Position numbers and translations under genes: made by a program. Below are positions 1-64,000 of a stretch of DNA of 64,000 nucleotides, piece by piece; positions within the stretch are counted from its first letter, which is position 1; every line of letters begins with the position of its first letter. Source of the stretch: Escherichia phage vB_EcoM_DE7. Where the stretch lies: sequence record OL825705.1. One strand, given 5' to 3'. The notes beneath the pieces are model-generated. The model worked only from the letters and a program-made list of their open reading frames with translations, had not been told where the DNA came from and searched no databases.

Positions 1-10
1 GAACACAATA

Positions 11-388
11 ATGGCATATGAAGGTTTTACTAAGCTAGGTAAAAGAGAACCTCTGAATGATATCATTCTTTGGGAACAGATTACCCCAACAGGTCACTCT
101 CGTAAAGAGTACACTCCAGTTGCTTCAACAGAATACCGTGTAGGTGAAGTTCTGAAAGCAGATGGTACTAAAGTTGCAGCAGGGGAAGAAACTCAGGCTG
201 ATTCTGTATGTATCGTTAATTTTTATGCAGACCTGCAACTGTCTTACCACGGTCAGTTGAAAGTTGTTGGTATTTACCGCGACGCAGAACTGAAAGACAT
301 GCTTACTCTTGAGTCTGGTGTTAATGCTGAGAACGTCAAGAAAGCTCTGGCTGCTAAAGGTATTGATTTCGTACCAACTGGCCTGTAA
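11..388 (+). CDS. putative head decoration protein
   Basis: 125-aa ORF immediately upstream of the capsid-sized ORF on the same strand; call from size and position only. Confidence 0.3.
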   Translation: MAYEGFTKLGKREPLNDIILWEQITPTGHSRKEYTPVASTEYRVGEVLKADGTKVAAGEETQADSVCIVNFYADLQLSYHGQLKVVGIYRDAELKDMLTLESGVNAENVKKALAAKGIDFVPTGL

Positions 389-421
389 TAACAATAATAA
401 GACATTCTGGAGAATTTTACA

Positions 422-1525
422 ATGTTGACTAATTCTGAAAAAAGCAGATTTTTCCTTGCTGACCTGACTGGTGAAGTCCAGTCTATCCCAAATACTTATG
501 GGTATATTTCCAACTTAGGTCTGTTCCGTTCAGCACCAATCACCCAAACTACTTTCCTTATGGACTTGACTGATTGGGATGTTAGCTTGCTTGATGCAGT
601 AGACCGTGATAGCCGTAAAGCAGAGACTAGCGCACCTGAGCGTGTTCGTCAAATCAGCTTCCCAATGATGTACTTCAAAGAAGTTGAAAGCATCACTCCT
701 GATGAAATTCAGGGTGTACGTCAGCCAGGCACTGCAAACGAGCTTACTACTGAAGCTGTAGTACGTGCTAAGAAGCTGATGAAGATTCGTACCAAGTTTG
801 ATATTACTCGTGAGTTCCTGTTTATGCAAGCTCTGAAGGGTAAAGTTGTCGATGCTCGTGGTACTCTGTACGCTGACCTGTACAAGCAGTTCGATGTTGA
901 GAAGAAGACTGTTTACTTCGACCTTGACAACCCTAATGCTGATATCGACGCTTCTATTGAAGAACTGCGTATGCACATGGAAGACGAAGCGAAGACTGGC
1001 ACTGTAATCAACGGTGAAGAAATTCACGTAGTTGTTGACCGTGTGTTCTTCAGCAAGCTGACTAAACATCCTAAGATTCGTGACGCTTATCTTGCACAGC
1101 AGACTCCGCTGGCTTGGCAACAGATTACTGGTTCTCTGAGAACTGGTGGTACTGACGGCGTTCAGGCTCACATGAACACTTTCTACTACGGTGGTGTTAA
1201 GTTTGTCCAGTACAACGGTAAGTTCAAAGACAAGCGTGGTAAGGTTCACACTCTGGTGAGCATTGATGGTGCAGCAGCAACTGTTGGTGTTGGTCATGCC
1301 TTCCCTAACGTTTCTATGCTGGGTGAAGCAAACAACATCTTCGAAGTGGCTTATGGTCCATGTCCTAAGATGGGTTACGCAAATACACTTGGTCAGGAAC
1401 TGTACGTATTCGAATACGAAAAAGACCGTGACGAAGGTATTGACTTCGAAGCTCACTCTTACATGCTGCCATACTGTACTCGTCCTCAGTTGCTGGTAGA
1501 TGTTCGTGCTGACGCCAAAGACTAA
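422..1525 (+). CDS. major capsid protein
   Basis: 367-aa ORF at the head of the co-oriented structural operon, followed by neck-sized ORFs; positional and size evidence. Confidence 0.55.
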   Translation: MLTNSEKSRFFLADLTGEVQSIPNTYGYISNLGLFRSAPITQTTFLMDLTDWDVSLLDAVDRDSRKAETSAPERVRQISFPMMYFKEVESITPDEIQGVRQPGTANELTTEAVVRAKKLMKIRTKFDITREFLFMQALKGKVVDARGTLYADLYKQFDVEKKTVYFDLDNPNADIDASIEELRMHMEDEAKTGTVINGEEIHVVVDRVFFSKLTKHPKIRDAYLAQQTPLAWQQITGSLRTGGTDGVQAHMNTFYYGGVKFVQYNGKFKDKRGKVHTLVSIDGAAATVGVGHAFPNVSMLGEANNIFEVAYGPCPKMGYANTLGQELYVFEYEKDRDEGIDFEAHSYMLPYCTRPQLLVDVRADAKD

Positions 1526-1546
1526 TATTCTTAAGGAGGGTTATGA

Positions 1547-1996
1547 ATGTGTTATACAGGCGACCCAGCCAATAACCCTCTTGATAGAGTAAGAATCCTC
1601 TGCACAGACACCAATAATGATGAAATTCTTATTGAGCAGTCTGTGCTAGAGTGGTTCTATCTAGAATCTGGAAAGGATGAAAAGAAAGCAGCCATCAAAG
1701 CTCTTAAATATTTACTCTTTCAAGTAGCCAAGATGGGAGATGAGAAGGTTGGTGGTGTTTATTTACGTAACTCTTCCAGATTCAAATCTCTGAAAGCTGT
1801 TTATGATGACCTTGTTAAAAGCTCTGTTTCAGGACTGCCCTATGCAGGTGGTATTAACCAGTGCGACATTGACATGCGTCGTCAGAATCCTTGCTCTGTC
1901 AAGAAATACACAGAATATGGTGATGCTGCCAGATACGAAGGCAGAGATTACTGCAACCGTGTTAATGGCGTATTTATTATCGAGCGAGATGAATAA
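1547..1996 (+). CDS. head-tail connector/neck protein (hypothetical)
   Basis: 149-aa ORF between capsid and sheath genes, SD GGAGGG upstream. Confidence 0.25.
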   Translation: MCYTGDPANNPLDRVRILCTDTNNDEILIEQSVLEWFYLESGKDEKKAAIKALKYLLFQVAKMGDEKVGGVYLRNSSRFKSLKAVYDDLVKSSVSGLPYAGGINQCDIDMRRQNPCSVKKYTEYGDAARYEGRDYCNRVNGVFIIERDE

Positions 1997-2478
1997 TGGT
2001 TAAAAGGGTTATTCACCCCGCTAGAGCAAAATTAGTCGGGGCTATGAAGAACTTGCAAACGGCTAATGCTCAAGTTGGGTATTTTCAAGAACAAGGTCAA
2101 CATAGCTCTGGTTTTTCTTATCCTGCTTTAATGTATTTACAAGAAGTTATTGGGGTTCCTTCAGCTTCTGGTAAAGTATATCGTAGGTTGTTTGAAATCA
2201 CTATGATGCTAAACAGACAGACCTTGTTAGAGCAGACTAAGAAGAATCTATATAAGCAACTTAGCAGTCTCAACACAGACCCTTCAAATACCTTAGAAGC
2301 ATTTGCAAAGAATGCTCAAAAGGCAATTAAAAGAGGTTTTGGTAATTCTGCTATCCTCCCTCCTAACGCACCTTCCACAGTCAAGAAAAAAGGCTTTAAT
2401 GCACCTCTTGTTGAGACAGGTGACTTAAGGGAGAACCTTGCTTATAAAATTTCTACTAAGAAGGGTATTAAAAAATGA
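1996..2478 (+). CDS. head completion/neck protein (hypothetical)
   Basis: 160-aa ORF, start overlaps preceding stop; position in neck module. Confidence 0.25.
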   Translation: MVKRVIHPARAKLVGAMKNLQTANAQVGYFQEQGQHSSGFSYPALMYLQEVIGVPSASGKVYRRLFEITMMLNRQTLLEQTKKNLYKQLSSLNTDPSNTLEAFAKNAQKAIKRGFGNSAILPPNAPSTVKKKGFNAPLVETGDLRENLAYKISTKKGIKK

Positions 2479-2876
2479 GACTCTTAAATAGACACAGCTT
2501 TGTAGTAAAGCGTAAAGTCTCTGAAGACGGTTATTATAATGATGATGGTGATTGGGTAGCTTCACAAAATATTGTAGAGGTTAACTGTAAAGGTAATATC
2601 CAGCCATATATCAAAGGTTCTGTAAAGAATGGTACACAGATTGCTTTACCGGAAGGTATTAGACTTACCGATACAAGAATCCTGTATACTACATATAAAC
2701 TTAGAACTTCAGATGATGTAGAGTGGAATGAGTCTGACATTGTTATGATTGATGGTCATGAGTATGAAGTATTTATGACTATGGATTGGTCACAGCAATT
2801 AGCCCATACGTCCCATTATGAATATATCATTATTAGAAGGGATAAAATGAATGCAGTTAGAAACAGCAGAACTTGA
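2475..2876 (+). CDS. neck/tail completion protein (hypothetical)
   Basis: 133-aa ORF, ATGA overlap with upstream gene. Confidence 0.25.
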   Translation: MRLLNRHSFVVKRKVSEDGYYNDDGDWVASQNIVEVNCKGNIQPYIKGSVKNGTQIALPEGIRLTDTRILYTTYKLRTSDDVEWNESDIVMIDGHEYEVFMTMDWSQQLAHTSHYEYIIIRRDKMNAVRNSRT

Positions 2877-3450
2877 AAAAGGTCTAGTTAGAACCTTAGT
2901 GGATGTTATTGGTCACAGACTAGCTCGTGATAAGAATAATAGACCAAACGTAATTAGAGCTTACCCTTCTGATAACTCAAATGACAAAGGTTTAAAACCT
3001 GACCAGCCATTTATTACCGTATATTGTCAAGATGCTGCAACACCTTATGGTTGGGTTCTTGATAAGTTTGTTGAGGATGATGTAGTTTGCTACAGAATTG
3101 CTTTTCAGATTCCAGTGTTAATTATGGTGAATGGTAAAGGTGCTCACAGTATTATGCTTGAGCTTAAACAACGATTAGAGATGAGTTCAGTCAGAGATTT
3201 AATCCTTGAAGAAACAGGAGCTACAGTACTAGACACTGGAGCAATCCCTAATGATTATACTTATCTCAATACAGATTTCGAAAATTCTGCACCTCTTGTT
3301 GTAACTCTTGTAAAAAACTCAGTCCTGAAAGATGAGCGTGGAAGTATTATTGAGCGTGTCATTGTTGATGGTGAGTTAGTTTATGAAGAAGGACAAGAGC
3401 CACCAGAATATATTATCCATCTAGATGTAGACTCCAAAGGGGTAAAATAA
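2851..3450 (+). CDS. tail completion/sheath terminator-like protein (hypothetical)
   Basis: 199-aa ORF immediately upstream of sheath-sized ORF. Confidence 0.25.
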   Translation: MQLETAELEKGLVRTLVDVIGHRLARDKNNRPNVIRAYPSDNSNDKGLKPDQPFITVYCQDAATPYGWVLDKFVEDDVVCYRIAFQIPVLIMVNGKGAHSIMLELKQRLEMSSVRDLILEETGATVLDTGAIPNDYTYLNTDFENSAPLVVTLVKNSVLKDERGSIIERVIVDGELVYEEGQEPPEYIIHLDVDSKGVK

Positions 3451-4803
3451 ATGTGGAATCCAATTGTTAATGTAGATATTACATTGAACACCGCAGGAAC
3501 TACAAGAGAAGGTTTTGGTTTACCACTATTCTTAGCTTCAACAGATAACTTTGAAGAAAGAGTACGTGGCTACACTTCCTTAACTGAAGTTGCTGAAGAT
3601 TTCGATGAGAATACTGCTGCATATAAGGCTGCTAAACAACTTTGGAGTCAGACTCCTAAAGTAACTCAGCTTTATATTGGTAGACGTGCTATGCAGTACA
3701 CTGTATCAATTCCTGATGCCGTTACCGAAAGTACAGACTACTCGATTACTGTAGCTGCTGGCGGTGGAATTTCTCAACCATACCAGTATACAGCGCAAGA
3801 CTCAGACACTGCTGAAGTAGTGTTGCAACAGTTTAAAACACAGATTGAAGCTGACCCAACAATCAAAGATAAGGTTTCTGTGAACGTAACTGGTAGTGGT
3901 GCTTCTACCACAATGGTTATTACCAAAGCTGGTGATAATGACTTTGTGAAGGTAACAACTACAGCACAGACTGTATATATCGCAAGTACAACTGCTGATA
4001 CAGCATCAACTGCTCTGGCAGCTATTGAAGCTTATTCTACTGACTGGTATTTCATCGCAGCAGAAGACAGAACTCAACAGTTTGTCTTAGCAATGGCTTC
4101 TGAGATTCAGGCTCGTAAGAAAATCTTCTTCACTGCTAACTCTGATGTAGCAGCACTGCAAGGTACAGAATTAAACAGTGCAAATGATGTTCCAGCACAG
4201 CTTGCTAAGAACATGTACACCCGTACAGTTTGCTTGTGGCATCACACAGCAGCAGAAGACTATCCAGAGATGGCATACATTGCTTATGGTGCTCCATATG
4301 ATGCAGGGTCAATTGCTTGGGGTAATGCTCAGTTAACTGGTGTAGCTGCTTCTCTGCAGCCATCTAATCACAGACCTTTGACAAGTATTCAGAAGTCAGC
4401 TTTAGATGCACGTCACTGTAACTTTATTGACCTTGATGGTGGTGTTCCAGTGGTTCGTAGAGGGATTACTTCTGGTGGGGAATGGGTTGATATCATCCGT
4501 GGTGTTGACTGGTTAGAATCAGACCTGAAAACTTCTCTGAGAGACTTGCTAATTAACCAGAAGGGTGGTAAGATTACTTATGATGATACTGGTATTACCC
4601 GTATTCGTCAAGTCATTGAAACCTCTCTGCAAAGAGCAGTCAACAGAAACTTCCTGTCATCTTACACAGTTAATGTTCCTAAAGCCTCTCAAGTTGCTTT
4701 AGCAGACAAGAAAGCTCGTATCCTGAAAGATGTTACCTTCGCAGGTGTCTTAGCAGGTGCTATCTTGGATGTTGACTTGAAAGGTACAGTGGCTTACGAA
4801 TAA
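3451..4803 (+). CDS. tail sheath protein
   Basis: 450-aa ORF followed by a 148-aa tube-sized ORF, chaperone pair and tape measure: canonical contractile-tail gene order. Confidence 0.5.
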   Translation: MWNPIVNVDITLNTAGTTREGFGLPLFLASTDNFEERVRGYTSLTEVAEDFDENTAAYKAAKQLWSQTPKVTQLYIGRRAMQYTVSIPDAVTESTDYSITVAAGGGISQPYQYTAQDSDTAEVVLQQFKTQIEADPTIKDKVSVNVTGSGASTTMVITKAGDNDFVKVTTTAQTVYIASTTADTASTALAAIEAYSTDWYFIAAEDRTQQFVLAMASEIQARKKIFFTANSDVAALQGTELNSANDVPAQLAKNMYTRTVCLWHHTAAEDYPEMAYIAYGAPYDAGSIAWGNAQLTGVAASLQPSNHRPLTSIQKSALDARHCNFIDLDGGVPVVRRGITSGGEWVDIIRGVDWLESDLKTSLRDLLINQKGGKITYDDTGITRIRQVIETSLQRAVNRNFLSSYTVNVPKASQVALADKKARILKDVTFAGVLAGAILDVDLKGTVAYE

Positions 4804-4818
4804 TAGAGGTAAATTGGA

Positions 4819-5265
4819 ATGGCTATGTATCAGCAATATTCCCCTAAAGACGTTGTATGTAGCTGGAATGGTATTGCCATTGAAGGCTTTGCTCCAGACT
4901 CATTCTTACGTCTACAGAGAACATCACCACTTATCACACCAGTTGTTGGTGCAGGTGGTCAAGTTGCTCTGACAAGAAATGCAGACAAGACAGGTACTAT
5001 TGAGATTGAGCTAATGCAGACTTCTCTCTCTAATCAGATGCTTTCTGCAATTCAAGCTAAACAAGACAATATGGAACTTGAAGAAGATATCTCTTCTAAC
5101 TTCGTAATCTACGACCCATCAGGCTCTGTTCTGGCAACTGGTATTAACGCTTGGTTGCAGGAATTACCACAGATTGAACTTGGTCGTGACCAGAACTCTA
5201 AAACTTGGATTTTTGGTTGTGAGAAGCTAGACTACACTTCTACAATTCCAGCGTCAAGTGTTTAA
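4819..5265 (+). CDS. tail tube protein
   Basis: 148-aa ORF between sheath and chaperone genes; strong terminator after it. Confidence 0.5.
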   Translation: MAMYQQYSPKDVVCSWNGIAIEGFAPDSFLRLQRTSPLITPVVGAGGQVALTRNADKTGTIEIELMQTSLSNQMLSAIQAKQDNMELEEDISSNFVIYDPSGSVLATGINAWLQELPQIELGRDQNSKTWIFGCEKLDYTSTIPASSV

Positions 5266-5276
5266 TATATCCTATA

Positions 5277-5309
5277 AGGGGGAGACTTTAAAAGGTCTTC
5301 CCCTTTTTT
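5277..5309 (+). terminator. rho-independent terminator
   Basis: GGGGGAGAC/GTCTTCCCC stem followed by TTTTTT directly after tail tube gene. Confidence 0.6.
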
Positions 5310-5338
5310 GTTTCTTTTAAAAGTATTAAGGAATCACA

Positions 5339-5737
5339 ATGAAAACAGAATCTAGAGTAATTAATGGCAAGAAAGTAAATATCATTCTGCTTGGGGCAAG
5401 AGATGGTATTAAGATGTCTATGAAGTTGGGTAAAATTGTTGTTCCAACTTTTGCACAGATGCTATCAAGTCTGACTGATAAAGATAAGAAAGAAGCTCCA
5501 ATGGTTCCATTTAAAGAACTTGTTGAAGCTTGTTTTGACAGAATTGAAGAAATTAACCTTGAAGAAATGGCTACCCTATTATTTCAAGGGGCAACTGTTG
5601 ATGACTTCCCACTTAATATTGATACATACTTCCAAGCAAACTATGGTGAATTTATTGATTACTTAGCATTTGCGCTGGAGGCAAATTTCGGAAGTTTTTT
5701 CGAAGCAAGCATTTTCAAAAGCCTAACTTCTCAGTAA
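5339..5737 (+). CDS. tail assembly chaperone (G-like)
   Basis: 132-aa ORF directly upstream of tape measure; contains slippery T TTT TTC near its 3' end. Confidence 0.5.
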   Translation: MKTESRVINGKKVNIILLGARDGIKMSMKLGKIVVPTFAQMLSSLTDKDKKEAPMVPFKELVEACFDRIEEINLEEMATLLFQGATVDDFPLNIDTYFQANYGEFIDYLAFALEANFGSFFEASIFKSLTSQ

Positions 5738-5739
5738 AC

Positions 5740-5978
5740 ATGGGTAACACTCTACAGACACCACTAACTGATGCTGCTGTAGAGGCAACCTATGAAGAAG
5801 CAGACGAGATGAAATTTGTGCTTGCTATTTATGGTATGGAAGGGTGTAAAGAAACACTTGACCAACTCTTTGCTATGACATTCTCTGATTTATTATCATT
5901 GAGACAATTCCTTGAAATTCAGAGGTCGTATAAAGAGGAAATTGCTTACAACGAACTTAGAAGAGCAGGAAAAATGTA

Positions 5979-5979
<1 letters not shown>
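5740..5979 (+). CDS. tail assembly chaperone -1 frameshift extension (GT-like, probably expressed as fusion with 5339..5737)
   Basis: ORF in -1 frame relative to upstream chaperone; -1 frame open from 5659; heptamer T TTT TTC at 5695-5701. Confidence 0.4.
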
Positions 5980-14013
<8,034 letters not shown>

Positions 14014-14015
14014 TA

Positions 14016-15203
14016 ATGGCAGTAGGTGAAATTCAAATTAGTGCCTTGCCTCAAGCAGCCTTACCAATTGACCTTAGTGATATCTTCCATCTTAAGCAGG
14101 GTATTGAGGATAAGAGGTGTACTCTTGAGCAATTACTTGCTCCACACTCAAGCCTAAAAAATAACCCTCATGGTGTTACTAAAACACAAATTGGTTTAGA
14201 TAATGTTATTAATGCTCTTCAGTTAGTCGCTGCAAATAACTTATCAGATATTGTTAATGTAGCTGAGGCAAGAGCAAATCTACAGATTATGTCTTCAGAA
14301 GAGGTTAATAACCTTGTTCAGCAACATATCAAGGACAAGAGTAACCCACACAATACAACTAAGGCACAGGTTGGTTTAAGTAATGTTCAGAACTGGACAA
14401 CATCTAACCTGTATAATGAAGATGCAGATAAGTATGCTACAGCAAGAGCAGTAAATAATTTGTACAAGGCTGTTCAGGCTTCTTATCCAGTAGGTACTAT
14501 CCATCTTTCTATGAACTCTGCAAACCCTTCTACATACTTAATTTGTGGAGGTACTTGGGAGTTGGTTTCAAAAGGTAGGGCATTGGTTGGCTATGACTCT
14601 GATACAAGGCCAGCAGGTTCTGTATTTGGTGCTTCGACTGTCACTTTGTCAGTTAATAACATGCCTCAACACTCCCACTCTGTATCTCTTGGTGGTGGTG
14701 GTCACACTCATAATGCAACTGTTTCAATCTCAGCTTTTGATTATGGAACTAAGACTACCAACTCTTTTGACTATGGAACAAAGACCACTAACACAACTGG
14801 TAACCACAATCACGTTGGTAGTGGGTCAACAAGTGCTGCTGGTGCTCACAACCACAGATTGACTTATGAAGCAGGTGGTGGTCTGTCGGAAAGACCTGCA
14901 ATGGTTTGGTCTACAAGGAATGACCAATCGTGGTACTCATCAGATGCTGTCTGCGAAGTCGCTGGCTCGCACACCCACTCTTTTAGCGTTACCACTAATA
15001 CAACTGGTAACCATAATCATACGGTGGGTATTGGTGCTCATAGTCATACAGTTGGTATTGGTTCACATACGCACAACGGTACTGTGACAGTTTCTTCTTC
15101 TGAGCATACACATAGCGGAAACACTAATAGTGTTGGTGGTGGGCAAGCTTTCAACATTGAGCAGCCATCCTTCGTACTGTATGTATGGCAGAGAACAGCT
15201 TAA
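14016..15203 (+). CDS. tail fibre protein with His-box (HxH) repeats
   Basis: 395 aa; C-terminal SHTHS, GNHNHT, AHSHT, SHTHN, EHTHS repeats and C-terminus similar to next gene (…YVWQRTA vs …MAWVRTA). Confidence 0.55.
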   Translation: MAVGEIQISALPQAALPIDLSDIFHLKQGIEDKRCTLEQLLAPHSSLKNNPHGVTKTQIGLDNVINALQLVAANNLSDIVNVAEARANLQIMSSEEVNNLVQQHIKDKSNPHNTTKAQVGLSNVQNWTTSNLYNEDADKYATARAVNNLYKAVQASYPVGTIHLSMNSANPSTYLICGGTWELVSKGRALVGYDSDTRPAGSVFGASTVTLSVNNMPQHSHSVSLGGGGHTHNATVSISAFDYGTKTTNSFDYGTKTTNTTGNHNHVGSGSTSAAGAHNHRLTYEAGGGLSERPAMVWSTRNDQSWYSSDAVCEVAGSHTHSFSVTTNTTGNHNHTVGIGAHSHTVGIGSHTHNGTVTVSSSEHTHSGNTNSVGGGQAFNIEQPSFVLYVWQRTA

Positions 15204-15212
15204 TTTCTTTAC

Positions 15213-15233
15213 AGGGGCTTTATAGCCCCTTTT
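15213..15233 (+). terminator. rho-independent terminator
   Basis: AGGGGCT/AGCCCCT hairpin followed by TTTT after first fibre gene. Confidence 0.5.
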
Positions 15234-15249
15234 AAGAGGAAAATTTATA

Positions 15250-17625
15250 ATGGCAGATTACAAGTTGAGTGAATTAAACTCAATCGACACAATCCGTTCA
15301 GACGACCTTCTTCATGTCAGAGTTAAAAAGAGACCTGAAATGCTGGGTGATGAAGACCGTCGAATGACCTATCAAGACTTCTTAGCGTCTTTTAAACTTG
15401 AAAGATTTGTTCAGATTGCTGGTAGTAATATGACAGGTGACTTAGGGATTGTTAAGCTACTTTATGGCGGTAAGGCAGTATTTGACCCAACAGACTCTTC
15501 TGAGATTAGTATTGGGGATGTTTTAAAGACTTTTAAAATTAACGCAAATGGTCTTAAACTAACTATTGCAGATGCTTCAAGGTCGGCAACTGTTTACCAT
15601 ACTCTGAATAAACCAAGTCCTAATGAGCTTGGGATGAGAACTAATGAACAGAATGATGCAAGGTATGCAAGGCTAAGCGTTGGTAATACATTTAAAGCTA
15701 AACAGATTATCACAGTAGATGGTGAAGCATTAGCACTTAAAAATACTTCTGATATGCCATCTTTATATATTAGAGGTAAAGATTCAGGAGATAGATTAAA
15801 GTGGTACGTTGGATTTAACACAGAAAATAAACTTGGTTTATCTAATAGTGTTACTGGTACAACACTACTATTAGATGATACCGGTATTAACTCAAATAAA
15901 AATCTAAATATCACTGGTCAGGTTAAACCCTCTGATTGGTCTAACTTAGATGCTAGATATTTTACTCAGACAGTAGCTAATCAGAGATTTGCACAGTTAG
16001 CTGGGAATAACACTTTTAGTGGCACTAATACGTTTAAAAAAGATGTTATCTTTAACTCAGATGTTCCGGTTGTTCTTAAGAACTTAACAGCTAATAAACC
16101 ATTGTATATTCAGGGTAAGGATTACCAGAATACTAGTTTGTGGTTTGTTGGTAAGGGTGGAACTGGTACTGAGATTAAATTTTATAACTATGCGACTGAT
16201 ACAGTTTTAGAGTTGTCTGAGACGGCTAGATTTAATAAAACTTTGAAGGTTACTGGACAGGTTCAACCGTCTGATTGGGCTAACATTGACTCTAGATACA
16301 TTCCAGCAGCAACTTTAAGTACTCTTGCAAAAATTAATGCTAAGAATACTTTTTCTCAAGGTCAGATTATTAAGGTTGACGGAGAGGGTATTAGACTTCA
16401 GGGGGTAAATGATACTGGTGGTTTGTTCTTGCGAGGTTATACTTCTGATGGTACTAAGAAGTGGTTTATGGGTACTAATGCTTCAGGTAACTTCACTATC
16501 AGGGAGATGGTGCTAGGCACTGAACTGTCTCTTAGGGAGAACTATATCCAGTTTAATAAGAATGTAACAATTAATGGGCAGGTTCAACCATCCGACTGGG
16601 CTAACCTAGATGCTAGATACTATACAGGTTCAGCAGCAAATGCCAGATATATGTATGCGGAAAGAACTGGTGAAGGTGCTGATGAGGGTGCTATTGCTTG
16701 GAATGCTAAGACAGGAGTATATAATGTCAAGACGGGAGCCGCATCATCAAATCTTGTACTTCAGTTCTATCAGGGGTCGGGGTCTATCCCATCTACGCCA
16801 TCTGCGCAGCTAAGATTTAAATGGGCGAATGGTGGTATGTGGTATAGGACATCAAGAGATGGTAATGGCTTTGAGAAAGGTTGGTCTATGGTGTACACAA
16901 CTGCACAGAAGCCAACCCCTTCAGATATTGGTGCATATACTAAAGCAGAAACTGACCAGAAAATTGCAACAGCAATTAGTGACTCTACAGACCTGAATAA
17001 AATCTATCCAGTAGGTATTGTAACGTGGTTTAACAGTAATGTTAACCCTAATACAGCACTCCCTGGTCTAACTTGGACGTACCTGAATAATGGTGTTGGC
17101 AGAACTATTAGAATTGCAGCAGCAAATGGTTCAGATGTTGCTACAACTGGTGGTTCAGATTCTGTAACGTTATCTGTTGGTAACTTACCTTCACACACAC
17201 ACAGTTTCTCTGCTACCACTTCATCATTTGATTATGGTACGAAGGGCACTAATAGTACTGGTGGACATACTCACTCTGTAAGTGGTACAACAAGTGCTGC
17301 TGGTAACCATGCTCACCACTTAGGTCTACTATTGGTTAATGGCGGTGATGCTCAGTACGGATATACCACTATTGGTAACAGCAAGACAAGAACTCTTGAC
17401 TGGCTTGATAGAAGAGATAACAAGTTCCCTAACACTAACACAACTGGTAACCATACACACACATGGTCTGGTACTACAAGCGGTGCTGGTAACCATTCCC
17501 ACTCTGTAGGCATTGGTGCTCACAGCCACACAGTTAGTGGTAACACTGGTAGTACAGGTTCTGGTTCAGCATTTAGTGTTACTAACCAGTTCTATAAGTT
17601 AATGGCTTGGGTAAGAACTGCTTAA
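15250..17625 (+). CDS. long tail fibre protein
   Basis: 791 aa; three internal ~110-aa tandem repeats each ending GQVxPSDWxNxDxRY; C-terminal HxH boxes shared with 14016..15203. Confidence 0.6.
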
Positions 17626-17632
17626 TCCCTTG

Positions 17633-17697
17633 TTGACTGATTGTTAAGATGGTGTTAATATTCTTTATGGGTATTCTCACCATCTTGGCTGATGAGG
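17633..17697 (+). promoter_or_regulatory. sigma70-like promoter (TTGACT-17-TAATAT) with overlapping 9-bp inverted repeat
   Basis: TTGACT 17633-38, TAATAT 17656-61; AAGATGGTG (17646-54) and CACCATCTT (17678-86) flank the -10. Confidence 0.4.
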
Positions 17698-17704
17698 TGA
17701 TTAA

Positions 17705-17902
17705 ATGCCTACAATCCTAGCAATTCTTCTAAAAAATCTAGGTAGCTTCTTCTGGAAACTCATTTTATCCCTTCTAAGTGAATACATGATTGAGAAAGTG
17801 TTCTTTAGGCTTGCAAGATACCTTGCGAGTAAAACAGACACACCTATTGATGATGAGTTCGTAGATAACTTAGAAAAAGCTTTTAAGGGGGAGAATAAAT
17901 GA
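17705..17902 (+). CDS. small membrane protein (possible lysis/holin-like)
   Basis: 65 aa with hydrophobic N-terminal segment, SD GAGGTGA. Confidence 0.3.
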   Translation: MPTILAILLKNLGSFFWKLILSLLSEYMIEKVFFRLARYLASKTDTPIDDEFVDNLEKAFKGENK

Positions 17903-18270
17903 AGTGGCTAGAGGAGGCTTTTAAAAATAATATTGGTGCAATTGTAGTTGGTATTCTTAGTGTTATTGGGATGTATACCACCATGCAAGTTTCGGAAGGT
18001 AAACAAGAAGTGTCTATCACAACAAAATTACAGCAGTTAGATAATTATTCCAAAAGTAATTATTCAGCTATTCGTGATTTACAGTCTGATATGAGGCTGC
18101 TTCAGCTAGGGATGGAGAACCAGAAAGTCCAGTTAGAGAATGTTAAGGGTGAGAACGCAAAACTTACTAAAACCCTTGATAAATTCTCTGACAGTGTGAA
18201 CAATCTGGCTCAATCAGTATCAGCCCTCCAAGCTATTACTGAAAAGAACACAAAGAATACTGAAAAGTAA
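17899..18270 (+). CDS. membrane-anchored coiled-coil protein
   Basis: 123 aa; N-terminal TM (IGAIVVGILSVIGMY) then heptad-rich region. Confidence 0.3.
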   Translation: MKWLEEAFKNNIGAIVVGILSVIGMYTTMQVSEGKQEVSITTKLQQLDNYSKSNYSAIRDLQSDMRLLQLGMENQKVQLENVKGENAKLTKTLDKFSDSVNNLAQSVSALQAITEKNTKNTEK

Positions 18271-18275
18271 AATTT

Positions 18276-18304
18276 AAGGCTCCTTTTTACGGGAGCCTTT
18301 TTTG
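18276..18304. terminator. bidirectional rho-independent terminator between convergent operons
   Basis: GGCTCC/GGAGCC hairpin with T-run on + strand; sits between + gene ending 18270 and - gene ending 18307. Confidence 0.6.
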
Positions 18305-18306
18305 TT

Positions 18307-19206
18307 TTACTTACCTACTGACAAAGGTGCTTCAATCTTTCCTGCATGTTGGTAATTGTTAATACCACCAATAAAGTCACTTGCAGTGAGATGTTTTAAG
18401 TCACTTAAAGTGTTAAGTGGGATACCAATCTCAAAAGTTGGTGCATGGAACTCTTCATTGTTCATCAGTTCATAAACCTGCTTCATATGATTCTGATAAA
18501 TCTGAGTATCCCCAAAGACACCTATCAAGTACCGTGGAGTGTATCCAGTCATCTTACAAAGAACTTCCAGAATAAAACCATAAGATGCAATATTAAACGG
18601 AAGTCCTAAAAAGGTGTCTACTGAACGCTGATACCATTGTAAGTCAACTTCACCCTCGTTAGTAATATAAATCTGAAACAGAACATGACAAGGTGCTAGA
18701 GCCATTGAGTTTGCTGCAATATCTGCTGCATTCCAAGCATTAACAAGCATGTAACGGTCTGTGATATCACCTTTCATCTTCGTTACTAAGGCCTCTAGTT
18801 GGTCTACAACACAACCGTTATGACCTTCAAAGTTTCTCCACTGAACCCCATAAATTCTTCCACCTGCATCTTCTAACCAATCTTGTTCAGAAGAGTAATT
18901 AGAGCTTAACCAGCGTTTAAAATCATCTGACCAGATTGTCCAACGTTCTCCGTCATTTTCATCCCAAGTACGGTAACGGAGTTCACCAAGCTTATTCTCA
19001 CCGTTCAGGAACCATAAAGCTTCCCCAATAACTTGCCGTGTAAACACCTGTTTAGATGTTAAGAGAGGGAAACCAGTTCGCATATCAAAACGAAACTGAG
19101 GTGGAGCAAATGCAGAGATAACATCTCCAGTTCGTGTAGTACGCAGTTCACCGACGGATAAAACATGGTTCAGGATATTTTTGTAACTTGAATCTGCTTG
19201 TGACAT
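18307..19206 (-). CDS. thyA: thymidylate synthase
   Basis: ThyA signatures in translation: FPLLTSK, ALWFLNG, active-site LAPCHVLFQIY, QRSVDTFLGLPFNIASYG. Confidence 0.9.
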   Translation of the reverse strand: MSQADSSYKNILNHVLSVGELRTTRTGDVISAFAPPQFRFDMRTGFPLLTSKQVFTRQVIGEALWFLNGENKLGELRYRTWDENDGERWTIWSDDFKRWLSSNYSSEQDWLEDAGGRIYGVQWRNFEGHNGCVVDQLEALVTKMKGDITDRYMLVNAWNAADIAANSMALAPCHVLFQIYITNEGEVDLQWYQRSVDTFLGLPFNIASYGFILEVLCKMTGYTPRYLIGVFGDTQIYQNHMKQVYELMNNEEFHAPTFEIGIPLNTLSDLKHLTASDFIGGINNYQHAGKIEAPLSVGK

Positions 19207-19207
19207 A

Positions 19208-19753
19208 TTAAAAGTGTCCTTTTACTTGTGGAACATAAATTTCAAAAGTTGCTTTACCATCCTCTGATGGTTTTGACTGTACCTTTGTAAATACATGGTT
19301 ATCATACAGCTTCTCAAAGAAGTTTTCAAAAGGTAAATACACAGTGGCCTCTTCAGTAACTTTATGGAAAACTGTATGGAACACTACACCAGCATACGGT
19401 AAAGCATTGACAAGGACACCTGCACCACCAATTACAAAGACATCTTCATCAATAGAGCTATCAAGATACTTCAAAAATGCTCCAAATGACTCTTTACTGG
19501 CTTTAGCATACATTACATCATCTTTGCCAAAGTCTATGCCTAAGTATGGTACAGAATTTGTTAAGATGAGGTTTGCACGTTCTGGTAAAGGTTTACTACC
19601 CAGAGTCTTAAAAGTCTCATTCCCCATCACTACTAAGTTATTTTTAGTGAGTCTCTTAAACTCTTGCATGTCCTGTTTATGTCGAGGCCACGGCATACCA
19701 GTTGGAGTACCAAACTCACCATTTTCACCACTTGCAAAGATTAATTTAATCAT
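19208..19753 (-). CDS. frd: dihydrofolate reductase
   Basis: N-terminal IFASGENGEFGTPTGMPW and VVMGNETFKTLG motifs typical of DHFR; adjacent to thyA. Confidence 0.85.
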   Translation of the reverse strand: MIKLIFASGENGEFGTPTGMPWPRHKQDMQEFKRLTKNNLVVMGNETFKTLGSKPLPERANLILTNSVPYLGIDFGKDDVMYAKASKESFGAFLKYLDSSIDEDVFVIGGAGVLVNALPYAGVVFHTVFHKVTEEATVYLPFENFFEKLYDNHVFTKVQSKPSEDGKATFEIYVPQVKGHF

Positions 19754-20010
19754 TTTGTAAACCCTTTCTTAATGAACCAGTTGATAACAGTCTTCACAGC
19801 TTTATTGCTATGGTAGATTAAGTGTGGTGTAGGTTGGTATGAACCATAAGCCCAGAAAGCAATGATTTCACTACACCCTGTACACCTTGTGCTCTCTTCA
19901 GCAATATGACCGTTGACTATTTCACTCACCTCACCTTGCAAGTCTGTACACCCACAATGTGGACAACGTATAGGTGCTCCATCAGACTCATAGCAGTGTT
20001 CAATTTTCAT
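19750..20010 (-). CDS. small zinc-ribbon protein (hypothetical)
   Basis: 86 aa with CPHCGC ... CTGC cysteine pairs. Confidence 0.4.
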   Translation of the reverse strand: MKIEHCYESDGAPIRCPHCGCTDLQGEVSEIVNGHIAEESTRCTGCSEIIAFWAYGSYQPTPHLIYHSNKAVKTVINWFIKKGFTK

Positions 20011-20532
20011 CTATTTAACCTCAAAAACTGGCTCAAGAACCAATATAAAGTCTACACAGTCATCTTCTTCATCCAGAATACCATCAAAGTTCTTAGGAAC
20101 GAAGTCGAAGAGGCTCATAACAAAACAGTCAGAAGTAACCCTTATAGTGCCTCCCATATTCTCTACAGTCAACACTGTACGGCTTTCTTTTACCTCTCGC
20201 AGAAGATTGCTCACAAAGTCATCTAAGAAGTACTTCATCAGTGACTTAAAGCCTTTAGGGTAATCTGTACCAGAGTATGTTTCAATCTGAGGTACAAGCT
20301 TAACATTTATACTAGTCTTTGTTAAGAATGTGCTAGAGAACATGCTATCAGGTAGCTTACAAACAGTCTTTCCAGTACCTTCATGTTCAATCTCAACAAA
20401 ACCAGCTTCATCACCACACGTGACTATTTTAAAAGATGCTTCATTCTCATACTGTGAAGCCATAAACTTTTTAAGCATCACTTTAAGGAAGTCTGCATGA
20501 GCATCTTGTAAGTAGATATCAATCATAGTCAA
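20011..20532 (-). CDS. hypothetical protein
   Basis: 173-aa ORF in co-oriented tightly packed block. Confidence 0.4.
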   Translation of the reverse strand: MTMIDIYLQDAHADFLKVMLKKFMASQYENEASFKIVTCGDEAGFVEIEHEGTGKTVCKLPDSMFSSTFLTKTSINVKLVPQIETYSGTDYPKGFKSLMKYFLDDFVSNLLREVKESRTVLTVENMGGTIRVTSDCFVMSLFDFVPKNFDGILDEEDDCVDFILVLEPVFEVK

Positions 20533-20539
20533 TCACCTA

Positions 20540-20899
20540 TTATGGGAACAGACACTTGATGTCATCATTTTTGAAAACAAAACTTGTGTAATTGTGACCG
20601 TCAACATCCAGCCAAACAGCCTGAACATCTACACCATCAAGATTGTGGTAAAGCTCTTTGATGAAGTGGTCTTTTACAATCTGACTACTAGTGGTTTCCA
20701 GCTTAATGTTTGAGATTGCTGAACCTACAGCCATATAGCCCATGACACGTTTCTTTTCAGTATGCTTAATCTTACCATCTTTGTAAGCCATAATGAGATT
20801 GGAAAGAATCTTCACACCATAATACTTTTCAAGGTGAGTAGGTACACCATAAAAGCCTAATGCAAAGTTTTCAGAGTGGATAATGTTTTCACGTTTCAT
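20540..20899 (-). CDS. hypothetical protein
   Basis: 119-aa ORF, co-oriented block. Confidence 0.4.
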   Translation of the reverse strand: MKRENIIHSENFALGFYGVPTHLEKYYGVKILSNLIMAYKDGKIKHTEKKRVMGYMAVGSAISNIKLETTSSQIVKDHFIKELYHNLDGVDVQAVWLDVDGHNYTSFVFKNDDIKCLFP

Positions 20900-20900
20900 A

Positions 20901-21230
20901 TTAATCTGCCAGCCTTAAATTAAAATTAACACCAAATTTTTCGCATACTTCCAACATATACTCAAGGGAGACATTACCAGTGAGGTGGATTATGTTGGAT
21001 ACACGAGCCTGAGAGATACCACAAATTTTAGCAACTTGCTCTTGAGAAAGACCTCTGGATTTAATCTCTCTCTTAAAACGATGTGCAACGAAATCTCTCA
21101 TTTCGTCTACATCCATTGGACAAATATAACTTTCCATTTCAGCCTCTCTGTCAGCCTCCCAATCATCTTGTGGAGCATAAGGGTCAAAAACCTCATTCAT
21201 CTTTCTTCTTCCGTTTTCGTGAAGTGTCAA
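20901..21230 (-). CDS. HTH (XRE-like) DNA-binding protein
   Basis: C-terminal helix-turn-helix-like segment LSQEQVAKICGISQARVSNI. Confidence 0.5.
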   Translation of the reverse strand: MTLHENGRRKMNEVFDPYAPQDDWEADREAEMESYICPMDVDEMRDFVAHRFKREIKSRGLSQEQVAKICGISQARVSNIIHLTGNVSLEYMLEVCEKFGVNFNLRLAD

Positions 21231-21405
21231 TCAATGAATCTATGTTTGTAGCCCTAACCTTTTCACGTTCATCGTTAAGATAATCATCAAGAGCCTTTTC
21301 AATCTGTGAATCATCTTGACAGATAACTGTAAAGACTGTAAAGCCATCTGTATCATCAATTATCTTACCATAACCGCTTCTGGGATGTAACTTTTTAAGA
21401 GCCAT
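21193..21405 (-). CDS. hypothetical protein
   Basis: 70-aa ORF with basic C-terminus. Confidence 0.3.
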   Translation of the reverse strand: MALKKLHPRSGYGKIIDDTDGFTVFTVICQDDSQIEKALDDYLNDEREKVRATNIDSLIDTSRKRKKKDE

Positions 21406-21406
21406 A

Positions 21407-21790
21407 TCAAATACCTGTGCAGCTTCTGTTTTCTAAGAAATACTCAACACCATACATAGCTTTTTGCATCAAATCTTCTTTAAACTGGATACGATGATTA
21501 AGCATAGCCTGTACATCAATATCATCATGGTGTTTCTCTTTAATATTTGCAGATTGCAGGAAATACTCTGCAAGAACACGATACTGATAGTCAGTTACCT
21601 TATCAGTCATCTCTGTTAAAGACTCTTCAGAGATTGGTTTAAGCAACTCACCATTAGATAGCGCAACACCTTTTACAATCTGGCAAGTATCTTCTGGAAC
21701 ACCTGATAAGTCCACATTTGGGAGTTCTGTTGCATTGACTGGTAAATTCATTGCCATAACCATTGCAGCAGCTAATAAAATCTTTTTCAT
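21407..21790 (-). CDS. secreted/periplasmic protein (signal peptide)
   Basis: N-terminus MKKILLAAAMVMAMNLPVNA resembles a Sec signal peptide. Confidence 0.45.
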   Translation of the reverse strand: MKKILLAAAMVMAMNLPVNATELPNVDLSGVPEDTCQIVKGVALSNGELLKPISEESLTEMTDKVTDYQYRVLAEYFLQSANIKEKHHDDIDVQAMLNHRIQFKEDLMQKAMYGVEYFLENRSCTGI

Positions 21791-21896
21791 AATGACCTCA
21801 AAGTTATATTAAATTTTATATTACATTGAGTATAAAAAATAAGCTATAACACCTGACTTGTCAACAGATTTTATAGCTTACTTGGCAGATTTTTTA

Positions 21897-21975
21897 TAAG
21901 GCTACTGCCATCCTTCCATACCAAACCACACCAAACCCTGCCAAACCAGAGCCTACTAGACCATACCGAACCAAA
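21897..21975. repeat. CCAAACC direct repeat cluster (GGTTTGG on coding strand)
   Basis: CCAAACC x3 plus CGAACCAAAC within ~70 bp in the intergenic region upstream of the 21790 gene. Confidence 0.4.
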
Positions 21976-22079
21976 CATCACTTAAGAACCTTTTAAAAGT
22001 GTTTTTAAGTGATGCTGGTGAGTACCCGTTGGTTTATGCTGCTCAGTATACTCACCAAATTTTCTATGTCAACAACTTT

Positions 22080-23216
22080 TTATTCGTAGTCTCGAATAAC
22101 TAACCCAACAGGGAACTGTAAAGAACCTTTACGAGTCATCTTCTGGAACTGAACCGTTAAAGGCTTCCCGATAAACTCTTCAGGATGCTCAGCAAGATAC
22201 TGTTTCTTCTCATGAGTAGTCTTCCATGAGACATCTACAAAGACGTTAGGGAGAGTCTCTACAACGAACTTGCCATGACCACGTTTATCGGTCTTGACAC
22301 CAGTCACTTTAAACTCTTCAGTGTGCATCTTCTTGTGCTTAATCAAGAAGTATGAACGGTGACAACACTCATAGAAGGAGTCTTCAGAGATTGAACGGTA
22401 CATTGCACCTTCAAACTTAGCTTCAACCCACTTATCATGGGCTTCATCAAACTCTTCCCAAGAGTTAACACGACGAGACTTAACAGGGACAACTTTACAG
22501 CCATCTCTGAAATCATTCAATGGTGAAGTCTCAATAATATCTCTACGCTCAGGCCACGTCATAGTGCTGTCACAGATATCGTACCAGTAGAACTGGAGTA
22601 GATGTCGGTCTGGATTGTCAGCATTCTTAATCATAGACACAATATCTTCTAAGTCCCAACCATGAGCATAAATCTCACCATCAAAGTCTTCGACTTGTGG
22701 ATGCAATTTAAGCAACAAAAGCAAATCTGGGATTAGTTCTGCTGGGACGTTGTAAACAGTATTCTCACGAGAATAAGCCGTGAAACTAACTGAATCAGCG
22801 TCTCTTGAAATTCTACAACGAACACCATCAAGTTTTGGTTGAGCATCAGCAGGGAACCTCAAATACTTTGCGTGACTAACCTTTGCAGCATCATGAGCAA
22901 GCTGTACACCTACCTTCTCAGTGTTCTGTGCAGACTCTTTTGTGTAAGCATAGCCTTTACGGTCAACCTGCTTTTTATACTTAGCAGAAACTTCAAAGAG
23001 AGCTTGCTGTTCAGCGTTACGCTCATTCTTTTTACCGATGTTTTTAGGTTCTGCTGTATACTCTTCAAACATCATCTTGCCATTTTCTTTACCATAGGTT
23101 GTGATAACTTTGTCACCTACAGCAACGCATGACCAGACGTTAAAAGAGCCGTCTTTATTTTGTTTGTATAGAATTGTCATTTTTAACCTCTGAGTGATAC
23201 CAAGTGTTGCAAGCAT
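22080..23216 (-). CDS. ATP-dependent DNA ligase
   Basis: Adenylation motif I KLDGVR in a 378-aa protein. Confidence 0.85.
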   Translation of the reverse strand: MLATLGITQRLKMTILYKQNKDGSFNVWSCVAVGDKVITTYGKENGKMMFEEYTAEPKNIGKKNERNAEQQALFEVSAKYKKQVDRKGYAYTKESAQNTEKVGVQLAHDAAKVSHAKYLRFPADAQPKLDGVRCRISRDADSVSFTAYSRENTVYNVPAELIPDLLLLLKLHPQVEDFDGEIYAHGWDLEDIVSMIKNADNPDRHLLQFYWYDICDSTMTWPERRDIIETSPLNDFRDGCKVVPVKSRRVNSWEEFDEAHDKWVEAKFEGAMYRSISEDSFYECCHRSYFLIKHKKMHTEEFKVTGVKTDKRGHGKFVVETLPNVFVDVSWKTTHEKKQYLAEHPEEFIGKPLTVQFQKMTRKGSLQFPVGLVIRDYE

Positions 23217-23373
23217 TACATGCGTAAAGCTCTAAGTCATTTTTATCTGGTTTATGGAAACAGTTTGACCCGCAACGACACCTGAATAGCTTACCATCAA
23301 CACGAAGAATGAATGTTTCAAGCTCACCATCTTCTGTAAGAACTGCGTTCTTAAATTTATCTTCTACAGTCAT
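23155..23373 (-). CDS. zinc-binding small protein (hypothetical)
   Basis: 72 aa with CRCGSNC ... CNACN. Confidence 0.35.
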   Translation of the reverse strand: MTVEDKFKNAVLTEDGELETFILRVDGKLFRCRCGSNCFHKPDKNDLELYACNACNTWYHSEVKNDNSIQTK

Positions 23374-23576
23374 TTTCTCTTACCACCAATCTCTACGTCG
23401 ATAACCTGAACATCACTAGCAACATCAAACTTGTGAATGATGCTTTCCACAGTGTAAGTCCAACCCTCGATTCTAACCAACTCACCTTCTCGTGGGACGA
23501 TTGGGTTACGTTGAGCTACGGTTGTAGTGGAGTGAATAACATCATAACAGTAGATATAGTTTACTAGGACTTCCAT
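23370..23576 (-). CDS. hypothetical protein
   Basis: 68-aa ORF coupled to downstream gene. Confidence 0.35.
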   Translation of the reverse strand: MEVLVNYIYCYDVIHSTTTVAQRNPIVPREGELVRIEGWTYTVESIIHKFDVASDVQVIDVEIGGKRK

Positions 23577-23585
23577 ACCTTTTCC

Positions 23586-23738
23586 TTAAAATGATAAGTC
23601 AACACTGATACGTTCACCCTTAAGGACTCCTGTGCGGTCTCTTGCAATCTTACCGTCAACAATAAGGATATGCGCAGACTTTAAAGATTCACTATTAAAA
23701 CCTTTTACGAACTTACTAGGCATCACCACAATAAGCAT
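23586..23738 (-). CDS. small ORF (hypothetical, about 50 aa) not in the ORF track
   Basis: Hand-translated from the reverse complement; preceded in frame by a 17-codon ORF with AGGAGG SD (start 23804) ending in TAG. Confidence 0.2.
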   Translation of the reverse strand: MLIVVMPSKFVKGFNSESLKSAHILIVDGKIARDRTGVLKGERISVDLSF

Positions 23739-23855
23739 CTCTTGAATCAACTATGGAGTATAGCAATTGTCGTGAAGTTGCTGAATAACGTCTGCAAGTG
23801 TCATATAACCTCCTATATAAGATATTGTATAAGGTACTCTTCCATGAGCACCTTG

Positions 23856-24371
23856 TCAAGATAGTTTTGCAAACTCTCCGTGGAGTTTCACAGCAGCTTC
23901 ACAGTAAGCTTTATGGGCTTCTTCTTCTGTTGTGTACGTCCCGATATGTATAGTCTTACCATTATGGTTAATCTGGGCTTTCCACTTACCAGACTTACTT
24001 CTACTTGTACCTTTTAAGTTTTTTGATGTTCTAGGTTGCCTCCTATTAGACATGTTCTGTTCTTTTGTGGCCTCTCTAAGATTGTCCCAAGCATTATTCA
24101 AACCGTTCCCGTCTTTGTGGTCAATATGATTGTCAGGCCACTTACCTGTCATCCAGAACCAAGCAATTCGGTGATTGCCTGTCCTGTATCCTAAAATCTG
24201 GGTTTGCATATACACACCAGACCTTGTGCGCTTGATTGTACCAGCCTGTCTTCCAATCACCACCCTACTGCTATGTGGAGGTCTGCCAATCCAAGTCAAG
24301 ACCCCTGTTTCGGGGTCGTAGTCTAACCAAGATTTTAACTGTTCATGTGTGAATCCACAATCTCTCATCAA
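23856..24371 (-). CDS. HNH homing endonuclease with AP2-like DNA-binding domain
   Basis: HNH motif IDHKDGNGLNNAWDNLREATKEQN plus C-terminal AP2-like segment SGKWKAQINHNGKTIHIGTYTTEEEAHKAY. Confidence 0.75.
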   Translation of the reverse strand: MMRDCGFTHEQLKSWLDYDPETGVLTWIGRPPHSSRVVIGRQAGTIKRTRSGVYMQTQILGYRTGNHRIAWFWMTGKWPDNHIDHKDGNGLNNAWDNLREATKEQNMSNRRQPRTSKNLKGTSRSKSGKWKAQINHNGKTIHIGTYTTEEEAHKAYCEAAVKLHGEFAKLS

Positions 24372-24927
24372 TGTACCTCATACCACGATTTACCAACCTT
24401 TGCTGTACCAGTTACAAGTGTTTCTTTCCTCAAACCTAAGTTTTTTGAAGCTTGTCCATACATCCAGTCAGCAATTGCTTTCATATCATGTGTCATACCC
24501 TCTGGACATTCCCAACTATTTTCATCGTGATATGCCAGAAGTAACCTTGCTCCGATAGCTGGTTTTCGAGCATTCAGTTTTGTCAGACCATCTTCACAGG
24601 CTTTTCTTGCTGCTAGGTTGATGGCCTCATTCTGAATCTGTGCTTCCGAACTCATCAGGAGGTAGTTCAGTAGTTTATGTGGAGATTTGCACCATATCCA
24701 TGCTCCAGCGACCCTGATATAACCACCTTTAGCAATTGAAGAATTCTTCCCAAAAACCTCTTCCAGAGCCTTTTTAGACGCCTTAAAATCGGCTTCTAAG
24801 CTATCAAGTAACTTCTTAATCTTTGGCAGACGCATATAGTAGGTCTGCTTAGTCAATGCACCTTCCTCTGTAGAAGCTGCCTTAATGGTTTTGGCAAACT
24901 TCTCATCACCTGCACCGAACAATACAT
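24368..24927 (-). CDS. DNA polymerase (family A), exon 2
   Basis: Begins with motif B remainder LFGAGDEK and ends ...KSWYEVH like the Pol I C-terminus; no ATG, joined to exon 1 by splicing (junction +/- 3 nt). Confidence 0.7.
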
Positions 24928-25732
24928 CTGGTCAATACACTCGCAAGGTGTACCAGTTCTCTTATGAACTTCTCCGCATTTCTACGGAGTGTCGGACTAT
25001 ATCACGTAGTAGTTATACTACCGTTGCACTTGGGAATGGTCATTAGCTTACCACCCTACTCTACTCAGTTCATACATTAAGTATGCTTTTCGATAGTCTC
25101 TGAACGTTTCTCTGTTAGGAATCTCTATAGTTATATCATTTGCTTAGATAGTCAATTGCTCTTTGCATGTTATCAACACTATCTGCAAGCAACCCCAAAG
25201 CTCTGTTGCAATTGTGGCATAACATACCTCTTACCTTTCCGGTTTTATGGTCATGGTCAACAACAAGTTTAGCCTTGTGTCGTGAGCCATTCATGATAAA
25301 ACCTTCACCGCCACAAATTTGACATTTGTAATCACAGTCACGGAGTAGGGCTTCAACCTCTTCTCTTTCCAATCCATATGTTCTTAGGTAGTAATTCTTA
25401 ACTCTACCTTTCTCACCGCAATGTGACGAACAATAAACTTGCCTTGCTGTTCTCGGCATGAACACATTCTCACAACTAGGACATTTCTTAGTAAGAACCC
25501 TGTGTTCCGCCCTTCTGTCAAATTTTAACACACAACTTCTGCACCGTTTTTGATTGTATTGGTACGGTTTAAACTCCGTGCCACACTCAGTGCATAATCT
25601 CTCTTCGTAACCTGCCATTGTCTCTCTCCTTTGTTTTAGGAGTCCTAACAGAGACTTCGCTGCTGATTACCATATCTTTACAGACTTAGGCTTCCAGCAA
25701 TTCACAACGTTTTACATGCGCCACTGACGCAT
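24928..25732 (-). other. group I intron in DNA polymerase gene, carrying an endonuclease ORF
   Basis: Interrupts motif B; stop codon just inside; AGACUA ... GAUAUAGUCCGAC P7-like elements shared with the nrdD intron; hairpin with U-G at proposed 5' splice site; G before exon 2. Confidence 0.6.
25136..25618 (-). CDS. intron-encoded Endo VII-type HNH endonuclease
   Basis: VVDHDHKTGKVRGMLCHNCNRALG motif and zinc-binding cysteines; own SD AAAGGAGAGAGA. Confidence 0.7.
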   Translation of the reverse strand: MAGYEERLCTECGTEFKPYQYNQKRCRSCVLKFDRRAEHRVLTKKCPSCENVFMPRTARQVYCSSHCGEKGRVKNYYLRTYGLEREEVEALLRDCDYKCQICGGEGFIMNGSRHKAKLVVDHDHKTGKVRGMLCHNCNRALGLLADSVDNMQRAIDYLSK

Positions 25733-27902
25733 AAATGCCATTTTTGCTCTTCTTACGACCTTTTGTAATCTCGTGAAGAAGTTCCTCATCCTGTGTCTCC
25801 CTGCAACGAACAATATCCTCTTCTTTGTTAAGACCAAAGTAAATACTGTTCAGTGTATGCGCATCAGTCCCTGTGTAGACTTCATAGAGGTCATTTTCAG
25901 CATCATAACGCAGATACTTGTCAGTTTCTGGGTTAAGATACTTGTCAAGATGTTTACAGTAGTATCTACCATCATCTTGCTTAGTGAACTCTACTGACTC
26001 TTTACCCTCAGTTACCGCTTTAGTGAAGTCTTCATCACCCATAAAGTTACAAAGAAGAACTAGCTGGGCTGAGTTCTGGTCAACAGAAACAATGTTAGTC
26101 CCCTCTTCACAAATCCACACCTCCCTCATAGGTGCTCCATAGACAGCAGCGCCAGACGGTACGTTTACAATACCATATTGAGTCATACGTCCAGTTGAAG
26201 TACCAAATACCATTGCACCAGCACTAAGGCGACCATCAGGACGAATCTGGTTCAACCAACCTTTTTCATCATCCTTTGAGTTCTCAATAGTTCTGCGTCG
26301 GTGCATCAAAGTATAGTATTTAGCAATCTTCTGTCCAAGCTCACCTTCAATCGTATCATAAGATGATTCAGTAAGTTTTGGTGAAGTACGGATTAAACAA
26401 GGTTCAAGTAAATCTGTGTACTTCTTCACAGACCAGTTATGTTCAATGTACTGGACACCTTCATGTTCAACATAACTCAAACCACACCGTTCCACCATCT
26501 CATCCCACTTAGGATGCTTTGTAATCATCTTTTTGTTGTCTTTGAAACGACAAACTTTGACAGGACGACCATCTGAGTCTTTCTTATAGTTCCAGTCATC
26601 TGGAATCCAACCAACTGATTTCAAGTAGTCTTTAACAACCGCTACCTGAGTCATACGAGAAACTTCGAACTCAATTGGTGTATATGGTGCATCAATCAAA
26701 CCTGTGTAGCGACTTGACTCAAGCTCAAAGTGGTTAACAACATGACTGTTATAGTACTTCACAGTTTTTACTGTTTTTACTGGCTTCCAGTCTTTGCATT
26801 TCTTACCAATCTTTGCATTCAACTCATTGCAAATTGCACGAGCATCCTTCATTGCTACAAAACCTTCCTTGTACTCTTCACCAGTTACAGAGTTGGTTGG
26901 TGTATAGCAATTCCGTTTTTCAATGTTAAAAATCTTTGTAGTTGGCTTACCAAATGGCTTGATTTCATATGTCTGCATTTCACCGTTACGTACCTGCTGA
27001 CGATACTTTGTCTTAGGGTACTTGGTAATTCTCTTCAGTCCATCTGCATGACCAAATGCTTCAACATACTCATTCCAAGCTTTTGCAAACTCTTCTCCAG
27101 TGACTTTACCTTTGGTTTTAATAGTCGGAGGTAGATGTGGTTCAACCTCTGAAGCAAGCTCATTAGTCAACTTGTCAAGTTCCTTTACATGAAACTCCAT
27201 AAGTTCTTTATCAGCTTTCCAACCATTGATAGCCTGTTGACTCATCCAGAAAGATGTTTCTTTAGCTCGCATATAGGTTTCATAGGTGTCTACGCCACAC
27301 TTCTTTAACTTCAGATATTCATTATCCAGTGCACGTTTAGTTTTGGCGTTAATACGGATATCCTCTACAACACGAGTGAAGATTTCTGCATTCCACACAC
27401 CCCAATGTTCAATCTCTGGTTTACGTACACCAACACGAGCACCCCATGCAGCCAAGCCATGAGCACCTTTGTAGCCCTTTGGAGTTGGTCTATCCATCCA
27501 CTGAACACGAGACTGGATAAGAGAATCCTGAAAGAAATTACTCCACGGCTTACACTTTGGATTATCAAAGTTCCACAAATCAGGTGCAATGTGATTGAAA
27601 ACCCACCAGTCATATCCCAGACCATTATGGATGCAAAGTCGTTTTGCCTTTAACGCAAACTCAACACCTTCACGCAAACCACCCTTGATGTACTTGGTAT
27701 ACTTGTGACCGAGGATAGGTTCATCTGTAAAGACCCATACAGGTGGCTCTTCATCGTCAGACTTATAGTCTGCGAAAGCCATTACGTGCACTTTAGTGAA
27801 CTCAAGGAGTAAACCATCAGTTTCTGTATCACCAACTAAATGTAAGTTTTTAAAATCTACGTTTTCCATTTCTACTCCCTCTAAATCATTAACCTCATAC
27901 AT
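25733..27902 (-). CDS. DNA polymerase (family A), exon 1 (exonuclease and N-terminal polymerase domains)
   Basis: Pol I-type region DAHTLNSIYFGL ... RKKSKNGIY (motif B start); track ORF 25686..27902 runs 15 codons into the intron before a stop. Confidence 0.8.
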
Positions 27903-28125
27903 TACTGCAAAAAATTATAAAAAGCAAGTTGACAATGTACTTGACAAGGTGTTAATCTTTGCGAAGTGGGTTTTTACTTAAAAGGTTACTTAACAGTTTA
28001 ACTATACAGATACTTTAAAACTCTTAAAAGATTATTTAATAGCTTTTAAAAAGCTTTAAAGTATAACGTATAGAATACGTTAAGATAAAAGATTAAAACT
28101 TAATAGTTACTTAAAAGAGGCTTAC
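27903..28125. promoter_or_regulatory. divergent AT-rich control region between polymerase operon (-) and + strand operon
   Basis: Tandem TTGACA hexamers (TTGACAATGTACTTGACA) and AT-rich spacers; separates divergently transcribed blocks. Confidence 0.4.
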
Positions 28126-28548
28126 ATGCAGAAAATGTTTGTTCACCCAGACATAGCTGACTTTGTTAGAGCTTTGCAGAAGTTGGAAGAACTTGACATT
28201 GCTGCTCAACGGGAATATGCTCACCATCACAGGAGAATGGTTGATATACAACATGAAATAGAGTTGTCTGAAAACTATGAAGATGACTTAAAATGCTCTG
28301 TATTTGAGCATATGAAAGATGTTGCTACAGCGAGACGTAAAGCTAAAGACACAGTTGCTTTACTAGATTCTCTTAAAAAGAAGTTGCAAAGTGGTACAGA
28401 CCTGTGTAATCTAGCGTCACTGATTAATGATGTTGAAACTTCTTGGGATAGACATTACTATCCACGTTCTGAAAAGACACTTGACTTTTCTTCATCCGAA
28501 AACTTAAAATGCTCTAGAAAGAAACTTAACCAACTGAGAGAGAAATAA
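28126..28548 (+). CDS. hypothetical protein
   Basis: 140-aa ORF with SD AAAGAGG. Confidence 0.4.
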   Translation: MQKMFVHPDIADFVRALQKLEELDIAAQREYAHHHRRMVDIQHEIELSENYEDDLKCSVFEHMKDVATARRKAKDTVALLDSLKKKLQSGTDLCNLASLINDVETSWDRHYYPRSEKTLDFSSSENLKCSRKKLNQLREK

Positions 28549-28549
28549 T

Positions 28550-29362
28550 ATGAACACTACTGTAGACCAGATGCTTAAAGAAAAAGGTGTTGACGAAGCA
28601 TTCTTAATCAATGCCGTAGAAAGCATGGCTATGATTCTTCGTGGAAACAACTATACAGAACAGTTTATGCCTGCAAGCTATAACTTGCCTAAAGACAAGT
28701 CTGATAACGGTGCTTTTGCAGAACAGGTTAATATGATGCTGTGTGACAAAAAGCTTGCCTTAGCATCTATTGTTGTAGGTGTTGATGCTCTTGCAGAGTT
28801 CATTTTTTATGAGATGCAGAAAAATGACTATATTGCCATGACACCTGAAGAAAAAGACTCGCTACTACTCTTAGATAATAATGAGCTAGTTGACCTGTTA
28901 ATTTCGTCAACGAGTGCTGTTATGGCTGCTCTTGAGAAGCGAATGGAAGAGAAGCTTTCACGGTATGAAAAACTTGATTGGGGTGTAGAAGAGTTAAACC
29001 CACGAATCAAAGAGATTATCCAGCAAACTAAAGACTCTTTAGCAGAAGCTGTGAAAGATGATTCTGTAGCTGATGTAGAACCACTACAGGTTAAGGTTGC
29101 TCTGATGATTCCTGCTATCTCTACGATGATGAATATCGTTGCACTAATCCAACTTTCACAGATGATGGGTACAAGCATTGAGTTCATTGAGAGCATGACT
29201 GGTGGTGTGAGTATGCAAGCCATCAATGATGTTTTGGTAAGCATCGGTGCTTCAATCATTGAAGAGAAGCTTCGCATTAACTTCGGTGATGATTTTGTTA
29301 AGCAAATTTCAGCTATGGCTGAAAAAGAACACTCACAGATTACCAGTGACCAACTGCACTAA
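28550..29362 (+). CDS. hypothetical protein
   Basis: 270-aa ORF tightly coupled to upstream gene. Confidence 0.4.
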   Translation: MNTTVDQMLKEKGVDEAFLINAVESMAMILRGNNYTEQFMPASYNLPKDKSDNGAFAEQVNMMLCDKKLALASIVVGVDALAEFIFYEMQKNDYIAMTPEEKDSLLLLDNNELVDLLISSTSAVMAALEKRMEEKLSRYEKLDWGVEELNPRIKEIIQQTKDSLAEAVKDDSVADVEPLQVKVALMIPAISTMMNIVALIQLSQMMGTSIEFIESMTGGVSMQAINDVLVSIGASIIEEKLRINFGDDFVKQISAMAEKEHSQITSDQLH

Positions 29363-29423
29363 ATCTTTATAAATCTTACAAGCCTCCTTAGTTGGGGGCT
29401 TTTTAGTAATTAAGGGAGACAAA

Positions 29424-30167
29424 ATGAGTGATATTATCGCATTTACTGGAAAGGCACGTTCTGGAAAAGATACCTCATGCTCTATTGTTAAGAATATCCT
29501 AGAAGATGAGTATGGCTACAATGTTGCAGTAATGGCCTATGCAGACAACCTTAAGCTATCTGCATCAAAGATATTTGACTTGACATGGAATGACCTGTAC
29601 GGCGAAACTAAAGAGACTCCACAGGTTTTTGATTTATCATACTCTGAACTTATGTTTAAAGTTACAGAAGCTATGGAGTTTACCTTCAAAGGTGAACGTT
29701 ATCATACGGACTTTAAACTTATGTCAGAGTTAACCGGACGATTAATCATGGAGCTTAAGAAGGTTGCTAAACCGACTCTATTAACACGTCTGGGATTTAG
29801 TAAAAAGTATAAATTCTCATCAAGACAGATTCAACAGATTTGGGGTACTGAAGTTATCCGTAAAGTTATGGGTGACAAATTCTGGGCTAAAGACCTCGAA
29901 AAACGAATGGCAAATTTCTTTGACGTTTGCTCACTTAGAAATCAAGATGGTGTTGTTTTAATCAGTGACTTAAGGTTTGACTCTGAAGCTGAGTGGTTGA
30001 GCAGATTTGCACACCAAATTATTGAAGTAAAAAGAGACAATGTGGATAAGGTTTCATCACATGTTTCAGAAAATGGGATTTCTACCAAATATGCGCGTGA
30101 CATTATCCATAATAATGGTACTCTTGCAGACCTTGAAAGCAAGTTAAGAGCTATCCTGAAAATTTAA
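29424..30167 (+). CDS. deoxynucleoside monophosphate kinase (P-loop)
   Basis: N-terminal IIAFTGKARSGKDTS resembles the T4 gene 1 dNMP kinase P-loop as recalled; size 247 aa. Confidence 0.6.
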   Translation: MSDIIAFTGKARSGKDTSCSIVKNILEDEYGYNVAVMAYADNLKLSASKIFDLTWNDLYGETKETPQVFDLSYSELMFKVTEAMEFTFKGERYHTDFKLMSELTGRLIMELKKVAKPTLLTRLGFSKKYKFSSRQIQQIWGTEVIRKVMGDKFWAKDLEKRMANFFDVCSLRNQDGVVLISDLRFDSEAEWLSRFAHQIIEVKRDNVDKVSSHVSENGISTKYARDIIHNNGTLADLESKLRAILKI

Positions 30168-30175
30168 AAGAGAGA

Positions 30176-30376
30176 ATGAAGATGAGAGTAAAAGATAATT
30201 TCAAAGTTATTGACCATCGTTTAGTGGAACTCTCATCTCTTTCCAATGAGGTAATGATTGAACGTCTTAAGAGAGTTGAATCACGAAGGAAAGAGATTGC
30301 AGATGAAATTCATGAACTGGACAAGATTGAAAACGGGTTGAAGGCAGAACTACAACGAAGAGGTGCTAATGTCTAA
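30176..30376 (+). CDS. hypothetical coiled-coil protein
   Basis: 66-aa ORF overlapping primase start. Confidence 0.3.
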   Translation: MKMRVKDNFKVIDHRLVELSSLSNEVMIERLKRVESRRKEIADEIHELDKIENGLKAELQRRGANV

Positions 30377-32354
30377 AGGTCGTAAATTGAAAGAGGCTGG
30401 TCAGTTTATTGGTCATTGTGCATGTCCACGTTGTGGTTCATCAGATGCTGGTTCAATCTACCACCATGACGATGATTCTTATTCGATGACTTGTTTTAGC
30501 TGTAACAAAGGTTTCCCAGAGTGGGATTTTGATAAAGGACAAATCGTGAGCACTTATTCTACTGGTTCAGATAATAAAAACCGTACTTTCCGTGGAATGG
30601 GTTTAGATGATGTAAAAGAAAACCTAGAAGCGATGGACTTGAAAGACAGGAAGATTCCTGCAAAAGTTCTTGAACGCTTAGGTATCAAGGTTGACATTGA
30701 TAGTGATGGTGAAATTGATGCACATTTCTATCCAACTTACAAACGTAATGAAGATGGCAAGTTAGAACATGTTGGCTACCGTGTTCGTCACCGTTACCCA
30801 GAAGACCATCCAAAAGAACACCTACGTGGTAAGCTAAAAGACTTTTCAGGTGGTGTTGGAGATATTAAAGGTGAACTGGCAATGTTCGGTTCATGGATTG
30901 CTCCAGAAGGTGGAAACCGACTGTTCATCTGGGAAGGTGAGATGGAATGTGCGACAGCTATCTACATGACTTCTTTGGCGATTAAAGATAAGTCTCGTCG
31001 TAAGAATTACTGTCACGTATCTGTTCCATCAGGTGCAAACATCAAGTCTATCAAAGACAACTATCAGTACATCACATCATTTGATGAGATTTACTTGTGC
31101 TTTGATAACGATGAAGCAGGTGCTAAAGCTACCAAAGAGGCTGCTGGTATCCTACCTATTGAGAAGGTTCGTTTATTCCAGTATCCAGAAGGTGTAAAAG
31201 ACCTTAATGAATGGTGGACAAAGTTCTATAAAGAGAAAGACACAGTTCTGGAAGGATTTAAGCAGCGTATCTACAATGCACCTCGTTACTGCCCTGCTGG
31301 TATCAAGAACTTTGCAGACGGTTTTGAGGCAATGAAGAATCGTGGTCAGATTCCATTGATTCCTTTCCCAGAGTCTTTCGGGGATTTGAACAGGCTGACT
31401 TATGGTGGTTATGGTTTAGGTGAGATTACAACTATTGCAGCACCATCTTCAGTAGGTAAGTCAGCTTACACTCGTGAGATGATTTATTCAGCTTGGAAAG
31501 AAACTGATTATAATATCGGTGTAATTCCTGTAGAAGATACTTACGAAGAGTTGATGGAGATGCTCTGTGCAATCCACCTGAGTAAACAGATTTCTGAGAT
31601 TCCTTATGATGAACGGGATTGGGATGAACTAAAAGGAGCACACGCAGAGCTTTCTAAAGGTCGTCGTATCCATATCGTCGACCATCAAGGGGCAATTGAC
31701 CAAGATAACCTGCTAGAGTTTGTTGACTATCTTGTTAACAGCTTAGACTGTAAGATTATCATTCTTGACCCTATTACGTTGGCTCTGTCACGTTCTGATA
31801 CGGATGAAGAGGAAGTTTTGTCTGAGCTATTGCGTCGTTGCAAACGCTACCAGTATGCGCAGGTAAACGTGTGTCACGTTCGTAAGAGTGCAGGTGGTCA
31901 GAAAGCCAACTCTGAAGGTGGAGATATCTCTGAAGAGGATATTAAGGGTTCTGGTGCATACTTCCAGATTTCCATGAACAACATTCTGTTAATGCGTAAC
32001 AAGGTTGACCCAGACCCTGTTAAGAAAAACTTGACAAAAATCAAGTTAACTAAGTGTCGTCGTCATGGTAAGTCAACAGGTATTGCTGGTCATACTTGGT
32101 ACAATCCAGATACAGGACGTCTTATCAAAGCTTCTGGATGTGGTGTTGATATTGATGGTGCAGCAGAAAATATTCGTCAACAGTTTGGTATTGGTGAAGC
32201 TGAAGACCATTACGATGACTCTTTACCTCATTATGAGGATGAAGTGTTTGACCGTGAGACTGGTGAAGTCTATACTGAAGAACAGCGTCAAAGCTCAACG
32301 ATTCCACCTGTATTAAGTGAGGATGCAGATGACTGCCCGTTTGAAACTGAGTGA
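30363..32354 (+). CDS. bifunctional DNA primase-helicase (T7 gp4-like)
   Basis: N-terminal zinc ribbon CPRCGSS ... CFSCN, central primase region, DnaB-type Walker A APSSVGKSAY and Walker B IIILD. Confidence 0.85.
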   Translation: MLMSKGRKLKEAGQFIGHCACPRCGSSDAGSIYHHDDDSYSMTCFSCNKGFPEWDFDKGQIVSTYSTGSDNKNRTFRGMGLDDVKENLEAMDLKDRKIPAKVLERLGIKVDIDSDGEIDAHFYPTYKRNEDGKLEHVGYRVRHRYPEDHPKEHLRGKLKDFSGGVGDIKGELAMFGSWIAPEGGNRLFIWEGEMECATAIYMTSLAIKDKSRRKNYCHVSVPSGANIKSIKDNYQYITSFDEIYLCFDNDEAGAKATKEAAGILPIEKVRLFQYPEGVKDLNEWWTKFYKEKDTVLEGFKQRIYNAPRYCPAGIKNFADGFEAMKNRGQIPLIPFPESFGDLNRLTYGGYGLGEITTIAAPSSVGKSAYTREMIYSAWKETDYNIGVIPVEDTYEELMEMLCAIHLSKQISEIPYDERDWDELKGAHAELSKGRRIHIVDHQGAIDQDNLLEFVDYLVNSLDCKIIILDPITLALSRSDTDEEEVLSELLRRCKRYQYAQVNVCHVRKSAGGQKANSEGGDISEEDIKGSGAYFQISMNNILLMRNKVDPDPVKKNLTKIKLTKCRRHGKSTGIAGHTWYNPDTGRLIKASGCGVDIDGAAENIRQQFGIGEAEDHYDDSLPHYEDEVFDRETGEVYTEEQRQSSTIPPVLSEDADDCPFETE

Positions 32355-32610
32355 TAGTTATAAAAGAGAGGGGTTCATACCCTTCTTTGAAGAAAAAAGT
32401 TTAAATAAATTTCAGGAAGAGTGTTTGACAAAGATTGATAGGTTCTATAGAATGCTTCTCATGAAATGCGATGGGGAGGTTGCTATAAAAGAAGATTCCT
32501 ACCAAAGCACGATTACAGTCATCATTACACTGCCTCAGCATAATATTAGTTGGCTGTTTATAATTAAAGAAAATGTGTTTGAATATCAAGTATATCGGAG
32601 AATATCATGA
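32317..32610 (+). CDS. hypothetical protein (weak)
   Basis: 97-aa ORF overlapping primase-helicase 3' end; coding status uncertain. Confidence 0.2.
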   Translation: MRMQMTARLKLSDSYKREGFIPFFEEKSLNKFQEECLTKIDRFYRMLLMKCDGEVAIKEDSYQSTITVIITLPQHNISWLFIIKENVFEYQVYRRIS

Positions 32611-32762
32611 AACACTCTAAAGCATTTGAAAAAGTTTTTGGGATTCCTTAAAAGCCACTGCTGGCAAACCAGCAAAATACTATGAAGAGAAGCGTGTAAG
32701 AACTGGAAAAACTGCACGCAAAGCCGCTTCTAAAGATAAGCACAACTTCCAGTAATTAATGT

Positions 32763-32827
32763 TTGACAATAGAGTATCAACAAATTAGAATTGGTACTCT
32801 TCATAAATTGAGATAGAGGTTTAAATA
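32763..32827 (+). promoter_or_regulatory. sigma70-like promoter TTGACA-17-TAGAAT and RBS for SSB gene
   Basis: TTGACA 32763-68, TAGAAT 32786-91, SD GAGG before ATG 32828. Confidence 0.5.
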
Positions 32828-33685
32828 ATGTCTAAAGTTGTTAAAATGAAAGCTCCGGTAGAGAAGTACAACGGTACTGAACGTCAAACTCTGCGTTACC
32901 TTCTGAAAGATGTTTGGTTTTATTACCTGAACACTTCACCACGTCCGGGAAAAGGTAAATCCATTGATAAGAAATTCCCAGGAAAAGACTGCAACTATAG
33001 TGTTTCAATTCTGGCAGAAGATGGTAACAAGCTGTTTAAAGAGTTCACTAAGTCTAAGAAAAACCCAGAAGGTTGGGATAAAGTTACTACTGAAGCAGTT
33101 GATGCAGATGACTTTGAAGAGAAGTTTGGTTGCAAACCACCATTTGAAGCAGACACTTACTACATCTTGAAAGTAAGTCGTGCAGCAGCTTATAAGGATG
33201 GTGCTGTGTGGACAGCTAAACAGTCATTCCCTGTAATGCTGATTGAAGAAGTAAATGGTAAGCGTGTAGCTGTTAAACAGCCGATGAAGAAAATCAAAGC
33301 TCAAGCATCTGACAAACATGAAGATGACAAGAACTATGATGTAATTCATCCAGATATCGCAGTCGGTAACGGTTCTTTTGGTAGTGTGATTCTTTCTACT
33401 CACTTCTACACTTTTGAGAACAATGTTCTGACAAAACCTATTCAGGAACAGTTTATCATTGATACCCTTGTACCTTACACTGGTGGTAACGGTGCTAACG
33501 GTGAACCTGAACTGGATGAAGACGAACTTGCTATGCTTGGTCTTGATGGTGTTGAAGATAACGGTGAAATCAATGAAGAAGACGCAAAAGACCACAAACC
33601 TTCTAATGATTCTGATGATGGTGACGATGAAGACTTGCCAGACCCAGATGACGAAGAAGATGAAGACTTCGATACAGAAGACTAA
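32828..33685 (+). CDS. single-stranded DNA-binding protein with acidic C-terminal tail
   Basis: 285 aa; C-terminal DDGDDEDLPDPDDEEDEDFDTED tail like T7 gp2.5-type SSBs; sits between primase-helicase and FEN. Confidence 0.5.
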   Translation: MSKVVKMKAPVEKYNGTERQTLRYLLKDVWFYYLNTSPRPGKGKSIDKKFPGKDCNYSVSILAEDGNKLFKEFTKSKKNPEGWDKVTTEAVDADDFEEKFGCKPPFEADTYYILKVSRAAAYKDGAVWTAKQSFPVMLIEEVNGKRVAVKQPMKKIKAQASDKHEDDKNYDVIHPDIAVGNGSFGSVILSTHFYTFENNVLTKPIQEQFIIDTLVPYTGGNGANGEPELDEDELAMLGLDGVEDNGEINEEDAKDHKPSNDSDDGDDEDLPDPDDEEDEDFDTED

Positions 33686-33699
33686 TCTCTAAAAGTTAC

Positions 33700-33732
33700 T
33701 TTAAAGCCCTGTACTTAGTATGGGGCTTTTTC
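33700..33732 (+). terminator. rho-independent terminator
   Basis: AAGCCC ... GGGCTT hairpin followed by TTTTT after SSB gene. Confidence 0.5.
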
Positions 33733-33747
33733 ATATGGAGAGTCACA

Positions 33748-34788
33748 ATGGAGAAGTATACACTAACAAAACTTCCCGATTCAGTTACACATGTCTTTAT
33801 TGACTCTGACAGTATTGCCTATAAAGGTGCTTGTGTAGTTGAGAAAGCAAAATATAAGTATGTCAATAAACTCACAGCAGAAGAATCTGAACCATTTGAT
33901 AATGCAAAAGATGCTGCAAGATGGTTAGCAGACCAGAGAATCTTTGTAGAAGAGCTTGGCCTAGCATTTGATGAAGATGAATGGGAAAGACAGACTTGGA
34001 AAGAAGCTAAGAGTGAAAAAGAAGCTATCATGGCTACTCAGCAGGTTCTTCAGGAATGGCTTAAGGTTGTTGGTAAAGAAAGAACTTGGGTAGGTTACTT
34101 GACAGAGAAGGGTGTACATAAACATAAAGACATTAAAGGTCTTGAACACCAATATCAAGGTAACCGTAAAGATGCTGTCACACCAACACACTTAGTTGCT
34201 TGTCGTGAATATCTTTTATCCAGACCAGAGTTCAAATTGATTCTTGATGGATTTGAAGCTGACTCTATCGTTATTGCTAAAGCTGAAAAGATGGGAAAAA
34301 AGGCTGCCTTAATGAGTATTGATAAAGACCTTCGCCAAGCTGAAGGTACTTACTGCATTGATATGACCTATGAAAAATCACCTTTAATTTTCATTGCTGA
34401 TAACAACGTTGGTGAAATTTGGGATTGTCCAATAAAATCGACACCAAAAGCTAAGAAGACAGTTGGTGTAGGTTTTAAATTTCTTTGTTATCAAGCTGTG
34501 GCTGGTGATAATGCGGATAATTACTTTGGTTTAAAGGGTGTTGGCAAAGCTGCTGTGATGAAGGCTCTTGAGGGGAAAACAACTTACAAAGAGTGTCTTG
34601 ATGCAATTTACGAGCTATATGCTAAGAAAGACTCCTATACTTATGTATCATGGGATGGTCAAACAATTACCAGAACACCTTTAGAATTAATGCAGCAACA
34701 CTTTTTCTTAGCTTATCAGGAAAGAAATAAGAAAGATGATTTTACTTTTAAGAAATATAATTGGGAGCCATGTATGAATGAAGATTAA
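33748..34788 (+). CDS. 5'-3' exonuclease / flap endonuclease (FEN family)
   Basis: H3TH-like motif GDNADNYFGLKGVGKAAVMKAL and N-terminal acidic catalytic region (VFIDSDS). Confidence 0.8.
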   Translation: MEKYTLTKLPDSVTHVFIDSDSIAYKGACVVEKAKYKYVNKLTAEESEPFDNAKDAARWLADQRIFVEELGLAFDEDEWERQTWKEAKSEKEAIMATQQVLQEWLKVVGKERTWVGYLTEKGVHKHKDIKGLEHQYQGNRKDAVTPTHLVACREYLLSRPEFKLILDGFEADSIVIAKAEKMGKKAALMSIDKDLRQAEGTYCIDMTYEKSPLIFIADNNVGEIWDCPIKSTPKAKKTVGVGFKFLCYQAVAGDNADNYFGLKGVGKAAVMKALEGKTTYKECLDAIYELYAKKDSYTYVSWDGQTITRTPLELMQQHFFLAYQERNKKDDFTFKKYNWEPCMNED

Positions 34789-35275
34789 AGGATTTGGCAA
34801 TTGCCCTACCTATGGTCATTGGGTATCTTTATGTGGGGAAGTTGACCCCACTAAACATTTTGGATTTGTCTATTTAGTACACTGTAAGAAGACTGGACAA
34901 TATTATATAGGAAAAAAACAGTTTAACAGTGTTACCAAAAGAAAAGTTGCTGGGAAGACTCGGAAGAAGATAGTCACTAAGGAAAGTGATTGGATGACTT
35001 ATGAGACTTCTTCTGAGTATATTAAAAAAGATATTGAGAGCTTTGGAAAAGAATTTTTTGACTTTTACATTATCCAAACCTACTACACGAAAGGTGGTCT
35101 AGTTTATGGTGAAGCAAACCTTCAACATAAATTCGATGTAATGACAAAAAGGATTGACTCTAAGCTCAGACTCTTCTACAATGCCAATATTGCAGCAATT
35201 AAGTTTATCACTAAAGAAACTTATGAAGATGCTGAAAAAAGAATCCATAAGGTAATGAAAGCGAATTGTGCTTGA
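34778..35275 (+). CDS. GIY-YIG homing endonuclease
   Basis: N-terminal GFVYLVHCKKTGQYYIGKK GIY-(10)-YIG motif. Confidence 0.7.
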   Translation: MKIKGFGNCPTYGHWVSLCGEVDPTKHFGFVYLVHCKKTGQYYIGKKQFNSVTKRKVAGKTRKKIVTKESDWMTYETSSEYIKKDIESFGKEFFDFYIIQTYYTKGGLVYGEANLQHKFDVMTKRIDSKLRLFYNANIAAIKFITKETYEDAEKRIHKVMKANCA

Positions 35276-35281
35276 TAACTA

Positions 35282-35545
35282 TTGAGAGAGAATAAAATGT
35301 TTAACAAAAGTAAAGCTGTGAGTTATGTAGCAAAGGTTGACAGCAAGATTGAAGAACTTGAGCGCATTCTTGCAAATGCCAGAGAGTCAGTAATTAAAGA
35401 AGTTGAAGCTGTTGAATCTCAAATGCAGCACCTAATGCTCAAACGTCAAGAGTTACGTGAGCATCTGGAATATATTGAAACACGAGAGCTAAAGGTTAAC
35501 AGATATTTTAAGGAGTCCGAATGTTTAACTCAAGAGAATCAGTAA
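35282..35545 (+). CDS. hypothetical coiled-coil protein
   Basis: 87-aa ORF with SD GAGAGAGA. Confidence 0.35.
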   Translation: MRENKMFNKSKAVSYVAKVDSKIEELERILANARESVIKEVEAVESQMQHLMLKRQELREHLEYIETRELKVNRYFKESECLTQENQ

Positions 35546-36276
35546 AAAACTGGAATCTTCGTTGCGGAAACACCCAAAAGCAACCTTACAGTGGTGAGTA
35601 TTGGGAATCTTTGAAATCCCAGTCTCTGTGTATGCTTGAAGAAGCAAAAGAGCTTGTAAAAGCAATTGAAGAGAAAGACCCCATTGAGACATTGGATGCT
35701 CAGGCAGATTTGCAATATGTTCTTGACGGTTTGATTTACCTGTCACAACATGACCATAACGGTGCTATGAAAGCTGTTTGCCATAATAATGACCTGAAGT
35801 ACACAGACGACTATGAAGAAGCTTTAAAACGTCTTGCAGATATTGAGAAGCGTACTGGTCAAGAGTGTATCATCAGAATGTCAGTAGTTGATGGTAAAGA
35901 ATGGTATGCGATTGTCCGTGCAGCCGATGGGAAGATTATGAAGCAATCAAATCTCCCTAAAGTACAGCTTGGTGAATACATTGTAGAGCTTGAAAGCCAA
36001 GAACTTTTTGTGGTAGTATCTGAGACATGCGTTATCTGCAAAGGTATTGTAGGTAGCTTAAAGGATTTGGGTGTAGATGGTTTTGTAGAAGTTAATCCAA
36101 TTACCTCTAAAGCAGATAAAGATTTCTGTAAAGAGAATGGACTATGGATTGCAGATATTGTTTACTACGATGGTGAGCAGTTCCATGTAACCTCATACCC
36201 GAAACTGAATTATGATGCTAATAACCTGAAGTGCTGGTTAAAAGGGGTTGGTTATAATGGATTCACAGAACATTAA
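35521..36276 (+). CDS. hypothetical protein (possible MazG-like N-terminal domain)
   Basis: 251 aa; EEAKELVKAIEE ... DLQYVLDGL loosely resembles NTP pyrophosphohydrolase helices; weak. Confidence 0.3.
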   Translation: MFNSRESVKNWNLRCGNTQKQPYSGEYWESLKSQSLCMLEEAKELVKAIEEKDPIETLDAQADLQYVLDGLIYLSQHDHNGAMKAVCHNNDLKYTDDYEEALKRLADIEKRTGQECIIRMSVVDGKEWYAIVRAADGKIMKQSNLPKVQLGEYIVELESQELFVVVSETCVICKGIVGSLKDLGVDGFVEVNPITSKADKDFCKENGLWIADIVYYDGEQFHVTSYPKLNYDANNLKCWLKGVGYNGFTEH

Positions 36277-36580
36277 TAAAGAAGGTGTGGCTCAGAAGAG
36301 CCACTTTTCAAACTACAATATCTCTATGACGGTATTTATGAATGACCCGTTACTTGAGAAGTATGGTGAGACTCCAGATACACTTCTGGATAATGAACAA
36401 GTTTTAAAAGCAGTCCTGTACAAATATGGGATTGATATCGAGAAAGAGTATTCCTTTGAAATCTGCCTACACAGAAATACTTTTGGGAAAGTTGTGATGG
36501 CTCCACTCTTCATGGGTGTAGAAAGAACTGACTATGGTTGGTTATATCTAAAAAGAAACTTGGAGAAATACCGTGTCTAA
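36248..36580 (+). CDS. hypothetical protein
   Basis: 110-aa ORF. Confidence 0.3.
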   Translation: MVIMDSQNINKEGVAQKSHFSNYNISMTVFMNDPLLEKYGETPDTLLDNEQVLKAVLYKYGIDIEKEYSFEICLHRNTFGKVVMAPLFMGVERTDYGWLYLKRNLEKYRV

Positions 36581-36911
36581 AGCAAAAAAGTTATCTTATG
36601 ATGACATTGTCTCAGGTGCTAAGTTAGGTGTGGACAGTATCTGGCAAGACGTTAAGCACGGAGACACAGTTATGTACTGTGATGACCGAAGAGGAAGAAG
36701 TGCAATCTTGTTTGGAAGAATTGTTTGCAAGATACGAGGTAATTACGTTGTTGCAGACATGGATGTGAACGTTACACAAAAACTTGAAACAATTATGGAT
36801 GCTAGTGCACCATTATGGTTCTCCCTGAATTGTATGCACACTTCTTCAGTCACAAAAGTAAGTGATAAGTTTTACGATATGTGGCAGAATGAGCAAATTT
36901 TCAAGATTTAA
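36573..36911 (+). CDS. hypothetical protein
   Basis: 112-aa ORF followed by strong terminator. Confidence 0.35.
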   Translation: MSKAKKLSYDDIVSGAKLGVDSIWQDVKHGDTVMYCDDRRGRSAILFGRIVCKIRGNYVVADMDVNVTQKLETIMDASAPLWFSLNCMHTSSVTKVSDKFYDMWQNEQIFKI

Positions 36912-36917
36912 ACTAGG

Positions 36918-36940
36918 GAGCCTCTTCGGAGGCTCTTTTC
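36918..36940 (+). terminator. rho-independent terminator
   Basis: GAGCCTC-TTCG-GAGGCTC hairpin followed by TTTT. Confidence 0.65.
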
Positions 36941-36957
36941 ATCTGTAGGATTCAAAA

Positions 36958-39192
36958 ATGATTAAGACAATTAAAAAATCAAACGGTACAGTAGTAAACT
37001 TTGACCCAGAAAGACTGAATAAGTGGGCATCATGGGCAGACAAGCGTGGAATTATCTGGTCAGAAGTCACTATGGAAGCTATGAAACGTGTCTATGAGGG
37101 TTGCACTACAAAAGAGATGCACCAAGCCATGATTGATGTTTGTGTTGATAAGCAAACTCAAGAGTACTCAGACATGGCTGGGCGGCTACTTCTGGGGATT
37201 ATCTACAAAGAAGCCTTTGGAGGCTTTACTAAGGTTCCTACGCTGGTTACCTTCGTTAAAAATATGGAGAGAGCAGGACTTTGGGAGAAGATGGACTATT
37301 CTCAGGAAGAGCTTGAATATCTGCAAGGGTACATTGTGCACTCAAAAGATATCTCTTACGGTTATGCAGTCCTGAAACAGTTCAGAGACAAGTATGGTAT
37401 CCGTGATATTAAAACGGGAAGACTTTTTGAGTCACCACAATTTATGTTTATAGGTATGGCTATGAAAGCCTTTGAGAAGCAACCAAAGCACCGTAGACTG
37501 CAAGATGTTATCAAGCTGTACACTTACCTATCTGACCTGAAGATTAATGCCCCTACGCCTTATCTGAATGGTTTAAGAGCTACTAAATCAGGTTATGCGT
37601 CATGCTGTTTGATTAAGGCAAATGATACTGCTGAGTCTCTAGGTATTGCCGCAAAGGTTGCCTATGACATGACCACAAAGCAAGCCGGTATTGGGATGCT
37701 GATGGAGACTCGCACTATTGGTGATGGTATCCGTCAAAACACTATTGAGCACATGGGTAAACTACCTTATTACAAGCTTGTACGTTCATCTGTAGAGGCA
37801 AACAAACAGAAGAGCCGTGGTGGTTCAGCTAACAACTTCTACACCGCTCTAGACCCGCAGATTGAAGATTTACTGCGTTTGAAGCACCCTACAACGGTTC
37901 CTTCGAAACGTATTAACGAGATGGACTACTCATTTGGTACAAATGATTATTTCTGGCAGTGTGTTCAATATGATACAGACTGGTTGCTATTCTCTTACAA
38001 GGATGCACCAAAACTCTATGACATGTTCTACACAGCATCTGCTGATGAGTTTGCTATGGCAGTTGGTCATGCAGTACATTCAGGTGTTAAGCACAGACGG
38101 GTGAAGGCTCGTGAAATTGCTAAACTGTTTATCCAGCAGCGTTATGCAACAGGTCGTGTGTATCCATTCTTCACGAATAATGCAAACACACATACACCAT
38201 TTAAAGAACCTTTGAAGATGTCAAATCTTTGTATGGAAATTGTGTTGCCAGTGTACGGCTTTGAGAAAGAGACAGACCTTTACAGAGATGATGCTGTGAA
38301 AGAGGATGGTGAGGTAGCTCTTTGCTTCCTAGCTAGTTTGGTTGCAGGGAGAATTTCAGAAGATGAATACGCTGACGTTGCTTATTATGCTCTTGCAATG
38401 GTTGACTCCGTTATTGACCTTATGGATTATCCGTATCCGTCGATGCGCAACCATGTTCAGAAGCGTCGTTCTGTTGGGATTGGCCTTACAAATGTGGCTC
38501 ATTACCTTGCGAAGAACTACGTGAACTACTCTTCACGAGCAGGTAAGACAAAACTTCATGAGCTTGCTGAAATGCACTCTTACTACTTACACGAAGCTTC
38601 TTTAAGACTTGCTAAAGAACGTGGTGTACCTGAGTATATGCAGTTCACTAAGTATCCTGAAGGTTGGGTTCCTCCGAAAACAGCTAACAGTAAGATTGAT
38701 GAGAAGCATGATGCAAAACTTCGTTATGATTGGGATGACTTAGCACAGCGTATTAAAGAAAATGGTGGAATCCGTAACTCTGTATTAGAAGCTTACATGC
38801 CTAATGAGAGTTCTTCACTGGCAACTAATACGACAAACGGCTTGTACCCAATTCGTGACTTTATTTTAACTAAAAAGTCTGCAACTGGTAACGTACTGTT
38901 TATTGTTCCAGACTACGAAGAGTTGAAGTATGTCTATGAAATTGCTTGGGATATTGACACCTTTGACCTGATTGATTGTTATGCAATTGTTCAAAAGTTC
39001 ACTGGTCAAGCTATCTCTTCAGATTTCTATGTTGACTATGCAAAGTCTAAGAAGGTATCATTGTCTCAAGCTTTGAAGTACATGATTTATGCCAACTCAG
39101 TAGGTATGAAAACCATGTACTACCTTAACAGTCGCATTGGTGTAGGTAAATCTGCACTGCAAGATGCTTATTGCGAGGGTTGTGGTGTTTAG
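36958..39192 (+). CDS. nrdA: ribonucleotide reductase class Ia large subunit
   Basis: N-terminal ATP-cone-like region, active-site NLCMEIVLP motif, C-terminal CEGCG cysteine pair. Confidence 0.9.
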   Translation: MIKTIKKSNGTVVNFDPERLNKWASWADKRGIIWSEVTMEAMKRVYEGCTTKEMHQAMIDVCVDKQTQEYSDMAGRLLLGIIYKEAFGGFTKVPTLVTFVKNMERAGLWEKMDYSQEELEYLQGYIVHSKDISYGYAVLKQFRDKYGIRDIKTGRLFESPQFMFIGMAMKAFEKQPKHRRLQDVIKLYTYLSDLKINAPTPYLNGLRATKSGYASCCLIKANDTAESLGIAAKVAYDMTTKQAGIGMLMETRTIGDGIRQNTIEHMGKLPYYKLVRSSVEANKQKSRGGSANNFYTALDPQIEDLLRLKHPTTVPSKRINEMDYSFGTNDYFWQCVQYDTDWLLFSYKDAPKLYDMFYTASADEFAMAVGHAVHSGVKHRRVKAREIAKLFIQQRYATGRVYPFFTNNANTHTPFKEPLKMSNLCMEIVLPVYGFEKETDLYRDDAVKEDGEVALCFLASLVAGRISEDEYADVAYYALAMVDSVIDLMDYPYPSMRNHVQKRRSVGIGLTNVAHYLAKNYVNYSSRAGKTKLHELAEMHSYYLHEASLRLAKERGVPEYMQFTKYPEGWVPPKTANSKIDEKHDAKLRYDWDDLAQRIKENGGIRNSVLEAYMPNESSSLATNTTNGLYPIRDFILTKKSATGNVLFIVPDYEELKYVYEIAWDIDTFDLIDCYAIVQKFTGQAISSDFYVDYAKSKKVSLSQALKYMIYANSVGMKTMYYLNSRIGVGKSALQDAYCEGCGV

Positions 39193-39247
39193 TTTTAATA
39201 ACTATGAGGGTCGTAAAAGACCCTCTAAAATTAACTTTGGAGAAACT

Positions 39248-39454
39248 ATGAAAGACTTAATAGAAAAACATGAGCGGCCAATATACTTGCTCTACAAACC
39301 CCGCAAAACATTGTACTATGTGAGCAGCACAGGCATCATGATAAAGCAGAATGATGACTTATGGGTCACTGGTGTCTCTTACATCTCTACAGCAGATGGT
39401 AAAATCTATGCAAGACCTTATGACATGTTTAACAAAGAAATTGGGAAGTTTTAG
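39248..39454 (+). CDS. small hypothetical protein between nrdA and nrdB
   Basis: 68-aa ORF from ATG 39248 with SD GGAG; track ORF 39164 start is probably an upstream extension. Confidence 0.3.
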   Translation: MKDLIEKHERPIYLLYKPRKTLYYVSSTGIMIKQNDDLWVTGVSYISTADGKIYARPYDMFNKEIGKF

Positions 39455-39500
39455 ACAGAAAACAAGCCTTAGAGATGATAAAGAAAGGAGAAATCACACT

Positions 39501-40574
39501 ATGATTAACCAACACCCAATCTTTTTAGGTGGTGAGAGAAAGACGTTTGACTCACTTAATAAACACTACCCAAAAATCTTTGAACTATATAAACAACAAA
39601 AAGCACAAGACTGGTCAGAAGATGAGTTCCCTTTTGAACAATCACGTCTTGATTTTGAGAGTGTACCAGCATCAATGTCAGGTGTAATGCTTGAGATTCT
39701 TAAGTGGCAGTGGGAAGCAGATACCCAAGTTGCTAAGAGTTTAGCGTTTGCCTTTGCGCCATTCATCTCTGATGACATTTATGCAACTGCAATTATGAAG
39801 CAGTCTGAGATTGAAAACCTACATGCTCTTACTTATTCGGAGATTGTAAGGCAATGTATTAAAAACCCTGAAACAATCTTAGATGAGATTAACCAGAACA
39901 TTGCTGTACAAGACCGATTAAAAACTGTGAATCGTGTTCTTGAAGAATTACTGGATGAAGGCATAAACTATCGTCTGAGTTATGTCCGTGACTCGCTTCT
40001 GGACAAAGACCCTTTACACTTCCATAAAGTGATTCTAAAAGGTCTATTTGCAGTGACTGCGCTTGAAGGCATTTCTTTTATGGCATCCTTTGCATGTACT
40101 TTTGCACTTGATGCTCAAGATAAATTTCAAGGTATTGCTCAAGCTGTCCAGAAAATTATGCTTGATGAAATCCTTCACACTAAAATTGATATTGAAGTTT
40201 TAAAAGAAACTTTAAGAGATGATGAGTGGCAAAAAGCTTTCCAACAAATTCTTCCAGAGATTAAAGTAATCTTAGATGAAGTAGTTGAAAGTGAAGAGAA
40301 ATGGTCGTATTATATCTTCTCCGAAGGACGTGCTGTAGTTGGGTTAAATACAAAGCTTCTTCATGAGTGGGTTTACTATAATGCTGCCCCACTGTATGAT
40401 ATGTTTGGCATTCCCAGAGATTTTGTAGCTCCTAAAGAACCACCTTTGAAGTATATGATTAAGAAGATGGAAATTGATAAAGAGCAGAATGCTAATCAGG
40501 AGCAACAGAACGGTGCGTATCTATTGAATACTGTTGTAGATGATTTGAATAGTGGATTTTTAGAGGTTCCTTAA
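39501..40574 (+). CDS. nrdB: ribonucleotide reductase class Ia small subunit
   Basis: Ferritin-like R2 protein; start set at ATG 39501 (SD AAAGGAG) rather than the track start 39351. Confidence 0.85.
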   Translation: MINQHPIFLGGERKTFDSLNKHYPKIFELYKQQKAQDWSEDEFPFEQSRLDFESVPASMSGVMLEILKWQWEADTQVAKSLAFAFAPFISDDIYATAIMKQSEIENLHALTYSEIVRQCIKNPETILDEINQNIAVQDRLKTVNRVLEELLDEGINYRLSYVRDSLLDKDPLHFHKVILKGLFAVTALEGISFMASFACTFALDAQDKFQGIAQAVQKIMLDEILHTKIDIEVLKETLRDDEWQKAFQQILPEIKVILDEVVESEEKWSYYIFSEGRAVVGLNTKLLHEWVYYNAAPLYDMFGIPRDFVAPKEPPLKYMIKKMEIDKEQNANQEQQNGAYLLNTVVDDLNSGFLEVP

Positions 40575-40816
40575 TGACTTATGTAATTTACTCCAAAACT
40601 GGATGCCCTCAGTGTGAGACTGCAAAGAATTTTGCAAAAGCTCGTGGTATTGACCATGTTGTGAGAATGTTAGGGCAGGATTATGAACTGCCAGACCTGA
40701 TGGATATTGCACAGATGCCAGTTCGTCAGATGCCATTCATCATGAAAACTGATGGTCAAAACCTAGAGCCTGTTGGAACGCTACAGAATTTTATGGCAGA
40801 GGTGAATAATGCTTAA
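40574..40816 (+). CDS. glutaredoxin/thioredoxin-like redoxin (probable RNR electron donor)
   Basis: 80 aa with N-terminal CPQC redox motif (YSKTGCPQCETAK); coupled to nrdB. Confidence 0.6.
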   Translation: MTYVIYSKTGCPQCETAKNFAKARGIDHVVRMLGQDYELPDLMDIAQMPVRQMPFIMKTDGQNLEPVGTLQNFMAEVNNA

Positions 40817-41015
40817 ACGCCTTTGGGAAGGTTTGGTTGTTGATGCACCAGCTATTGTGATTGGTATGCTTGTTGTTAACCTATTTACTGATTTTGAACA
40901 AGGTTCATTGTTTGGAGCCATGTTACTATGGGTTATCTTTGAAATATTAGAAATACAGCTAGGCATCACTGAAAAACTAAGAGAACTCTTTTCAAAGTTT
41001 TCTAAAAAGATTTAA
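40809..41015 (+). CDS. small membrane protein
   Basis: 68 aa, two hydrophobic segments. Confidence 0.3.
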   Translation: MLKRLWEGLVVDAPAIVIGMLVVNLFTDFEQGSLFGAMLLWVIFEILEIQLGITEKLRELFSKFSKKI

Positions 41016-41025
41016 AATGAAAGGG

Positions 41026-41046
41026 TCTCTTCGGAGACCTTTTTAG
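41026..41046 (+). terminator. rho-independent terminator
   Basis: GGTCTC-TTCG-GAGACC hairpin followed by TTTTT. Confidence 0.65.
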
Positions 41047-41063
41047 CATGTAAAGGGGCAATA

Positions 41064-42260
41064 ATGAACAAAGTACAGATTATTAAAAAGAATGGCTCAC
41101 TTGAAGAACCGGATATCAAAAAAGTTTTAACAGCAGTAACTAAGTCAGCTAACAGGGTTGGTTATAAAGAACTCCCACCAGATGTTATCCAAGCTCTTGA
41201 GTCAGCATTTATGAGGATTCTGGTAAAATCCACTAAGCAGAATAACTTGCTCATCTCGGTAAATGATATCCACAGTATCGTTGAAGGTGCTTTGGCAGAA
41301 GTCAATCACGAGATTTATGAGTCTTACTCAACATATAGAAATTACCGTAAAGAGGTTGCTCAAAATTGGGATGAACTTTACCAAAAGACCAGAGACACGC
41401 TCTTCTTAGGTGACCGTGAAAATGCTAACTTTGACAGTAGTTTAATTTCTACAAAAGGTTCAATTATTCGTGGTTATCTGACTAAAGAAATCTTTAAACA
41501 GTACCATTTAACACCAGAGGAACTTGAAGCCATTGAAAAAGGGTTTATCTACATCCATGACTTAAGAGACCTAATTTTTGGTGGTATTAACTGTTGCCTG
41601 TTCGACATTGGTAAAGTACTGAAAGGTGGCTTTGAAATGTCTGGCATCGAATACTGTGAACCTAAGTCTGTGCTGTCAGCCTTACAGGTTATTGGTGATG
41701 TAGTTCTTTCAGCAACTGCACAGCAATTTGGTGGCTTTACTTTAGCAGAGATTGATAAGGTGCTTGTACCGTATGCTAAGAAGTCTCTACGCTATCATGC
41801 TGAGAAAGCAGCATCTTATGGTATCCCTAAAGAACATTACCATAATTATGTCATGGAGCAGCTACAGATTGAATTAACTCAAGGTTTCCAGTCACTAGAG
41901 ATGAAGCTAAATACTGTACCTTGCAGCCGTGGTGATTTTGCATTCACAACTTTAACATTTGGTTTACTTGACTCAGATATGTCTAATGAAGACAACCGAC
42001 TACAATACATGATTGCAAACACCATTCTTGATGTTCGTATGAATGGACAAGGTAAGAGCAAGAAACCTGTTGTATTTCCTAAACTGGTTTATATCTATGA
42101 CCAGAAGAGACACGATGAGAATATCTGTCAAGGTCAACTGTACAGTAAAGCTATTGAGTGTTGCTCTAAAGCAATGTATCCAGATTTCTTAAGCGTCTCT
42201 GGTCATGGTGCTGTAGCAGAGGCTTTTGAGCGTTCTGGTAAGGTTATTTCACCGATGGGT
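41064..42260 (+). CDS. nrdD: anaerobic ribonucleotide reductase, exon 1
   Basis: N-terminal ATP-cone-like region; reading frame ends ...ISPMG then stop inside the intron. Confidence 0.85.
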
Positions 42261-42576
42261 TAACAAGCTCTATAGCTCATCTAAAACGTGCCTAAACAGG
42301 GAAACTCTACAGGTGTAGACAATCCTGTGCTAAATGATGTACGATGTAAGAAACTATATAACATAGAAGTATTACATGCCAAATAACCTCGAATATGAGT
42401 TTGAGTACATTTAAATGCCGAACGACTAACCGTGATGAATGTAGCGGTGTAGGGTCAAGCGACTCGAAATGGCACGCTACTTAGAAATAAGTAGAAGATA
42501 TAGTCTGGACTTACTGGCGACAGTAAGCAGCTTGAATAAAGCGGGGTAAGCGTAGCGAACTTACCTGAACAACAAG
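42261..42576 (+). other. group I intron (no ORF) in nrdD
   Basis: GUAGACAAUCCUGUGCUAAAU, GACUAACCG and AGAUAUAGUCUGGAC segments resemble the T4 td-type intron core as recalled; exon ends in U, intron ends in G; exons join in frame across PMG|CRAFL. Confidence 0.8.
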
Positions 42577-43524
42577 TGTAGAGCATTTTTATCACCATAT
42601 CATAACGAAGATGGTGAAGAATTTTATGTAGGTCGTGCTAACATTGGTGCTGTATCTTTGAACTTGCCAATGATTTACCAGTATTCTAAAGAGAATGGTT
42701 TAGATTTCTGGAAAGAGCTTGATAAGTACCTAGAGATGATTCGCAGTTTTCACAAGAAACGCTATGAAATGATTGCTAATATGCCAGCAAGTTCTAACCC
42801 TCTTGCATTCACACAAGGTGGTCTGTACAAAGGGACTAAGAAACCTACTGACAAGGTTGGTTGGGATATCGTGAAGTCCTTCACAGCCTCTTTTGGGGTT
42901 ACTGCACTTGATGAATTATCTGTTCTTGCTGAAGGTAAACGACTTCATGAAGTTGGAAGCTATAGTTTTGCATACGATGTTCTGGCATACATTAACATGA
43001 AAACTGAAGAGTTTAAGAACGAAGATGGCTTCTTGTATGCGGTATATGGCACTCCAGCAGAATCACTTTGTGGAACTCAGTTAAAACAGTTCAGAGATAT
43101 GTTTGGCGTTATTAAAGGTGTCTCTGACAAGGAATACTTTACAAACAGTTTCCATATGAATGTTGCAGCAAACATCTCACCATTTGAGAAGCAGGACTTA
43201 GAAGAACCATTCTTCCATATCTGTAGAGGTGGTAGAATCCAGTATGTAAGGGTAGCTAACCCAGAAAACTTACCAGCACTTAAAAGTTGTATTACAAGAG
43301 GCATGTTGAAAGGCTTTTATCAGGGGCTTAACTTTGACTTAGCAATCTGTGAACATTGTGGTAACAGACCAAAGGCTGATGTCGAAGAATGTGAAGTTTG
43401 CCATTCACATGATATCTCTGTGATTAACAGGGTGTGCGGGTACTTGTCATTCACAAAAATTAAAGGTCAGTCTCGAATGAATGACGCTAAGATGGCAGAA
43501 ATTAAGGATAGAGTCTCTATGTAA
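42577..43524 (+). CDS. nrdD: anaerobic ribonucleotide reductase, exon 2
   Basis: Starts CRAFLSPY; C-terminal Zn site CEHCGN ... CEVCHSHD and glycyl-radical motif RVCGYLS. Confidence 0.85.
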   Translation, partial: CRAFLSPYHNEDGEEFYVGRANIGAVSLNLPMIYQYSKENGLDFWKELDKYLEMIRSFHKKRYEMIANMPASSNPLAFTQGGLYKGTKKPTDKVGWDIVKSFTASFGVTALDELSVLAEGKRLHEVGSYSFAYDVLAYINMKTEEFKNEDGFLYAVYGTPAESLCGTQLKQFRDMFGVIKGVSDKEYFTNSFHMNVAANISPFEKQDLEEPFFHICRGGRIQYVRVANPENLPALKSCITRGMLKGFYQGLNFDLAICEHCGNRPKADVEECEVCHSHDISVINRVCGYLSFTKIKGQSRMNDAKMAEIKDRVSM

Positions 43525-43533
43525 AACTTGACA

Positions 43534-43575
43534 AGGTGGTGTAGGTCTTGATAGGCTTACATCACCTTTTTTATT
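43534..43575 (+). terminator. rho-independent terminator
   Basis: AGGTGGTGTA ... TACATCACCT hairpin followed by TTTTTT after nrdD. Confidence 0.55.
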
Positions 43576-43678
43576 GGATGTTAGACATGGCGGAGAGTAT
43601 TATTGGGCTGTTCATAGGTTCTGTCTTACTAGGGTTCTTTTTAGGACTTTCTTATTGTGAGTTGAGAGATAAGTTAAA

Positions 43679-43879
43679 ATGTTTAAAATATCAAAAACGT
43701 TGATATACATACTTCACATTCTAATCTTCTTCTTTGGGGTTAGTGTTATGGTATGGGGTTTTTCAGACCCACAATGGAGTTTATCATATCATGGACAAAT
43801 GGATTTATGGTCATGCTTCAAACCATTTTTAGGGTTAGCTATAGCATTCAGTGCATTGCCAACTAAGGTGAAATTATGA
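43679..43879 (+). CDS. small membrane protein
   Basis: 66 aa, two hydrophobic helices. Confidence 0.3.
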   Translation: MFKISKTLIYILHILIFFFGVSVMVWGFSDPQWSLSYHGQMDLWSCFKPFLGLAIAFSALPTKVKL

Positions 43880-44271
43880 TTAAGTTGAACAAAAAACAGC
43901 TAGAGTGGATTAAAGATTACGCCGAAGAGTGTGGCTCTTGCGAAAAGAATCACGTAAAATACTCAACATTCCATACAGTCTTCACATTGTACATCAGCGA
44001 CAATGTTCTAAGTGATTCCGTGGAAGACGGTGTAGCGTTACCTAATGAGTTACTTGATAAACTAGCTGTAGTCACTGGAACTTGGTCTGAAGAAGACGGT
44101 CATGAATTATCTGATGATGTTGTCTTCTACACTCTTGAAAACATCATGAATCCAGAGTACATTATGCTAATGACTTGTGCACAAGACTGTGTGCCATTAC
44201 AAAACTTCATTAAAGAACACTGTGAAGAATTTATTACTAAACAGGTTCCTTGTCAGGTAGTGTTTGAATAA
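43876..44271 (+). CDS. hypothetical acidic protein
   Basis: 131-aa ORF. Confidence 0.35.
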   Translation: MIKLNKKQLEWIKDYAEECGSCEKNHVKYSTFHTVFTLYISDNVLSDSVEDGVALPNELLDKLAVVTGTWSEEDGHELSDDVVFYTLENIMNPEYIMLMTCAQDCVPLQNFIKEHCEEFITKQVPCQVVFE

Positions 44272-44306
44272 GTAAAACAATTAAATAATATTGGTGAGGT
44301 AACTAG

Positions 44307-44792
44307 ATGAATTACATGGAGATTCGACCATTTGACACAGCTAATGGTGAAGGGGTTCGTGTAAGCCTCTTCGTAGCTGGCTGTAAACATCACTGTGAAG
44401 GCTGCTTTAACAGGGAGTCTTGGAAGTTTAATGCTGGTAAAGAGTTTACTTATGCAATCCTCTACGGCATCATTAAGTTAATGGATGATAATGCTATCAG
44501 TGGGCTGTCAATACTTGGTGGAGAACCTCTTGATGACAGAAACATTCAGGAAGTCACCAACATATGTAAACGTATTAAAACTGTTTACCCAGAAAAGTCT
44601 ATCTGGCTCTGGACAGGTTTTCAGTTACACGAAAAAATTCATCTAGATGTGATGAAATATGTTGACGTGGTGATTGATGGTAAGTATGATTCGTCTAAAC
44701 CAACAGTTAAACCATATCGTGGTTCTGATAACCAAAACCTCTGGAGAAAAGAGTATGGATGGCAAGGCGATTGTCAATGGCGAGCAGAGTAA
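44307..44792 (+). CDS. nrdG: anaerobic ribonucleotide reductase activating protein (radical SAM)
   Basis: CxxxCxxC cluster VAGCKHHCEGCFN near N-terminus; 161 aa; adjacent to nrdD. Confidence 0.8.
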   Translation: MNYMEIRPFDTANGEGVRVSLFVAGCKHHCEGCFNRESWKFNAGKEFTYAILYGIIKLMDDNAISGLSILGGEPLDDRNIQEVTNICKRIKTVYPEKSIWLWTGFQLHEKIHLDVMKYVDVVIDGKYDSSKPTVKPYRGSDNQNLWRKEYGWQGDCQWRAE

Positions 44793-44829
44793 ATCTCATC
44801 GTAAAATTGGCTACGGGAAAGGTGAGATA

Positions 44830-45132
44830 ATGATTATCTCTTTTAATAGTGCTTTATTAGGCACTTATAAGGTCAAGACCGAACTCCTTGATGAGTGGAA
44901 AAAGTATACAAACTCACTGTTCGGTAATGTTGGAATGGAAGCTTTAGCAGAGATTGAGAAGGCGGGAACATTCGAAGTTGTTGGTAAAGGCCACTTTACA
45001 ATGTTCTACAGAACAAACCTAAACGTTGGTGACAGTATTGTTGGTGTCACTGAAGAAGAACTTAAAACATTTTGTGAAAAGATTGAGAGAGATACGAAAT
45101 GGGAATCTGGAACAGTTTTAAATCAAAAATAA
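44830..45132 (+). CDS. hypothetical protein
   Basis: Track ORF 44674..45132 trimmed to internal ATG 44830 with SD GGGAAAGGTGAG; start uncertain. Confidence 0.3.
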   Translation: MIISFNSALLGTYKVKTELLDEWKKYTNSLFGNVGMEALAEIEKAGTFEVVGKGHFTMFYRTNLNVGDSIVGVTEEELKTFCEKIERDTKWESGTVLNQK

Positions 45133-45356
45133 AAGCAGCACTGGCATCACTAGGTATGCTCACTGGTGTTGACGTTACTCATCTCATGCAGAACTTCAAG
45201 ATGGATGAGAAGCTGGCTAATGAGATTATGAAAAGCATCTATGTAGGTCGTGGAAAAGGTGGTAAAAAACAAGCACATCGACCAACTGGTGCAGCAGCAA
45301 TTAAACGTGCAGCTAAAAAAGCTCGTAACCGTAAACGTAACAAGAAGGCTAAATAA
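45099..45356 (+). CDS. hypothetical protein with basic C-terminus
   Basis: 85 aa, C-terminal KRAAKKARNRKRNKKAK. Confidence 0.3.
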   Translation: MGIWNSFKSKIKAALASLGMLTGVDVTHLMQNFKMDEKLANEIMKSIYVGRGKGGKKQAHRPTGAAAIKRAAKKARNRKRNKKAK

Positions 45357-45358
45357 TC

Positions 45359-45679
45359 ATGAGCAAAGTTTATAACACTCGTAAATTACAGATTTTCGTA
45401 CTGTGCCAGTTTATGGCTAAAGAGTATAACTGCTACTATTGTGGTACAGGGTTCATTAGTGATAATGACGGCTCATATCTACCATTCAAAGAGGCTGTAA
45501 AACTCTTCAATGAAGAGAAAAGCTCTAAGAAAGATATTGAAAAGGTTAAGCTAACCTACAGCAAGAAAGATAAGAAGATTATCTGCCTAGATAACTTTGT
45601 AAAAGTTACTGGAGAAGCAAAAGAGTTTATGGATGAGAGTGAAATCTCATTCACAAGCATCTTGAAAGTAGCTCAGTAA
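45359..45679 (+). CDS. hypothetical protein
   Basis: 106-aa ORF followed by terminator. Confidence 0.35.
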   Translation: MSKVYNTRKLQIFVLCQFMAKEYNCYYCGTGFISDNDGSYLPFKEAVKLFNEEKSSKKDIEKVKLTYSKKDKKIICLDNFVKVTGEAKEFMDESEISFTSILKVAQ

Positions 45680-45730
45680 ACAGATACTATAAGGGAATTG
45701 TAAAGGTTCCCTTTTTATTTTGGAGATAAT

Positions 45731-46246
45731 ATGTATCTGTCAAATCTGAAACGTTCGGCTGCAATGTCAGTTCTAAGACTCAGCTTTGAGGAACGTCAAG
45801 AGTTCATTGACTCCCACCAATACGACCCTTCTAACTCAAATCACATGATTCTCTGGAATCGTGATAACTTCCGTGAAAGAGCACTTGTCCGTTATTACCC
45901 ACACTACACAATAGATAACCTGTATGAATGGTGTGTCGTGAAGAACACTATTGCAACACTGAACAATCTTTGCAGGTATACAGGTAAGCAAACATTCACA
46001 CTAGGCCACCATAAACCTGTTACAAAAGGTGGTGAGCATCACTGTGCGAACTGGTTTATCCAAACTAAAGCTGATAACCAGAAGCAAGGAGATAATCTTC
46101 TAAGCACTCCTAAGATGACCTATGAAGAGCAAGAGAAATATATCAAAAATAATATGCCAGATGTGCTTGACAACAACTATACAGATTTGGCAATATCTCT
46201 CCTGTTGAAGTTCGAGACAGTTTATAGGGCAACTTACAATGGCTAA
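45731..46246 (+). CDS. hypothetical protein (possible HNH-like motif)
   Basis: 171 aa; LGHHKPVTKGGEHHCANW loosely resembles an HNH core. Confidence 0.3.
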   Translation: MYLSNLKRSAAMSVLRLSFEERQEFIDSHQYDPSNSNHMILWNRDNFRERALVRYYPHYTIDNLYEWCVVKNTIATLNNLCRYTGKQTFTLGHHKPVTKGGEHHCANWFIQTKADNQKQGDNLLSTPKMTYEEQEKYIKNNMPDVLDNNYTDLAISLLLKFETVYRATYNG

Positions 46247-46517
46247 AGAGAAGTGGGAGATTTTACCACTAGTTAGTGAGTGCGGCAATGGTTGTGAAAT
46301 GTACATGATACGTGGTCATGTTCCAGAACCAATTGCACTTGAGATGATAAACAATTTTACAGATGGTTCTTACAAAGACTTAGGAGAACCAACTGTCAAG
46401 CAACAATGGGTTAAACCTGTACCAGACAGCACAGGTAACTGTAGTGTACTTTATCACGTTGTAGACCCTGCAAAATGCAAATCTGCAATGGCAGTAACAA
46501 ACGTAACTTTTGATTGA
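46239..46517 (+). CDS. hypothetical protein
   Basis: 92-aa ORF. Confidence 0.3.
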   Translation: MAKEKWEILPLVSECGNGCEMYMIRGHVPEPIALEMINNFTDGSYKDLGEPTVKQQWVKPVPDSTGNCSVLYHVVDPAKCKSAMAVTNVTFD

Positions 46518-47410
46518 GAGAGAAAACTATGAAAACATCTATCCGTGTTACAGTTCATTCACCAACTAAAGGAACTCATGAAGAAGAGTTTAACATCATC
46601 CAATTCCCTTCTGGTGAGATTGGTGGAAACTTTTCACCAGAGTTTGTTGATTTTACTGCTTATGCAGCATCATCTATCAACAATGTGGTTATGATTGTAA
46701 AAGGTTATGATAAAGATACATTGTTTGCTGTGGCACTTGCTAAAGAGGCGGTGGACAACTTAGTACCTCATAAGTTTGCTATGAAGACCATTATCTTTTA
46801 CTATTTGCCAAATGCACGTTATGACCGTCACATGTTTAAAGGTGATGCAGCAGCTTTGAAAGTGTTTGCACAACAGGTTAATGCAATGGGTTTTGATGCA
46901 GTCTGTGCAGTTGACCCTCACAGCTATGTACCAGAGAACCTATTTAACTGCTTCCAGAGTATTCCTCAAAAGGAAATTGCAGTCCACTATGCAAATGACC
47001 CACTGGTTGATTACTTAGTAGCCCCAGATGCAGGTGCTGCTAAGAAGATTGCAGAGACTGCTAAAGAGGTGGATAAACCATACATCACAATGTCTAAAGT
47101 GCGTAACCTCAAGACTGGTGAGATTACCGGTATGCGAATCCTTGATGATATTGATTTGACCGATAAAACCGTTATGATTCTCGACGATATCTGTGATGGT
47201 GGTCGGACCTTCATAGAAGCAGCTAAACATCTTCGTGAAGCAGGTGCAAAACGTGTGGAGCTTTATGTAACTCATGGCATTTTCTCTAAAGGTGTTGAAA
47301 ACCTTCTTGACAATGGCATTGACCACATCTACACTACAAACTCTTTAGGGGAAGCTAAAGACCGTGGCTTAGCACATTATGGTCAAGTTACTGTAGCAAA
47401 CCTTGATTAA
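46514..47410 (+). CDS. ribose-phosphate pyrophosphokinase (PRPP synthetase) family protein
   Basis: PRS-like motifs YLPNARYDR, VDPHS, APDAGAAKK and PRPP-binding loop VMILDDICDGGRT. Confidence 0.7.
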   Translation: MREKTMKTSIRVTVHSPTKGTHEEEFNIIQFPSGEIGGNFSPEFVDFTAYAASSINNVVMIVKGYDKDTLFAVALAKEAVDNLVPHKFAMKTIIFYYLPNARYDRHMFKGDAAALKVFAQQVNAMGFDAVCAVDPHSYVPENLFNCFQSIPQKEIAVHYANDPLVDYLVAPDAGAAKKIAETAKEVDKPYITMSKVRNLKTGEITGMRILDDIDLTDKTVMILDDICDGGRTFIEAAKHLREAGAKRVELYVTHGIFSKGVENLLDNGIDHIYTTNSLGEAKDRGLAHYGQVTVANLD

Positions 47411-47417
47411 AACTTTA

Positions 47418-47442
47418 TAGGGGCTTAAAAGCCCCATTTTGA
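47418..47442 (+). terminator. rho-independent terminator
   Basis: GGGGCTT/AAGCCCC hairpin followed by ATTTT. Confidence 0.45.
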
Positions 47443-49238
47443 GAGAGATTAAAAAGATGACTAAATCACTTTATGCAGTACCAGCAGGTTTAAACGCAGA
47501 TGCTTACAAGGCATCACATATATATCAGTATCCAGATGCTACACAGTATCTTATGTTGAACCTGACACCACGTAGTGACAAATGGTTTAACAGTCCTTTA
47601 GCCATTGACGGTGTAGTTGCTTTTGGTATTCAACGTTTTGTTAAAGATTACCTGATAGACCACTGGAACGCCACCTTTTTTGAACGTGACAAAAAAGAAG
47701 CAATTGACGAAGTCTTAGAAGTCATGAACGGTGTTCTGGGTAAAGATGCTATTGGTCGAGAACACTGGGAAGCACTACATGACTTAGGTTATCTACCAGT
47801 TGAAGTGTACGCTGTAGAAGAAGGCACAGTTGTACCTATGCGTGTACCAATGATTGTCTTCCAGAACACTGTTTCAGGTTTCCATTGGGTAGCTGGGTAT
47901 CTGGAAGATGCTTTCTCTGCTGAGATTTGGAAGGCTTGCACCATTGCAACTATTGCATTGCACTACAAACGTATCTGTAAGAAGTGGGCTGACCTTACTT
48001 GTGACAATGACTTACATTTGCCTTATCAGTGCCATGACTTTGCCATGCGTGGTATGTCTGGCTTTACTGATGACGCATTTAACGCTGTAGGCCACTTAAC
48101 CAGCTTTAAAGGAACTGACAGCTTCCCTGCTGTGTATACAGCTAAACGCATCTATGGACAGTCCTACCCAATCTCTGATATTGGTAGTTCTGTGCCAGCT
48201 ACTGAACACTCTGTAATGTGTGCAAACATTGCTTGGGAAGGTGGTAATGAGTTGATTGAAGAAGAAAGACGCTTTAAAGGTGAGTTACAAACCTTCCGTC
48301 GTTTCTTAACAGAAACTTACCCAACTGGTATTGCAAGTGTTGTTTCAGACACTTATAATTTCTGGAGAACTGTATCAGAAATCTTACCAGCACTTCGTAA
48401 AGAGATTATGGAACGTGACGGCAAACTGGTAATTCGTCCTGACTCTGGCGACCCTGTACATATTGTCACAGGTTATAAAGCAATCCACTTAGAGTGTGCT
48501 AAAAAAGCTTATTACGAACACCTAAGCAAGCTGGAAGCCAGCGACACAAAGTTGAATGCTGTTCTGAACATGAATCTTGAAGACATTCACTATATTATGG
48601 CTGGGTGGTTACGTACAGAAGGCTATGAAATGGTGGTTGACAGAGAAGACTTTGAAGTAGCTGATACAGTGCTTCTGAAAGATGCCTACATCAACGGCTC
48701 TGCAAACGTTGTAACACGTCCTGTAGCAGAGATTGATGGGGCTATTAAGACCCTGTATAACATCTTCGGAGGGACTATCAACTCTAAAGGTTTTAAAGTA
48801 CTGGATGAACACATTGGCCTTATCTATGGTGACTCTATCACGCTGGAACGTGCAAACGAAATCCTGAAGCGTCTGTATGAAATGGGTTTTGCAAGCTCTA
48901 ACGTAGTGTTTGGTGTAGGTTCTTACACTTACCAGTACATGACTCGTGACACCTTTGCATTTGCTGTCAAAGCAACTCTTGCAAGCATTGGTGGCAAAGA
49001 GATTATGCTTGCAAAAGACCCTAAAACAGATAGCGGTGTTAAGAAGTCTGCTTTTGGTGGTGTAGCACCTGTGTGGGATGGCGATAAGCTGAAAGCTGTA
49101 GATGGCTATGGATTCCAGAGCTTTGCAGATGTGCTTGAACATCCAGCTTGTGCTTTACGTTTAGTCTTTAGTGACTCTGAGCAGTTCGGTTACACAACTC
49201 TTGGTGATATTCGAAATAATATTGACAAGCAACTCTAA
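47439..49238 (+). CDS. nicotinamide phosphoribosyltransferase family protein (Nampt/NadV-like)
   Basis: N-terminal DAYKASHIYQYPD matches the Nampt substrate-binding signature (DSYKVTHYKQYPP in human NAMPT, from memory); 599 aa. Confidence 0.8.
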   Translation: MREIKKMTKSLYAVPAGLNADAYKASHIYQYPDATQYLMLNLTPRSDKWFNSPLAIDGVVAFGIQRFVKDYLIDHWNATFFERDKKEAIDEVLEVMNGVLGKDAIGREHWEALHDLGYLPVEVYAVEEGTVVPMRVPMIVFQNTVSGFHWVAGYLEDAFSAEIWKACTIATIALHYKRICKKWADLTCDNDLHLPYQCHDFAMRGMSGFTDDAFNAVGHLTSFKGTDSFPAVYTAKRIYGQSYPISDIGSSVPATEHSVMCANIAWEGGNELIEEERRFKGELQTFRRFLTETYPTGIASVVSDTYNFWRTVSEILPALRKEIMERDGKLVIRPDSGDPVHIVTGYKAIHLECAKKAYYEHLSKLEASDTKLNAVLNMNLEDIHYIMAGWLRTEGYEMVVDREDFEVADTVLLKDAYINGSANVVTRPVAEIDGAIKTLYNIFGGTINSKGFKVLDEHIGLIYGDSITLERANEILKRLYEMGFASSNVVFGVGSYTYQYMTRDTFAFAVKATLASIGGKEIMLAKDPKTDSGVKKSAFGGVAPVWDGDKLKAVDGYGFQSFADVLEHPACALRLVFSDSEQFGYTTLGDIRNNIDKQL

Positions 49239-49244
49239 AAGTAT

Positions 49245-49628
49245 ATGATAAGAGGCTCCTACGGGAGCCTTTTTAATCTTCTGGAGAAGATTATGAAAAT
49301 CAAAGAAATGAATATCAATATTGTCTTAGAAGAACGTTGGGAGAACATCAAGAAGCCTGAAAATGGTCATAAGTTCCTCAACAAAATCTTAGTAGCAGCT
49401 AAAGAAGAACTGACTGGCAAGGTTGCAGCAGCAATCACAATAAAGGTGTGTGTAAAAGGTCTTCCAGACAATCACCAATTTGCACTTGACGAGTTTAAAG
49501 AGAGCTTCTACAATCCAAACAAACAGATGCTTGAAAGTAACTTTGCAGTATCTACAAGTATCGTCCATGACAGAAGCTTTATCCTTTACAAGAATATGAG
49601 AGGTGAGTCATGCAAGCATATTGGATAG
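49245..49628 (+). CDS. hypothetical protein
   Basis: 127-aa ORF after terminator hairpin GGCTCC-TACG-GGAGCC. Confidence 0.35.
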   Translation: MIRGSYGSLFNLLEKIMKIKEMNINIVLEERWENIKKPENGHKFLNKILVAAKEELTGKVAAAITIKVCVKGLPDNHQFALDEFKESFYNPNKQMLESNFAVSTSIVHDRSFILYKNMRGESCKHIG

Positions 49629-49786
49629 AAATTTTCCTGTCACTTGGTAGTGTAGCAGTATTTGTTTACCTTCTTTGCAAGTACTATGCAGAACACAAAA
49701 AATGTGACTTCTGTAATGGAGAAGGTTATACAAGAGCAGGTTGTTGCCCTATGTGTGGCGGTTCTGGTAAAATGTTTAATAAGTAA
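49610..49786 (+). CDS. small membrane peptide with two CxxCxGxG zinc-finger motifs (not in ORF track)
   Basis: 58 codons: hydrophobic segment then CDFCNGEGY and CPMCGGSGK. Confidence 0.3.
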   Translation: MQAYWIEIFLSLGSVAVFVYLLCKYYAEHKKCDFCNGEGYTRAGCCPMCGGSGKMFNK

Positions 49787-49814
49787 TTCAACAGTAAATT
49801 AAGAGGAAAGTATT

Positions 49815-52181
49815 ATGCGCATGGTAAACGACCACGCAGAAGTGATTAAGAGTTCAACTTCTTTAGAGACGTCTCAAGCACAGATTACAATGACACCCGA
49901 AATGTTCAGCCTTTTGAGTTCTGGTGTATATACATTTAAAGAGCGAGCAGTAATTCGTGAACTGTCATGTAACGCAGTAGATGCTCAGAAAGAAGCTGGA
50001 AAAGAGAACATCCCGTTCCATGTGCATTTACCTACTCGTTTTGAGCCTTACTTTGAAGTTCGTGATTTTGGAACTGGATTGACTCATGATAAAGTTATGA
50101 GTTTGTATCTAAATTACGGGGCTTCTACGAAGAATGACTCTAATGACTACATTGGTGCAATGGGTATCGGCTCAAAATCCCCATTTGCAATTGCTCAGTC
50201 ATTCACAGTATCTAGCTATGTTGATGGTGTTGTCAATAAGTACTCTGTTTATCTTGAGAATGGTATCCCTCAAGTAACTAAGCTGACCACCAACCCAACA
50301 AAAGAGCCTAATGGTTTAGCTGTACGTGTAGCAGTTGCTGACCATCGTATTTCAAAGTTCTTTGAAGAGGCTGGTAATGTATACTCATACTTTGCTGTAA
50401 AACCAGAAAGTAATATCGAGTATGACGATGTGTTAGCAGACATGAATGTCATTGCCCGTGAAGAAGGTGTTTATGATGCCATGATTCACAAACAAAGCTG
50501 GCGTTCTAGTGGCAACAGGACAGAGTTTAATGTGGTGATGGGTAACATTGCCTACCCAGTTAACATGGAAGCATTACTTGGTGATGATTTCTTCAAAGTC
50601 TTGCCAGAGTTTTTCCGTAGGAGCGTAGACCTTGTAAACATCTACATGCCTATTGGTTCAGTTGCTATTGCAGCTTCTCGTGAAGCATTGCAGATGAATG
50701 ACACGACAAAAAATGTTATCATCGAGGCTACTAAAAAGATAACTGAAGCAATTACAAAGGATGTTATCAAGAAAGTTAATAGTCAACCTACACTCATGGA
50801 TGCTGCACAGGCTTATGCTGAGTTACGCTTGAACTCACGAGAGATGTTTAATGCTGTGTGTCCAAAGCTAGAGTGGGGAGGCGTTAAGCTTGATTCTCTG
50901 GAAGAAGAATTACTAAACATTCGTCGTGGAATTATCTACGCAGAAGACGGCTCAGTTATCTATGAACGTGATGGTAAAGGTAATATTAAGGTTGATAGGA
51001 ACGGAAACAACATTCCTAAAGTAGATTATCTTTATGACCCAGTTGCTTATGTCAAGTTTAACTCTTTAGAGAGTAAGATTCGTGCAACAGCGCTTTCCTA
51101 CACTCAAGAGGCAAGTATGTTCAATATCTTTGGTGCAATGCGTAAAAGTCAAATTGAACAGTTTTTGTTTGTTATAAATGACCGTCGAAATAAAAACGGT
51201 ACTGAGAAGACTGTAGGACGCAACCAAATCTTGCGTGGTGCATGTCGAGACTATGCCAGTGAATCAAGTCTGTTTCACAGATACAATGGTATTGTCTTTG
51301 TATTCTCTAATGAGAAAGAGCTAGACGACTTAATCAATCTGCACAAACTTGATAAAAGCTTGTTAAAGATTGTGAAGATGTCTGATAAGGAACACCATTA
51401 TCAGCGTAAAGAAGCTGTAAGAGGCGTTGTAAAACTTTGGAAAGCTGTTCCAGCAGAAGGTGTAGCTTCCTATAAAGAGGTTTCAGAGGACTTTGATACA
51501 ATTGAAGAACCTCAGCTTTATATCAAGGCTGTTGGTGACACAGTTGATGGCGAATGTTTTTGCTCATCTCCAGAAGATGTAGCTAAGTCAGTTGCTAATG
51601 TTACAGGGAAGACAGTCTATGTTTTCCGAAAAGCGAATTGGAAAAAGATACCAGAAGACTGGATTGAAGTAGATGAGAAACTCTTGAACGACAGCTTAAC
51701 TGATGTTCATTGGATTAATCATAACAGGTATATGACACGTATCTATATGAATGGTGTCCTTGACCTCACAAGCAGTTGGATTATTGCCAGAAACTTTACG
51801 TTCAATAACAGGAAGATTTCTCGTGGCTATTGTTATTCACGGGATACAAACAAAACTATCTTCTTAGAAGGTAATGAAGATGCTGTAGAGGCAATCTTCG
51901 GTAAAATCCAATACGTTGCTGCACCGTTTGCATACACTTACACTGTTAGCAGGTTGCAAACTTTGAAAGAATGCCTTGACAACGATACAAAGCTGTACAA
52001 GAAAATCAAGAAAGCTGGTGACCGTATGGTCATTAAGGTGACAAACTATCTTTCAAAAAGAAAACAAGAAAACTTCTTGCTTTCTCATTTAGATTGGAAT
52101 AAAGTGTCACCCATCGAAGTGAGTAAGTTCTTAGGCTTTGATGTGAAGTGTGTTCCAGAAGGGACTACAATTTACGATTAA
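49815..52181 (+). CDS. rIIA: rIIA-like protein (N-terminal GHKL-type ATPase fold)
   Basis: 788 aa; Bergerat-fold-like motifs ELSCNAVDAQ, DFGTGLTHDKV, GAMGIGSKSPF; followed by rIIB-sized ORF. Confidence 0.5.
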   Translation: MRMVNDHAEVIKSSTSLETSQAQITMTPEMFSLLSSGVYTFKERAVIRELSCNAVDAQKEAGKENIPFHVHLPTRFEPYFEVRDFGTGLTHDKVMSLYLNYGASTKNDSNDYIGAMGIGSKSPFAIAQSFTVSSYVDGVVNKYSVYLENGIPQVTKLTTNPTKEPNGLAVRVAVADHRISKFFEEAGNVYSYFAVKPESNIEYDDVLADMNVIAREEGVYDAMIHKQSWRSSGNRTEFNVVMGNIAYPVNMEALLGDDFFKVLPEFFRRSVDLVNIYMPIGSVAIAASREALQMNDTTKNVIIEATKKITEAITKDVIKKVNSQPTLMDAAQAYAELRLNSREMFNAVCPKLEWGGVKLDSLEEELLNIRRGIIYAEDGSVIYERDGKGNIKVDRNGNNIPKVDYLYDPVAYVKFNSLESKIRATALSYTQEASMFNIFGAMRKSQIEQFLFVINDRRNKNGTEKTVGRNQILRGACRDYASESSLFHRYNGIVFVFSNEKELDDLINLHKLDKSLLKIVKMSDKEHHYQRKEAVRGVVKLWKAVPAEGVASYKEVSEDFDTIEEPQLYIKAVGDTVDGECFCSSPEDVAKSVANVTGKTVYVFRKANWKKIPEDWIEVDEKLLNDSLTDVHWINHNRYMTRIYMNGVLDLTSSWIIARNFTFNNRKISRGYCYSRDTNKTIFLEGNEDAVEAIFGKIQYVAAPFAYTYTVSRLQTLKECLDNDTKLYKKIKKAGDRMVIKVTNYLSKRKQENFLLSHLDWNKVSPIEVSKFLGFDVKCVPEGTTIYD

Positions 52182-52260
52182 AGTGTTTGACAAGGGGCTT
52201 TGAAGCCCCTTAGAATAGCCTTACAAAATGATTTATTAACTAACAAGAGAGAGTAATAAG

Positions 52261-53370
52261 ATGACTACTAAAACTAAAGCACAGATTGACGCAGAAATTT
52301 ACAAACTGGTTAAAGAAGGCAAGCTGACTAAAACAGCTATTGCACAGAAGTTCAACACTTCAACCCGTTCAGTTGGTCGTGCTGTAGAGCGTCATGAAGC
52401 AACCTTAAAGGGTAAGAAAAAGGCAGCTTCGACACCAGCTAAGAAGACTTTGAAGCAAGTTGCTAAGTCAGTTAAAAAGAAAGCTGGAAAACCAGTTGAA
52501 AAGGTTGTTAAAGACACTGTACAGAAAGTTCCAGTAAATAAACTGCACGAAGCTATGCAGAAAGATGACAAGATTGAGTACATGATTACTGGTGACTCTG
52601 TAATTATGACTTACGGTTCAGAATCTGAAATTGTTGAGTCTACTCATCCGAACTATCAAGAAATTGTAGTTCATGTTGTGAAAGGTGAGTTCAAGAAAGC
52701 ATTTGAACTGATGAACATTCGTAAGTCTATCGAAAACTTCACTCAGGGTGCTATCACAATCAAAGGTGACAAGTTATTCTACGGTGCTGTTGAGATGCGT
52801 TCTACTCTGGTTGACCGTATTCTTCACATGATGAAGACTGGTGATAAAGGTTTTGAACGACTTGTAATGTTCTTCGAAAAACTGATGGAAAACCCATCTA
52901 AAGATTCTGTAGAACAACTTTGGGGATTCGTATCTCACCTTGATGTTGAAATTGATGAAGAAGGTTACATCATTGGTTGGAAGAAAGTCTCTACTCGTGA
53001 AGGCAAGTTGGTTGACTCCCACACCTACAAAGTACCTAATGATTTGGGTAACATTGTAGAAATGCCACGTTGGATGGTTGACAACAACCGTAACGTAACT
53101 TGCTCTCAGGGTCTTCATGTTGGTGCTTGGGATTATGTTCGTTGCTTCTCAGGTGATACAATCCTGAAGGTTCGTGTCCATCCACGAGATGTTGTATCTG
53201 TTCCGACTGATTACAACGATATGAAGATGCGTTCATCCCGTTATGAAGTTGCAGCAATCGTTGATAATCAACGTAAAGTGTTGAAAGCATGGGACGGTAA
53301 GACTGAAGCTTTGCATGTCATCGTTGGCACTGCTGGTGAACTCATCTCCCAACGTAAACGTGAAATCTAA
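52261..53370 (+). CDS. rIIB: rIIB-like protein
   Basis: 369-aa ORF immediately downstream of the rIIA-like gene; positional inference. Confidence 0.4.
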   Translation: MTTKTKAQIDAEIYKLVKEGKLTKTAIAQKFNTSTRSVGRAVERHEATLKGKKKAASTPAKKTLKQVAKSVKKKAGKPVEKVVKDTVQKVPVNKLHEAMQKDDKIEYMITGDSVIMTYGSESEIVESTHPNYQEIVVHVVKGEFKKAFELMNIRKSIENFTQGAITIKGDKLFYGAVEMRSTLVDRILHMMKTGDKGFERLVMFFEKLMENPSKDSVEQLWGFVSHLDVEIDEEGYIIGWKKVSTREGKLVDSHTYKVPNDLGNIVEMPRWMVDNNRNVTCSQGLHVGAWDYVRCFSGDTILKVRVHPRDVVSVPTDYNDMKMRSSRYEVAAIVDNQRKVLKAWDGKTEALHVIVGTAGELISQRKREI

Positions 53371-53387
53371 TAAGTAATTTCTTAAAA

Positions 53388-53409
53388 GGCTGCTTCGGCG
53401 GCCTTTTTT
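53388..53409 (+). terminator. rho-independent terminator
   Basis: GGCTGC-TTCG-GCGGCC hairpin followed by TTTTTT. Confidence 0.65.
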
Positions 53410-53470
53410 ATTTGTATTTTGTGCAGAGTGCTGTATAATTGTTGTCACGATAAACTAAACAGGAGAACCA

Positions 53471-54019
53471 ATGAAGAAGTTGATTCTAGGTTTGTGCTTA
53501 ATGTTTACAGCACACTTATCTTATGCAGTTGACTGCCCAGAGCTATCAATTAGCCAAAAAGTTAACATGTTAAAAGCTTACCAGTATGGTGAGAATAATA
53601 TGGGGAAGGGCTGGGGTATTACTCTAGCAGCTATAGCCTTACAAGAGTCAGAGTTAGGTCTGAAGGTAGAGAATAAAAAGACCCATGACTATGGTATTTT
53701 CCAGAATCACTTGAAGACTGTTGTAAAGCGTAACAAAATCAGTCCTAATGTGGCTAAAAAGAAACTCTTAAAAGACTTTGACTATGCTGCAAAGGAAACA
53801 CACAAAGAGCTTGAGTTTTGGACTAAGGTACATGGTCAACCAAAGTCAAAGAAGACTTTACAAAAAGTTTTAGCGTCATATAATGCTGGGTATTCGTACA
53901 AAATCCCTAAAGCTAAGAAATACTCTCAAGATGTTTACAACAATATGAAAGTCATCGCTCAATGTGAATTTGCAACAAACATTTCTAAGGTAAACCATGA
54001 AAAAATTAAGAAAGTCTGA
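53471..54019 (+). CDS. secreted lytic transglycosylase-like protein (possible endolysin)
   Basis: Signal-peptide-like N-terminus MKKLILGLCLMFTAHLSYA; SLT-like AIALQESELG ... YGIFQ. Confidence 0.4.
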   Translation: MKKLILGLCLMFTAHLSYAVDCPELSISQKVNMLKAYQYGENNMGKGWGITLAAIALQESELGLKVENKKTHDYGIFQNHLKTVVKRNKISPNVAKKKLLKDFDYAAKETHKELEFWTKVHGQPKSKKTLQKVLASYNAGYSYKIPKAKKYSQDVYNNMKVIAQCEFATNISKVNHEKIKKV

Positions 54020-54692
54020 TGAAGTACTGTGTCATGCTTATGACTTACATCCTCATGAGTTAGGCCTTGATTCCTGTGTATGGACCCCAGAACAGTGCAG
54101 AGATTTTGAAGATACTGCAAGAGAGGTTGTATGCTCACTTGAAGAGTTCCACACATCAGAATCAATTGTGAACGTTGTGGACAAAGAGACTGGACAATCT
54201 ATAGGTGTAAGACGTGACAGTTTAGTCATAGTCAATAAAGACCTTGTAGAAAAAGGTAACCTCATCTTAGCAGATATTGATGGTGTTCTTACAAATTTTA
54301 ATCACGAAGATTACTCAACGGAATTGATTGATGGGTCATTTTCACAGTACACTAATTTGCTTGACTCTGTAAGAGCAAAACCAACGTATGTTTTCAATAT
54401 TATTGATGCAATTGCTAACCATGCTGCCATTGGACTCTTGACAGCGAGGGGTGAATCTCAGAGAATACCTACTGAGATGTTTTTAAGGCATTACATAGAG
54501 CATGATTACATGCTTTTTATGCGTGGTTTTGGAACTAACTCGATAAATGCAGAAAGTTTGAAAGTGAGGATGATTCAGTCTTGCATTATTCCTTACTTTA
54601 ATATAGTATGCTTTATAGAAGATACAGAGAAGAATGTTCAGAAGGTAAACAGAATCCTTCCACACATCAAAACCATGTTAGTTAAACATTGA
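53997..54692 (+). CDS. HAD-superfamily phosphatase-like protein
   Basis: HAD motif I ILADIDGVLTN and downstream FIEDTEKN. Confidence 0.5.
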   Translation: MKKLRKSDEVLCHAYDLHPHELGLDSCVWTPEQCRDFEDTAREVVCSLEEFHTSESIVNVVDKETGQSIGVRRDSLVIVNKDLVEKGNLILADIDGVLTNFNHEDYSTELIDGSFSQYTNLLDSVRAKPTYVFNIIDAIANHAAIGLLTARGESQRIPTEMFLRHYIEHDYMLFMRGFGTNSINAESLKVRMIQSCIIPYFNIVCFIEDTEKNVQKVNRILPHIKTMLVKH

Positions 54693-54703
54693 GAGAAAAA
54701 CTT

Positions 54704-55168
54704 ATGAACAATATCATTACGGTAGCACTGGACGTCACAGCAAACAAATCTGAAGTAGTTCGTAACATTATCAAGAACAACTTTGAGGGTAAAATCTTCC
54801 GTGCTGTCAACGTAAAAGCAGATGGTAACATTCGAGAGTATCGTGCCCTTTTGAATGTTAAGAAACACGTAAAAGGCGCTGGTTCAACGACTGCACACAA
54901 AGAAAACCTGATGACTATCTATGATATGGGTATGGCTTCAGAGTTAGGTGCTGAAGGTATCGTTAAAGAAGGTGCTCCGTATCGCTCTTTCAATCTGGAA
55001 ACTGCTCTTATGCTTTCCTTTACAAGTGGTTCTAAAACAACTACTTATCTCTTTACTGATGCTGCAACGGTATCTGCTATCAAGGATAGCACCGTCAAAG
55101 CTGGGGTAGCTGCTGCTGCAAAAGCTTCTTCGATGGCTGCAAATGTCCTTGCTAAAGTCCTCGGTTAA
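54704..55168 (+). CDS. hypothetical protein
   Basis: Track ORF 54689 trimmed to ATG 54704; 154 aa. Confidence 0.35.
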   Translation: MNNIITVALDVTANKSEVVRNIIKNNFEGKIFRAVNVKADGNIREYRALLNVKKHVKGAGSTTAHKENLMTIYDMGMASELGAEGIVKEGAPYRSFNLETALMLSFTSGSKTTTYLFTDAATVSAIKDSTVKAGVAAAAKASSMAANVLAKVLG

Positions 55169-55180
55169 GGTTAAGATACA

Positions 55181-55205
55181 GGCTCCTTCGGGAGCCTTTT
55201 TCATT
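55181..55205 (+). terminator. rho-independent terminator
   Basis: GGCTCC-TTCG-GGAGCC hairpin followed by TTTTT. Confidence 0.6.
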
Positions 55206-55220
55206 TCAGGAGATTGTTAA

Positions 55221-55568
55221 ATGACATTTAAAGAGTTCTGTCAAGCTACTTTCATAATTGTTTTCTTAGTTGGAGCAGGTGTCTGGGGAGGATACTCTTA
55301 CAGAGACTATCAAGTTGTTGAATCTGAGCTAAACAATGAGAAACTAATCAGTGTTGCTAAAGATGCTTATCAGGAAGGTTTAGCCACACTCAGCACCAAT
55401 TACAAAAATGATTTGAAAGATGTGCTTGCTAAGAATAAGCATACAAAAGAGGTACTAACGTATGAAAAGACTAAGCCAGAGTTTTATAATGTTTGTGTTA
55501 CTGATAATTATGTCAGGGTGTTCAACGAACAAAGTGAACAGTACATTCAAAAACTCCCAAGTAAGTGA
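55221..55568 (+). CDS. i-spanin (Rz-like)
   Basis: N-terminal TM (FIIVFLVGAGVWGGY) followed by charged coiled-coil; overlaps a lipoprotein ORF in another frame. Confidence 0.55.
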   Translation: MTFKEFCQATFIIVFLVGAGVWGGYSYRDYQVVESELNNEKLISVAKDAYQEGLATLSTNYKNDLKDVLAKNKHTKEVLTYEKTKPEFYNVCVTDNYVRVFNEQSEQYIQKLPSK

Positions 55569-55731
55569 GAGTGACAAGTACACTCAAGAAGAGTCAAGAT
55601 TCACTGTCAAAGGCAACACTGGTAGTGATGTGGCAGCAGCCCTTGAGTTTTATCGTGATGGTTTTTACCAGTGCACAATCAAAGCTAATAATCTTATTGA
55701 TATGATTTTATTAGGAAACAAACATCAATGA
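55462..55731 (+). CDS. o-spanin (Rz1-like outer-membrane lipoprotein)
   Basis: Signal peptide with lipobox-like IMSGC; gene starts inside the 3' part of the i-spanin gene in a different frame. Confidence 0.55.
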   Translation: MKRLSQSFIMFVLLIIMSGCSTNKVNSTFKNSQVSESDKYTQEESRFTVKGNTGSDVAAALEFYRDGFYQCTIKANNLIDMILLGNKHQ

Positions 55732-55997
55732 AAGAGAATGAAGACACTTTCTATGTGGAAGGGTACTTACTGTTACCACGACCAAAAGAAACTTATATGC
55801 GGGTTGATTTCTCACCAACAATTATGGATAACGTAATGTGTCATATCTTTATGCAAGGTGTCACAGCACAGCTTAAGCATGTTGGTAAAGAGTGCAAAAT
55901 AAAGGTTGACACTCATCCAGAAATCAAAGAGAATCACTACACATGGTTCTTACCAGACTCTAAAGAAATCTTAGCAGTTCTAAAAACGAGGAAGTAA
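55728..55997 (+). CDS. hypothetical protein
   Basis: 89-aa ORF. Confidence 0.3.
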   Translation: MKENEDTFYVEGYLLLPRPKETYMRVDFSPTIMDNVMCHIFMQGVTAQLKHVGKECKIKVDTHPEIKENHYTWFLPDSKEILAVLKTRK

Positions 55998-55999
55998 CT

Positions 56000-56323
56000 A
56001 TGCAGATTAATGGAAGAGATTTTGTAGCAGTTTACTACGAGAAAGATAAAGAAGTTGGCGTAGCACAAGTATCTTATGGTAATGGTAAGTGGTTGTATGG
56101 GACAATCGCAGTAGTCGGGGCAAGAAGTGATACAAAAACTTTTAAAGATTGTGTTGACCTTCTTGAAGAATCCATCCACAATCATTGGTGTCTGATATGG
56201 ATGACTGACAACGAAGTGATAGAACGCTTCAAAAAGATTGGTATCAACATTGATAGCATTGAGCATGTTGATTTGTATGAGCTAACTGAGAAGGTAAACT
56301 ATGAAAGCTCTAGAGGTAGTTGA
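56000..56323 (+). CDS. hypothetical protein
   Basis: 107-aa ORF. Confidence 0.3.
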   Translation: MQINGRDFVAVYYEKDKEVGVAQVSYGNGKWLYGTIAVVGARSDTKTFKDCVDLLEESIHNHWCLIWMTDNEVIERFKKIGINIDSIEHVDLYELTEKVNYESSRGS

Positions 56324-56528
56324 CAAAGACACTGGAGAAGTCATATCTGCATGTGTTTTCATAAGCGATGACACAGTGATACCATTTTACAACCTTGATG
56401 GTTTTAGTTTTACAGGGATAACTCCAGAAGAATACTTTGAAGACCTCACCTTTGCCAGAATCTCTATAGATACATTCTATAAATGTTTCTATGATGAAGG
56501 TAAAGAGTTACGAGAAACTGAACTATAA
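56301..56528 (+). CDS. hypothetical protein
   Basis: 75-aa ORF. Confidence 0.3.
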   Translation: MKALEVVDKDTGEVISACVFISDDTVIPFYNLDGFSFTGITPEEYFEDLTFARISIDTFYKCFYDEGKELRETEL

Positions 56529-56539
56529 GGCGTATATTT

Positions 56540-56740
56540 ATGGCTGACTTCTGCAAAGATTGTGCTATCGAAATGTTCGGACGTGATACAGGAGACTTAA
56601 AAGGTCTTATCACTGAAGATGACTTTAAAGCTGGCTATGCAATGCCAGTAATCTGTGAAGGTTGTGGATGTATCTGGGTAGACCACGAAGGACAACGTGT
56701 AAAACCTTCAGAAGATAAAGAATCTTGGGAGAGATGCTAA
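56540..56740 (+). CDS. small zinc-binding protein (hypothetical)
   Basis: 66 aa with CKDC ... CEGCGC. Confidence 0.3.
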   Translation: MADFCKDCAIEMFGRDTGDLKGLITEDDFKAGYAMPVICEGCGCIWVDHEGQRVKPSEDKESWERC

Positions 56741-57526
56741 ATGGGTATTGTAAAAATAATCAATGGGGATATCTTCTCCGCATTTGATAAAGGTAAGTTT
56801 GATATCATTGGTCACGGTTGCAACTGTATGAACTTAATGGGTGCAGGTATCGCTGACAAGATTTCTAAACTTTACCCAAAAGCATATGAGACTGATACAG
56901 AAGTTTATCTGTATGCAGGTGGTATAGGCCACAAACCCTGTGAAAATTTACTAGGCAATTTCTCTGTAGCACGTTTAGAACAAGGCCGTATAGCTAACCT
57001 TTACACTCAGCTTAAGACTGGTAAAGATGCCCGATACAGTGCTTTAGAGTCATCTTTGAAACAGCTTAACAGATACTGTGGAGTCAATCAGTTGAAGAAA
57101 GTTGGGTTACCTATGATTGGTGCAGGTATCGGTGGACTAGACTCTCAAGCCGTCACAGTCATCATTAATCAGGTGATGAAGAGCGTAGATGTTTACCTGT
57201 ATGTCTACGAGACAGAGATGTACAACGAGTTACACTCAGGTTGGAAGAACTACTGCGAACCGGAATACTTTGCAGGTGTAGTAACGTTCACAGACAATAC
57301 AGTTACCCTCTTCAGACGAAGAAAGGGTAAGGTACATCAAAGTAACCCTCCGGTTGAAAAGATGTCCCTAAGTAACGCTCTAGTTACCCACCTGTCGAAG
57401 AGCAATCACAGAATTGCCGTAACATTTGGCAGTGATGCAGATACATATATCTATGCAAGAACTGATGAGGATGTTGAGGAAATTTTCTCATCATCAGAAG
57501 TTACCTTCTTAGACGCAAAGAACTAA
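56741..57526 (+). CDS. macrodomain protein (TARG1/OARD1-type ADP-ribose hydrolase-like) with C-terminal extension
   Basis: NGDIFSAF ... DIIGHGCNCMNLMGAGIA matches the GDLF ... HC.S ... MGAGIA pattern of OARD1-type macrodomains (from memory). Confidence 0.5.
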   Translation: MGIVKIINGDIFSAFDKGKFDIIGHGCNCMNLMGAGIADKISKLYPKAYETDTEVYLYAGGIGHKPCENLLGNFSVARLEQGRIANLYTQLKTGKDARYSALESSLKQLNRYCGVNQLKKVGLPMIGAGIGGLDSQAVTVIINQVMKSVDVYLYVYETEMYNELHSGWKNYCEPEYFAGVVTFTDNTVTLFRRRKGKVHQSNPPVEKMSLSNALVTHLSKSNHRIAVTFGSDADTYIYARTDEDVEEIFSSSEVTFLDAKN

Positions 57527-57595
57527 GAAACTCTGTAGAATATTCACAATAGACTAAGCCTTTCTTATCTGGTAAATTTTTCAGGTAAGGAGGGC

Positions 57596-57790
57596 TTTTT
57601 CATTTCAGGATTGTGCAGGTAGATTTCTGGACAGAAATCTGTAGAGAGGATTTTGAACTCCAAAGAGAAAATTCATTTTCAAACTGTGCAGGTAATCTCC
57701 AAAGAGCTTTTTCATTTTCAAAACGTGCAGAGAAAAATCAGGTCGGGCAAGAAAAATCATTTTCGAATTGTGCAGGTAGGTGGGTGCAGG
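57596..57790. repeat. iteron-like direct repeat array (4-5 copies of CATTTTCAAAnTGTGCAGGTA)
   Basis: Copies at ~57601, ~57673, ~57714, ~57759 plus a GTGCAGGTGGGG extension; spacing 41-72 bp; non-coding. Confidence 0.6.
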
Positions 57791-57954
57791 TGGGGATGTC
57801 GCCATTTCTCACAAGGCTACCACATCTAGAAATAAAAGTCAACAGAAAAATTTGTAGCGGCTTGAAAAATAATTCTTGATTGTAGTTCTGTTTTGTGGTA
57901 GTCGCGTGCGCCCGTTTCATTACATTTTTGCCAAAAATATTTTTAAAATTTTTA

Positions 57955-58048
57955 TTGACTCCTCGAACGGGTTTTTATAGTATTTGCATCAACGGGGAGG
58001 GAATGACCTTCCCCACTAAGTAAAACCCTTAAACTAGGAGATTCAAAA
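57955..58048 (+). promoter_or_regulatory. type-1 leader cassette: promoter (TTGACT-17-TAGTAT) + conserved hairpin leader + RBS
   Basis: Core ATCAACGGGGAGGGAATGACCTTCCCCACTAAGTAAAACCCTTAAACTAGGAGATTCAAAA ends at ATG 58049. Confidence 0.6.
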
Positions 58049-58240
58049 ATGGCATCAAGAAAAATCAAAGTTGGCGACGAGGTTAACGTAAAACATGAAT
58101 ACTCTTACAAAATGTTAACTATTCGCTCTTACAAGGTTTATCAGGTGGAAGCTATCCACGAAGATGGAACATTTTCACTAAAAGGATATAGCGAACGTTT
58201 CCCTGCTGAATTGTTCGAAAAATGGAGTACTAAAAAATGA
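58049..58240 (+). CDS. small hypothetical protein (63 aa)
   Basis: ORF begins directly after a type-1 leader. Confidence 0.45.
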   Translation: MASRKIKVGDEVNVKHEYSYKMLTIRSYKVYQVEAIHEDGTFSLKGYSERFPAELFEKWSTKK

Positions 58241-58443
58241 TTTACAGCCGTGAATTGATGGTTACAACTAACGTTAACACAAATGTAAAACGTTTTTATA
58301 TGCAAATCTGCGGCGCATGGCGTAGAATATCAGAATCTGACTATTGCAACTATGTAGAAACGGCTATTGATTCTAATTGCTATCTTACAAAGAATACAAA
58401 GCGACATATAAAACAGACAGCAGTTTATTACTACGATATATAA
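58237..58443 (+). CDS. small hypothetical protein (68 aa)
   Basis: ATGA-coupled to the upstream gene. Confidence 0.35.
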   Translation: MIYSRELMVTTNVNTNVKRFYMQICGAWRRISESDYCNYVETAIDSNCYLTKNTKRHIKQTAVYYYDI

Positions 58444-58532
58444 AAGTACTTTACAAGGGGCTTAAAAGCTGATATCTTAAGCCCCAGATAAAAAGCTTTA
58501 TCACATTAACCTTAAACTAGGAGATTCAAAAG
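58441..58532 (+). promoter_or_regulatory. type-2 leader cassette (divergent copy): stem-loop + conserved RBS
   Basis: Starts at upstream stop codon; GGGGCTTAA ... TTAAGCCCC hairpin, then CCTTAAACTAGGAGATTCAAAAG before ATG 58533. Confidence 0.5.
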
Positions 58533-58913
58533 ATGGCTTATCGTGCACCTAAATTCATCAATAAAGACAACTTCCGCAACGCACTGGAAAAATCACTTGA
58601 TGAGAATTTTACAGGTCAGATTATCGTTGTTCACGCATTCAATTTTAAGTATGATGTAAACGGGAATAGAATCAACCATTACACAGCAACCATGTTAGAT
58701 GGTACGCTATCAAGTGAAAAAGCTGTACTGAATGCACTTGCAGGACGTGGTAAAAACCTGATAAGATGCGATAAGAGACGTTATCAGGGTGGCGCATATG
58801 GTTATGATGATGCTGTTTATCATCTTGAAAATATGGGCTATTCAGTGGAAAAAGCTGGAGTATCTCAAATAATCGGCAGTGATGGATATGTGACAATTTT
58901 CAAAATTAACTAA
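58533..58913 (+). CDS. small hypothetical protein (126 aa)
   Basis: ORF begins directly after a type-2 leader. Confidence 0.45.
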   Translation: MAYRAPKFINKDNFRNALEKSLDENFTGQIIVVHAFNFKYDVNGNRINHYTATMLDGTLSSEKAVLNALAGRGKNLIRCDKRRYQGGAYGYDDAVYHLENMGYSVEKAGVSQIIGSDGYVTIFKIN

Positions 58914-59001
58914 TAAAGTACTTTACAAGGGGCTTATAGTTCGATAAAGTAAGCCCCAGATAAAGAGATTTACCACTAAATCCTAAATTGGAGATTCAAA
59001 A
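58912..59001 (+). promoter_or_regulatory. type-2 leader cassette: stem-loop + conserved RBS
   Basis: AGTACTTTACAAGGGGCTTATAGTTCGATAAAGTAAGCCCCAGATAAAGAGATTTACCACTAAATCCTAAATTGGAGATTCAAAA ends at ATG 59002. Confidence 0.55.
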
Positions 59002-59406
59002 ATGGCTATCAATAAACGCGAATTATCAATTTTAAAAGCACGTTTGACCGTTAACCGGATTAATGTTATTACGTCATCAGCACCAGACGAAACACTGCAA
59101 AACATTATTGGGAAGATTCAAAGTGTTATCTTAGACGTTGAAAACGTGAAAAACTCACTGACTGACGTTGCAGCAGGTATCACGCTAGACGGTGCACAAT
59201 ATGAAATGGCTGACATGTTAGGCAAATCTAAGGTAATGAATAGGGAGCTTGATTTGAAAATGTTTCGGTTTGCTGTTAAAGTGTGGCTATCTGTCGAGTA
59301 TGACGCTAACTTTGCAATCGCTGACTTTTTCGCCACTTGGTTACAACGTAATTTGACAAATCATGATTTTCGTGATATCTGTGATGCAATTTATGCAGAA
59401 ATCTAA
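59002..59406 (+). CDS. small hypothetical protein (134 aa)
   Basis: ORF begins directly after a type-2 leader. Confidence 0.45.
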   Translation: MAINKRELSILKARLTVNRINVITSSAPDETLQNIIGKIQSVILDVENVKNSLTDVAAGITLDGAQYEMADMLGKSKVMNRELDLKMFRFAVKVWLSVEYDANFAIADFFATWLQRNLTNHDFRDICDAIYAEI

Positions 59407-59415
59407 AAATTTTTA

Positions 59416-59510
59416 TTGACACTGATTTTTAGATATATTAAATTATACATCAACGGGGAGGGAATGACCTTCCCCACTAAGTAAAACCCTTAAACTAGGA
59501 GATTCAAAAA
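59416..59510 (+). promoter_or_regulatory. type-1 leader cassette: promoter (TTGACA-17-TAAATT) + hairpin leader + RBS
   Basis: TTGACA 59416-21, TAAATT 59439-44, conserved core 59449-59510, ATG 59511. Confidence 0.6.
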
Positions 59511-59714
59511 ATGGCTATTATCAACGGTTTAAACATTGAAACTACTCACATCAAAGATATTAAGGTCGGTGATATAGTCCTTTTTCACGGCGTAGAAAAA
59601 ACCGTCACCGCAAAGGATATCAAAGAGGACTCATTCATGGGCCGGTCTCTCTTCGGTGATTCGTATTGCTTAGGTTACCGTGCAGTTTTAAAAGTTGTCA
59701 AAAATAATAAATAA
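59511..59714 (+). CDS. small hypothetical protein (67 aa)
   Basis: ORF begins directly after a type-1 leader. Confidence 0.45.
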   Translation: MAIINGLNIETTHIKDIKVGDIVLFHGVEKTVTAKDIKEDSFMGRSLFGDSYCLGYRAVLKVVKNNK

Positions 59715-59799
59715 AGTACTTTACAGGGGGCTTATAGTTCGATAAAGTAAGCCCCAGATAAAGAGATTTACCACTAAATCCTAAATTGGAGATTCTAAA
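59712..59799 (+). promoter_or_regulatory. type-2 leader cassette: stem-loop + conserved RBS
   Basis: Near-identical to copies at 58912 and 61762; ends at ATG 59800. Confidence 0.55.
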
Positions 59800-60342
59800 A
59801 TGAAATGCTTTCATGGTACTACTCAAGAAAACTTCACCAACCTGATTAATAACGGTGATAAGCCATCAGGTGCATGGAATTGTTCGGATATGGATGGAAA
59901 TTTTTACGTTTATCCAGAAAATAAAATCTATGGCGACGATGCGGAAGAGATAATCTCTGAAGGTATCCAACAGGCTCTGGGCAATGCCGCTATTACCGCA
60001 GCTTTTCAGATGAAAACCCAAAACATTGTTATCTTGGAACTTGATATTCCAGAAGATGAGTTAAACGATGATTACTCATGTGATAATATGTCTGGCGTGG
60101 CAAGTTTTACAGGATATTTTGATATAAGCTGGATTAAAAAAGTTTACACCACTGAATTTAATGCTATGTTTTCACCATTTTGTCTACCTTCACTGGATAA
60201 CCCGAATTTAAACTATATTGATGAGTCTCTGGAACTCCTCGCTAAAAGCGTTCAACAGTCCGACAGTATTCAGGTTTTTTGTGACATCATGGACACACTG
60301 ACGGGAAACATCATAGAAAGAGATTTAAAGGGCTTTTTATAA
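59800..60342 (+). CDS. hypothetical protein (180 aa)
   Basis: ORF begins directly after a type-2 leader. Confidence 0.45.
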   Translation: MKCFHGTTQENFTNLINNGDKPSGAWNCSDMDGNFYVYPENKIYGDDAEEIISEGIQQALGNAAITAAFQMKTQNIVILELDIPEDELNDDYSCDNMSGVASFTGYFDISWIKKVYTTEFNAMFSPFCLPSLDNPNLNYIDESLELLAKSVQQSDSIQVFCDIMDTLTGNIIERDLKGFL

Positions 60343-60374
60343 TAACCTATACAATCACCTTATAAACACTGATT

Positions 60375-60395
60375 AGCCCCTTCTAGGGGCTTTTA
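60375..60395 (+). terminator. rho-independent terminator-like hairpin
   Basis: AGCCCC-TTCTA-GGGGCT followed by TTTT, then SD AGGAGG for next gene. Confidence 0.45.
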
Positions 60396-60408
60396 GGAGG
60401 TTTTAATC

Positions 60409-60642
60409 ATGCTTACAACCGTTTACCTCATCCTTTCTATTTGTAACGGTCATTCATGCGATTTTAAAGGGCTTGAGGAGTTTACAGGGAGTAAAGAAAA
60501 TGCTATTCAGGTTTGCCAGATAGCAAGGCAAGACTATCCCGCCAGTGATGATATTCAATGTTACTTTAAGACAGAAGACAGCGACGGCGTTTATTTTGAC
60601 AGCGTTGATGGTCAATATGAAATTATCATTGATAAAGACTAG
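60409..60642 (+). CDS. small hypothetical protein (77 aa)
   Basis: ORF with strong SD AGGAGG. Confidence 0.4.
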   Translation: MLTTVYLILSICNGHSCDFKGLEEFTGSKENAIQVCQIARQDYPASDDIQCYFKTEDSDGVYFDSVDGQYEIIIDKD

Positions 60643-60662
60643 ACAAGCCGGATAAAAGCCGG

Positions 60663-60730
60663 TAAATTACTAATCAACGGGGAGGGAATGACCTCCCCAC
60701 TAAACAAAGTCCTAAACTGGAGTTTTCACA
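60663..60730 (+). promoter_or_regulatory. type-1 leader cassette (variant copy)
   Basis: TAAATT then ATCAACGGGGAGGGAATGACCTCCCCACTAAACAAAGTCCTAAACTGGAG, ending at ATG 60731. Confidence 0.5.
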
Positions 60731-60877
60731 ATGTCAAATGCAGTTGAAACGGTTTTTAACAATCCGGTATTTTCAGAGATGATTTTCTCGTTTATTATGA
60801 TGTTACTTGTTAAAACCATGAAAAAGGCCGAAAAATTACACTCAAAGAAAAAAGCTATTGCAAACCGTTTTAAGTAA
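60731..60877 (+). CDS. small hydrophobic peptide (48 aa, not in ORF track)
   Basis: Hand-translated ORF starting at the ATG positioned by the type-1 leader. Confidence 0.3.
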   Translation: MSNAVETVFNNPVFSEMIFSFIMMLLVKTMKKAEKLHSKKKAIANRFK

Positions 60878-60925
60878 AGCTATAGTATCAATCAAGCCCA
60901 CTTCCTAAACTGGAGATTCAAAAAA

Positions 60926-61267
60926 ATGGCTTATGTAACTGTAATTACTGATAAAGCTGGGTCATCTTGGTCAACTCAAGTAAGCGATAAGATAACACCT
61001 ATGCAGTGCCTAAAATACTTTGAGCAATGGAATAAAGGCGAGGATGTAAGCCCCTTCCAAGTAATGCAGATTATCCATACAGACGACGAAGGGGTTAAAA
61101 CGGTTTTAAATAGTGAGTACTATGCAACCCGATTTGAAACGAGATGTAAAACGATGAAACTTCTACGTGAATCTGGTTATTCTCATATTGCCGCGCTAAT
61201 CTGGGATGACTTGCTAAAAAATCAGCGTATCAGCTACGTAAAACCTGAAAAAATATTCATCAGCTAA
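60926..61267 (+). CDS. small hypothetical protein (113 aa)
   Basis: Preceded by degenerate leader ...CCTAAACTGGAGATTCAAAAAA. Confidence 0.4.
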   Translation: MAYVTVITDKAGSSWSTQVSDKITPMQCLKYFEQWNKGEDVSPFQVMQIIHTDDEGVKTVLNSEYYATRFETRCKTMKLLRESGYSHIAALIWDDLLKNQRISYVKPEKIFIS

Positions 61268-61397
61268 TCAATAACTTACAAAAAACTTTCAAAAAAGTGT
61301 TGACAATACCCCTTGACATTGGTAATGTTGTTCGAGGGGGTTTATCTTAAAGGGATTCACTTAAAAGATTTCTTTAAAGATAAACTTAAAAAATTGC

Positions 61398-61491
61398 TTG
61401 CAAAGGCAAATCAAATCAAGTAAATTACTAATCAACGGGGAGGGAATGGCCTTCCCCACTAAATAAAACCCTTAAACTAGGAGATTCTAAA
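61398..61491 (+). promoter_or_regulatory. type-1 leader cassette: promoter (TTGCAA-17-TAAATT) + hairpin leader + RBS
   Basis: Conserved core 61432-61491 ending at ATG 61492. Confidence 0.6.
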
Positions 61492-61764
61492 ATGTATACT
61501 ACTAACAACGGTCGCACCTTAAACGTAACACTGCGCCACTATGTAAACGGTGTAATGCACTTCGAAGATTTACAAGCTGAACAACATATTCTGAATTGGC
61601 AACTTGCAGGATTCCAAAAAACTGCTACCGGATACGGGAAAAAGATTCCAACTAGTTGGAAAGTATACTATGAAGGACGTTTGCGCAGAATTTATCAGGA
61701 TGTTTACAGCAATAGCGCAACAAGTTACATCATAGTAAAAGGTAAAAAATTACACTTAGTGTAA
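61492..61764 (+). CDS. small hypothetical protein (90 aa)
   Basis: ORF begins directly after a type-1 leader. Confidence 0.45.
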   Translation: MYTTNNGRTLNVTLRHYVNGVMHFEDLQAEQHILNWQLAGFQKTATGYGKKIPTSWKVYYEGRLRRIYQDVYSNSATSYIIVKGKKLHLV

Positions 61765-61849
61765 AGTACTTTACAGGGGGCTTATAGTTCGATAAAGTAA
61801 GCCCCAGATAAAGAGATTTACCACTAAATCCTAAATTGGAGATTCAAAA
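61762..61849 (+). promoter_or_regulatory. type-2 leader cassette: stem-loop + conserved RBS
   Basis: Near-identical to copies at 58912 and 59712; ends at ATG 61850. Confidence 0.55.
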
Positions 61850-62128
61850 ATGGCTATTATCAAAAACGTTGTAATTCCTGCAAAAACTCGCGATGACGCT
61901 CGCATCATGGCTAAAAAATTATGTGGAAAAGTGGTTGACAACGGAAAACAAGCTGCTGTAAGGTGGGGCGTGAAAGCTGATAAGCAACTAACCTTAAAAC
62001 GCAGTTCAAACAACCTTTTTAAAGGTGTAAAATCACTCGGTAAAGTGAACGTTTTTACCAAAAAAGGCTATAAAATGCACTTATCATTGATTGGAAGCAT
62101 TAAAAGATTCGGTGATGAATATCTTTAA
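61850..62128 (+). CDS. small basic hypothetical protein (92 aa)
   Basis: ORF begins directly after a type-2 leader. Confidence 0.45.
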   Translation: MAIIKNVVIPAKTRDDARIMAKKLCGKVVDNGKQAAVRWGVKADKQLTLKRSSNNLFKGVKSLGKVNVFTKKGYKMHLSLIGSIKRFGDEYL

Positions 62129-62151
62129 AAATTAAATTAAGAGGAAACATC

Positions 62152-62484
62152 ATGCTAATGATGGGAACCACTGCAATCATCGCCATTATAGCCCTTTATA
62201 AGGCTTACAGCGCCTACAATCTGGCAAGTAAGGCAATCACGCAACAGGTTAATAATAGCCTTGTAATGAGCTTTCTCGAGCGTTTAAGCGATGAGCAATT
62301 GAAACGGCTAGAAATGAGTTTCAGATTCAAAGCGAAAACCTATCAGATAAGTGGCATCTTAAAAGATGATTTTCAGTTGGTTGATGATTATAACTCACTG
62401 ATAAATGCTTTAAATATCAGTGACTTAAAAGACTATTACGCTGTAATTGTTCAAGAAATGAGCAAACGAAAAAATTCCTCTTGA
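62152..62484 (+). CDS. small hypothetical protein with N-terminal hydrophobic segment (110 aa)
   Basis: ORF with SD AAGAGGAAA. Confidence 0.4.
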   Translation: MLMMGTTAIIAIIALYKAYSAYNLASKAITQQVNNSLVMSFLERLSDEQLKRLEMSFRFKAKTYQISGILKDDFQLVDDYNSLINALNISDLKDYYAVIVQEMSKRKNSS

Positions 62485-62574
62485 TTTTGGTTTTAAAAGC
62501 AAGTAAATTACTAATCAACGGGGAGGGAATGGCCTTCCCCACTAAATAAAACCCTTAAACTAGGAGATTCTAAA
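62481..62574 (+). promoter_or_regulatory. type-1 leader cassette: promoter (TTGATT-17-TAAATT) + hairpin leader + RBS
   Basis: Conserved core 62514-62574 ending at ATG 62575. Confidence 0.6.
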
Positions 62575-63105
62575 ATGAACAAGTTCAAAGCTATCAACTT
62601 CATCCGCTCAAATAGTGTTATGTCAAAACCTGTTAAAGACACTTACGAATTCCGTTGTAATGGTGTACACTTTGCAACCATCACCAAATCAGAAAACGGG
62701 GCTTATTACATCCATCGCCGTAATGTTGCAACTGTTGTAGTCTCTCATTTTATGCAAGCGGTCGCGGAACTTCTCCCGATGTTTTTGGGTCTTTACTTGG
62801 ATGAGTGTAAAAACGTTCACAATCACGTTAAAAACCTTTTAAACGGTTATAAAATGGCTTACGAGCGTTCTCTCAAGTACTTAAACAAGTTTTATAAAGC
62901 CCCTGTAAACACTGTTTCAATGGCTTACAGTGTAAGCGGTGAGCTGGTTAGTCTCTTCGAAGTGGAAGAAATTGAACTATATAACTCACGTCCTAGCGGT
63001 TACGCTAAAACCATCGGCGAAGGCTTAACGTTCAATATCAAGAATTTAGAAAAAACTTTAAAAGATATTGAAAAAGATATTGACGAAACAATCAAAAATC
63101 TGTAA
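62575..63105 (+). CDS. hypothetical protein (176 aa)
   Basis: ORF begins directly after a type-1 leader. Confidence 0.45.
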   Translation: MNKFKAINFIRSNSVMSKPVKDTYEFRCNGVHFATITKSENGAYYIHRRNVATVVVSHFMQAVAELLPMFLGLYLDECKNVHNHVKNLLNGYKMAYERSLKYLNKFYKAPVNTVSMAYSVSGELVSLFEVEEIELYNSRPSGYAKTIGEGLTFNIKNLEKTLKDIEKDIDETIKNL

Positions 63106-63173
63106 ATTGCCAATCAACGGGGAGGGAATGACCTTCCCCACTAAGTAAAGTCCTTAAACTAGGAGATTCTAAA
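63080..63173 (+). promoter_or_regulatory. type-1 leader cassette: promoter (TTGACG-17-TAAATT) + hairpin leader + RBS
   Basis: -35 lies inside the 3' end of the upstream gene; conserved core 63113-63173 ending at ATG 63174. Confidence 0.6.
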
Positions 63174-63422
63174 ATGGCAACTATCCGCGCAATTGTAAAT
63201 TCTTATGGCTGCTACACTCTGGATGTTAAATTTGATATTGGTGGAACTGATGAATGCTTTTCATTAGTGAAGACGGTTATCAAGCAAGTTATCCCAGATT
63301 ATAACCCTACTGATGACTTCTGGAAAGATGCCGTGAAAGAGGCGTTAAACGATGAATACCATTACCATTACTGGGGTGATTTGATTGTATCCCTGTACTA
63401 CGATAAAAAAGGCACTAACTAA
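63174..63422 (+). CDS. small hypothetical protein (82 aa)
   Basis: ORF begins directly after a type-1 leader. Confidence 0.45.
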   Translation: MATIRAIVNSYGCYTLDVKFDIGGTDECFSLVKTVIKQVIPDYNPTDDFWKDAVKEALNDEYHYHYWGDLIVSLYYDKKGTN

Positions 63423-63473
63423 TCAACGCAACGGGGCTAAAATAGCCCCAGATACCTTTAAAGCCCCTTTATA

Positions 63474-63646
63474 CTGATTCGATAGTGATTCAGGTAATGA
63501 ATTACCTTCATAGAATCTATCTCATAGGGGCTTTTTTACGTCCTATCAAATCCCTTTCCTTTCCCTTTCCAGAATCTATCCCACTGATTCGATAGTGATT
63601 CAGGTAATGAATTACCTTCATAGAATCTATCTCATACCTTAAAAAG
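63474..63646. repeat. two copies of a ~53-bp element with internal palindrome, separated by a TCCCTTTCC tract
   Basis: CTGATTCGATAGTGATTCAGGTAATGAATTACCTTCATAGAATCTATCTCATA at ~63474-63526 and ~63584-63646; first copy sits between AAAGCCCC and GGGGCTTTTTT. Confidence 0.6.
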
Positions 63647-63727
63647 CAATAACTCTATATCTTACTCTATAGCCTTTTATTAAATCAACTTAAAGATAAG
63701 CCCATAAACCGAAGGAAAGGGCAACAC

Positions 63728-64000
63728 GTTTAAACGCTCTATAAAGCCCTATAACGGCCTTATTAACCTGACTTAAGGGATTGCATTAACTCACGTTTAA
63801 ACGCTCTATAAAGCCCTATAACGGCCTTATTAACCTAACTTAAGGGATTACATTAACTCACCATTAAAAACGCTCTATAAAGCCCTATAACGGCCTTATT
63901 AACCTAACTTAAGGGATTACATTAACTCACCATTAAAAACGCTCTATAAAGCCCTATAACGGCCTTATTAACCTAACTTAAGGGATTACATTAACTCACC
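63728..64000. repeat. tandem direct repeats, 67-69 bp unit, at least 4 copies, running to the window edge
   Basis: Unit AAACGCTCTATAAAGCCCTATAACGGCCTTATTAACCTRACTTAAGGGATTRCATTAACTCAC starting ~63732, 63799, 63868, 63937. Confidence 0.7.

What the first reader, a model, noticed from the sequence alone, without database searches (positions are those of the whole stretch)
5695..5701. Programmed -1 frameshift site in the tail assembly chaperone pair
The heptamer T TTT TTC lies in the zero frame near the 3' end of the 5339..5737 ORF. The -1 frame is open from 5659 through the downstream 5740..5979 ORF, which would therefore be made as a C-terminal extension (G/GT-type), as conserved in long-tailed phages upstream of the tape measure gene.
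Basis: partly seen in the sequence, partly recalled or inferred. Interest (0 to 1): 0.4.

Follow-up and report, generated by a model that had tools for sequence, protein, structure and literature searches.

The report
Tail chaperone -1 frameshift site, Felix O1-like phage
The T TTT TTC site is real and almost certainly makes ribosomes slip back one base to fuse the two small tail-chaperone reading frames of this Felix O1-like phage, but the same fusion is already annotated in near-identical phages, so it is ordinary.

Summary
T_TTT_TTC lies at 5695-5701 in the zero frame of ORF 5339-5737. The -1 frame is open from 5659 to 5979. A slip there adds 92 codons and gives a 213-aa fusion.

The window is a Felixounavirus, a Felix O1-like contractile-tailed phage. 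The gene order is sheath, tube, chaperone (Pfam PF21822), small -1 ORF, tape measure.

Comparative evidence for programmed -1 ribosomal frameshifting is strong:
- The T6 run is invariant in 45 of 46 related loci, down to 27-31% protein identity.
- Erwinia phages match the window's DNA only over the 41 bases around the site.
- The extension after the slip is 91-98 aa in every lineage checked.
- Four lineages have no start codon in the first 44-60 codons of the extension.
- The ATG at 5740 is the only one of 18 neighbouring starts without a Shine-Dalgarno match.

No downstream stimulatory structure was found. A GGAGG lies 13 nt upstream and may stimulate the slip.

The fusion predicted from this heptamer is already deposited for phages Mushroom, Michonne and Maleficent. 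Genome announcements for Moogle and Mijalis mention the frameshift. I found no experimental proof in this lineage. Already known; low interest.

The parts
5339..5737 (+). Zero-frame tail assembly chaperone gene ('G'-equivalent), 132 aa
   Evidence: Pfam PF21822 Phage_TAC_15, 70.9 bits against a cut-off of 22. phrog_1613 tail assembly chaperone, E 7e-49. Has a Shine-Dalgarno match of -6.1 kcal/mol.
5677..5681 (+). Internal Shine-Dalgarno-like GGAGG, 13 nt upstream of the heptamer; candidate dnaX-style stimulator (inferred)
   Evidence: Duplex with the 16S 3' end is -9.3 kcal/mol, and fewer than 1% of 16-nt coding windows reach -8. A pairing of -6.4 kcal/mol or stronger lies 10-13 nt upstream in Felixounavirus, Mooglevirus, Suspvirus, L041, L042 and L045. 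It is absent in Kolesnikvirus, Yersinia P778 and L044.
5683..5689 (+). Second in-phase heptamer A_AAT_TTC leading into the same -1 frame; not conserved
   Evidence: It reads AAC TTC in most Felixounavirus and in Mooglevirus. In Yersinia P778 and L042/L043 the -1 frame is still closed at this position.
5695..5701 (+). Slippery heptamer T_TTT_TTC, the proposed -1 shift site
   Evidence: In phase. The only in-frame T_TTT_TTY in the window. The T6 run is invariant in 45 of 46 loci and 25 unique segments. In P778 and L042/L043 a -1 stop lies one codon before it, which pins the site.
5701..5979 (+). -1 frame extension read after the slip ('T' part): 92 codons plus stop; the stop overlaps the tape-measure ATG
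   Evidence: The extension is 91-98 aa in all ten lineages checked. It is 51% identical to the Kolesnikvirus extension, E 3e-30.
5339..5979 (+). Span of the predicted 213-aa frameshift fusion ('GT'-equivalent): 5339-5701 joined to 5701-5979
   Evidence: The sequence was computed. The same construction for phage Mushroom equals AJF40599.1/YP_009600435.1 exactly. For Maleficent it equals AYR00813.1/AKU44019.1 exactly. Both records carry joined CDS features.
5740..5979 (+). Stand-alone 79-aa ORF as usually annotated; probably not translated independently
   Evidence: phrog_4963. Its ATG has no Shine-Dalgarno match (+0.7 kcal/mol, against -5.1 to -12.6 for the 17 neighbouring starts). The ATG is absent in Kolesnikvirus, P778, L041, L042, L044 and L045.
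5979..8225 (+). Tape measure protein gene (context)
   Evidence: phrog_4036, full length. Pfam PF20155 TMP_3.
4819..5265 (+). Tail tube gene (context)
   Evidence: phrog_280. Pfam PF11681 KPP10_Orf10. Annotated as tail tube in phage Harbringer.
3451..4803 (+). Tail sheath gene (context; shows the tail is contractile)
   Evidence: phrog_205 tail sheath, E 6e-123.

Best explanation
This is a programmed -1 ribosomal frameshift site in the tail assembly chaperone gene of a Felix O1-like myovirus.

Most ribosomes read 5339-5737 to its stop and make the 132-aa chaperone. A minority slip when tRNA-Phe occupies both the P site (UUU, 5696-5698) and the A site (UUC, 5699-5701). Both tRNAs move back one base and re-pair with UUU and UUU. 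Reading then resumes at CGA (5701) in the -1 frame for 92 more codons, up to the stop at 5977-5979. The product is a 213-aa fusion, ...ANFGSFF-RSKHFQKP..., that shares its first 121 residues with the short protein.

By analogy with lambda G/GT and P2 E/E+E', the shared N-terminal part would coat the tape measure protein. The C-terminal extension would recruit tube subunits. The low slip frequency would fix the ratio of the two products.

Shown here: the anatomy, the phase, the conservation, the absence of independent initiation signals, and the family membership of the chaperone. Inferred: that the slip occurs, how often it occurs, the roles of the two products, and any stimulation by the GGAGG 13 nt upstream.
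For: - Phase and open -1 frame.
- Gene order of sheath, tube, PF21822 chaperone, -1 ORF, tape measure.
- This is the only in-frame T_TTT_TTY among about 18,154 codons in the window.
- The T6 run is invariant in 45 of 46 loci, including uncultured relatives at 27-31% identity that carry T_TTT_TTT. All six diverged members tested also belong to PF21822.
- Erwinia Kolesnikvirus phages, 42% identical in the chaperone protein, match the window's DNA only at 5684-5724, at 90% identity.
- In Yersinia P778 and in L042/L043 the -1 frame opens one codon before the heptamer.
- The extension is 91-98 aa in all ten lineages checked. In Kolesnikvirus, L042, L044 and L045 the first 44-60 codons of the extension hold no ATG, GTG or TTG.
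- The Kolesnikvirus extension is 51% identical to the window's, E 3e-30.
- The ATG at 5740 has no Shine-Dalgarno match, unlike the 17 neighbouring gene starts.
- Fusions built from a slip at this heptamer equal the deposited proteins of Mushroom and of Maleficent/Michonne.
- Genome announcements for Moogle and Mijalis mention the frameshift.
- In E. coli, U_UU.U_UU.C shifts at more than 0.1% without a stimulator. H_HH.U_UU.Y motifs are among the most efficient, and this motif is used by IS elements (PMC4066793).
- P2 uses TTTTTTG without any downstream structure (PMC3091744).
Against: - I found no experimental evidence for the fusion in any Felix O1-like phage. All deposited fusions are predictions.
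- There is no stimulatory structure within 44 nt downstream: MFE -2.5 kcal/mol, z +1.1. Nothing in Rfam comes near a gathering score.
- The upstream GGAGG is missing in three of the eight lineage groups compared.
- The nucleotide conservation around the site could follow from double coding (SFFEASIFK in one frame, FFRSKHFQKP in the other) rather than from a signal.
- In Mooglevirus the downstream ORF has an ATG with a fair Shine-Dalgarno match of -7.2 kcal/mol, so independent translation may also occur there.
- High-GC family members (L046/L079, L082) lack a canonical heptamer at this position.
Confidence: 0.88

Rival explanations
1. There is no recoding. The two ORFs are separate genes, and the 79-aa protein is translated from its own ATG at 5740, perhaps by re-initiation after the stop at 5735-5737. 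The heptamer is then just the codons for a conserved Ser-Phe-Phe motif.
For: - Most GenBank records annotate two separate CDS.
- The ATG lies 2 nt after the upstream stop, so termination-reinitiation is conceivable.
- Mooglevirus has an ATG with a Shine-Dalgarno match of -7.2 kcal/mol.
- The S-F-F motif is conserved at the protein level.
Against: - The ATG at 5740 has no Shine-Dalgarno match: +0.7 kcal/mol, against -5.1 to -12.6 for the 17 neighbouring starts.
- Kolesnikvirus, L042, L044 and L045 keep a homologous or equal-length -1 extension with no start codon in its first 44-60 codons.
- The -1 peptide FFRSKHFQKP, upstream of the ATG, is conserved.
- The codon choice is always NNT TTT TTY, although TTC makes up 43% of Phe codons and Ser codons ending in T only about 55%.
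Confidence: 0.04
2. The fusion is made, but by transcriptional slippage. RNA polymerase adds one extra U in the T6 run, giving a share of mRNAs in which the two frames are fused.
For: - The conserved element is a homopolymer run, invariant T6.
- There is no RNA structure to stimulate ribosomal shifting.
- The protein product would be identical, because any extra base within the run gives the same ...SFFRSK... junction.
Against: - From general knowledge, not tested here: efficient polymerase slippage in bacteria needs runs of about eight or nine or more.
- Here the run is only six in the Ounavirinae and seven in the distant relatives, and no lineage has lengthened it.
- The run is always in the X_XXY_YYZ phase, although the conserved S-F-F motif would also hold that phase.
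- The P2 case with TTTTTTG is described in the paper read here as a translational frameshift.
Confidence: 0.05
3. In this particular phage the shift occurs mainly at the upstream heptamer A_AAT_TTC (5683-5689), giving ...ANF-RKFFRSK... instead of ...ANFGSFF-RSK....
For: - It is in phase and leads into the same open -1 frame.
- R_RR.U_UU.Y motifs are listed as efficient exceptions in E. coli.
Against: - It reads AAC TTC in most Felixounavirus and in Mooglevirus, Kolesnikvirus and P778.
- In P778 and L042/L043 the -1 frame is closed at that position.
- The GGAGG ends only 1 nt before it, which by general knowledge is too close to stimulate a -1 shift.
Confidence: 0.03

Closest known systems
Annotated tape measure chaperone frameshift of Felix O1-like phages Mushroom (AJF40599.1), Moogle, Michonne, Mordin, Maleficent and Mijalis
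   Same: Same gene, same heptamer and same junction. The 213-aa fusion built for Mushroom and the 212-aa fusion built for Maleficent from a slip at AGT TTT TTC equal the deposited proteins exactly. The DNA is 97% identical (Mushroom) and about 80% identical (Mooglevirus) to the window.
   Different: The window's own fusion sequence is not in the protein collection. Most Felixounavirus records, RefSeq entries included, annotate two separate ORFs. All of these are predictions, not measurements.
Bacteriophage P2 E / E+E' (Christie et al. 2002, as summarised in PMC3091744)
   Same: A contractile-tailed phage. The small ORF pair lies between the tail tube and tape measure genes. The -1 shift occurs on a T6 run (TTTTTTG) with no downstream secondary structure.
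   Different: No sequence relationship was detected. Pfam gives only PF21822 for this chaperone. The seventh base is C rather than G. The products are 132 and 213 aa, against 91 and 142 aa in P2.
Bacteriophage lambda G / GT (Levin, Hendrix, Casjens 1993; Xu, Hendrix, Duda 2004, 2013, 2014, as summarised in PMC5009743)
   Same: The same logic: a chaperone and a frameshift-extended chaperone made in a fixed low ratio, encoded just upstream of the tape measure gene, with neither product present in virions.
   Different: Lambda has a non-contractile tail and slips on G_GGA_AAG. The proteins belong to different families. The ratio and the binding partners are known for lambda and only inferred here.
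E. coli dnaX -1 frameshift signal
   Same: A Shine-Dalgarno-like element lies upstream of the heptamer. Here it is GGAGG, 13 nt upstream, pairing at -9.3 kcal/mol. From my own knowledge, the stimulatory spacing for a -1 shift is about 10-14 nt.
   Different: dnaX also has a strong downstream stem-loop and slips on A_AAA_AAG. Here there is no downstream structure, and the upstream element is missing in three lineages.

Membership tests
Tail assembly chaperone G/GT-type programmed -1 frameshift (Xu, Hendrix, Duda 2004) | A pair of small ORFs lies between the major tail (tube) gene and the tape measure gene | tested here: met
   Tube 4819-5265, ORFs 5339-5737 and 5740-5979, tape measure 5979-8225.
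Tail assembly chaperone G/GT-type programmed -1 frameshift (Xu, Hendrix, Duda 2004) | The second ORF is in the -1 frame and overlaps the 3' end of the first | tested here: met
   The -1 frame is open from 5659 to 5979, a 79-nt overlap.
Tail assembly chaperone G/GT-type programmed -1 frameshift (Xu, Hendrix, Duda 2004) | A slippery heptamer X_XXY_YYZ lies in zero-frame phase inside the overlap | tested here: met
   T_TTT_TTC at 5695-5701. It is the only such in-frame motif in the window.
Tail assembly chaperone G/GT-type programmed -1 frameshift (Xu, Hendrix, Duda 2004) | The slip site and frame arrangement are conserved in diverged relatives | tested here: met
   45 of 46 loci keep them, down to 27-31% protein identity, and the extension is 91-98 aa. 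High-GC relatives L046/L079 and L082 lack the heptamer.
Tail assembly chaperone G/GT-type programmed -1 frameshift (Xu, Hendrix, Duda 2004) | The downstream part lacks its own translation start signals | tested here: met
   ATG 5740 has no Shine-Dalgarno match, +0.7 kcal/mol. Four lineages have no start codon in the first 44-60 codons of the extension. Mooglevirus is an exception, with a fair Shine-Dalgarno match.
Tail assembly chaperone G/GT-type programmed -1 frameshift (Xu, Hendrix, Duda 2004) | The fusion protein is made at a low, fixed fraction of the short product | not testable with these tools
   Needs protein analysis or a reporter assay.
Tail assembly chaperone G/GT-type programmed -1 frameshift (Xu, Hendrix, Duda 2004) | Both products are needed for tail assembly and are absent from virions | not testable with these tools
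   Needs genetics and virion proteomics.
Pfam PF21822 Phage_TAC_15 | The sequence matches the family profile above the curated cut-off | tested here: met
   70.9 bits against a cut-off of 22, covering residues 9-124. Six diverged relatives score 55.9-74.9 bits.
P2 gpE / E+E' protein family | Sequence homology to P2 gpE | tested here: not met
   A Pfam scan at E up to 0.1 returns PF21822 and one chance-level hit (POU2AF2), and no P2 gpE family. The resemblance lies in mechanism and gene position only.
dnaX-type stimulated -1 frameshift | A Shine-Dalgarno-like element lies about 10-14 nt upstream of the heptamer | tested here: inconclusive
   Present in the window at -9.3 kcal/mol, 12-13 nt upstream. 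Absent in Kolesnikvirus, P778 and L044.
dnaX-type stimulated -1 frameshift | A stable stem-loop or pseudoknot lies 5-9 nt downstream | tested here: not met
   The 44 nt after the heptamer fold at -2.5 kcal/mol, z +1.1. The consensus fold finds nothing before column 50.
Transcriptional slippage sites | A homopolymer run long enough for frequent polymerase slippage (about 8-9 or more, from general knowledge) | tested here: not met
   The run is T6 here and T7 in distant relatives, never longer.

The most novel reading that the evidence does not exclude
The slip site may be an old, hard-wired feature of one branch of the PF21822 chaperone family. The T6 run is built into the conserved NFxSFF motif and has been kept down to about 27% protein identity. 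It may be stimulated by an upstream Shine-Dalgarno-like GGAGG/GGGAG, as in dnaX, rather than by a downstream RNA structure. In this isolate the extra A_AAT_TTC heptamer would add a second fusion isoform differing by two residues.
Probability: 0.3. Interest if true: 0.25.

Novelty: already known. Interest (0 to 1): 0.12.

Why it matters
The main value is for annotation. Most of the roughly 250 Felixounavirus records, RefSeq entries included, list two separate 'tail assembly chaperone' ORFs. The comparative evidence says the second exists only as the C-terminal part of a 213-aa fusion. PHROG 4963 appears to be built around that fragment.

The finding adds nothing new about the mechanism. It is a further case of the conserved tail-chaperone frameshift, on a motif already known to be slippery in E. 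coli. The upstream GGAGG and the absence of a downstream structure make a small, easily tested question about how weak frameshift signals are tuned.

Tried and rejected
- **Downstream stimulator.** I folded 5695-5800 and 5702-5745 and made a six-genus consensus fold. Nothing forms within 44 nt. The hairpin at 5739-5794 lies too far downstream for the usual 5-9 nt spacing and shows weak covariation (consensus -2.8 kcal/mol).
- **Rfam.** A permissive scan of 5200-6100 gave only sub-threshold hits, mostly on the terminator hairpin at 5276-5305.
- **PDB sequence search.** The fusion protein has no relative with a solved structure; the best E-value was 0.63.
- **Homology of the extension to the distant uncultured group.** BLASTP was not significant, E 0.23. 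For those lineages only position, frame and length support equivalence.
- **Wider sampling.** A second viral-contig scan with a broader alignment added only L082.
- **A_AAT_TTC at 5683-5689 as the main site.** Rejected because it is not conserved.
- **First literature look-up.** The search for the motif string in PMC4066793 failed on notation. A second search found the relevant passages.

Full report
**What the window is.** The region 4800-6400 matches 258 phage records. Of these, 211 are 95-99% identical, and nearly all are Felixounavirus isolates of Escherichia, Salmonella, Shigella and Citrobacter. The local gene order on the + strand is:
- tail sheath, 3451-4803 (phrog_205);
- tail tube, 4819-5265 (phrog_280, PF11681);
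- a 132-aa tail assembly chaperone, 5339-5737 (PF21822 Phage_TAC_15, 70.9 bits against a cut-off of 22; phrog_1613);
- a 79-aa ORF, 5740-5979 (phrog_4963);
- the tape measure protein, 5979-8225 (phrog_4036, PF20155).

The phage is therefore a contractile-tailed, Felix O1-like myovirus.

**The observation.** Bases 5695-5701 are TTTTTTC. The codons of ORF 5339-5737 fall as AGT|TTT|TTC, so the heptamer is in X_XXY_YYZ phase. ORF 5740-5979 is in the -1 frame. That frame is open from 5659, which gives a 79-nt overlap. After a -1 slip the ribosome would read CGA at 5701 and continue for 92 codons to the stop at 5977-5979. That stop overlaps the tape-measure ATG. The product is a 213-aa fusion...ALEANFGSFF-RSKHFQKPNFSVNMGNT....

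**Chance.** I examined 75 gene-like ORFs in the window, about 18,154 codon positions.
- There are 71 in-phase canonical heptamers of any kind, so about 10% of 26-codon stretches would hold one.
- T_TTT_TTY occurs exactly once, at this site, which corresponds to about 0.14% for such a stretch.
- Runs of six or more T are scarce on the coding strand, 13 against 50 runs of A.
- The other very slippery in-phase heptamers I checked (A_AAA_AAG at 6266, 34296 and 36584; A_AAA_AAA at 34912) meet a -1 stop after 2-6 codons. This one opens 92 codons.

**Comparative evidence.** I compared the site in the following groups:
- Felixounavirus;
- Mooglevirus (Maleficent, Sf16);
- Suspvirus (mistaenkt);
- Kolesnikvirus (Erwinia phiEa21-4, Harbringer);
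- Yersinia phage P778;
- uncultured viral contigs whose chaperones are only 27-31% identical.

The findings were as follows.
- The T6 run is present in 45 of 46 loci and is invariant across 25 unique anchored segments. It reads T_TTT_TTC in the Ounavirinae and P778, and T_TTT_TTT in the distant group.
- All six diverged chaperones tested are PF21822 members. The run sits in the family's conserved C-terminal NFxSFF motif.
- A blastn search with the 641-nt gene pair matched the Erwinia phages only at window 5684-5724, at 90% identity, although their chaperones are only 42% identical in protein.
- In P778 and in L042/L043 a -1 frame stop lies one codon before the heptamer. The shift therefore cannot occur further upstream.
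- The -1 extension after the slip is 91-98 aa in all ten lineages checked.
- In Kolesnikvirus, L042, L044 and L045 there is no ATG, GTG or TTG in the first 44-60 codons of that extension.
- The Kolesnikvirus extension is nevertheless 51% identical to the window's (E 3e-30).
- The peptide FFRSKHFQKP, which lies upstream of the window's ATG at 5740, is conserved across the Ounavirinae.

In those lineages the downstream domain can only be made as an extension of the chaperone.

**Independent initiation in the window.** I looked at 18 consecutive + strand starts. The ATG at 5740 is the only one with no Shine-Dalgarno pairing, +0.7 kcal/mol against -5.1 to -12.6 for the rest. Mooglevirus does have an ATG with a fair match of -7.2 kcal/mol. 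Some independent translation there cannot be excluded.

**Stimulators.**
- The 44 nt after the heptamer fold at only -2.5 kcal/mol (z +1.1). A consensus fold over six genera puts no pairs before column 50.
- A hairpin at 5739-5794 (z -2.4) covers the ATG at 5740. It lies 44 nt downstream and is poorly supported by covariation.
- Rfam gives nothing near any gathering score.
- Upstream, GGAGG at 5677-5681 pairs with the 16S 3' end at -9.3 kcal/mol and ends 13 nt before the heptamer. Fewer than 1% of coding 16-nt windows reach -8.
- Comparable elements lie 10-13 nt upstream in Mooglevirus, Suspvirus, L041, L042 and L045, but not in Kolesnikvirus, P778 or L044.
- The element uses CTG and GAG, both minority codons in this 39% G+C genome.
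- I treat it as a candidate dnaX-style stimulator. This is an inference and has not been shown.

The absence of a downstream structure is not an objection. P2 E/E+E' shifts on TTTTTTG without one (PMC3091744). In E. coli, U_UU.U_UU.C and U_UU.U_UU.U shift at more than 0.1% without stimulators and belong to the efficient H_HH.U_UU.Y class. The motif is also used by IS elements (PMC4066793).

**Second heptamer.** In this isolate A_AAT_TTC at 5683-5689 is also in phase and leads into the same frame. It would give ...ANF-RKFFRSK.... It reads AAC in most relatives, and the frame is closed there in two lineages. At most it is a minor, isolate-specific contributor.

**Prior knowledge.**
- Salmonella phage Mushroom (97% identical) and Citrobacter phage Maleficent carry joined CDS features over this gene pair.
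- The fusions I built from a slip at the heptamer are exact matches to AJF40599.1/YP_009600435.1 (Mushroom). They also match AYR00813.1/AKU44019.1 (Maleficent/Michonne).
- Moogle has a 212-aa entry in the same cluster.
- The genome announcements for Moogle and Mijalis state that the tape measure chaperone has a translational frameshift, and the Mijalis one cites Xu et al. 2004.
- Most other records, RefSeq among them, list two separate ORFs. The window's own fusion is not in the protein collection.
- My literature searches found no experimental test in this lineage.

**Rivals.**
- *Separate translation of the 79-aa ORF.* This is contradicted by the missing start codons in relatives and the missing Shine-Dalgarno match.
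- *Transcriptional slippage on the T6 run.* It would give the same protein and cannot be excluded from sequence alone. From general knowledge the run is short for that mechanism, and it is never lengthened beyond seven in any lineage.
- *Shifting at the upstream heptamer.* This is unlikely because that heptamer is not conserved.

**Verdict.** The most likely mechanism is simultaneous slippage of two tRNA-Phe on U_UUU_UUC, giving a low fixed fraction of a 213-aa chaperone fusion. This works like P2 E/E+E' and lambda G/GT. It is an already annotated instance of a well-known kind, of low interest except as a correction to the many records that split the gene.

Noticed in passing
window 5683-5689: A second in-phase slippery heptamer, A_AAT_TTC, lies 12 nt upstream of the flagged one and leads into the same -1 frame. 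It would give a fusion differing by two residues (RK instead of GS). It is polymorphic (AAT or AAC) among Felixounavirus isolates.
   Followed up: yes
window 5276-5305: A strong terminator-like hairpin (13-pair stem, then TTTTGTTT) lies between the tail tube gene and the chaperone gene. It could lower transcription of the chaperone and tape measure genes relative to sheath and tube. The weak Rfam hits at 5243-5313 are on this hairpin.
   Followed up: partly
window 5739-5794: A hairpin (whole 106-nt fold -24.7 kcal/mol, z -2.4) pairs the ATG at 5740 with 5788-5794 and might mask that start codon. The six-genus consensus fold gives only weak support, with 4 of 14 pairs showing double changes and a consensus energy of -2.8.
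   Followed up: partly
window 6266-6272, 34296-34302, 36584-36590 and 34912-34918: Three in-phase A_AAA_AAG heptamers and one A_AAA_AAA lie inside other genes, including the tape measure gene. In each case the -1 frame stops after 2-6 codons, so any slip would only truncate the protein.
   Followed up: partly
whole window, + strand: There is a marked asymmetry of homopolymer runs: 50 runs of six or more A but only 13 of six or more T on the strand that carries 62 of the 75 gene-like ORFs.
   Followed up: no
GenBank GU169904.1 (74360-75000), MG065664.1 (14792-16392), protein WP_252560994.1: Records named 'Staphylococcus phage SA1', 'Campylobacter phage A132' and a 'Staphylococcus hyicus' protein carry this Felixounavirus sequence at 97-98% identity. 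They look like contaminated or mislabelled entries.
   Followed up: no
L046/L079 (about 1530-1545) and L082 (about 1290-1330): High-GC members of PF21822 keep a long open -1 frame (247-499 nt overlap, 56-70 aa beyond the stop) but have no canonical heptamer at the homologous position. L046 has only CTT TTT. Their shift site, if any, is unknown.
   Followed up: partly
L041 1855-1880; L042 1861-1890: In two distant relatives a small hairpin (-9.7 and -10.2 kcal/mol, z about -2.2 to -2.5) starts 1-4 nt after T_TTT_TTT. The Ounavirinae have nothing comparable.
   Followed up: no
LR597663.1 (43159-43799); protein cluster member P0003: Some records label these genes inconsistently. One has 'head closure / tail completion / tail sheath' under the chaperone pair in VpaE1_ev78. 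Another has 'head closure protein' for the 79-aa ORF in phage SUT_S820.
   Followed up: no

Follow-up and report, generated by a model that had tools for sequence, protein, structure and literature searches.

In T4, the tip of gp37 carries seven irons bound by HxH motifs, and phages with alanine in place of H929 or H931 form no plaques (PMC6957217). The same T4-like reading has been published for the tips of the two tail fibres of Escherichia phage JohannRWettstein, or Bas63 (PMC12609058). The Bas63 proteins gp26 and gp27 and the Sf14 proteins gp52 and gp53, all described by cryo-EM in 2025, share one architecture, in which an N-terminal domain binds the baseplate, a gp37-like tip of collar, needle and head carries HxH motifs, and beta repeats are found in the long fibre only. 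With the work on Felix O1 in 2010 and VpaE1 in 2015, the architecture of this fibre pair is already in the literature. Felixounaviruses are known to depend on the LPS core.

We analysed 64,000 nucleotides of Escherichia phage vB_EcoM_DE7 (OL825705.1), hereafter the window. We are confident that positions 14016-17625 encode the receptor-binding fibre pair of a myophage like Felix O1 (Felixounavirus), each fibre with a T4 gp37-type tip. A reading of the bare sequence had placed two tail fibre genes here, and both open reading frames are present exactly as it described, with full-length matches to PHROG tail fibre families.

14016..15203, + strand: gene of the short tail fibre, 395 aa; corresponds to Bas63 gp26, Sf14 gp52 and Felix O1 gp76
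15250..17625, + strand: gene of the long tail fibre, 791 aa; corresponds to Bas63 gp27, Sf14 gp53 and Felix O1 gp77
13711..14013, + strand: protein of 100 aa encoded directly before the fibre genes, probable platform of the long fibre; full-length match to PHROG 4141 (E 9e-62)

The short fibre matches PHROG 2097 (E 2e-137) and is 99.5% identical in amino acids to a GenBank protein of phage ECP2307. The long fibre matches PHROG 4277 over its full length (E 0), is 98% identical to a metagenome protein (P0001), and is covered in Pfam by PF20744 three times, PF12604, PF21939 and PF03335. In DNA, identity to many Felixounavirus genomes is 88-95%, the gene order is kept, and the identity at genome scale is 93-95%. 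DE7 shares with Bas63 and Sf14 the genus or subfamily, the gene order and the fibre lengths (391 and 792 aa in Sf14), while the heads and beta modules differ as alleles do.

The fibre pair is preceded by baseplate wedge genes and followed by genes for small membrane proteins, an order that matches P54, KhF2 and metagenome contigs. As in Bas63, the genes run wedge 2 (489 aa), wedge 1 (~285 aa), platform, short fibre and long fibre. Judging by synteny, the 100-aa open reading frame is probably the counterpart of Bas63 gp25, an analogue of T4 gp9. In a promoter and terminator scan of 13500-18400, only a bidirectional terminator behind lysis-like genes exceeded what shuffles would give. The 'cos site' and 'terminator' features of phage KhF2 in or beside its fibre genes were annotated from patterns of 10-16 nt and are irrelevant to this region.

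The short fibre can be followed from shaft to tip as below.

14157..14207, + strand: shaft motif NPH..TK.Q.GL.NV, copy 1 (aa 48-64), direct repeat family D7
14337..14387, + strand: the same motif, copy 2 (aa 108-124), family D7, at a spacing of 180 nt and 71% identity
14475..14669, + strand: collar of the T4 gp10 C-terminal / gp37 D10 type; PF21939 at E 4e-18, 67 bits
14670..14855, + strand: ascending needle strand with four HxH boxes (H219/221, H230/232, H264/266, H278/280)
14856..14969, + strand: head insert (aa 281-318) between the ascending and descending His boxes, predicted receptor-contacting turn
14970..15113, + strand: descending needle strand with five HxH boxes (H319/321, H333/335, H342/344, H351/353, H364/366)
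15114..15200, + strand: C-terminal segment returning to the collar and ending QPSFVLYVWQRTA; aligns with the T4 gp37 C-terminus

The collar also matches the gp10 structure 2FKK in the PDB (E 1e-5) and has the highest confidence in the AF2 model, with a pLDDT of ~87. The head insert shows the lowest conservation among 73 homologues (0.22-0.26 identity), and the C-terminal segment reaches 0.78-0.79 among homologues. The descending strand holds a 27-nt tandem unit that encodes VGIGxHxHT. The shaft motif NPH..TK.Q.GL.NV also matches fibres of unrelated phages.

The long fibre has a tip of the same order on a longer shaft.

15250..15672, + strand: N-terminal region (aa 1-141), baseplate-binding part and first shaft segment; function taken from Bas63
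15673..15999, + strand: repeat unit 1 (aa 142-250)
16000..16338, + strand: repeat unit 2 (aa 251-363)
16339..16659, + strand: repeat unit 3 (aa 364-470)
16675..16989, + strand: gp37_C-type domain (aa 476-580), as in the Mu S and P2 H fibres; PF12604
16996..17193, + strand: collar, aligning with the short fibre collar; PF21939 at 27.0 bits, exactly the cut-off, E 9.5e-6
17194..17316, + strand: ascending needle strand with three HxH boxes (H649/651, H673/675, H687/689) and H690
17317..17451, + strand: head insert (aa 690-734), predicted receptor-contacting turn
17452..17529, + strand: descending needle strand with three HxH boxes (H735/737, H749/751, H758/760)

The N-terminal region is nearly invariant among homologues (0.88-1.0). 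The gp37_C domain scores well above its Pfam cut-off (E 7.6e-16, 58.5 bits against 22.5) and matches the Mu fibre in the PDB (8JU3) at E 3.6e-22; in the 851-855-aa class of long fibres, an unrelated and longer insert takes its place.

The His boxes tie both tips to T4. The short fibre has nine HxH motifs, starting at aa 219, 230, 264, 278, 319, 333, 342, 351 and 364, and the long fibre has six, at aa 649, 673, 687, 735, 749 and 758. Shuffling each sequence 20,000 times with its composition preserved gave means of 1.4 and 0.26 and maxima of 7 and 3 for the short and long fibre, respectively, so that the density pointed out in the sequence-only reading was not reached once. The crystallised T4 gp37 tip, residues 785-1026 (PDB 2XGF), matches the short fibre at E 3.4e-26 and the long fibre at E 1.6e-21. 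When the two fibres are aligned together with T4 gp37, their His boxes fall in register with T4 H883/885, 915/917, 929/931, 966/968, 980/982, 989/991 and 998/1000. All seven of these iron-binding motifs are matched in the short fibre, which has two boxes more, and six of the seven in the long fibre. On the ascending strand of the short fibre, three of four boxes align (with H883/885, H915/917 and H929/931) and H230/232 lies in an insertion; on the descending strand four of five align (with H966/968, 980/982, 989/991 and 998/1000) and one is extra. In an alignment of 49 sequences for each fibre, the boxes are invariant or nearly so. The homology and the register support the earlier suggestion that these tips resemble the metal-coordinating tips of T-even fibres, and they would be expected to bind metal in the same manner.

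The homology to T4 gp37 spans the collar, the needle and the C-terminal return, and the long fibre shares stretches with it exactly, one of them of 18 residues. The fibres differ from that of T4 in several respects. In T4, gp37 is the distal half of a kinked fibre made of four proteins, whereas each DE7 fibre is a single short protein directly on the baseplate; the head insert of T4 differs from both DE7 heads, and seven boxes stand against nine and six. Like DE7, the long fibres of Bas63 and Sf14 have six HxH motifs and one extra histidine beside the head. The short fibre of Bas63 is reported with seven motifs against nine in DE7, and members of the short fibre family carry 6 to 11, most often nine. 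The AF2 models, each built as a monomer from 49 sequences whereas a tip of this type would be an intertwined trimer, show long beta strands in the short fibre needle (pLDDT 56-87) with the head below 50 and a mean of 64.5; the long fibre model has a mean of 49.4 and a tip below 50. With the poor short fibre monomer model, a Foldseek search of the PDB gave nothing significant (best E 0.036, weak matches to the gp10 collar) and did not recover 2XGF.

Three tandem repeats of ~110 aa had been noticed in the long fibre, and they align properly. The units are 107-113 aa long and 37-46% identical, with shuffle z-scores of 22-41 and profile-profile (hhalign) probabilities of 99.9-100% for unit against unit. 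PF20744 (gp37_trimer) covers three stretches (E 1.5e-52, 176 bits against a cut-off of 21.7), and the beta modules are modelled at pLDDT 76-81. Three copies of the linker GQV(K/Q)PSDW.N.D.RY are present, at aa 223, 336 and 443, with spacings of 339 and 321 nt in the DNA (direct repeat family D2). As DNA, the repeats are old, and they can be seen only by protein or profile: exact matches shared by two units reach 9-13 nt at most, and Tandem Repeats Finder, run on 13500-18000, does not report the 330-nt units but only 27-30-nt duplications inside the needles. A search for a fourth or fifth related unit in aa 45-141 and in the gp37_C domain found none (z < 1; hhalign probability < 1%), the sole exception in hhalign being a 15-residue linker match at 22%, and an HMM of the unit does not match T4 gp37. 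The authors of the Bas63 study count five structural beta-helix domains in their long fibre, whereas three are related by sequence in DE7.

The shaft also has likenesses outside the subfamily. With their short helical linkers, the beta modules resemble the T4 gp34 rod (4UXG/5NXF; Foldseek E 3e-4 to 1.4e-3), a likeness also stated for Bas63, although gp34 has no significant sequence similarity to the long fibre. In Foldseek, the low-confidence monomer model of the long fibre finds matches for the shaft only, to 8JU3 and gp34 (4UXG/5NXF) at E 1.7e-4 to 1.4e-3 with low TM-scores, and the gp37_C domain, also from a low-confidence monomer model, finds 8JU3 at a probability of 1.0. The Mu fibre S (8JU3) and P2 gpH are homologous to residues 476-576 in the gp37_C-type region.

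The needle and head of the long fibre recur in T4-like phages.

17215..17534, + strand: needle-head cassette common to two phage families; its edges are the FDYGTK and GIGAHxHT motifs

This 320-nt cassette is 89% identical in nucleotides to gp37 of phage sutha. Copies are carried by 43 phage records, six of them Tequatrovirus (five nearly full-length and one partial), and in the cassette tree the Felixounavirus and Tequatrovirus copies are sister clades. In gp37 of Tequatrovirus sutha, N2, BYEP01, AV122 and SHBML-50-1, the needle-head is 86-90% identical in nucleotides to the DE7 long fibre, and in sutha, BYEP01, AV122 and SHBML-50-1 the head is nearly identical as protein. Outside the cassette, gp37 of the Tequatrovirus carriers has no relation to the long fibre of Felixounavirus. 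Directly downstream of gp37, these carriers have gp38. In DE7, tblastn against the 64-kb window, which covers all but ~24 kb of the genome, found no gp38 homologue beside the fibre genes or elsewhere (best E 0.59). Among the gp38 homologues sampled in the phage collection, none belongs to a record of 85-90 kb. Without a gp38 chaperone homologue in the window, folding of the DE7 fibres may differ from that in T4. Dependence on the chaperones gp38 and gp57A is an accessory requirement of T4 and not part of the tip fold.

How the two tips came to resemble each other, and what their His boxes are for, can be read in more than one way. The C-termini had been described as similar, and the alignment bears this out with 37% identity over 255 columns, a pairwise E of 3e-28 and a common W(Q/V)RTA end. 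A recent duplication within the phage, which would make the fibres near-redundant copies, had been put forward on this basis. The overall protein similarity, the shared domain order and several DNA stretches of 50-80 nt at 70-77% identity (families D1, D4 and D5) fit such an event. However, the identity of 37% comes with 25% gaps, the needles differ in length (nine against six His boxes), the head inserts have no sequence relation, and the needle-head of the long fibre is far closer to the T4-like gp37 copies described above than to the short fibre. In addition, the gene pair occurs throughout the Ounavirinae, including Erwinia and Hafnia phages. We therefore give a recent duplication hardly any credence, and that part of the earlier proposal is abandoned. 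The cassette edges raise a different view of the boxes, namely that they serve chiefly as conserved DNA or protein motifs for swapping fibre segments between phages, rather than as metal ligands. A 'His box' recombination idea for T-even fibres reportedly goes back to Tetart et al. in 1998. The shared cassette does start at FDYGTK and stop at GIGAHxHT, and other module boundaries of the long fibre likewise lie on conserved linkers. Yet the two roles can coexist, and the T4 histidines bind iron and are essential (PMC6957217). The boxes are invariant here even beside variable flanking sequence, which points to selection on the protein. A role in swapping at the expense of metal binding is thus very improbable, and we retain the metal-ligand reading of the tips, in which exchange at the same motifs may also take place.

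The three 330-nt units could in turn be an active site of expansion and contraction that tunes the length of the fibre. A natural two-unit variant of the same allele speaks for this.

16276..16596, + strand: 321-nt segment missing from the natural two-unit variant P0004 (685 aa; loci L002 and L003)

P0004 is 96.4% identical in nucleotides to the DE7 long fibre outside the gap. Its deletion is in frame, joins units 2 and 3 at the 9-nt microhomology TGGGCTAAC, and removes exactly one unit; its breakpoints are ambiguous by 9 nt because they are located in the microhomology. The allele is found in one ENA assembly and one Logan assembly, with ERZ27316425 and DRR127720 as their sources, on contigs that are otherwise syntenic with Felixounavirus. 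An assembly misjoin is unlikely, since assembly k-mers are much longer than the microhomology. The ENA and Logan gene sequences are, however, identical and possibly come from one dataset. Against this one case, three units are present in 119 of 120 representatives of homologue clusters, two in the remaining one and four in none, and the authors of the Bas63 study saw a constant repeat number across 18 species. The divergence of the units, with exact matches of at most 13 nt and no detection by Tandem Repeats Finder, also argues against an active site of this kind. We consider an active length-tuning site improbable. The proposed substrate for expansion or contraction holds only marginally: a contraction is represented by the two-unit variant, and nearly all clusters keep three.

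The cassette and the two-unit allele lead us to a tentative proposal, which we regard as possible but somewhat less than an even bet. The needle-head cassette would be mobile between two unrelated phage families, Felixounavirus and the T4-like Tequatrovirus, and it would fold without gp38 in Felixounavirus, although gp38 is always present in the T4-like carriers. Linked to this, the long fibre shaft would tolerate the natural loss of one beta module.

The comparisons above establish the gene identities, the homologies, the His-box register, the repeat structure and the module exchanges; for the working of the pair, we infer metal occupancy, trimer state, receptor identity and the order of fibre action. 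By homology with T4 gp37, Bas63 and Sf14, each fibre would be a homotrimer with its N-terminus on the baseplate. The short fibre would be attached to a wedge protein and the long fibre to a small platform protein, probably the upstream 100-aa open reading frame. The long fibre shaft would consist of the three homologous ~110-aa beta modules with their conserved GQVxPSDWxNxDxRY linkers, followed by the Mu-S/P2-H-type domain. In the tip, the collar would be followed by a long beta needle, along which each chain runs out, turns in a small head and returns to the collar. The core of the needle would be held by a line of metal ions, as in T4, where the ion is iron and is bound by six histidines, one HxH from each chain. 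On this model, nine metal sites are predicted for the short fibre and six for the long, the nine-site needle being an extrapolation given the seven motifs reported for the Bas63 short fibre. The head insert at the turn would touch the receptor, most likely LPS core sugars. Since the head inserts are completely different between the fibres, the phage may carry two specificities. Dual receptor specificity, as had been suggested, is plausible in view of head inserts that have no sequence relation and of a head that varies more than any other part within the short fibre family. For the long fibre, the T4-like phage AV122, whose head is near-identical, fails on waaC and waaR LPS mutants. The AV122 study leaves room for a protein receptor, which makes the receptor assignment drawn from it indirect.

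Because the architecture was established before, the window adds only another allele pair to it. The long fibre head, in turn, also occurs in some T4-like phages, among them one that depends on the LPS outer core, and this gives a testable prediction of the receptor. The natural two-module long fibre indicates that shaft length is not strictly fixed. If the proposal on the cassette is true, the gp38 requirement would be located outside the needle-head, and T4-type tips would be transplantable without the chaperone. The module boundaries at conserved linkers and His boxes are natural cut sites for fibre engineering. This matters because the fibre pair decides the bacterial targets of Felix O1-type phages, which are used in Salmonella typing, food biocontrol and therapy.

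The fibre region of vB_EcoM_DE7 encodes the two receptor-binding fibres, short and long, of a Felixounavirus, an ordinary and already characterised feature. Both fibre ORFs of the sequence-only reading are present exactly:

14016-15203, + strand: short fibre gene, ORF of 395 aa
15250-17625, + strand: long fibre gene, ORF of 791 aa

Each matches a tail fibre family in PHROGs over its full length, the short fibre phrog_2097 (E 2e-137) and the long fibre phrog_4277 (E 0). The short fibre shares 99.5% identity with that of phage ECP2307 and the long fibre 98% with a metagenome protein, while the best phage records in the collection searched reach 90-95% identity to the long fibre. Pfam places a gp10_C collar domain in both fibres, and gp37_C and phage fibre repeat domains in the long fibre as well. 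In addition, long fibre residues 476-576 match the Mu fibre structure 8JU3 (E 3.6e-22).

Felixounavirus comprises the Felix O1-like myophages of Escherichia, Salmonella and Shigella. In a megablast search, 236 phage records match the 3.6-kb fibre region, nearly all of them Felixounavirus, and genomes of this genus align to the first 25 kb of the window at 93-95% identity across 92-96% of its length. The gene order (baseplate hub, spike, wedge subunits, a 100-aa protein, the two fibre genes and two small membrane proteins, with thymidylate synthase and DHFR genes converging on the late operon from the opposite strand) is the same in annotated relatives and metagenome contigs. Features noted downstream of the fibres include:

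17705-17902, + strand: small protein of 65 aa with predicted membrane segments, directly 3' of the long fibre gene (PHROG 402)
17899-18270, + strand: small protein of 123 aa with predicted membrane segments and a coiled-coil tail (PHROG 4038)
18276-18299: perfect 9-bp GC-rich hairpin with T-runs on both strands, between the late operon (+) and thymidylate synthase/DHFR (-)
42191-42527, + strand: group I intron (Rfam RF00028, 55.6 bits, E 2e-11)

Neither small ORF has a relevant Pfam match or resembles a fibre chaperone; the counterpart of 17899-18270 in phage P54 carries a holin annotation. The hairpin is probably a bidirectional terminator. The intron splits nrdD (anaerobic ribonucleotide reductase) into ORFs 41064-42263 and 42658-43524, and the extra HNH homing endonuclease present at this site in relatives such as JH2 and SP116 is missing from the window. 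The Felix O1 genome paper (2010) stated that introns are absent. ARAGORN finds no tRNA gene in window positions 1-64000, whereas Felix O1 has 22; the cluster must lie outside the window, elsewhere in the genome.

The finding as the sequence-only reading worded it is already known, because it is described in the Felix O1, VpaE1, Sf14 and Bas63 papers. The Felix O1 genome paper (2010) reported that the C-termini of gp76 and gp77 are like T4 gp37, with nucleotide repeats in common. The VpaE1 paper (2015) found the two C-termini 37% and 54% identical to the T4 adhesin, and the phage to use the LPS core, not a protein. Cryo-EM of Sf14 (2025) and Bas63 (2025) located both fibres, of 430 Å and 630 Å, on the virion. 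The Bas63 paper (PMC12609058) describes collar, HxH-bearing needle and head in both fibres, as well as long fibre β-helix repeat domains like those of T4 gp34, which are unexpectedly variable with unchanged repeat number. It counts seven and six HxH motifs, compared with nine and six in vB_EcoM_DE7.

The His boxes and the repeats are real and well past chance. The nine HxH motifs of the short fibre and six of the long fibre all lie within the last third of the protein, and none of 20,000 shuffles of each protein reaches these counts (means 1.4 and 0.26). The C-terminal regions, which had been called similar, share 37% identity in a 255-column alignment (E 3e-28), and both fibres end in W(Q/V)RTA. 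The proposed resemblance to T-even long fibre tips is also borne out: both fibres match the T4 gp37 receptor-binding tip 2XGF (short E 3.4e-26, long E 1.6e-21), the short fibre matches T4 gp10 C-terminal domain structures, and a three-way alignment of T4 gp37 785-1026 with both fibres puts the His boxes in register.

His boxes in register in the three-way alignment (T4 gp37; short fibre; long fibre)
H883/885; H219/221; H649/651
H915/917; H264/266; H673/675
H929/931; H278/280; H687/689
H966/968; H319/321; H735/737
H980/982; H333/335; H749/751
H989/991; H342/344; H758/760
H998/1000; H351/353; absent

In the T4 needle, seven iron atoms stand in line, each held by HxH-type histidines, and H929 and H931 are needed for plaque formation (PMC6957217). 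Across a 49-sequence alignment of each fibre family, the HxH histidines vary little or not at all. We infer the metal binding, trimer state and receptor of both fibres from T4 and Bas63. The two extra boxes of the short fibre, H230/232 and H364/366, fall one on the outgoing and one on the returning strand, a placement that would fit a needle two sites longer. Within the short fibre family, the box count ranges from 6 to 11 (mode 9) and conservation is lowest in the head (aa 283-315, 0.22-0.26 identity). The short fibre needle carries two in-frame tandem duplications, which T4 gp37 also has:

14734-14792: 30-nt unit, SFDYGTKTTN, two copies
15012-15069: 27-nt unit, VGIGxHxHT, 2.1 copies

Such short duplications may be how needles gain and lose His boxes.

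The related tips had also been read as a possible recent duplication, for which the data give no support. The tips share only 37% identity, the 38- and 45-aa head inserts have no sequence relationship, needle length differs (nine against six HxH), and the gene pair is kept as far as phages of Erwinia, Hafnia, Yersinia and Pectobacterium.

The three repeats of about 110 aa reported for the long fibre are likewise present. Their shared end motif, GQV(K/Q)PSDW.N.D.RY, occurs at aa 223, 336 and 443 (DNA spacing 339 and 321 nt), and the units (aa 142-250, 251-363 and 364-470) are 37-46% identical to one another (z 22-41 against shuffles), are mutually related at a profile-level probability of 99.9-100% and give three PF20744 stretches in Pfam (176 bits). 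As DNA the units are old: Tandem Repeats Finder does not report the 330-nt units, and exact matches between units reach at most 9-13 nt. The suggestion that they are a substrate for expansion or contraction mostly fails: when homologue cluster representatives are searched with an HMM of the three units, 119 of 120 carry three copies and none carries four. Among the 120 best homologues, a sample skewed to sequences with the vB_EcoM_DE7-type tip, the N-terminus, linkers and tip are conserved and the unit β bodies and gp37_C domain are variable (0.26-0.5 identity), in agreement with the remark of the Bas63 authors on repeat-domain variability.

Monomer AF2 models are poor, as expected for an intertwined trimeric tip. 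The short fibre model (mean pLDDT 64.5; collar ~87, needle strands 56-87, head <50) has no significant Foldseek match. In the long fibre model (mean 49.4; tip <50), only the three repeat bodies are confident (70-87), each an all-β module with short helices on either side. Foldseek matches this model to 8JU3 of the Mu fibre at E 1.7e-4 (prob 1.0) and, at E 3e-4 to 1.4e-3, to 4UXG/5NXF from the gp34 rod region of T4. These models agree weakly with the published shaft description; for the tip they neither weaken nor strengthen the case made from sequence.

Contraction is nevertheless seen in one 685-aa allele, which departs from the constant repeat number that the Bas63 paper reports in 18 species:

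L002 6001-8058 and L003 1313-3370: two-unit long fibre allele (compare window 16276-16596)

It equals the vB_EcoM_DE7 allele (96.4% nt identity) minus an exact, in-frame 321 nt (window 16276-16596), fusing unit 2 to unit 3 at a 9-nt microhomology, TGGGCTAAC, within the conserved linker. Its neighbours are the usual Felixounavirus genes in both an ENA and a Logan assembly, whose contigs reach 67 kb; the gene sequences in the two are identical, and they may share one source. In addition, an 851-855-aa class carries an unrelated segment, ~60 aa longer and bounded by conserved linkers, in place of the Mu-S-like gp37_C (window 16660-16910). Many relatives, including Felix O1, align to the long fibre only through residue 662, and thus have a different tip there.

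The long fibre needle and head form a cassette, with edges at the FDYGTK and GIGAHxHT motifs, that two phage families share:

17215-17534 (aa 656-762): long fibre needle-head cassette (compare L006 3366-3685, and L007, L008, L009 and L010, all T4-like gp37 loci)

It occurs in 43 phage records, including Tequatrovirus sutha, N2, BYEP01, AV122 and SHBML-50-1, five otherwise unrelated T4-like phages in which the gp37 counterpart of the cassette is 86-90% identical at the nucleotide level (sutha, 89% over 320 nt); T4 itself matches only in two short pieces (77-82%). This cross-family identity overlaps the range within Felixounavirus (88-97%), the copies of the two genera form sister clades in a neighbour-joining tree, and the head protein sequences are almost identical. 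AV122, with the same head, does not infect waaC and waaR LPS mutants (PMC10844046). Because of this, and because Felixounaviruses depend on the LPS core, outer-core LPS would be the likeliest receptor of the long fibre head. In all T4-like carriers gp38 lies directly 3' of gp37; the 64-kb window holds no gp38 homologue (best E 0.59), and the homologues sampled in the phage collection include no Felixounavirus-sized record.

Three points extend the published picture: the allele with two units, the cassette shared between families and the lack of gp38 in the window. All are minor and fit the mosaic evolution for which phage fibres are well known.

Follow-up and report, generated by a model that had tools for sequence, protein, structure and literature searches.

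On balance, the 79-bp gap that follows the last tail-fibre gene of Escherichia phage vB_EcoM_DE7 (OL825705.1) appears to be a composite boundary of promoter and stem-loop, similar to the PeSL ('promoter-early stem-loop') cassettes, and would shield a cassette of two membrane-protein genes from the late operon. The phage is a Felix O1-like myovirus (coliphage) of the genus Felixounavirus, and a stretch of 64,000 nucleotides of its genome, hereafter the window, was analyzed. We determined the sequence features of the element, the stability and strand asymmetry of its hairpin, its conservation, its copy number (one) and its positional analogues in relatives. Felix O1-like phages are widely used in typing and biocontrol of Salmonella and E. 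coli. According to the genome paper of Felix O1, neither the basis of temporal control nor the part played by read-through and secondary promoters had been established (PMC3185647). The element described here offers a concrete candidate for the boundary that divides the late structural operon from a conserved membrane cassette of two genes.

The element occupies positions 17626-17704 of the window, between the stop codon of the tail-fibre gene and the ATG of a 65-aa ORF. This tail-fibre gene is the second of the phage, and no large gene of the late morphogenesis operon comes after it. The genes across 11-18270 are tightly packed and lie on the + strand throughout. Only three gaps of at least 40 bp were found in the structural module, the element among them, and both remaining gaps (5266-5338 and 15204-15249) contain canonical terminators. 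The small-gene cassette and the convergent thyA-frd operon are closed by a bidirectional terminator, which is the counterpart of Felix O1 t79/t80 (PMC3185647, Table 2); t79 is located at Felix O1 position 54120. The region 17000-18400 matched 274 phage records at 80-99% identity, mostly from Escherichia, Salmonella, and Shigella phages. The coordinates of all features are collected in Table 1.

Table 1. Features of the tail-fibre/small-gene junction and of other promoter/hairpin modules (window coordinates).
Feature	Position	Strand	Basis and remarks
Tail-fibre gene (791 aa)	15250-17625 (stop codon 17623-17625)	+	ORF list; PHROG 4277 'tail fiber protein', E = 0; related records also call it a tail fibre
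Pyrimidine-rich tract	17626-17635	+	Just past the stop codon; can pair with the Shine-Dalgarno region 17690-17700 to give a weak outer helix
-35 hexamer TTGACT	17633-17638	+	5/6 consensus matches
Full RNA hairpin, 47 nt	17643-17689	+	19 bp, interrupted, 4 U·G
Left repeat arm AAGATGGTG	17646-17654	+	In the promoter spacer; invariant in all aligned homologues
Extended -10, TG-t-TAATAT	17653-17661	+	TG at 17653-54; inside the 5' half of the hairpin
Predicted transcription start	17667-17669	+	Inferred; 6-8 nt past the -10 (sigma70 geometry); 3' edge of the apical loop
Right repeat arm CACCATCTT	17678-17686	+	About +10 to +18 of the predicted transcript; part of the invariant block 17670-17690
65-aa gene: Shine-Dalgarno GAGGTG (17694-99), start codon (17705-07)	17694-17707	+	Both complementary to the hairpin 3' arm (GGUAUU..CACC)
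65-aa protein gene	17705-17902	+	PHROG 402, function unassigned; 'holin' in some records
123-aa protein gene	17899-18270	+	PHROG 4038, function unassigned; 'holin' in other records
Bidirectional intrinsic terminator	18276-18299	both	Terminator scan; PMC3185647 Table 2; annotated in related records
Promoter TTGACA-16-TATACT with TGGTGAGTA/TACTCACCA across the -10	22072-22045 (module 22072-22016)	-	Repeat and promoter scans
Promoter/hairpin TTGACA-[GGGGCTTTGAAGCCCC]-TAGAAT	52182-52216		Intergenic scan
Promoter/hairpin TTTACA-..GGGGCTTA..(-10)..TAAGCCCC	58444, 58914, 59715, 61765		Intergenic scan

An earlier, sequence-only reading had placed at this site a sigma70 promoter and a perfect 9-bp inverted repeat, and the coordinates of both were confirmed: TTGACT is followed after a 17-nt spacer by TAATAT (17656-17661), and the two arms of the repeat are separated by 23 nt. 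By sequence, the promoter is of the extended -10 sigma70 type, with 9 of 12 hexamer positions matching the consensus, a TG dinucleotide, and the 17-nt spacing. Promoters of this type combine a -35 similar to TTGACA, a spacer of 16-18 nt, a -10 hexamer having A2 and T6, and a TG that is separated from the -10 by one base. Its -35 box is situated 66 nt upstream of the ATG at 17705, on the same strand and within the 79-bp gap. Promoter matches of equal quality, including the TGn, were found 8 times in the window (6.0 +/- 2.2 expected), and a laxer pattern was found 50 times in 15 kb (41.9 expected). The window has 14 perfect 9-bp inverted repeats whose loops measure 3-30 nt, as compared with 7.8 +/- 3.0 in Markov simulations. 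Taken alone, the bare repeat and the promoter pattern each occur at chance frequency genome-wide. The probability of a promoter match falling in exactly this gap on the right strand, derived from the count of promoter matches, is ~0.004. The intergenic sigma70 promoters found elsewhere in the phage (TTGACA/T, 17 nt, TAGAAT/TATACT/TAATGT/TAGTAT) are of the same style, and the string GGTGTTAAT, present at the extended -10, also stands ahead of the -10 in one of the promoters of the main divergent early region (27903-28125). We consider it probable that the sigma70-type promoter at 17633-17661 is real.

The published data for Felix O1 bear on what this promoter may drive. Since t79 corresponds to the terminator at 18276-99 of the window, ORFs 78 and 79 of Felix O1 are most likely the two small genes. 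RT-PCR signals of the tail-fibre ORFs 76 and 77 peaked at 60 min, that of ORF 78 at 25 min, and that of ORF 79 at 5 min (PMC3185647). The timing table is noisy, as exemplified by the major capsid ORF 58, which is listed at 5 min (PMC3185647); with this caveat, it agrees with an independent promoter for the small genes. A promoter at this junction is absent from the list given in the Felix O1 genome paper (PMC3185647), and a search of the available papers for Felixounavirus transcript maps (5' or 3' ends) returned none that was usable. The proposal that the promoter drives two small membrane proteins is plausible in view of the hexamers, the spacing, the conservation described below, the timing of ORFs 78 and 79, and the presence of two small ORFs with N-terminal hydrophobic segments.

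The inverted repeat is the core of a larger hairpin, and the symmetry of the site had been under-described in the earlier reading. In + strand RNA, 17643-54 pairs with 17678-89 in a lower stem of 12 bp, which includes two U·G pairs. Above a 2x2 internal loop, it continues into an upper stem of 7 bp (17657-63 with 17669-75, again with two U·G pairs), which is closed by a 5-nt apical loop (17664-68). The hairpin begins 4 nt past the -35 box and 18 nt past the tail-fibre stop codon, and it contains the -10 box. Its fold energy was -23.7 kcal/mol (z = -7.9), and none of 200 shuffled sequences was as stable. Among 42,630 local 55-nt folds on both strands of the 64 kb, it ranked third, even though it is AU-rich. 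When the same region was folded as - strand RNA, only -12.8 kcal/mol was reached, because 4 of the 19 pairs are U·G. The fold can be extended to 85 nt (-28.2 kcal/mol) by the outer helix formed by the pyrimidine-rich tract, which contributes about -4.5 kcal/mol. In the alignment of homologues, this outer helix (helix 1) was 96% paired, with every change one-sided. A U that is bulged in the window finds a partner in Moogle-like phages, where an A is inserted.

The conservation of the element was assessed in 45 homologous loci from IMG/VR, metagenomes, and GenBank; the metagenome scan gave 10 loci, all from close relatives. Both 9-bp arms, as well as the whole block 17670-17690, were invariant in 45/45 loci from three phage genera. 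The informative comparison was that of the window with nine diverged sequences of the Moogle-like and SUSP-like clades. In these sequences, the 3' end of the tail-fibre gene showed 51-62% identity to the window and the two downstream genes 75-85%; thyA in the diverged clades showed 70-77%. The segment 17676-17689, which covers the 3' lower arm and internal loop, was identical at 14/14 positions in all nine, and so was the -35 hexamer at 6/6 positions, with 4-7 variable bases on either side. The spacing between the -35 and -10 boxes was 17 nt in all clades, and promoter variants were rare among the 45 loci (TTAACT in 2, TAACAT in 1). The element is conserved well above the background divergence. 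The differences within the hairpin were confined to the apical loop, where there were also indels, to the top pair (C-G to U-A), to a U·G pair of the lower stem (to C-G), and to two mismatches at the stem base. Overall, 97.7% of the hairpin alignment cells were paired (97-99%). A single pair, the top one, showed a double change; 66 of 500 shuffles did likewise, and this covariation is not significant, since there is almost no variation among the sequences. Near-perfect sequence conservation in place of compensated drift could alternatively be a sign of sequence-specific protein binding. A 23-codon ORF within the element (17649-17720, MVLIFFMGILTILADEVIKCLQS) was rejected as a coding sequence. 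Its frame is shifted in relatives by 1-nt loop indels (loci L005 and L013) and by +1 or +5 nt in Moogle-like phages, which indicates that the constraint on the element is not protein-coding.

The repeat had been interpreted as an operator for a dimeric repressor. In such a model, a dimeric or tetrameric repressor of phage or host origin, bound to half-sites flanking the -10 and +1, would time the promoter. We regard this explanation as very unlikely. It is true that the half-sites are perfectly conserved in sequence, beyond mere pairing potential, and that a spacing of three helical turns puts them on one face of the DNA. A candidate for binding them is the XRE-type helix-turn-helix protein whose gene lies at a distance of 3 kb (20901-21230, - strand; PF01381, E = 5e-10), and the strong - strand promoter at 22072-22045 also carries a perfect 9-bp repeat over its -10. 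Classical operators of dimeric repressors, however, are compact, with half-sites contiguous or a few bp apart, whereas the arms at 17646-17686 are separated by 23 bp, or 32 bp centre to centre. Moreover, the symmetry runs on through four U·G positions, which makes it strand-specific and non-palindromic in duplex DNA.

The search for further copies of the half-sites also argued against a DNA operator. The arm AAGATGGTG with up to one mismatch gave 52 matches (18 expected), none of them paired at a promoter. Nearly all were on the coding strand within genes, which fits codon composition (AAG-ATG-GTG-like strings), and further exact 9-mers of the repeat were within genes or unpaired. A blastn search (word size 7) with the 79-nt element, together with half-site searches, found only the element itself across the window and L047, a sequence that covers what remains of a near-identical genome. 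Neither a second copy nor a relaxed pair of half-sites was present at a promoter of the window or of the remaining ~22 kb of EF202P1, a near-identical phage. The stems at other promoters are unrelated in sequence; they imply no shared regulator, and a structural role can explain them.

The 3' flank of the hairpin, GGCUGAUGAGG / GGCTGATGAGG, contains no U-tract, and the sequence does not have the form of an intrinsic terminator, that is, a G+C-rich stem followed by a U-tract. The terminator scan did not report the hairpin either. For both reasons, efficient intrinsic termination is doubtful. In the GenBank record of phage ASO1B, the counterpart of 17643-17689 is annotated as a WebGeSTer predicted 'terminator'; such an assignment was rejected here, given that the hairpin has no U-tract. 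In more distant Ounavirinae from Hafnia and Erwinia, the sequence at the junction is different. Hafnia phage Zyzzx has a canonical intrinsic terminator at the same junction (GGGGTCTTTACAGACCC, then a T-run) and no promoter-like sequence there. In Erwinia phage Omen, TTGACA is found 7 nt past the stop codon, followed by a 21-bp terminator hairpin with a U-tract and then by a homologue of the 65-aa protein gene. These two terminators, together with the ASO1B annotation, indicate that a hairpin acting on the incoming tail-fibre transcript is the conserved theme of the junction. In the lineages of Felixounavirus, Moogle, and SUSP, the junction hairpin comes without the U-tract and is joined to a probable promoter. 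Like the junction terminators of Ounavirinae and t64, t76, and t79 of Felix O1, the element has a stable coding-strand hairpin directly after the tail-fibre stop codon. It differs from those intrinsic terminators in that the hairpin has no U-tract, the stem is AU-rich and interrupted, a promoter is overlapped, and the consensus scan misses it.

The distant junctions also bear on whether a promoter is present at all. The hairpin could be the only functional part, with TTGACT and TAATAT fortuitous or conserved for another reason and the small genes expressed by late read-through. The promoter-like matches of equal quality that occur at chance frequency fit this possibility, and the conservation of a -10 box inside a conserved stem is not independent evidence for a promoter. 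In Omen, a TTGACA that precedes a full terminator makes little sense as a promoter-to-gene unit, and the Zyzzx junction does without any promoter-like sequence. Such an explanation does not account for the TTGACT hexamer, which is conserved between variable flanks and has just two bases in any predicted helix, nor for the -10 spacing fixed in all clades. The resemblance to the other promoters of the phage and the peaks of Felix O1 ORFs 78 and 79, which come before those of ORFs 76 and 77 (PMC3185647), also speak for a promoter. We therefore consider a hairpin without a functional promoter unlikely.

In the composite promoter/stem-loop reading that we prefer, the DNA would act as an extended -10 promoter of the host sigma70 type (TTGACT, 17 nt, TGtTAATAT), and the 47-nt hairpin sequence covers the spacer, the -10, and the predicted start site of this promoter. 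What we infer here is that the promoter is active, where transcription starts, and how the hairpin affects RNA. Late tail-fibre transcripts would carry both arms, and the hairpin would form on them just past the tail-fibre stop codon, where it would most likely serve as an attenuator and/or as a 3'-end barrier or processing site and separate the tail-fibre message from the downstream one. It could act by transcription termination, by blocking 3' exonucleases, or through RNase III cleavage. Since the predicted +1 is in the apical loop, read-through RNA would fold with both arms, and RNA initiated at the promoter would begin in the loop and possess the 3' arm only. The promoter mRNA would thereby encode the two small membrane proteins independently of late transcription.

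A comparable architecture is known from the PeSL cassettes of the T4-like phages RB49, phi1, PST, and nt-1 (Arbiol et al. 2010, PMC2839356; Comeau et al. 2014, PMC4122927), whose promoter and terminator activities were demonstrated with reporters (PMC2839356; PMC4122927). They are defined by a stable stem-loop located between the -35 and -10 or over the -10, and at their 3' end the following gene has its Shine-Dalgarno and ATG (PMC2839356). The element has this arrangement, with the hairpin over the -10, followed by the Shine-Dalgarno at 17694-99 and the ATG at 17705. It also shares with the PeSLs the sigma70-type promoter, the intergenic location ahead of small genes without known function, and the proposed role, which is to attenuate incoming transcription and restart it. 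There are several differences. The PeSLs form a repeated family scattered in hyperplastic regions, where they flank ORFans, whereas the element is present in a single copy in the window and L047. Its stem is AU-rich with U·G pairs, in contrast to the polyG/polyC of PeSLs, and the AT-rich tract typical of PeSLs upstream of the -35 is absent: 17608-17628, which is tail-fibre coding sequence, has 57% A+T, as compared with ~61% for the genome (the G+C content of Felix O1 is 39%). Finally, the element ends a late structural operon and not an early hyperplastic region, and its phage belongs to Ounavirinae and is not T4-like. It is best read as an element of the PeSL kind, single-copy and atypical in composition, in a phage group in which such elements are undescribed.

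A promoter located inside a regulatory hairpin is also known from T4 gene e (lysozyme), soc, 49, and I-TevI (McPheeters et al. 1986, reviewed in PMC3014915). As in gene e, the -10 of the element is in the 5' half of the hairpin and the inferred +1 is in the loop, so that RNA initiated upstream folds and RNA initiated at the promoter is without the 5' strand. In both cases, a possibly lysis-related gene lies beside structural genes. The hairpin of gene e, however, buries the Shine-Dalgarno and AUG, whereas the main hairpin of the element stops 5 nt before the Shine-Dalgarno. Furthermore, the internal promoter of gene e is late (gp55), whereas that of the element is of the sigma70 type and it is the upstream transcripts that are late. 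Any translational logic would therefore be inverted with respect to gene e.

An inverted logic of this kind could be provided by a switch between RNA isoforms, in which the 3' arm (GGUAUU..CACC) pairs either with the 5' arm, available in read-through RNA only, or with the RBS of the 65-aa gene (GGUG..AAUGCC), through GGUAUU:AAUGCC and CACC:GGUG. Promoter mRNAs would sequester their own Shine-Dalgarno and AUG, and late read-through would free the RBS. We consider this switch with three partners, which would couple two membrane proteins (candidate holin or lysis-timing functions) to late transcription, decidedly unlikely, and yet several observations are in its favour. The AUG was 98-100% paired in the predicted short transcript in all clades. 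The energy needed to open the RBS was ~11-12 kcal/mol in short transcripts; in RNA starting from the stop codon, the Felixounavirus-type and SUSP-like sequences needed 5.5-7 kcal/mol. The conservation of 17670-17690 in the 45 loci exceeds that of the 5' arm, as expected for a strand with two partners; a three-way constraint would explain stems without covariation, and promoters inside regulatory hairpins have a precedent (PMC3014915). On the other hand, the fold of the short transcript is ordinary for a sequence of this composition (z = -1.3; its stability was reached by 20 of 200 shuffles), and the start site on which it depends is a predicted one. In Moogle-like phages, the opening energies of long and short transcripts are similar or reversed, and the weak outer helix covers the Shine-Dalgarno in long transcripts too. 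Translation by itself already constrains the GGUG, the AUG, and the CCN proline codon, which makes their conservation uninformative. Because the direction of the difference in RBS accessibility is inconsistent across clades, the switch was retained only as a rival to the composite boundary. If it were true, constitutive sigma70 mRNAs would be made early and remain silent, with the 3' arm on their own Shine-Dalgarno and AUG, and only read-through from the tail-fibre gene would supply the 5' arm that captures the 3' arm and frees the RBS. This would explain a 21-nt leader (17670-17690) that is invariant over three genera without covariation, and it would represent the logic of T4 gene e in inverted form.

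Another possibility is that the hairpin is primarily a processing site for RNase III, or another double-strand-specific enzyme, in a polycistronic late transcript, as at the intergenic sites of phage T7. Cleavage would make the tail-fibre message independent of the downstream one in both stability and translation. The hairpin resembles RNase III sites of the T7 R1.1 type, which lie between genes and form irregular hairpins that span about two helical turns, contain an internal loop, and lack a U-tract. The shape and size are suitable (stems of 12 and 7 bp on either side of the 2x2 internal loop, with 5 nt in the apical loop, about two helical turns in all and no U-tract), the location is between genes of one operon, and the stability is exceptional for an AU-rich sequence. 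Nevertheless, the element has no sequence or covariance-model similarity to such sites. No Rfam or other model matched it: the search of 17300-18400 against Rfam with E up to 10 gave nothing credible, the best hit being an insignificant one to a microRNA model (E = 5), and at gathering thresholds the whole window gave nothing credible for the hairpin. The ordinary terminators of distant relatives also favour termination or 3'-end formation over processing. RNase III processing as the main function thus seems improbable.

The two genes downstream of the element overlap. The 65-aa protein has an N-terminal hydrophobic segment (Kyte-Doolittle 19-residue maximum 1.56, residues 3-21), and Pfam returned nothing for it. 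The 123-aa protein has an N-terminal transmembrane segment (Kyte-Doolittle maximum 1.67, residues 11-29) and a coiled-coil-like remainder, for which Pfam gave only weak, sub-threshold coiled-coil matches. An ORF embedded in the 123-aa gene (17948-18040, 'LLGC') was tried as an o-spanin candidate and rejected, because it starts with TTG and has just 8 residues ahead of the Cys. A lipoprotein signal peptide needs more than 8 residues before the Cys. The lysis-related function that the promoter was suggested to time is not established: both proteins belong to PHROGs without known function, public records attach the 'holin' label now to one and now to the other, and gp79 is only one of five holin candidates in the Felix O1 genome paper (PMC3185647).

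The combination of a promoter with an overlapping hairpin recurs in the window with unrelated stem sequences (Table 1). Of the 14 perfect 9-bp repeats, 6 are located in the intergenic ~8% of the window. The element and these other modules suggest that the design principle of PeSLs extends beyond T4-like phages to Ounavirinae. For annotation, the example indicates that the RNA fold should be checked on each strand before a repeat over a -10 is called an operator. As a separate observation, repeats with a more typical PeSL-like appearance are present elsewhere in the window, at 58.4-63.2 kb.

The 3′ half of the RNA hairpin at 17643-17689, which overlaps a predicted sigma70-type promoter, is covered by the 21-nt block GGTATTCTCACCATCTTGGCT (17670-17690). 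This block was identical in all 45 homologous loci gathered from IMG/VR, metagenomes, and GenBank. Across these loci, it was more strongly conserved than the 5′ arm of the hairpin and than either of the promoter hexamers. Pairing within the hairpin alone does not account for this stricter constraint. In RNA made from the predicted promoter of the element, the block would make up the initial ~20 nt. In Erwinia phage Omen (L046), Omen_027 (2717-2995) seems to have been annotated with a start that lies too far upstream. An intrinsic terminator is spanned by its initial 23 codons as annotated, and the Omen homologue of the 65-aa protein begins with the ATG at 2787; AAAGAGG precedes this ATG.

Two families of repeated intergenic cassettes were observed upstream of small early ORFs at 57527-63173 on the + strand. 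In family 1, a -35-like box and a Shine-Dalgarno sequence accompany a 9-bp hairpin that encloses a -10-like box. Both families are similar to the repeated PeSL (promoter-early stem-loop) cassettes of T4-like phages. Two promoter matches with repeats were also found within the 289-bp region 21791-22079, where the genes lie on the - strand. Apart from the helix-turn-helix protein listed in the table, no phage-encoded DNA-binding regulator is obvious in the neighbourhood of the element.

Features of the window, with their positions and supporting matches
Feature	Position	Strand	Evidence or description
XRE-family helix-turn-helix protein, 109 aa	20901-21230	-	PF01381, E = 5e-10; PHROG 1373 'transcriptional regulator'
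Second promoter with repeat TAAGCTATA/TATAGCTTA	21864-21836	-	
Leader hairpin	21967-22021		-22 kcal/mol
Perfect 9-bp repeat TGGTGAGTA/TACTCACCA	22016-24 and 22049-57		Overlaps -10 of promoter 22072-22045
Promoter TTGACA-16-TATACT	22072-22045	-	Best match in the promoter scan
Family A DNA polymerase fragment	24368-24922	-	PF00476, score under its cut-off
Endonuclease VII-domain ORF	25136-25618	-	PF02945, E = 6e-20
Group I intron	42191-42527	+	Rfam RF00028, 55.6 bits (gathering score 50), E = 2e-11
TTGACA followed directly by intrinsic terminator	43529-43575	+	16-bp stem, U-tract, -23.3 kcal/mol
Cassette family 1	58444, 58914, 59715, 61765	+	'ACTTTACA(A/G)GGGGCTTA...TAAGCCCCAGATAAAGAG...CCTAAATTGGAGATTCAAAA'
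Cassette family 2	~57990, 59450, 60675, 61440, 62520, 63110	+	'CAACGGGGAGGGAATGACCTTCCCCACTAAGTAAAACCCTTAAACTAGGAGATTC'

The Endonuclease VII-domain ORF lies upstream of the polymerase fragment, with a gap of 213 nt between them. The region 24368-25618 resembles a polymerase gene into which a homing endonuclease or an intron-like sequence has been inserted. The group I intron interrupts nrdD, the gene for the anaerobic ribonucleotide reductase. The two halves of PF13597 are matched by separate ORFs, the N-terminal half by 41064-42263 and the C-terminal half by 42658-43524. For Felix O1, the abstract of the genome paper (PMC3185647) reports that introns are absent. The 5′ arm of the terminator at 43529-43575, AAGGTGGTGT, is similar to AAGATGGTGT, an arm of the element at 17643-17689.

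Follow-up and report, generated by a model that had tools for sequence, protein, structure and literature searches.

Two of the four nuclease-like genes around the replication module of Escherichia phage vB_EcoM_DE7 look, from their sequences and those of relatives, like mobile homing elements: a free-standing HNH-AP2 gene behind the DNA polymerase gene and an endonuclease gene inside the polymerase intron. The other two, a GIY-YIG gene and a small HNH-like ORF, are by the same comparisons conserved core genes, immobile in this lineage. The window (the whole stretch of 64,000 nt analysed, from record OL825705.1) is a segment of a Felixounavirus (Ounavirinae) genome, and in this region Felixounavirus genomes match it at 92-96% identity. 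The explanation that we favour, to which as a whole we give a probability of about 85%, is that the segment comes from a Felix O1-like myovirus and holds its module for replication and nucleotide metabolism, together with a typical 'homing-endonuclease island'. The overall pattern is ordinary and has already been described for Felix O1-like phages.

The original prediction held that nuclease genes at several junctions of this module mark sites of homing and local mosaicism. Its ORFs were all present where it had placed them, and its domain calls, HNH plus AP2 and GIY-YIG, were borne out by Pfam and PHROG searches. Homing with local mosaicism stands for the HNH-AP2 gene and the intron endonuclease, both of which are presence/absence polymorphic in close relatives at sharp identity breakpoints, but not for the GIY-YIG gene or the HNH-like ORF. 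Presence and absence were counted from BLAST coverage classes and a panel of 12 genomes. No paralogues of the four nuclease-like proteins were found elsewhere in the window, nor did Pfam reveal further endonuclease domains in 20 other window ORFs. The features are collected in Table 1.

Table 1. Nuclease-like genes, introns and homing slots of the window, in order of position
Feature	Position	Strand	Evidence
Conserved intergenic element (TTGACAAGGTGCTCATGGAAGAGTACCTTATACAAT...AGGAGG), downstream edge of the HNH-AP2 slot	23805..23859	-	Invariant in 6/6 aligned phages, slot full or empty
Free-standing HNH_3+AP2 homing endonuclease gene	23856..24371	-	Pfam, PHROG and PDB matches; slot polymorphism; lateral-transfer signature in Henu11
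18-nt G+C-rich hairpin GACCCCGAAACAGGGGTC within the HNH-AP2 gene, coding for DPETGV	24300..24317	-	Nucleotide-identical in divergent HNH-AP2 alleles
DNA polymerase exon 2, including stop codon	24368..24924	-	Domain and PHROG matches; mosaic against SP116
Group I intron, 802 nt, polymerase motif B region	24925..25726	-	Comparison with intron-less SP116 and HY02; Rfam score of garuso copy
Intron-encoded Endonuclease_7-type (His-Me/HNH superfamily) ORF, in P6-region hairpin loop	25136..25618	-	Pfam 6e-20; PHROG 307
DNA polymerase (family A) exon 1	25727..27902	-	Domain and PHROG matches; intron-less comparison
FEN / 5'-3' exonuclease gene	33748..34788	+	PHROG 107
FEN/GIY-YIG homing slot, empty state	34775..34778	.	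In relatives, an HNH-AP2 gene of ~500 nt just upstream of ATGAATGAAGATTAAAGG
Stand-alone GIY-YIG nuclease gene, SegE-type catalytic domain	34778..35275	+	Pfam; conservation; position
ORF-less group I intron, 316 nt, in nrdD; same mobile-element set	42261..42576	+	Rfam Intron_gpI, 55.6 bits
Conserved small protein with HNH-like (H-N-N) motif, narrow phage-only family	45731..46246	+	Motif; conserved position; PHROG

The HNH-AP2 protein (171 aa) matches Pfam HNH_3 (PF13392) at 1.8e-14 over profile positions 4-45 of 46, with the catalytic motif intact in the sequence, and carries a C-terminal AP2 domain (PF00847; 1.9e-8). It belongs with PHROG 99, 'HNH endonuclease', at 4e-64, and its sequence matches in the PDB are to plant AP2/ERF domains (down to 1.4e-8) and the HNH core of I-HmuI. 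The gene is an ORF of its own, in a frame that differs from that of the polymerase and with no intron around it, and it spans the distance from the polymerase stop to the conserved intergenic element. The listed TTG start gives an overlap of 3-4 nt with the polymerase stop; to judge from the sequence, the start is more likely the ATG at 24368, which has one base in common with that stop (TGATG) and a GAGG 7 nt upstream. At the other end, the stop codon TGA (23858-23856) falls within the TTGACA of the intergenic element, in which a sigma-70 pattern scan called no promoter.

The allele of the window is carried by 49 of ~300 relatives. Other HNH_3+AP2 alleles, with 44-47% protein identity, occupy the same slot in HY02, BPS17W1, SP22 and garuso, and in VpaE1, JH2 and HP1 the slot is empty, the polymerase stop directly abutting the conserved TTGACA element. 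The insertion is precise and its nucleotide position is always identical. The polymerase gene itself ends differently according to the state of the slot: TGGTATGAGGTACATTGA, including the GAGG, is common to endonuclease-bearing genomes, whereas empty-slot genomes have TGGCTTGAAGTACACTAA/TGA. In the Mooglevirus Henu11 the HNH-AP2 gene is 92% identical to that of the window and the adjoining polymerase 78%; in a sliding comparison the polymerase gives 70-80%, and at its stop codon the values jump sharply to 87-95%, a level kept through the endonuclease gene and the stretch immediately behind it. Against Salmonella phage SP116, where the gene is annotated, identity is 99-100% over the HNH-AP2 gene and 100% including the polymerase 3' end, compared with ~96% elsewhere. 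Precise insertion, competing alleles, empty sites, identity above that of the flanks and an intact HNH_3 motif are together what is classically seen with free-standing homing endonuclease genes.

Translation of the HNH-AP2 gene would start from a Shine-Dalgarno sequence that arrives with the gene, within the final codons of the polymerase. During mixed infection the enzyme may then cut the polymerase 3' region of phages with an empty or differently occupied slot, and repair from the endonuclease-bearing genome would copy the gene together with flanking polymerase sequence (co-conversion). The target sites of this enzyme and of the intron endonuclease are predicted ones.

The HNH_3 plus AP2 architecture of free-standing phage homing endonucleases was reportedly set out by Magnani and colleagues in 2004. 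The window gene shares with such genes the architecture, the location behind the polymerase, allele turnover, empty sites and recombination breakpoints at the edges, and in relatives HNH-AP2 genes also follow FEN, nrdD and prsA, as in known systems; there is no substantive difference. HNH-AP2 genes cluster beside DNA polymerase and nrd genes as 'islands' in which alleles turn over (PMC10448857), the 'IPA-HNH' genes and HEG islands of Barth et al. 2023 (PMC10448857). Six HNH genes were reported in Felix O1 (PMC3185647), Felix O1-like phages differ mainly by endonuclease insertions and deletions (PMC3728262) and an endonuclease gene splitting nrdD has been reported (PMC4837284). The only detail of the HNH-AP2 gene for which we know of no earlier description is the 18-nt hairpin conserved across divergent alleles. 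It forms a predicted local stem, is unique in the window with 0 copies expected by chance, and occurs as 8 exact copies in 7 loci, some in the polymerase slot and some in the FEN slot.

The polymerase intron is the second mobile element. Its boundaries lie between T25727, the last base of exon 1, and G24925, the last base of the intron, and its removal gives GCG TTA TTG (A-L-L), which restores the GIYALLFGAG of intron-less SP116 and HY02. The intron of the window yields only partial matches to Rfam Intron_gpI, at 24.6 and 15.2 bits and so under the gathering threshold of 50, since the 483-nt ORF interrupts the alignment to the model. Assignment to group I rests on the near-identical ORF-less copy in garuso, which scores 63.3 bits against the same threshold; outside the ORF, the intron is 97-100% identical to those of garuso (99%), JH2 and VpaE1. 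The ORF is missing from the otherwise identical introns of garuso, BPS17W1 and D1-2 and is frameshifted in VpaE1. The intron is thus polymorphic both as an intron and for its ORF: ~40 records have intron and ORF, ~60 the intron alone, and the remainder neither. Beyond the splice site, the first ~75 nt of exon 2 are 81% identical to SP116, and identity is 98-100% thereafter. The intron would remove itself from the polymerase mRNA by self-splicing, and the Endonuclease_7-type enzyme may cut intron-less polymerase alleles and so drive intron homing.

Group I introns with HNH ORFs are known from the polymerase genes of SPO1 (I-HmuI) and of the T7-like PhiI/W31, where the ORF lies in P6a. The intron of the window resembles both in sitting in a conserved motif of a family A polymerase with its ORF in a peripheral P6-region loop, in the coexistence of intron-plus, ORF-less and intron-less alleles, and in the synonymous differences near the insertion site. 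Its ORF, however, belongs to the Endonuclease_7 (PF02945) branch, whereas that of SPO1 is of I-HmuI type. For the type phage, Felix O1, the paper of 2010 described no introns (PMC3185647), whereas many later Felixounavirus records have split polymerase genes annotated. In nrdD, the smaller intron of the window has boundaries that can be read from the sequence (between SPMG and CRAFL); it is present in BPS17W1, there with an HNH ORF, and in D1-2, and absent from tootiki, SP22, HP1 and Henu11.

Three homing slots are empty in the window: the FEN/GIY-YIG junction, the position after nrdD and the prsA/nadV junction. The FEN/GIY-YIG junction had been proposed as a homing site on account of the GIY-YIG gene; the comparisons indicate that it is indeed a second homing slot, now empty in the window, but that the gene mobile there is an HNH-AP2 gene, absent from the window, and not the GIY-YIG gene. 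Felix O1, wV8, Si3, Henu11 and others have the slot occupied; gp14 of Henu11, in this slot, is an HNH_3+AP2 protein, and D1-2 has a frameshifted HNH-AP2 copy. The ~600 nt at the 3' end of FEN (about 34200-34780) form a two-allele mosaic block that ends exactly at the GIY-YIG start codon, with sliding identities of 95-100% to BPS17W1 and D1-2 as against 76-86% to SP116, tootiki and SP22. This is the pattern expected beside such a homing slot.

The GIY-YIG protein has 165 aa, of which residues 21-138 make up the GIY-YIG domain. As in T4 SegE (Pfam PF19835) and I-TevI, the catalytic domain has the conserved Tyr, Tyr, Arg, Glu and Asn; residues Y32, Y43, G45, E112 and N135 show no variation and R62 almost none, and the best structural match of the model is the catalytic domain of I-TevI. 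It differs from the Seg type in that no separate C-terminal DNA-binding domain was found and in the lack of presence/absence polymorphism. Pfam gave no second domain and no DNA-binding domain was recognisable in the protein; after the core the structure model continues at low confidence and closes with a single helix. The gene had been predicted to be a mobile insert, but it is universally conserved in place, the outcome that the prediction itself had named as its refutation: it is found in 297 records, against ~302 with the polymerase 3' region, across at least four genera, with records from Felixounavirus, Mooglevirus, Kolesnikvirus and relatives infecting Hafnia, Pectobacterium and Yersinia. 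It always adjoins FEN, by overlap or abutment, or an endonuclease gene inserted after FEN. Between the window and an Erwinia phage its identity is 63%, compared with 54% for FEN and 38% for MazG, its two neighbours. Hundreds of cyanomyoviruses have a homologue, each as one small gene. On these comparisons the gene is most likely part of the vertically inherited core, a housekeeping nuclease that does not home, and it is probably translationally coupled to FEN. As candidate roles, it may work with FEN in the processing of DNA, or break down the DNA of the host or of competitors much as T4 EndoII does.

The HNH-like ORF, too, had been put forward as a possible site of mobility and is likewise universally conserved in place; 399 of 428 records cover at least 80% of it, and its position is the same in Felixounavirus, Mooglevirus and Kolesnikvirus. 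No empty site for it or for the GIY-YIG gene was found in the 12-genome panel. The wording 'possible HNH-like' was fair, though unproven, in view of an invariant motif (LGHHxPxxxGGxHHxxNWxIQxxxDNQxQ), a predicted beta-beta-alpha fold at residues 89-122, a weak HNH match to PHROG 2214 at 1.8e-6, and a match of the family profile, at E 7e-5, to a protein built from three genuine HNH_5/HNH modules. Pfam gave no above-threshold match for the ORF itself; PF01844 scored 0.0085 in one of 12 orthologues and 0.03 in two distant family members. The sequence thus points to a conserved small His-Me-finger-like protein, immobile in this lineage. Homing-type nuclease domains kept as fixed, selected phage genes have precedents in the domesticated nucleases ICP1 Odn and HK97 gp74, the latter an HNH protein assisting the terminase (PMC10448857), and the GIY-YIG gene and, as a candidate nuclease, the HNH-like gene resemble these, although the HNH-like gene, unlike gp74, has no terminase neighbour.

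That the HNH-AP2, GIY-YIG and HNH-like genes are all recently inserted free-standing homing genes, each marking an active intron-less site, would fit the nuclease-type domain or motif present in each, the T4 SegE type of the GIY-YIG domain with its I-TevI-like model, the mosaic FEN 3' end beside it and the several GenBank records that name the GIY-YIG gene a homing endonuclease. We nevertheless regard this as very unlikely, given that the GIY-YIG and HNH-like genes keep their positions across genera with no empty site in the panel, that the former is better conserved than its flanks and shows no DNA-binding domain outside its catalytic part, and that an HNH-AP2 gene at that junction in many relatives is the simpler cause of the FEN mosaicism. 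The GIY-YIG gene might instead be a homing gene that was fixed in the Ounavirinae ancestor and is still selfish or competitive between lineages, for example through Seg-like marker exclusion that cuts the divergent FEN alleles of co-infecting relatives, and so be the source of the two-allele block. T4 Seg proteins do show behaviour of the marker-exclusion type. SegG is the cited case (PMC10448857), and the intact catalytic residues, the sharpness of the FEN block, ending at the GIY-YIG start, and the annotators' label in several records agree with such a role. This reading is unlikely: the GIY-YIG gene is not itself split into the two FEN allele classes, being 92-97% identical to both groups, it lacks a DNA-binding domain, and in distant cyanophages its family is represented by one conserved gene. 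The FEN block is explained by the HNH-AP2 gene in the junction, for the FEN allele of the window groups with that of D1-2, bearer of the degenerate copy, and the identity of Henu11, with its intact copy, to the window in this block exceeds its genome background.

Doubt might also be cast on the HNH-AP2 protein, which could be a DNA-binding regulator or accessory nuclease that does not home, or no longer does, its patchiness being ordinary accessory-gene turnover. AP2 DNA-binding modules have been reused as regulators (PMC10448857), and the stop codon of the gene lies inside a conserved promoter-like element; yet insertion at the same nucleotide, several divergent alleles contending for one slot, empty sites, cassette identity above the flanks across genera and the intact HNH_3 catalytic motif make domestication very unlikely.

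The main value of these results lies in correct annotation, only two of the four nuclease-like genes being selfish. The filled and empty homing slots account for blocks of local mosaicism which, if unexplained, would confuse phylogenies or the engineering of these therapeutic and biocontrol phages. Apart from the annotation and function of the GIY-YIG gene, the region is one more example of a published pattern. Proteins of that family (PHROG 447) are widely entered in public records as 'NAD synthetase' and in several as 'GIY-YIG homing endonuclease', and both labels of this conserved family are mislabelling. At even odds, in our estimate, the family may be a domesticated relative of the Seg/I-TevI homing nucleases, devoid of a DNA-binding domain and now a core selected gene in Ounavirinae and in hundreds of T4-like cyanophages, which would serve a FEN-coupled housekeeping DNA transaction (degradation of host or competitor DNA, or processing of replication or recombination intermediates) and not homing. 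It is a family worth a functional test.

The stretch 22000-36500 of the window matches, at 92-96% identity along its whole extent, ~280 records of Felix O1-like phages of Salmonella, E. coli and Shigella (Felixounavirus, subfamily Ounavirinae) and carries the replication module. As an observation, the original prediction of several endonuclease genes around this module is confirmed: all of its ORFs are present, and the overlaps it described are real, the likely HNH-AP2 start codon sharing one base with the polymerase stop and the GIY-YIG start lying 11 nt inside the gene for the 5'-3' exonuclease (FEN). The homing reading is supported in part: it is borne out for the HNH-AP2 gene and for the intron endonuclease but, by its own criterion of universal conservation at these positions, refuted for the GIY-YIG gene and ORF 45731. 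When the four nuclease proteins were compared with all 264 window ORFs (phmmer), only self-matches were found, and a Pfam scan of 20 more window ORFs gave no further endonuclease domains.

Coordinates of features in the window and, where a locus is named (L001-L012), in relatives
Feature	Coordinates	Strand	Remark
Ligase	22080-23216	-	replication module
72-codon gene	23586-23804	-	TAG at 23751-23753
HNH-AP2 gene	23856-24371	-	likely start ATG 24368
18-nt hairpin	24300-24317	-	
Family A DNA polymerase, two pieces	24368-24922 + 25686-27902	-	replication module
Polymerase intron	25726 to G24925	-	802 nt
Intron endonuclease ORF	25136-25618	-	
Primase/helicase		+	replication module
FEN-type exonuclease	33748-34788	+	replication module
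FEN 3' block	34200-34780	+	last ~600 nt
GIY-YIG gene	34778-35275	+	
MazG		+	replication module
nrd genes		+	replication module
nrdD intron	42261-42576	+	316 nt
Slot after nrdD	43525-43678		empty
106-aa ORF	45359-45679	+	
Stem-loop	45690-45720	+	AAGGGAATTGTAAAGGTTCCCTTTTTATTTT
ORF 45731	45731-46246	+	
92-aa ORF	46239-46517	+	
Slot after prsA	47411-47438		empty
NUMOD3-containing gene (BPS17W1)	L009 22681-23247		
HNH_3+AP2 gene (D1-2)	L011 26422-26913		
18-nt hairpin copies	L001 3207-3224; L006 4159-4176; L007 4983-5000; L009 3557-3574; L010 3743-3760; L011 13039-13056; L012 3016-3033 and 12706-12723		

The product of the gene after the polymerase has HNH_3 (1.8e-14) and AP2 (1.9e-8) domains in Pfam, and a PDB sequence search matched it to plant AP2/ERF structures and the HNH core of I-HmuI. 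Its likely start codon lies in TGATG with the polymerase stop, with GAGG 7 nt upstream. This allele is found at 80% or more of its length in only 49 of the ~300 relatives holding the polymerase 3' region, and is already annotated in SP116 (99% identity). The anatomy of this slot, a fixed insertion point that is full or empty by genome, was read from a six-genome alignment. In an empty slot, such as that of VpaE1 or JH2, 6 nt separate the polymerase stop from the conserved element TTGACAAGGTGCTCATGGAAGAGTACCTTATACAAT...AGGAGG. The window and SP116 have a 513-516-nt HNH-AP2 gene exactly between stop and element, and the TGA stop of the gene falls within TTGACA of the element. A promoter/terminator scan of 23400-25800 did not call this TTGACA as a promoter, the spacing being outside 16-18 nt, and it is therefore described only as a conserved promoter-like element. 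Other alleles occupy the slot in HY02, BPS17W1, SP22 and garuso, every tested occupant being HNH_3+AP2. Identity of the window allele to those of HY02 and garuso is no higher than 44-47%; over the last 24 residues they differ by just one or two conservative substitutions, and they have a short 5' segment in common. Genomes with the endonuclease gene have the same polymerase end, TGGTATGAGGTACATTGA, and this provides the Shine-Dalgarno sequence; in empty-slot genomes the end is TGGCTTGAAGTACAC-TAA/TGA. In the Mooglevirus Henu11 the slot holds the same allele as in the window, 92% identical, next to a polymerase exon that is 78% identical, the step lying at the polymerase stop; in HP1, another Mooglevirus, the slot is empty. 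This is the pattern that lateral transfer into one fixed site classically leaves, and the alternation of filled and empty slots together with the identity step bears out the prediction that this is a mobile free-standing homing endonuclease gene, as judged from sequence comparison, with a putative cleavage specificity.

Directly downstream lies a 72-codon homologue of wV8 gp103/VpaE1_091 whose codon 18 is an in-frame TAG (GAG in SP116 and HY02); it is either a pseudogene or the product of a sequencing error.

Within the HNH-AP2 gene, an 18-nt hairpin, GACCCCGAAACAGGGGTC, codes for DPETGV in codons rare for this genome of 39% G+C. HNH-AP2 genes of the polymerase slot and of the slot after FEN, whose proteins otherwise share no more than 33-47% identity, keep it without a single change, which suggests either that it has a function at the nucleotide level or that endonuclease genes have undergone gene conversion with one another. 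When the 5' region of the endonuclease gene was folded as RNA, the hairpin formed and the Shine-Dalgarno sequence was paired with a downstream ACCUC; as the z-score is only -1.1, no regulatory claim is made for this fold.

The gap in the polymerase gene is best read as a group I intron with an optional endonuclease ORF. Intron-less polymerases (SP116, HY02) have GGC ATC TAC GCC CTG TTA TTT GGA GCC. The window's exon 1 has ...GGC ATT TAT GCG T (T25727) at its end and exon 2 resumes TA TTG TTC GGT GCA, the join restoring GIYALLFGAG. Rfam gave only partial, sub-threshold hits on the window intron because the ORF interrupts the model; for the ORF-less intron of garuso, whose common portions are 99% identical, the score is 63.3 bits (gathering score 50). 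An intein or an unspliced split polymerase was rejected, since the insert is out of frame and contains stop codons, its ORF-less form fits the group I model and its boundaries restore the motif. The ORF sits within the loop of the intron's P6-region hairpin and encodes an Endonuclease_7-type His-Me nuclease (Pfam, 6e-20). Intron and ORF occur together in ~40 records, an ORF-less intron (268-311 nt) in ~60, and no intron in the rest; the ORF of VpaE1 is frameshifted. Among relatives, genomes with and without the intron are each found with the slot filled and with it empty, and thus the intron and the HNH-AP2 gene move independently. Against SP116 the first 75 nt of exon 2 are 81% identical and the remaining 480 nt 98-100%, whereas this remainder is 75-84% identical to the intron-bearing VpaE1, JH2 and garuso. 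The switch points to a recombination breakpoint adjoining the intron, as co-conversion predicts; with intron and ORF both polymorphic, the predicted homing role of the intron endonuclease is upheld.

An ORF-less intron that Rfam scores as group I (55.6 bits) interrupts nrdD; T42260 is the last base of exon 1 and G42576 that of the intron, the join reading ...SPMG/CRAFL.... BPS17W1 has the same intron, there with an HNH_3 ORF, and nrdD is uninterrupted in tootiki, SP22, HP1 and Henu11. Relatives have more endonuclease genes: a NUMOD3-containing one directly follows nrdD in BPS17W1, and in D1-2 an HNH_3+AP2 gene lies between prsA and the nicotinamide phosphoribosyltransferase gene; both slots are empty in the window.

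The SegE-type GIY-YIG gene was also predicted to be a homing gene, and here the distribution argues otherwise. It was found by blastn in 297 records, 261 at 80% coverage or more, and by tblastn in 297 at 60% identity or more, compared with ~302 records holding the polymerase 3' region, and is in effect universally conserved. It directly follows FEN in Felixounavirus, Mooglevirus and Kolesnikvirus, with the same 11-nt overlap in HP1 and one of 8 nt in Erwinia phage Fifi318 (Kolesnikvirus); sequence matches place orthologues in Hafnia, Pectobacterium and Yersinia relatives as well. Its divergence follows that of the genome (nucleotide identity 81% in Mooglevirus, 70% in Kolesnikvirus), and its protein is better conserved than those of the neighbouring genes: between the window and Fifi318 identity is 63% for GIY-YIG, 54% for FEN and 38% for MazG. 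The catalytic domain comprises residues 21-138 of 165, with Y32, Y43, G45, E112 and N135 invariant and R62 nearly so; no DNA-binding module was detectable by Pfam or in the structure model, and a PDB sequence search gave no meaningful match. In ~400 T4-like cyanophage records and elsewhere, homologues (28-38% identity) stand as single small genes, usually with the wrong label 'NAD synthetase'. Fixed for so long, a purely selfish gene ought to decay, and strong purifying selection acts on this one; long fixation and selection together lead us to read it as a core stand-alone nuclease, probably non-mobile here. In databases the family (PHROG 447) bears the name 'NAD synthetase' in hundreds of phage records, cyanophages included, and also 'baseplate hub assembly protein'; no support was seen for either.

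The junction between FEN and the GIY-YIG gene is itself a homing slot, empty in the window. Henu11 has a 501-nt HNH_3+AP2 gene there, D1-2 a frameshifted copy of it (86% nucleotide identity), and Felix O1, wV8, Si3, adrianh and others this gene or another allele. The HNH-AP2 gene of this slot has a match in 135 records, 43 of them nearly full-length, and the insertion point is just upstream of ATGAATGAAGATTAAAGG. The 3' block of FEN falls into two allele classes among otherwise ~97%-identical genomes, the window being 95-100% identical to BPS17W1 and D1-2 and 76-86% to SP116, tootiki and SP22. The block has sharp edges, at ~34200 and at the GIY-YIG start, and adjoins the empty slot. Local mosaicism at this junction was rightly predicted, but its likely cause is the HNH-AP2 gene absent from the window.

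ORF 45731 had been called possibly HNH-like. Pfam gave no above-threshold hit, but an invariant motif, LGHHxPxxxGGxHHxxNWxIQxxxDNQxQ, a predicted beta-beta-alpha at residues 89-122 and a weak PHROG HNH hit favour the description. A profile search of 1.84 billion representatives returned only 18 clusters, one of them a protein of three bona fide HNH_5/HNH modules that aligned over the motif (E 7e-5). Repeated weak PDB matches of the ORF and its profile to staphylococcal protein A helices were treated as spurious, with per-repeat E-values >1. The gene keeps its position upstream of prsA in three genera and 399 of the 428 records have it with no less than 80% coverage, among them E. coli, Klebsiella and Pseudomonas myoviruses of ~145-150 kb, which we take to be Vequintavirinae-like. 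It is HNH-like by motif but, lacking presence/absence polymorphism, no homing gene.

The preceding 106-aa ORF was rejected as an HNH homing endonuclease, as only DUF7390 was matched (Pfam, 1.3e-16). Several relatives (tootiki, HP1, BPS17W1) label it 'putative HNH homing endonuclease', which looks like a propagated misannotation. A 259-aa metagenomic protein (P0016) combines DUF7390 with 89% identity across the full length of ORF 45731 and could represent the two genes fused. Between them lies a terminator-like stem-loop with a T-run, and ORF 45731 may therefore begin a separate transcription unit. BPS17W1 and D1-2 lack the following 92-aa ORF (11% coverage), which thus varies in presence among relatives in its own right.

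Felix O1 was described with six HNH genes and no introns were reported (PMC3185647), and Felix O1-like phages differ mainly by endonuclease genes inserted into, or deleted from, conserved genes or the gaps between them (PMC3728262). nrdD is interrupted by an endonuclease gene in UAB_Phi87, JH2 and HB-2014 (PMC4837284). HNH-AP2 genes adjoin DNA polymerase (29%) and nrd genes (18%), and 'HEG islands' show allele turnover, with the caution that sequence alone cannot separate domesticated from active nucleases (PMC10448857). The homing endonuclease pattern of the window is thus already known, a further instance of a documented one. Only two points are mildly new: the standing of the GIY-YIG family as core genes and the 18-nt hairpin exactly kept across divergent HNH-AP2 alleles.

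Follow-up and report, generated by a model that had tools for sequence, protein, structure and literature searches.

The window (the whole stretch of 64,000 nucleotides that was analysed) belongs to a Felixounavirus, i.e., a Felix O1-like myophage, and the 3.7-kb polymerase locus described here, all features of which lie on the minus strand, has matches of 80-99% identity in 262 phage records, almost all of which come from Felix O1-like myophages of Escherichia, Salmonella, Shigella and Citrobacter. The N-terminal and central parts of a family-A DNA polymerase are encoded by an ORF of 738 aa (27902..25686), which reads through ...ITKGRKKSKNGIY (KGRKKSKNGIY) and continues past GIY for 14 codons (ASVAHVKRCELLEA) before it stops, in agreement with the original prediction of 15 codons if the stop is counted. 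The C-terminal part, (L)FGAGDEKFAK...KSWYEVH, was found, as predicted, in a separate downstream ORF without an ATG (24922..24368). Its start is a mechanical TTG at 24922, before which no ribosome-binding site was evident by eye, and the first in-frame ATG of exon 2 comes only after about 30 codons; the nearest ATG (24927) is out of frame. A third ORF of 160 aa with its own ATG lies between the two pieces (25136..25618). Most database records give each polymerase half its own ‘DNA polymerase’ CDS and list an ‘endonuclease VII’ besides. No Pol A gene other than the split polymerase was seen in this conserved replication module.

Among relatives the intervening sequence is optional, and the polymerase genes of Felix O1, wV8, pinkbiff and vB_CECAV_041 are uninterrupted. 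Felix O1 encodes a 906-aa polymerase, and its genome paper reports no intron, correctly (PMC3185647); both exons of the window are intact and colinear with the Felix O1 gene. Using the Rfam partial matches, the ORF-less homologues, the intron-less alleles and the structure counts, we placed the intron at 24925..25726 (802 nt); it begins CAGUGGCGCAUG... and finishes ...GACCAGAUG (...CCAGAUG), with the terminal G at 24925. These ends were set because only the corresponding junction, GCGU|...AUG|UAUUG, matches both the intron-less alleles and the group I rules: it is the sole one that reproduces the intron-less IYALLFG with no indel, and it provides six pairs between the exon and the internal guide sequence (IGS) in P1 as well as five pairs in P10. 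Exon 1 (25727..27902; ORF list, alignment to the intact Felix O1 polymerase and translation of the spliced gene) comprises 725 codons and the first base of Leu726 and ends ...AAU GGC AUU UAU GCG U. Exon 2 (24368..24924; ORF list, Felix O1 alignment, spliced translation and colinearity with T7 gp5) reads UA UUG UUC GGU..., i.e., (L)LFGAGDEK...WYEVH and the stop codon. Joining 25727 to 24924 gives GCG UUA UUG (Ala-Leu-Leu), and join(27902..25727, 24924..24368) on the minus strand encodes one 910-aa enzyme with the junction peptide KNGIYALLFGAGDEK. The residues of this peptide are identical, with no indel, in 4/4 intron-less alleles examined (the four phages named above), all of which read IYALLFG at the junction, and the comparison with uninterrupted genes of relatives, which had been proposed as a check, supports the intron with this junction.

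The interruption had originally been placed at 24928-25732, which is the right region with slightly different ends. The junction proposed there (exon 1 ending ...AUUU at 25733, intron 25732..24928) joins ATTT to ATGTATTG and does give an open frame of 909 codons, with a U before the intron, a G at its end and, at the foot of the 5′ hairpin, a possible U25733.G25715 pair. However, the resulting IYVLFG has one residue deleted relative to 4/4 intron-less homologues, and the product should have 910 aa, not 909. Essentially no exon-guide pairing would remain 5′ of that cleavage site, because AUGCGU/GCGCAU becomes an intron-intron pairing, and there is no P10 comparable to UAUUG/CAGUG. We consider this junction very improbable. 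The U-G pair that had been assigned to the splice site on the basis of the hairpin is better represented by the loop-adjacent U25727.G25721, which fits the group I rules, and the G expected before exon 2 is present as the terminal nucleotide of the intron, but at 24925. The junction had been given an uncertainty of 3 nt; the 5′ end is in fact shifted by 6 nt, beyond that margin, and the 3′ end by 3 nt. The two junctions predict different spliced cDNAs, GCGUUAUUG (RNA ...AAUGGCAUUUAUGCGU|UAUUGUUCGGU...) for 25727|24924 and AUUUAUGUAUUG (RNA ...AUUU|AUGUAUUG) for the earlier proposal. Among database annotations, the Meda record has a joined CDS, the length of which fits both candidate junctions, and that of vB Seyj1-1, consulted as a possible source of an independent junction annotation, lacks such a CDS.

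The codons flanking the insertion are GCG U|UA UUG in 9/9 intron-containing alleles examined and GCC C|UG UUA or GCA C|UG CUG in intron-less alleles (the empty site of Felix O1 and vB_CECAV_041 reads ...UACGCCC|UGUUAUUU...). These synonymous differences are exactly those that create the splice-site U and the P1 and P10 pairings, as is expected if homing co-converts the flanking codons along with the intron, or if these codons are under selection for splicing.

The spliced protein aligns unbroken to residues 517-621 of T7 DNA polymerase (gp5) across the junction, and R716, K720, Y724 and F728 of the window protein correspond in this alignment to T7 R518, K522, Y526 and Y530. The intron is inserted between the first and second bases of codon Leu726, which corresponds to T7 F528 and belongs to the O-helix (motif B) of the fingers; we take this position to be the equivalent of E. 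coli L764, from the T7 alignment and the standard T7-Klenow correspondence. The break point lies between the equivalents of T7 Y526 and Y530, within one active-site helix, and a polymerase broken there without RNA splicing is unlikely to be tolerated.

At the gathering threshold of RF00028 (50 bits), the Rfam search of the whole window matched only an intron in nrdD (see below) and not the polymerase intron. With a relaxed threshold, two partial RF00028 matches were obtained on the minus strand, at 25699..25609 (model positions 60-139, corresponding to P4-P6; 24.6 bits, E = 7.7e-4) and at 25271..24972 (15.2 bits). Such a split match is what one would expect of an element with a large ORF looped out of P6, and the 513 nt in the P6a loop of the window copy, with the ORF among them, account for its partial scores. 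Over the full length of the RF00028 model, the ORF-less introns reach 62.3 bits (Mushroom) and 64.2 bits (JLBYU28), and their core positions are identical to those of the window in 279/280 and 263/268 cases, respectively; in the alignment, the window element equals these ORF-less introns plus 513 nt in the loop of an extended P6 (P6a). The covariance-model search, which had been named as a check on the group I assignment, is in agreement with it for the ORF-less homologues; for the window copy it gives the two partial matches, one on each side of the ORF.

We built a P1-P10 model by hand and counted its pairs on an alignment of eight variants from which the ORF had been removed. The model contains 82 pairs, which are standard-paired in 635/635 cells (100%) and all intact in the window copy; when the 3′ partners were slid by 1-3 columns as a control, 30-47% were paired. 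In the P1 hairpin (25716..25732; read from the sequence, with pair counts), the exon sequence AUGCGU (25732-25727) and the internal guide GCGCAU (25721-25716) form the stem, in which U25727.G25721 marks the 5′ splice site, and P10 is formed by the P1 loop CAGUG (25726-25722) and UAUUG of exon 2 (24924-24920). All 11 pairs of P1 and P10 are invariant and paired in the 8 variants. The 5′ half of the ribozyme core (25643..25709; Rfam model positions 60-139, thermodynamic fold and pair counts) includes the 5′ strand of P3 (25709-25705), P4 (25699-25694/25666-25661), P5, P5a with a GUAA tetraloop, P6 and the 5′ strand of P6a (25654-25643). The 3′ half (24925..25120; Rfam match 25271..24972, RF00028 alignment of the ORF-less homologues and pair counts) includes the 3′ strand of P6a (25120-25109), P7 (GACUA 25098-25094/UAGUC 24999-24995), which is pseudoknotted with P3, then P7.1, P7.2, the 3′ strand of P3 (25026-25022), P8, P9, P9.1, P9.2 and the terminal G. 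The predicted group I fold, with a P3-P9 core and a P3/P7 pseudoknot, can be drawn with every modelled pair formed, and P3, P4-P6, P7, P8 and P9 are also located by the Rfam alignments. The minimum free energy fold of the ORF-deleted window intron recovers P3, P4, P5, P5a, P6a, P7.1, P7.2, P9 and P9.1 (z = -3.3).

Compensatory changes are few among these ribozymes, which are about 96-99% identical. One U-A pair of P6a is C-G in three short forms, a U-A pair of P8 is C-G in four sequences, and one P8 pair changes from U-A to U.G; a first register of P8 with a loop of 3 was discarded, as only a register with a 6-nt loop supplies a compensating partner for the U-to-C change of JH2. Double changes are seen in two pairs, a count reached by 312/500 shuffles; the covariation statistics are weak, and they speak for consistency with the model, not for proof. 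The P5a loop changes from GUAA to GAGA in one variant, both being GNRA tetraloops. The other 11 variable columns of the core lie outside the modelled pairs (in the P5a, P7.1, P8 and short-form P6 loops, in the P7.2 bulge and, for one column, beside P5).

P7.1 (CAUAC/GUAUG) and P7.2 (GGGUGGU/ACCA-CCC) are paired in all variants, and variation is confined to the bulge. With P7.1 and P7.2 and no P2, the intron would be of the IA type, and by P7.1 and P7.2 only it appears IA2-like; the linker between P7.1 and P7.2 has 14 nt (AACUGAGUAGAGUA) and is not a bare GUA, and P2 is absent, as it is in the intron of Pf-WMP3 (PMC3428280). A scan for sigma-70 promoters and terminators found nothing inside the intron.

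These data support a self-splicing-type group I intron with its own homing endonuclease gene in motif B of the Pol A gene. Chance does not explain the signal, as judged from the E-value of the partial Rfam match, the bit scores of the ORF-less homologues, the pairing relative to the slid controls and the z-score of the fold. Split genes whose separately translated parts assemble have been reported for some T4-related phages, and the polymerase might accordingly be fractured with no RNA splicing, a free-standing endonuclease gene having split it into parts that are translated separately and assemble into an active enzyme. The two annotated CDSs of most records and the in-frame stop of the exon 1 frame 14 codons into the insert would both suit this reading, which we nevertheless regard as most unlikely: the sequences on either side of the ORF make up an Rfam-grade group I ribozyme, about 96-99% conserved and with compensatory changes, the ORF-less versions retain a ribozyme of 267-311 nt rather than a continuous gene, exon 2 has neither an early in-frame ATG nor, by eye, a ribosome-binding site at TTG 24922, and the break falls inside one active-site helix (T7 Y526-Y530 equivalents). 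Even less probable, to the point of being negligible, is a decayed intron that no longer splices and has left the polymerase as a pseudogene in this phage. The degenerate endonuclease ORFs of some relatives (VpaE1, GE_vB_BS) would be in line with such decay, with nothing direct in its favour, but the gene is the only Pol A gene seen in the replication module, the intron occurs in about 100 isolates that form plaques, the two exons are intact and align colinearly with Felix O1, and all modelled pairs are intact in the window copy. An intein was rejected, as the exon 1 frame stops 14 codons after GIY and the endonuclease ORF has its own ATG and a Shine-Dalgarno-like sequence.

The ORF in the P6a loop of the group I intron contains VVDHDHKTGKVRGMLCHNCN, with DHDH at residues 121-124 and CHNCN at residues 134-138, and it matches the Pfam family Endonuclease_7 (PF02945) over residues 79-159 with 71.3 bits (cut-off 23.6), so that an Endo VII-type ORF lies within the intervening sequence as had been predicted. 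In the PDB it matches Hpy99I (1.4e-5) and T4 Endo VII (5e-3), and the catalytic and Zn residues are all present (C99/C102, D121 H122 D123 H124, R130, C134/C137 and N138). The motif lies at the C-terminus, which is also its place in the ‘endonuclease clade’ of Fang et al. 2018 (PMC6083498). The N-terminal half contains Zn-ribbon-like segments (CxxC at C9, C26 and C46, with invariant C63/C67 downstream) and may have a role in DNA binding. From these residue positions and matches, the protein is a putative Endo VII-motif (DHHRN-type) homing endonuclease. A Shine-Dalgarno-like AAGGAGAG precedes the ORF at 25631-25624; a hairpin that would sequester it (CUCCU/AGGAG) was rejected as not significant (z = -1.41; 22/200 shuffles fold as well). 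The dN/dS ratio is 0.035 relative to the JH2 endonuclease, and relative to that of EC6 dN is 0.14 with dS saturated; the ORF is under purifying selection.

In a search of a phage collection with the intervening sequence, about 40 records carry the full form of about 800 nt and about 57 (extrapolated from evenly spaced rows among the matches listed) carry an ORF-less form of 267-311 nt, of which only the ends match (34-40% coverage, split in two pieces); the intron is present in roughly 100 cultured isolates that form plaques. The endonuclease copy of VpaE1 has a 22-nt deletion and is annotated as two ORFs, and that of GE_vB_BS (an unverified record) contains frameshifts. At least two independent types of ORF-less intron exist, one in Mushroom, where P6a is retained together with a remnant of the 3′ end of the ORF, and one represented by JLBYU28, in which P6 is shortened. 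The presence of full, decayed, ORF-less and empty sites in close relatives matches the classic homing cycle, and three states (intron with endonuclease, ORF-less intron and empty site) are all sampled there.

We regard it as very probable that the element is a mobile IA-type group I intron in the Leu726 codon of the O-helix, encoding an Endo VII-motif endonuclease in its P6a loop. The RNA architecture, the restored frame, the patchy distribution and the selection on the endonuclease are observed; we infer splicing itself, endonuclease activity and homing, the splicing steps following standard group I chemistry. On folding of the pre-mRNA, the exon 1 end AUGCGU would pair with the internal guide GCGCAU, and exogenous guanosine would attack after U25727 of the U.G pair. 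P10 (UAUUG with CAGUG) would align exon 2, the freed 3′-OH of exon 1 would attack after the terminal G at 24925, and the join GCG U|UA UUG would yield the intact 910-aa polymerase. The 160-aa endonuclease most likely cuts intron-less polymerase alleles of co-infecting relatives, whereupon repair would copy the intron together with flanking exon codons into the cut allele; the patchy distribution, the co-varying flanking codons and the decayed copies support this indirectly. Our searches found no RNA or protein data on ligated exons for any Felixounavirus, and, in the literature searched, no splice-junction mapping, structure model or splicing experiment for a Felixounavirus intron.

This selfish element is already known from sister phages, and it is an unremarkable representative of a familiar class. 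In Fang et al. 2018 (PMC6083498), the proteins with an Endo VII motif from JH2, EC6, FSL SP-010 and 2 JES-2013 are listed as intron-encoded homing endonucleases, and a genome note mentions an ORF-less intron in the polymerase gene of Meda (PMC6486253); in the passages of these two papers that were covered, neither a splice junction nor a secondary structure is given. The introns of the sister phages have the same insertion site and flanking codons as that of the window, which is a different isolate with a polymerase region about 92% identical to the best database records. The JH2 element is 97.5% identical to that of the window (ribozyme 275/280, endonuclease 98.75% aa). In EC6, 278/280 positions of the ribozyme are identical, and the endonuclease shares only 80% aa and 73% nt identity. 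The corrected junction and the structure model are small additions to this knowledge, not a discovery. Their main value is for annotation: in Felixounavirus records the polymerase should be one joined gene of 910 aa, and the Endo VII-like ORF should carry the label of a putative homing endonuclease encoded in an intron instead of that of a recombination resolvase. Biologically, the locus adds one more case of an essential phage enzyme whose most conserved helix harbours a group I intron, and it opens no new question.

Intron-borne Endo VII-type ORFs 41-44% identical to that of the window were found in Altay-2017 (Berlinvirus) and Jarilo (Jarilovirus), both T7-like, and in ManiMatter_Bas94; Berlin and YpP-G are named in PMC6083498. 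The endonucleases of Altay-2017, Jarilo and ManiMatter_Bas94 can be aligned with the window protein from its residue 44 or so up to the C-terminus and lack the first CxxC...CxxC segment of that protein. Their introns, like that of the window, lie in Pol A motif B with the ORF upstream of P7, give partial or near-threshold RF00028 matches and have the P9.1 sequence AGUUCAUAAGAGAAC in common with it, whereas the guide sequence and the 5′ half of the ribozyme differ. In Altay-2017 and Jarilo the insertion is 11 nt upstream, in the T7 F524 codon (RDNAKTF|IYGF), compared to the F528 equivalent in the window. F-CphI of cyanophage S-PM2 has the same C-terminal motif of CxxC, DHDH, R and CxxC-N as the window ORF; it is free-standing beside an intron-containing psbA, whereas the window ORF is inside the intron and its activity is predicted. 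F-CphI is the founding characterised Endo VII-motif (DHHRN) homing endonuclease, and its motif residues are essential by mutagenesis (PMC6083498).

Self-splicing group IA2 introns of phage Pol A genes that have been characterised by experiment are those of SPO1, SP82 and Bastille (I-HmuI, I-HmuII and I-BasI), Pf-WMP3 (I-PfoP3I) and PhiI and W31 (I-TslI; for these two phages, PMC3428280 and PMC6083498). The window intron resembles these in having P7.1 and P7.2, an endonuclease ORF that starts in P6a and a location in a highly conserved polymerase segment. Their sites, together with that of phiL7, are, in E. coli numbering, 674 (SPO1, SP82, Bastille and Pf-WMP3), 676 (phiL7) and 881 (PhiI and W31) (PMC3428280), and the endonucleases at these sites belong to the HNH family, in contrast to the Endo VII/DHHRN type of the window. 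It is possible, though we put it forward only tentatively, that the T7 F528-equivalent site is an uncatalogued intron site (compared to 674, 676 and 881, and 11 nt from the Berlinvirus/Jarilovirus site) and that the element documents modular exchange of endonuclease alleles within one ribozyme scaffold. Such exchange is suggested because the ribozymes of the window and EC6 are nearly identical, yet 27% of the nucleotides differ between their ORFs, with synonymous divergence at saturation. If this is true, Felixounaviruses would be a natural system in which endonuclease genes and introns move independently.

A second group I intron is present in the window at 42191-42527 (plus strand), inside nrdD, with an Rfam match at curated thresholds. 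P7-like segments had been predicted to be common to both introns: AGACUA and GAUAUAGUCCGAC are indeed present in the polymerase intron, and the nrdD intron carries related, not identical, segments (CGACUA and GAUAUAGUCUGGAC).

The ribozyme of the polymerase intron and that of its counterpart in phage EC6 (L009) are identical at 278 of 280 positions, yet the endonuclease ORFs that they carry (25136-25618, minus strand, in the window; 420-899 in L009) share only 72.7% nucleotide and 80% amino acid identity, with saturated synonymous divergence. The histories of ribozyme and endonuclease gene thus seem to differ, which suggests that endonuclease alleles were swapped inside an unchanging intron scaffold.

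In two other relatives, VpaE1 (L011, 418-878) and GE_vB_BS (L010), the intron endonuclease is decayed. A 22-nt deletion has broken the VpaE1 ORF into two annotated CDSs, and the GE_vB_BS copy contains several single-base indels (these could be sequencing errors; the record is unverified).

The frame of polymerase exon 1 enters the window intron for 13 full codons beyond the splice-site codon, crossing P1, then P3 and the first (5') strand of P4, and ends at a UAA overlapping P5 (25686-25688, minus strand), so that ribosomes reading on past exon 1 would, as judged from this layout, transiently unfold the 5' core.

The second group I intron of the window, which is without an ORF, interrupts the anaerobic ribonucleotide reductase gene nrdD (RF00028 match at 42191-42527, plus strand, 55.6 bits). 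With the junction judged by eye, the exons join as ...CCGAUGGGU + UGUAGAGCA and encode ...SPMG/CRAFLSPY... (slash at the junction), and P1 is AUGGGU/GCUCAU; the Rfam match therefore begins about 70 nt ahead of the intron, still within exon 1, and the real limits are likely 42261-42576 (plus strand).

An unannotated group I intron was also identified in the N4-like Erwinia phage MIF8 (L014, PP700702.1; 2455-2702; RF00028, 94.4 bits), immediately 3' of an "RNAP2-like protein" CDS and upstream of a "hypothetical protein", so that it probably splits the RNAP2 gene. Over 65 nt this intron is 81.5% identical to the 5' portion (P1-P5a) of the polymerase intron in the window.

A free-standing HNH/AP2-type homing endonuclease ORF of 171 aa (23856-24371, minus strand) overlaps the polymerase stop codon, and an HNH endonuclease occupies the equivalent position in Felix O1 (ORF95) and Mushroom.
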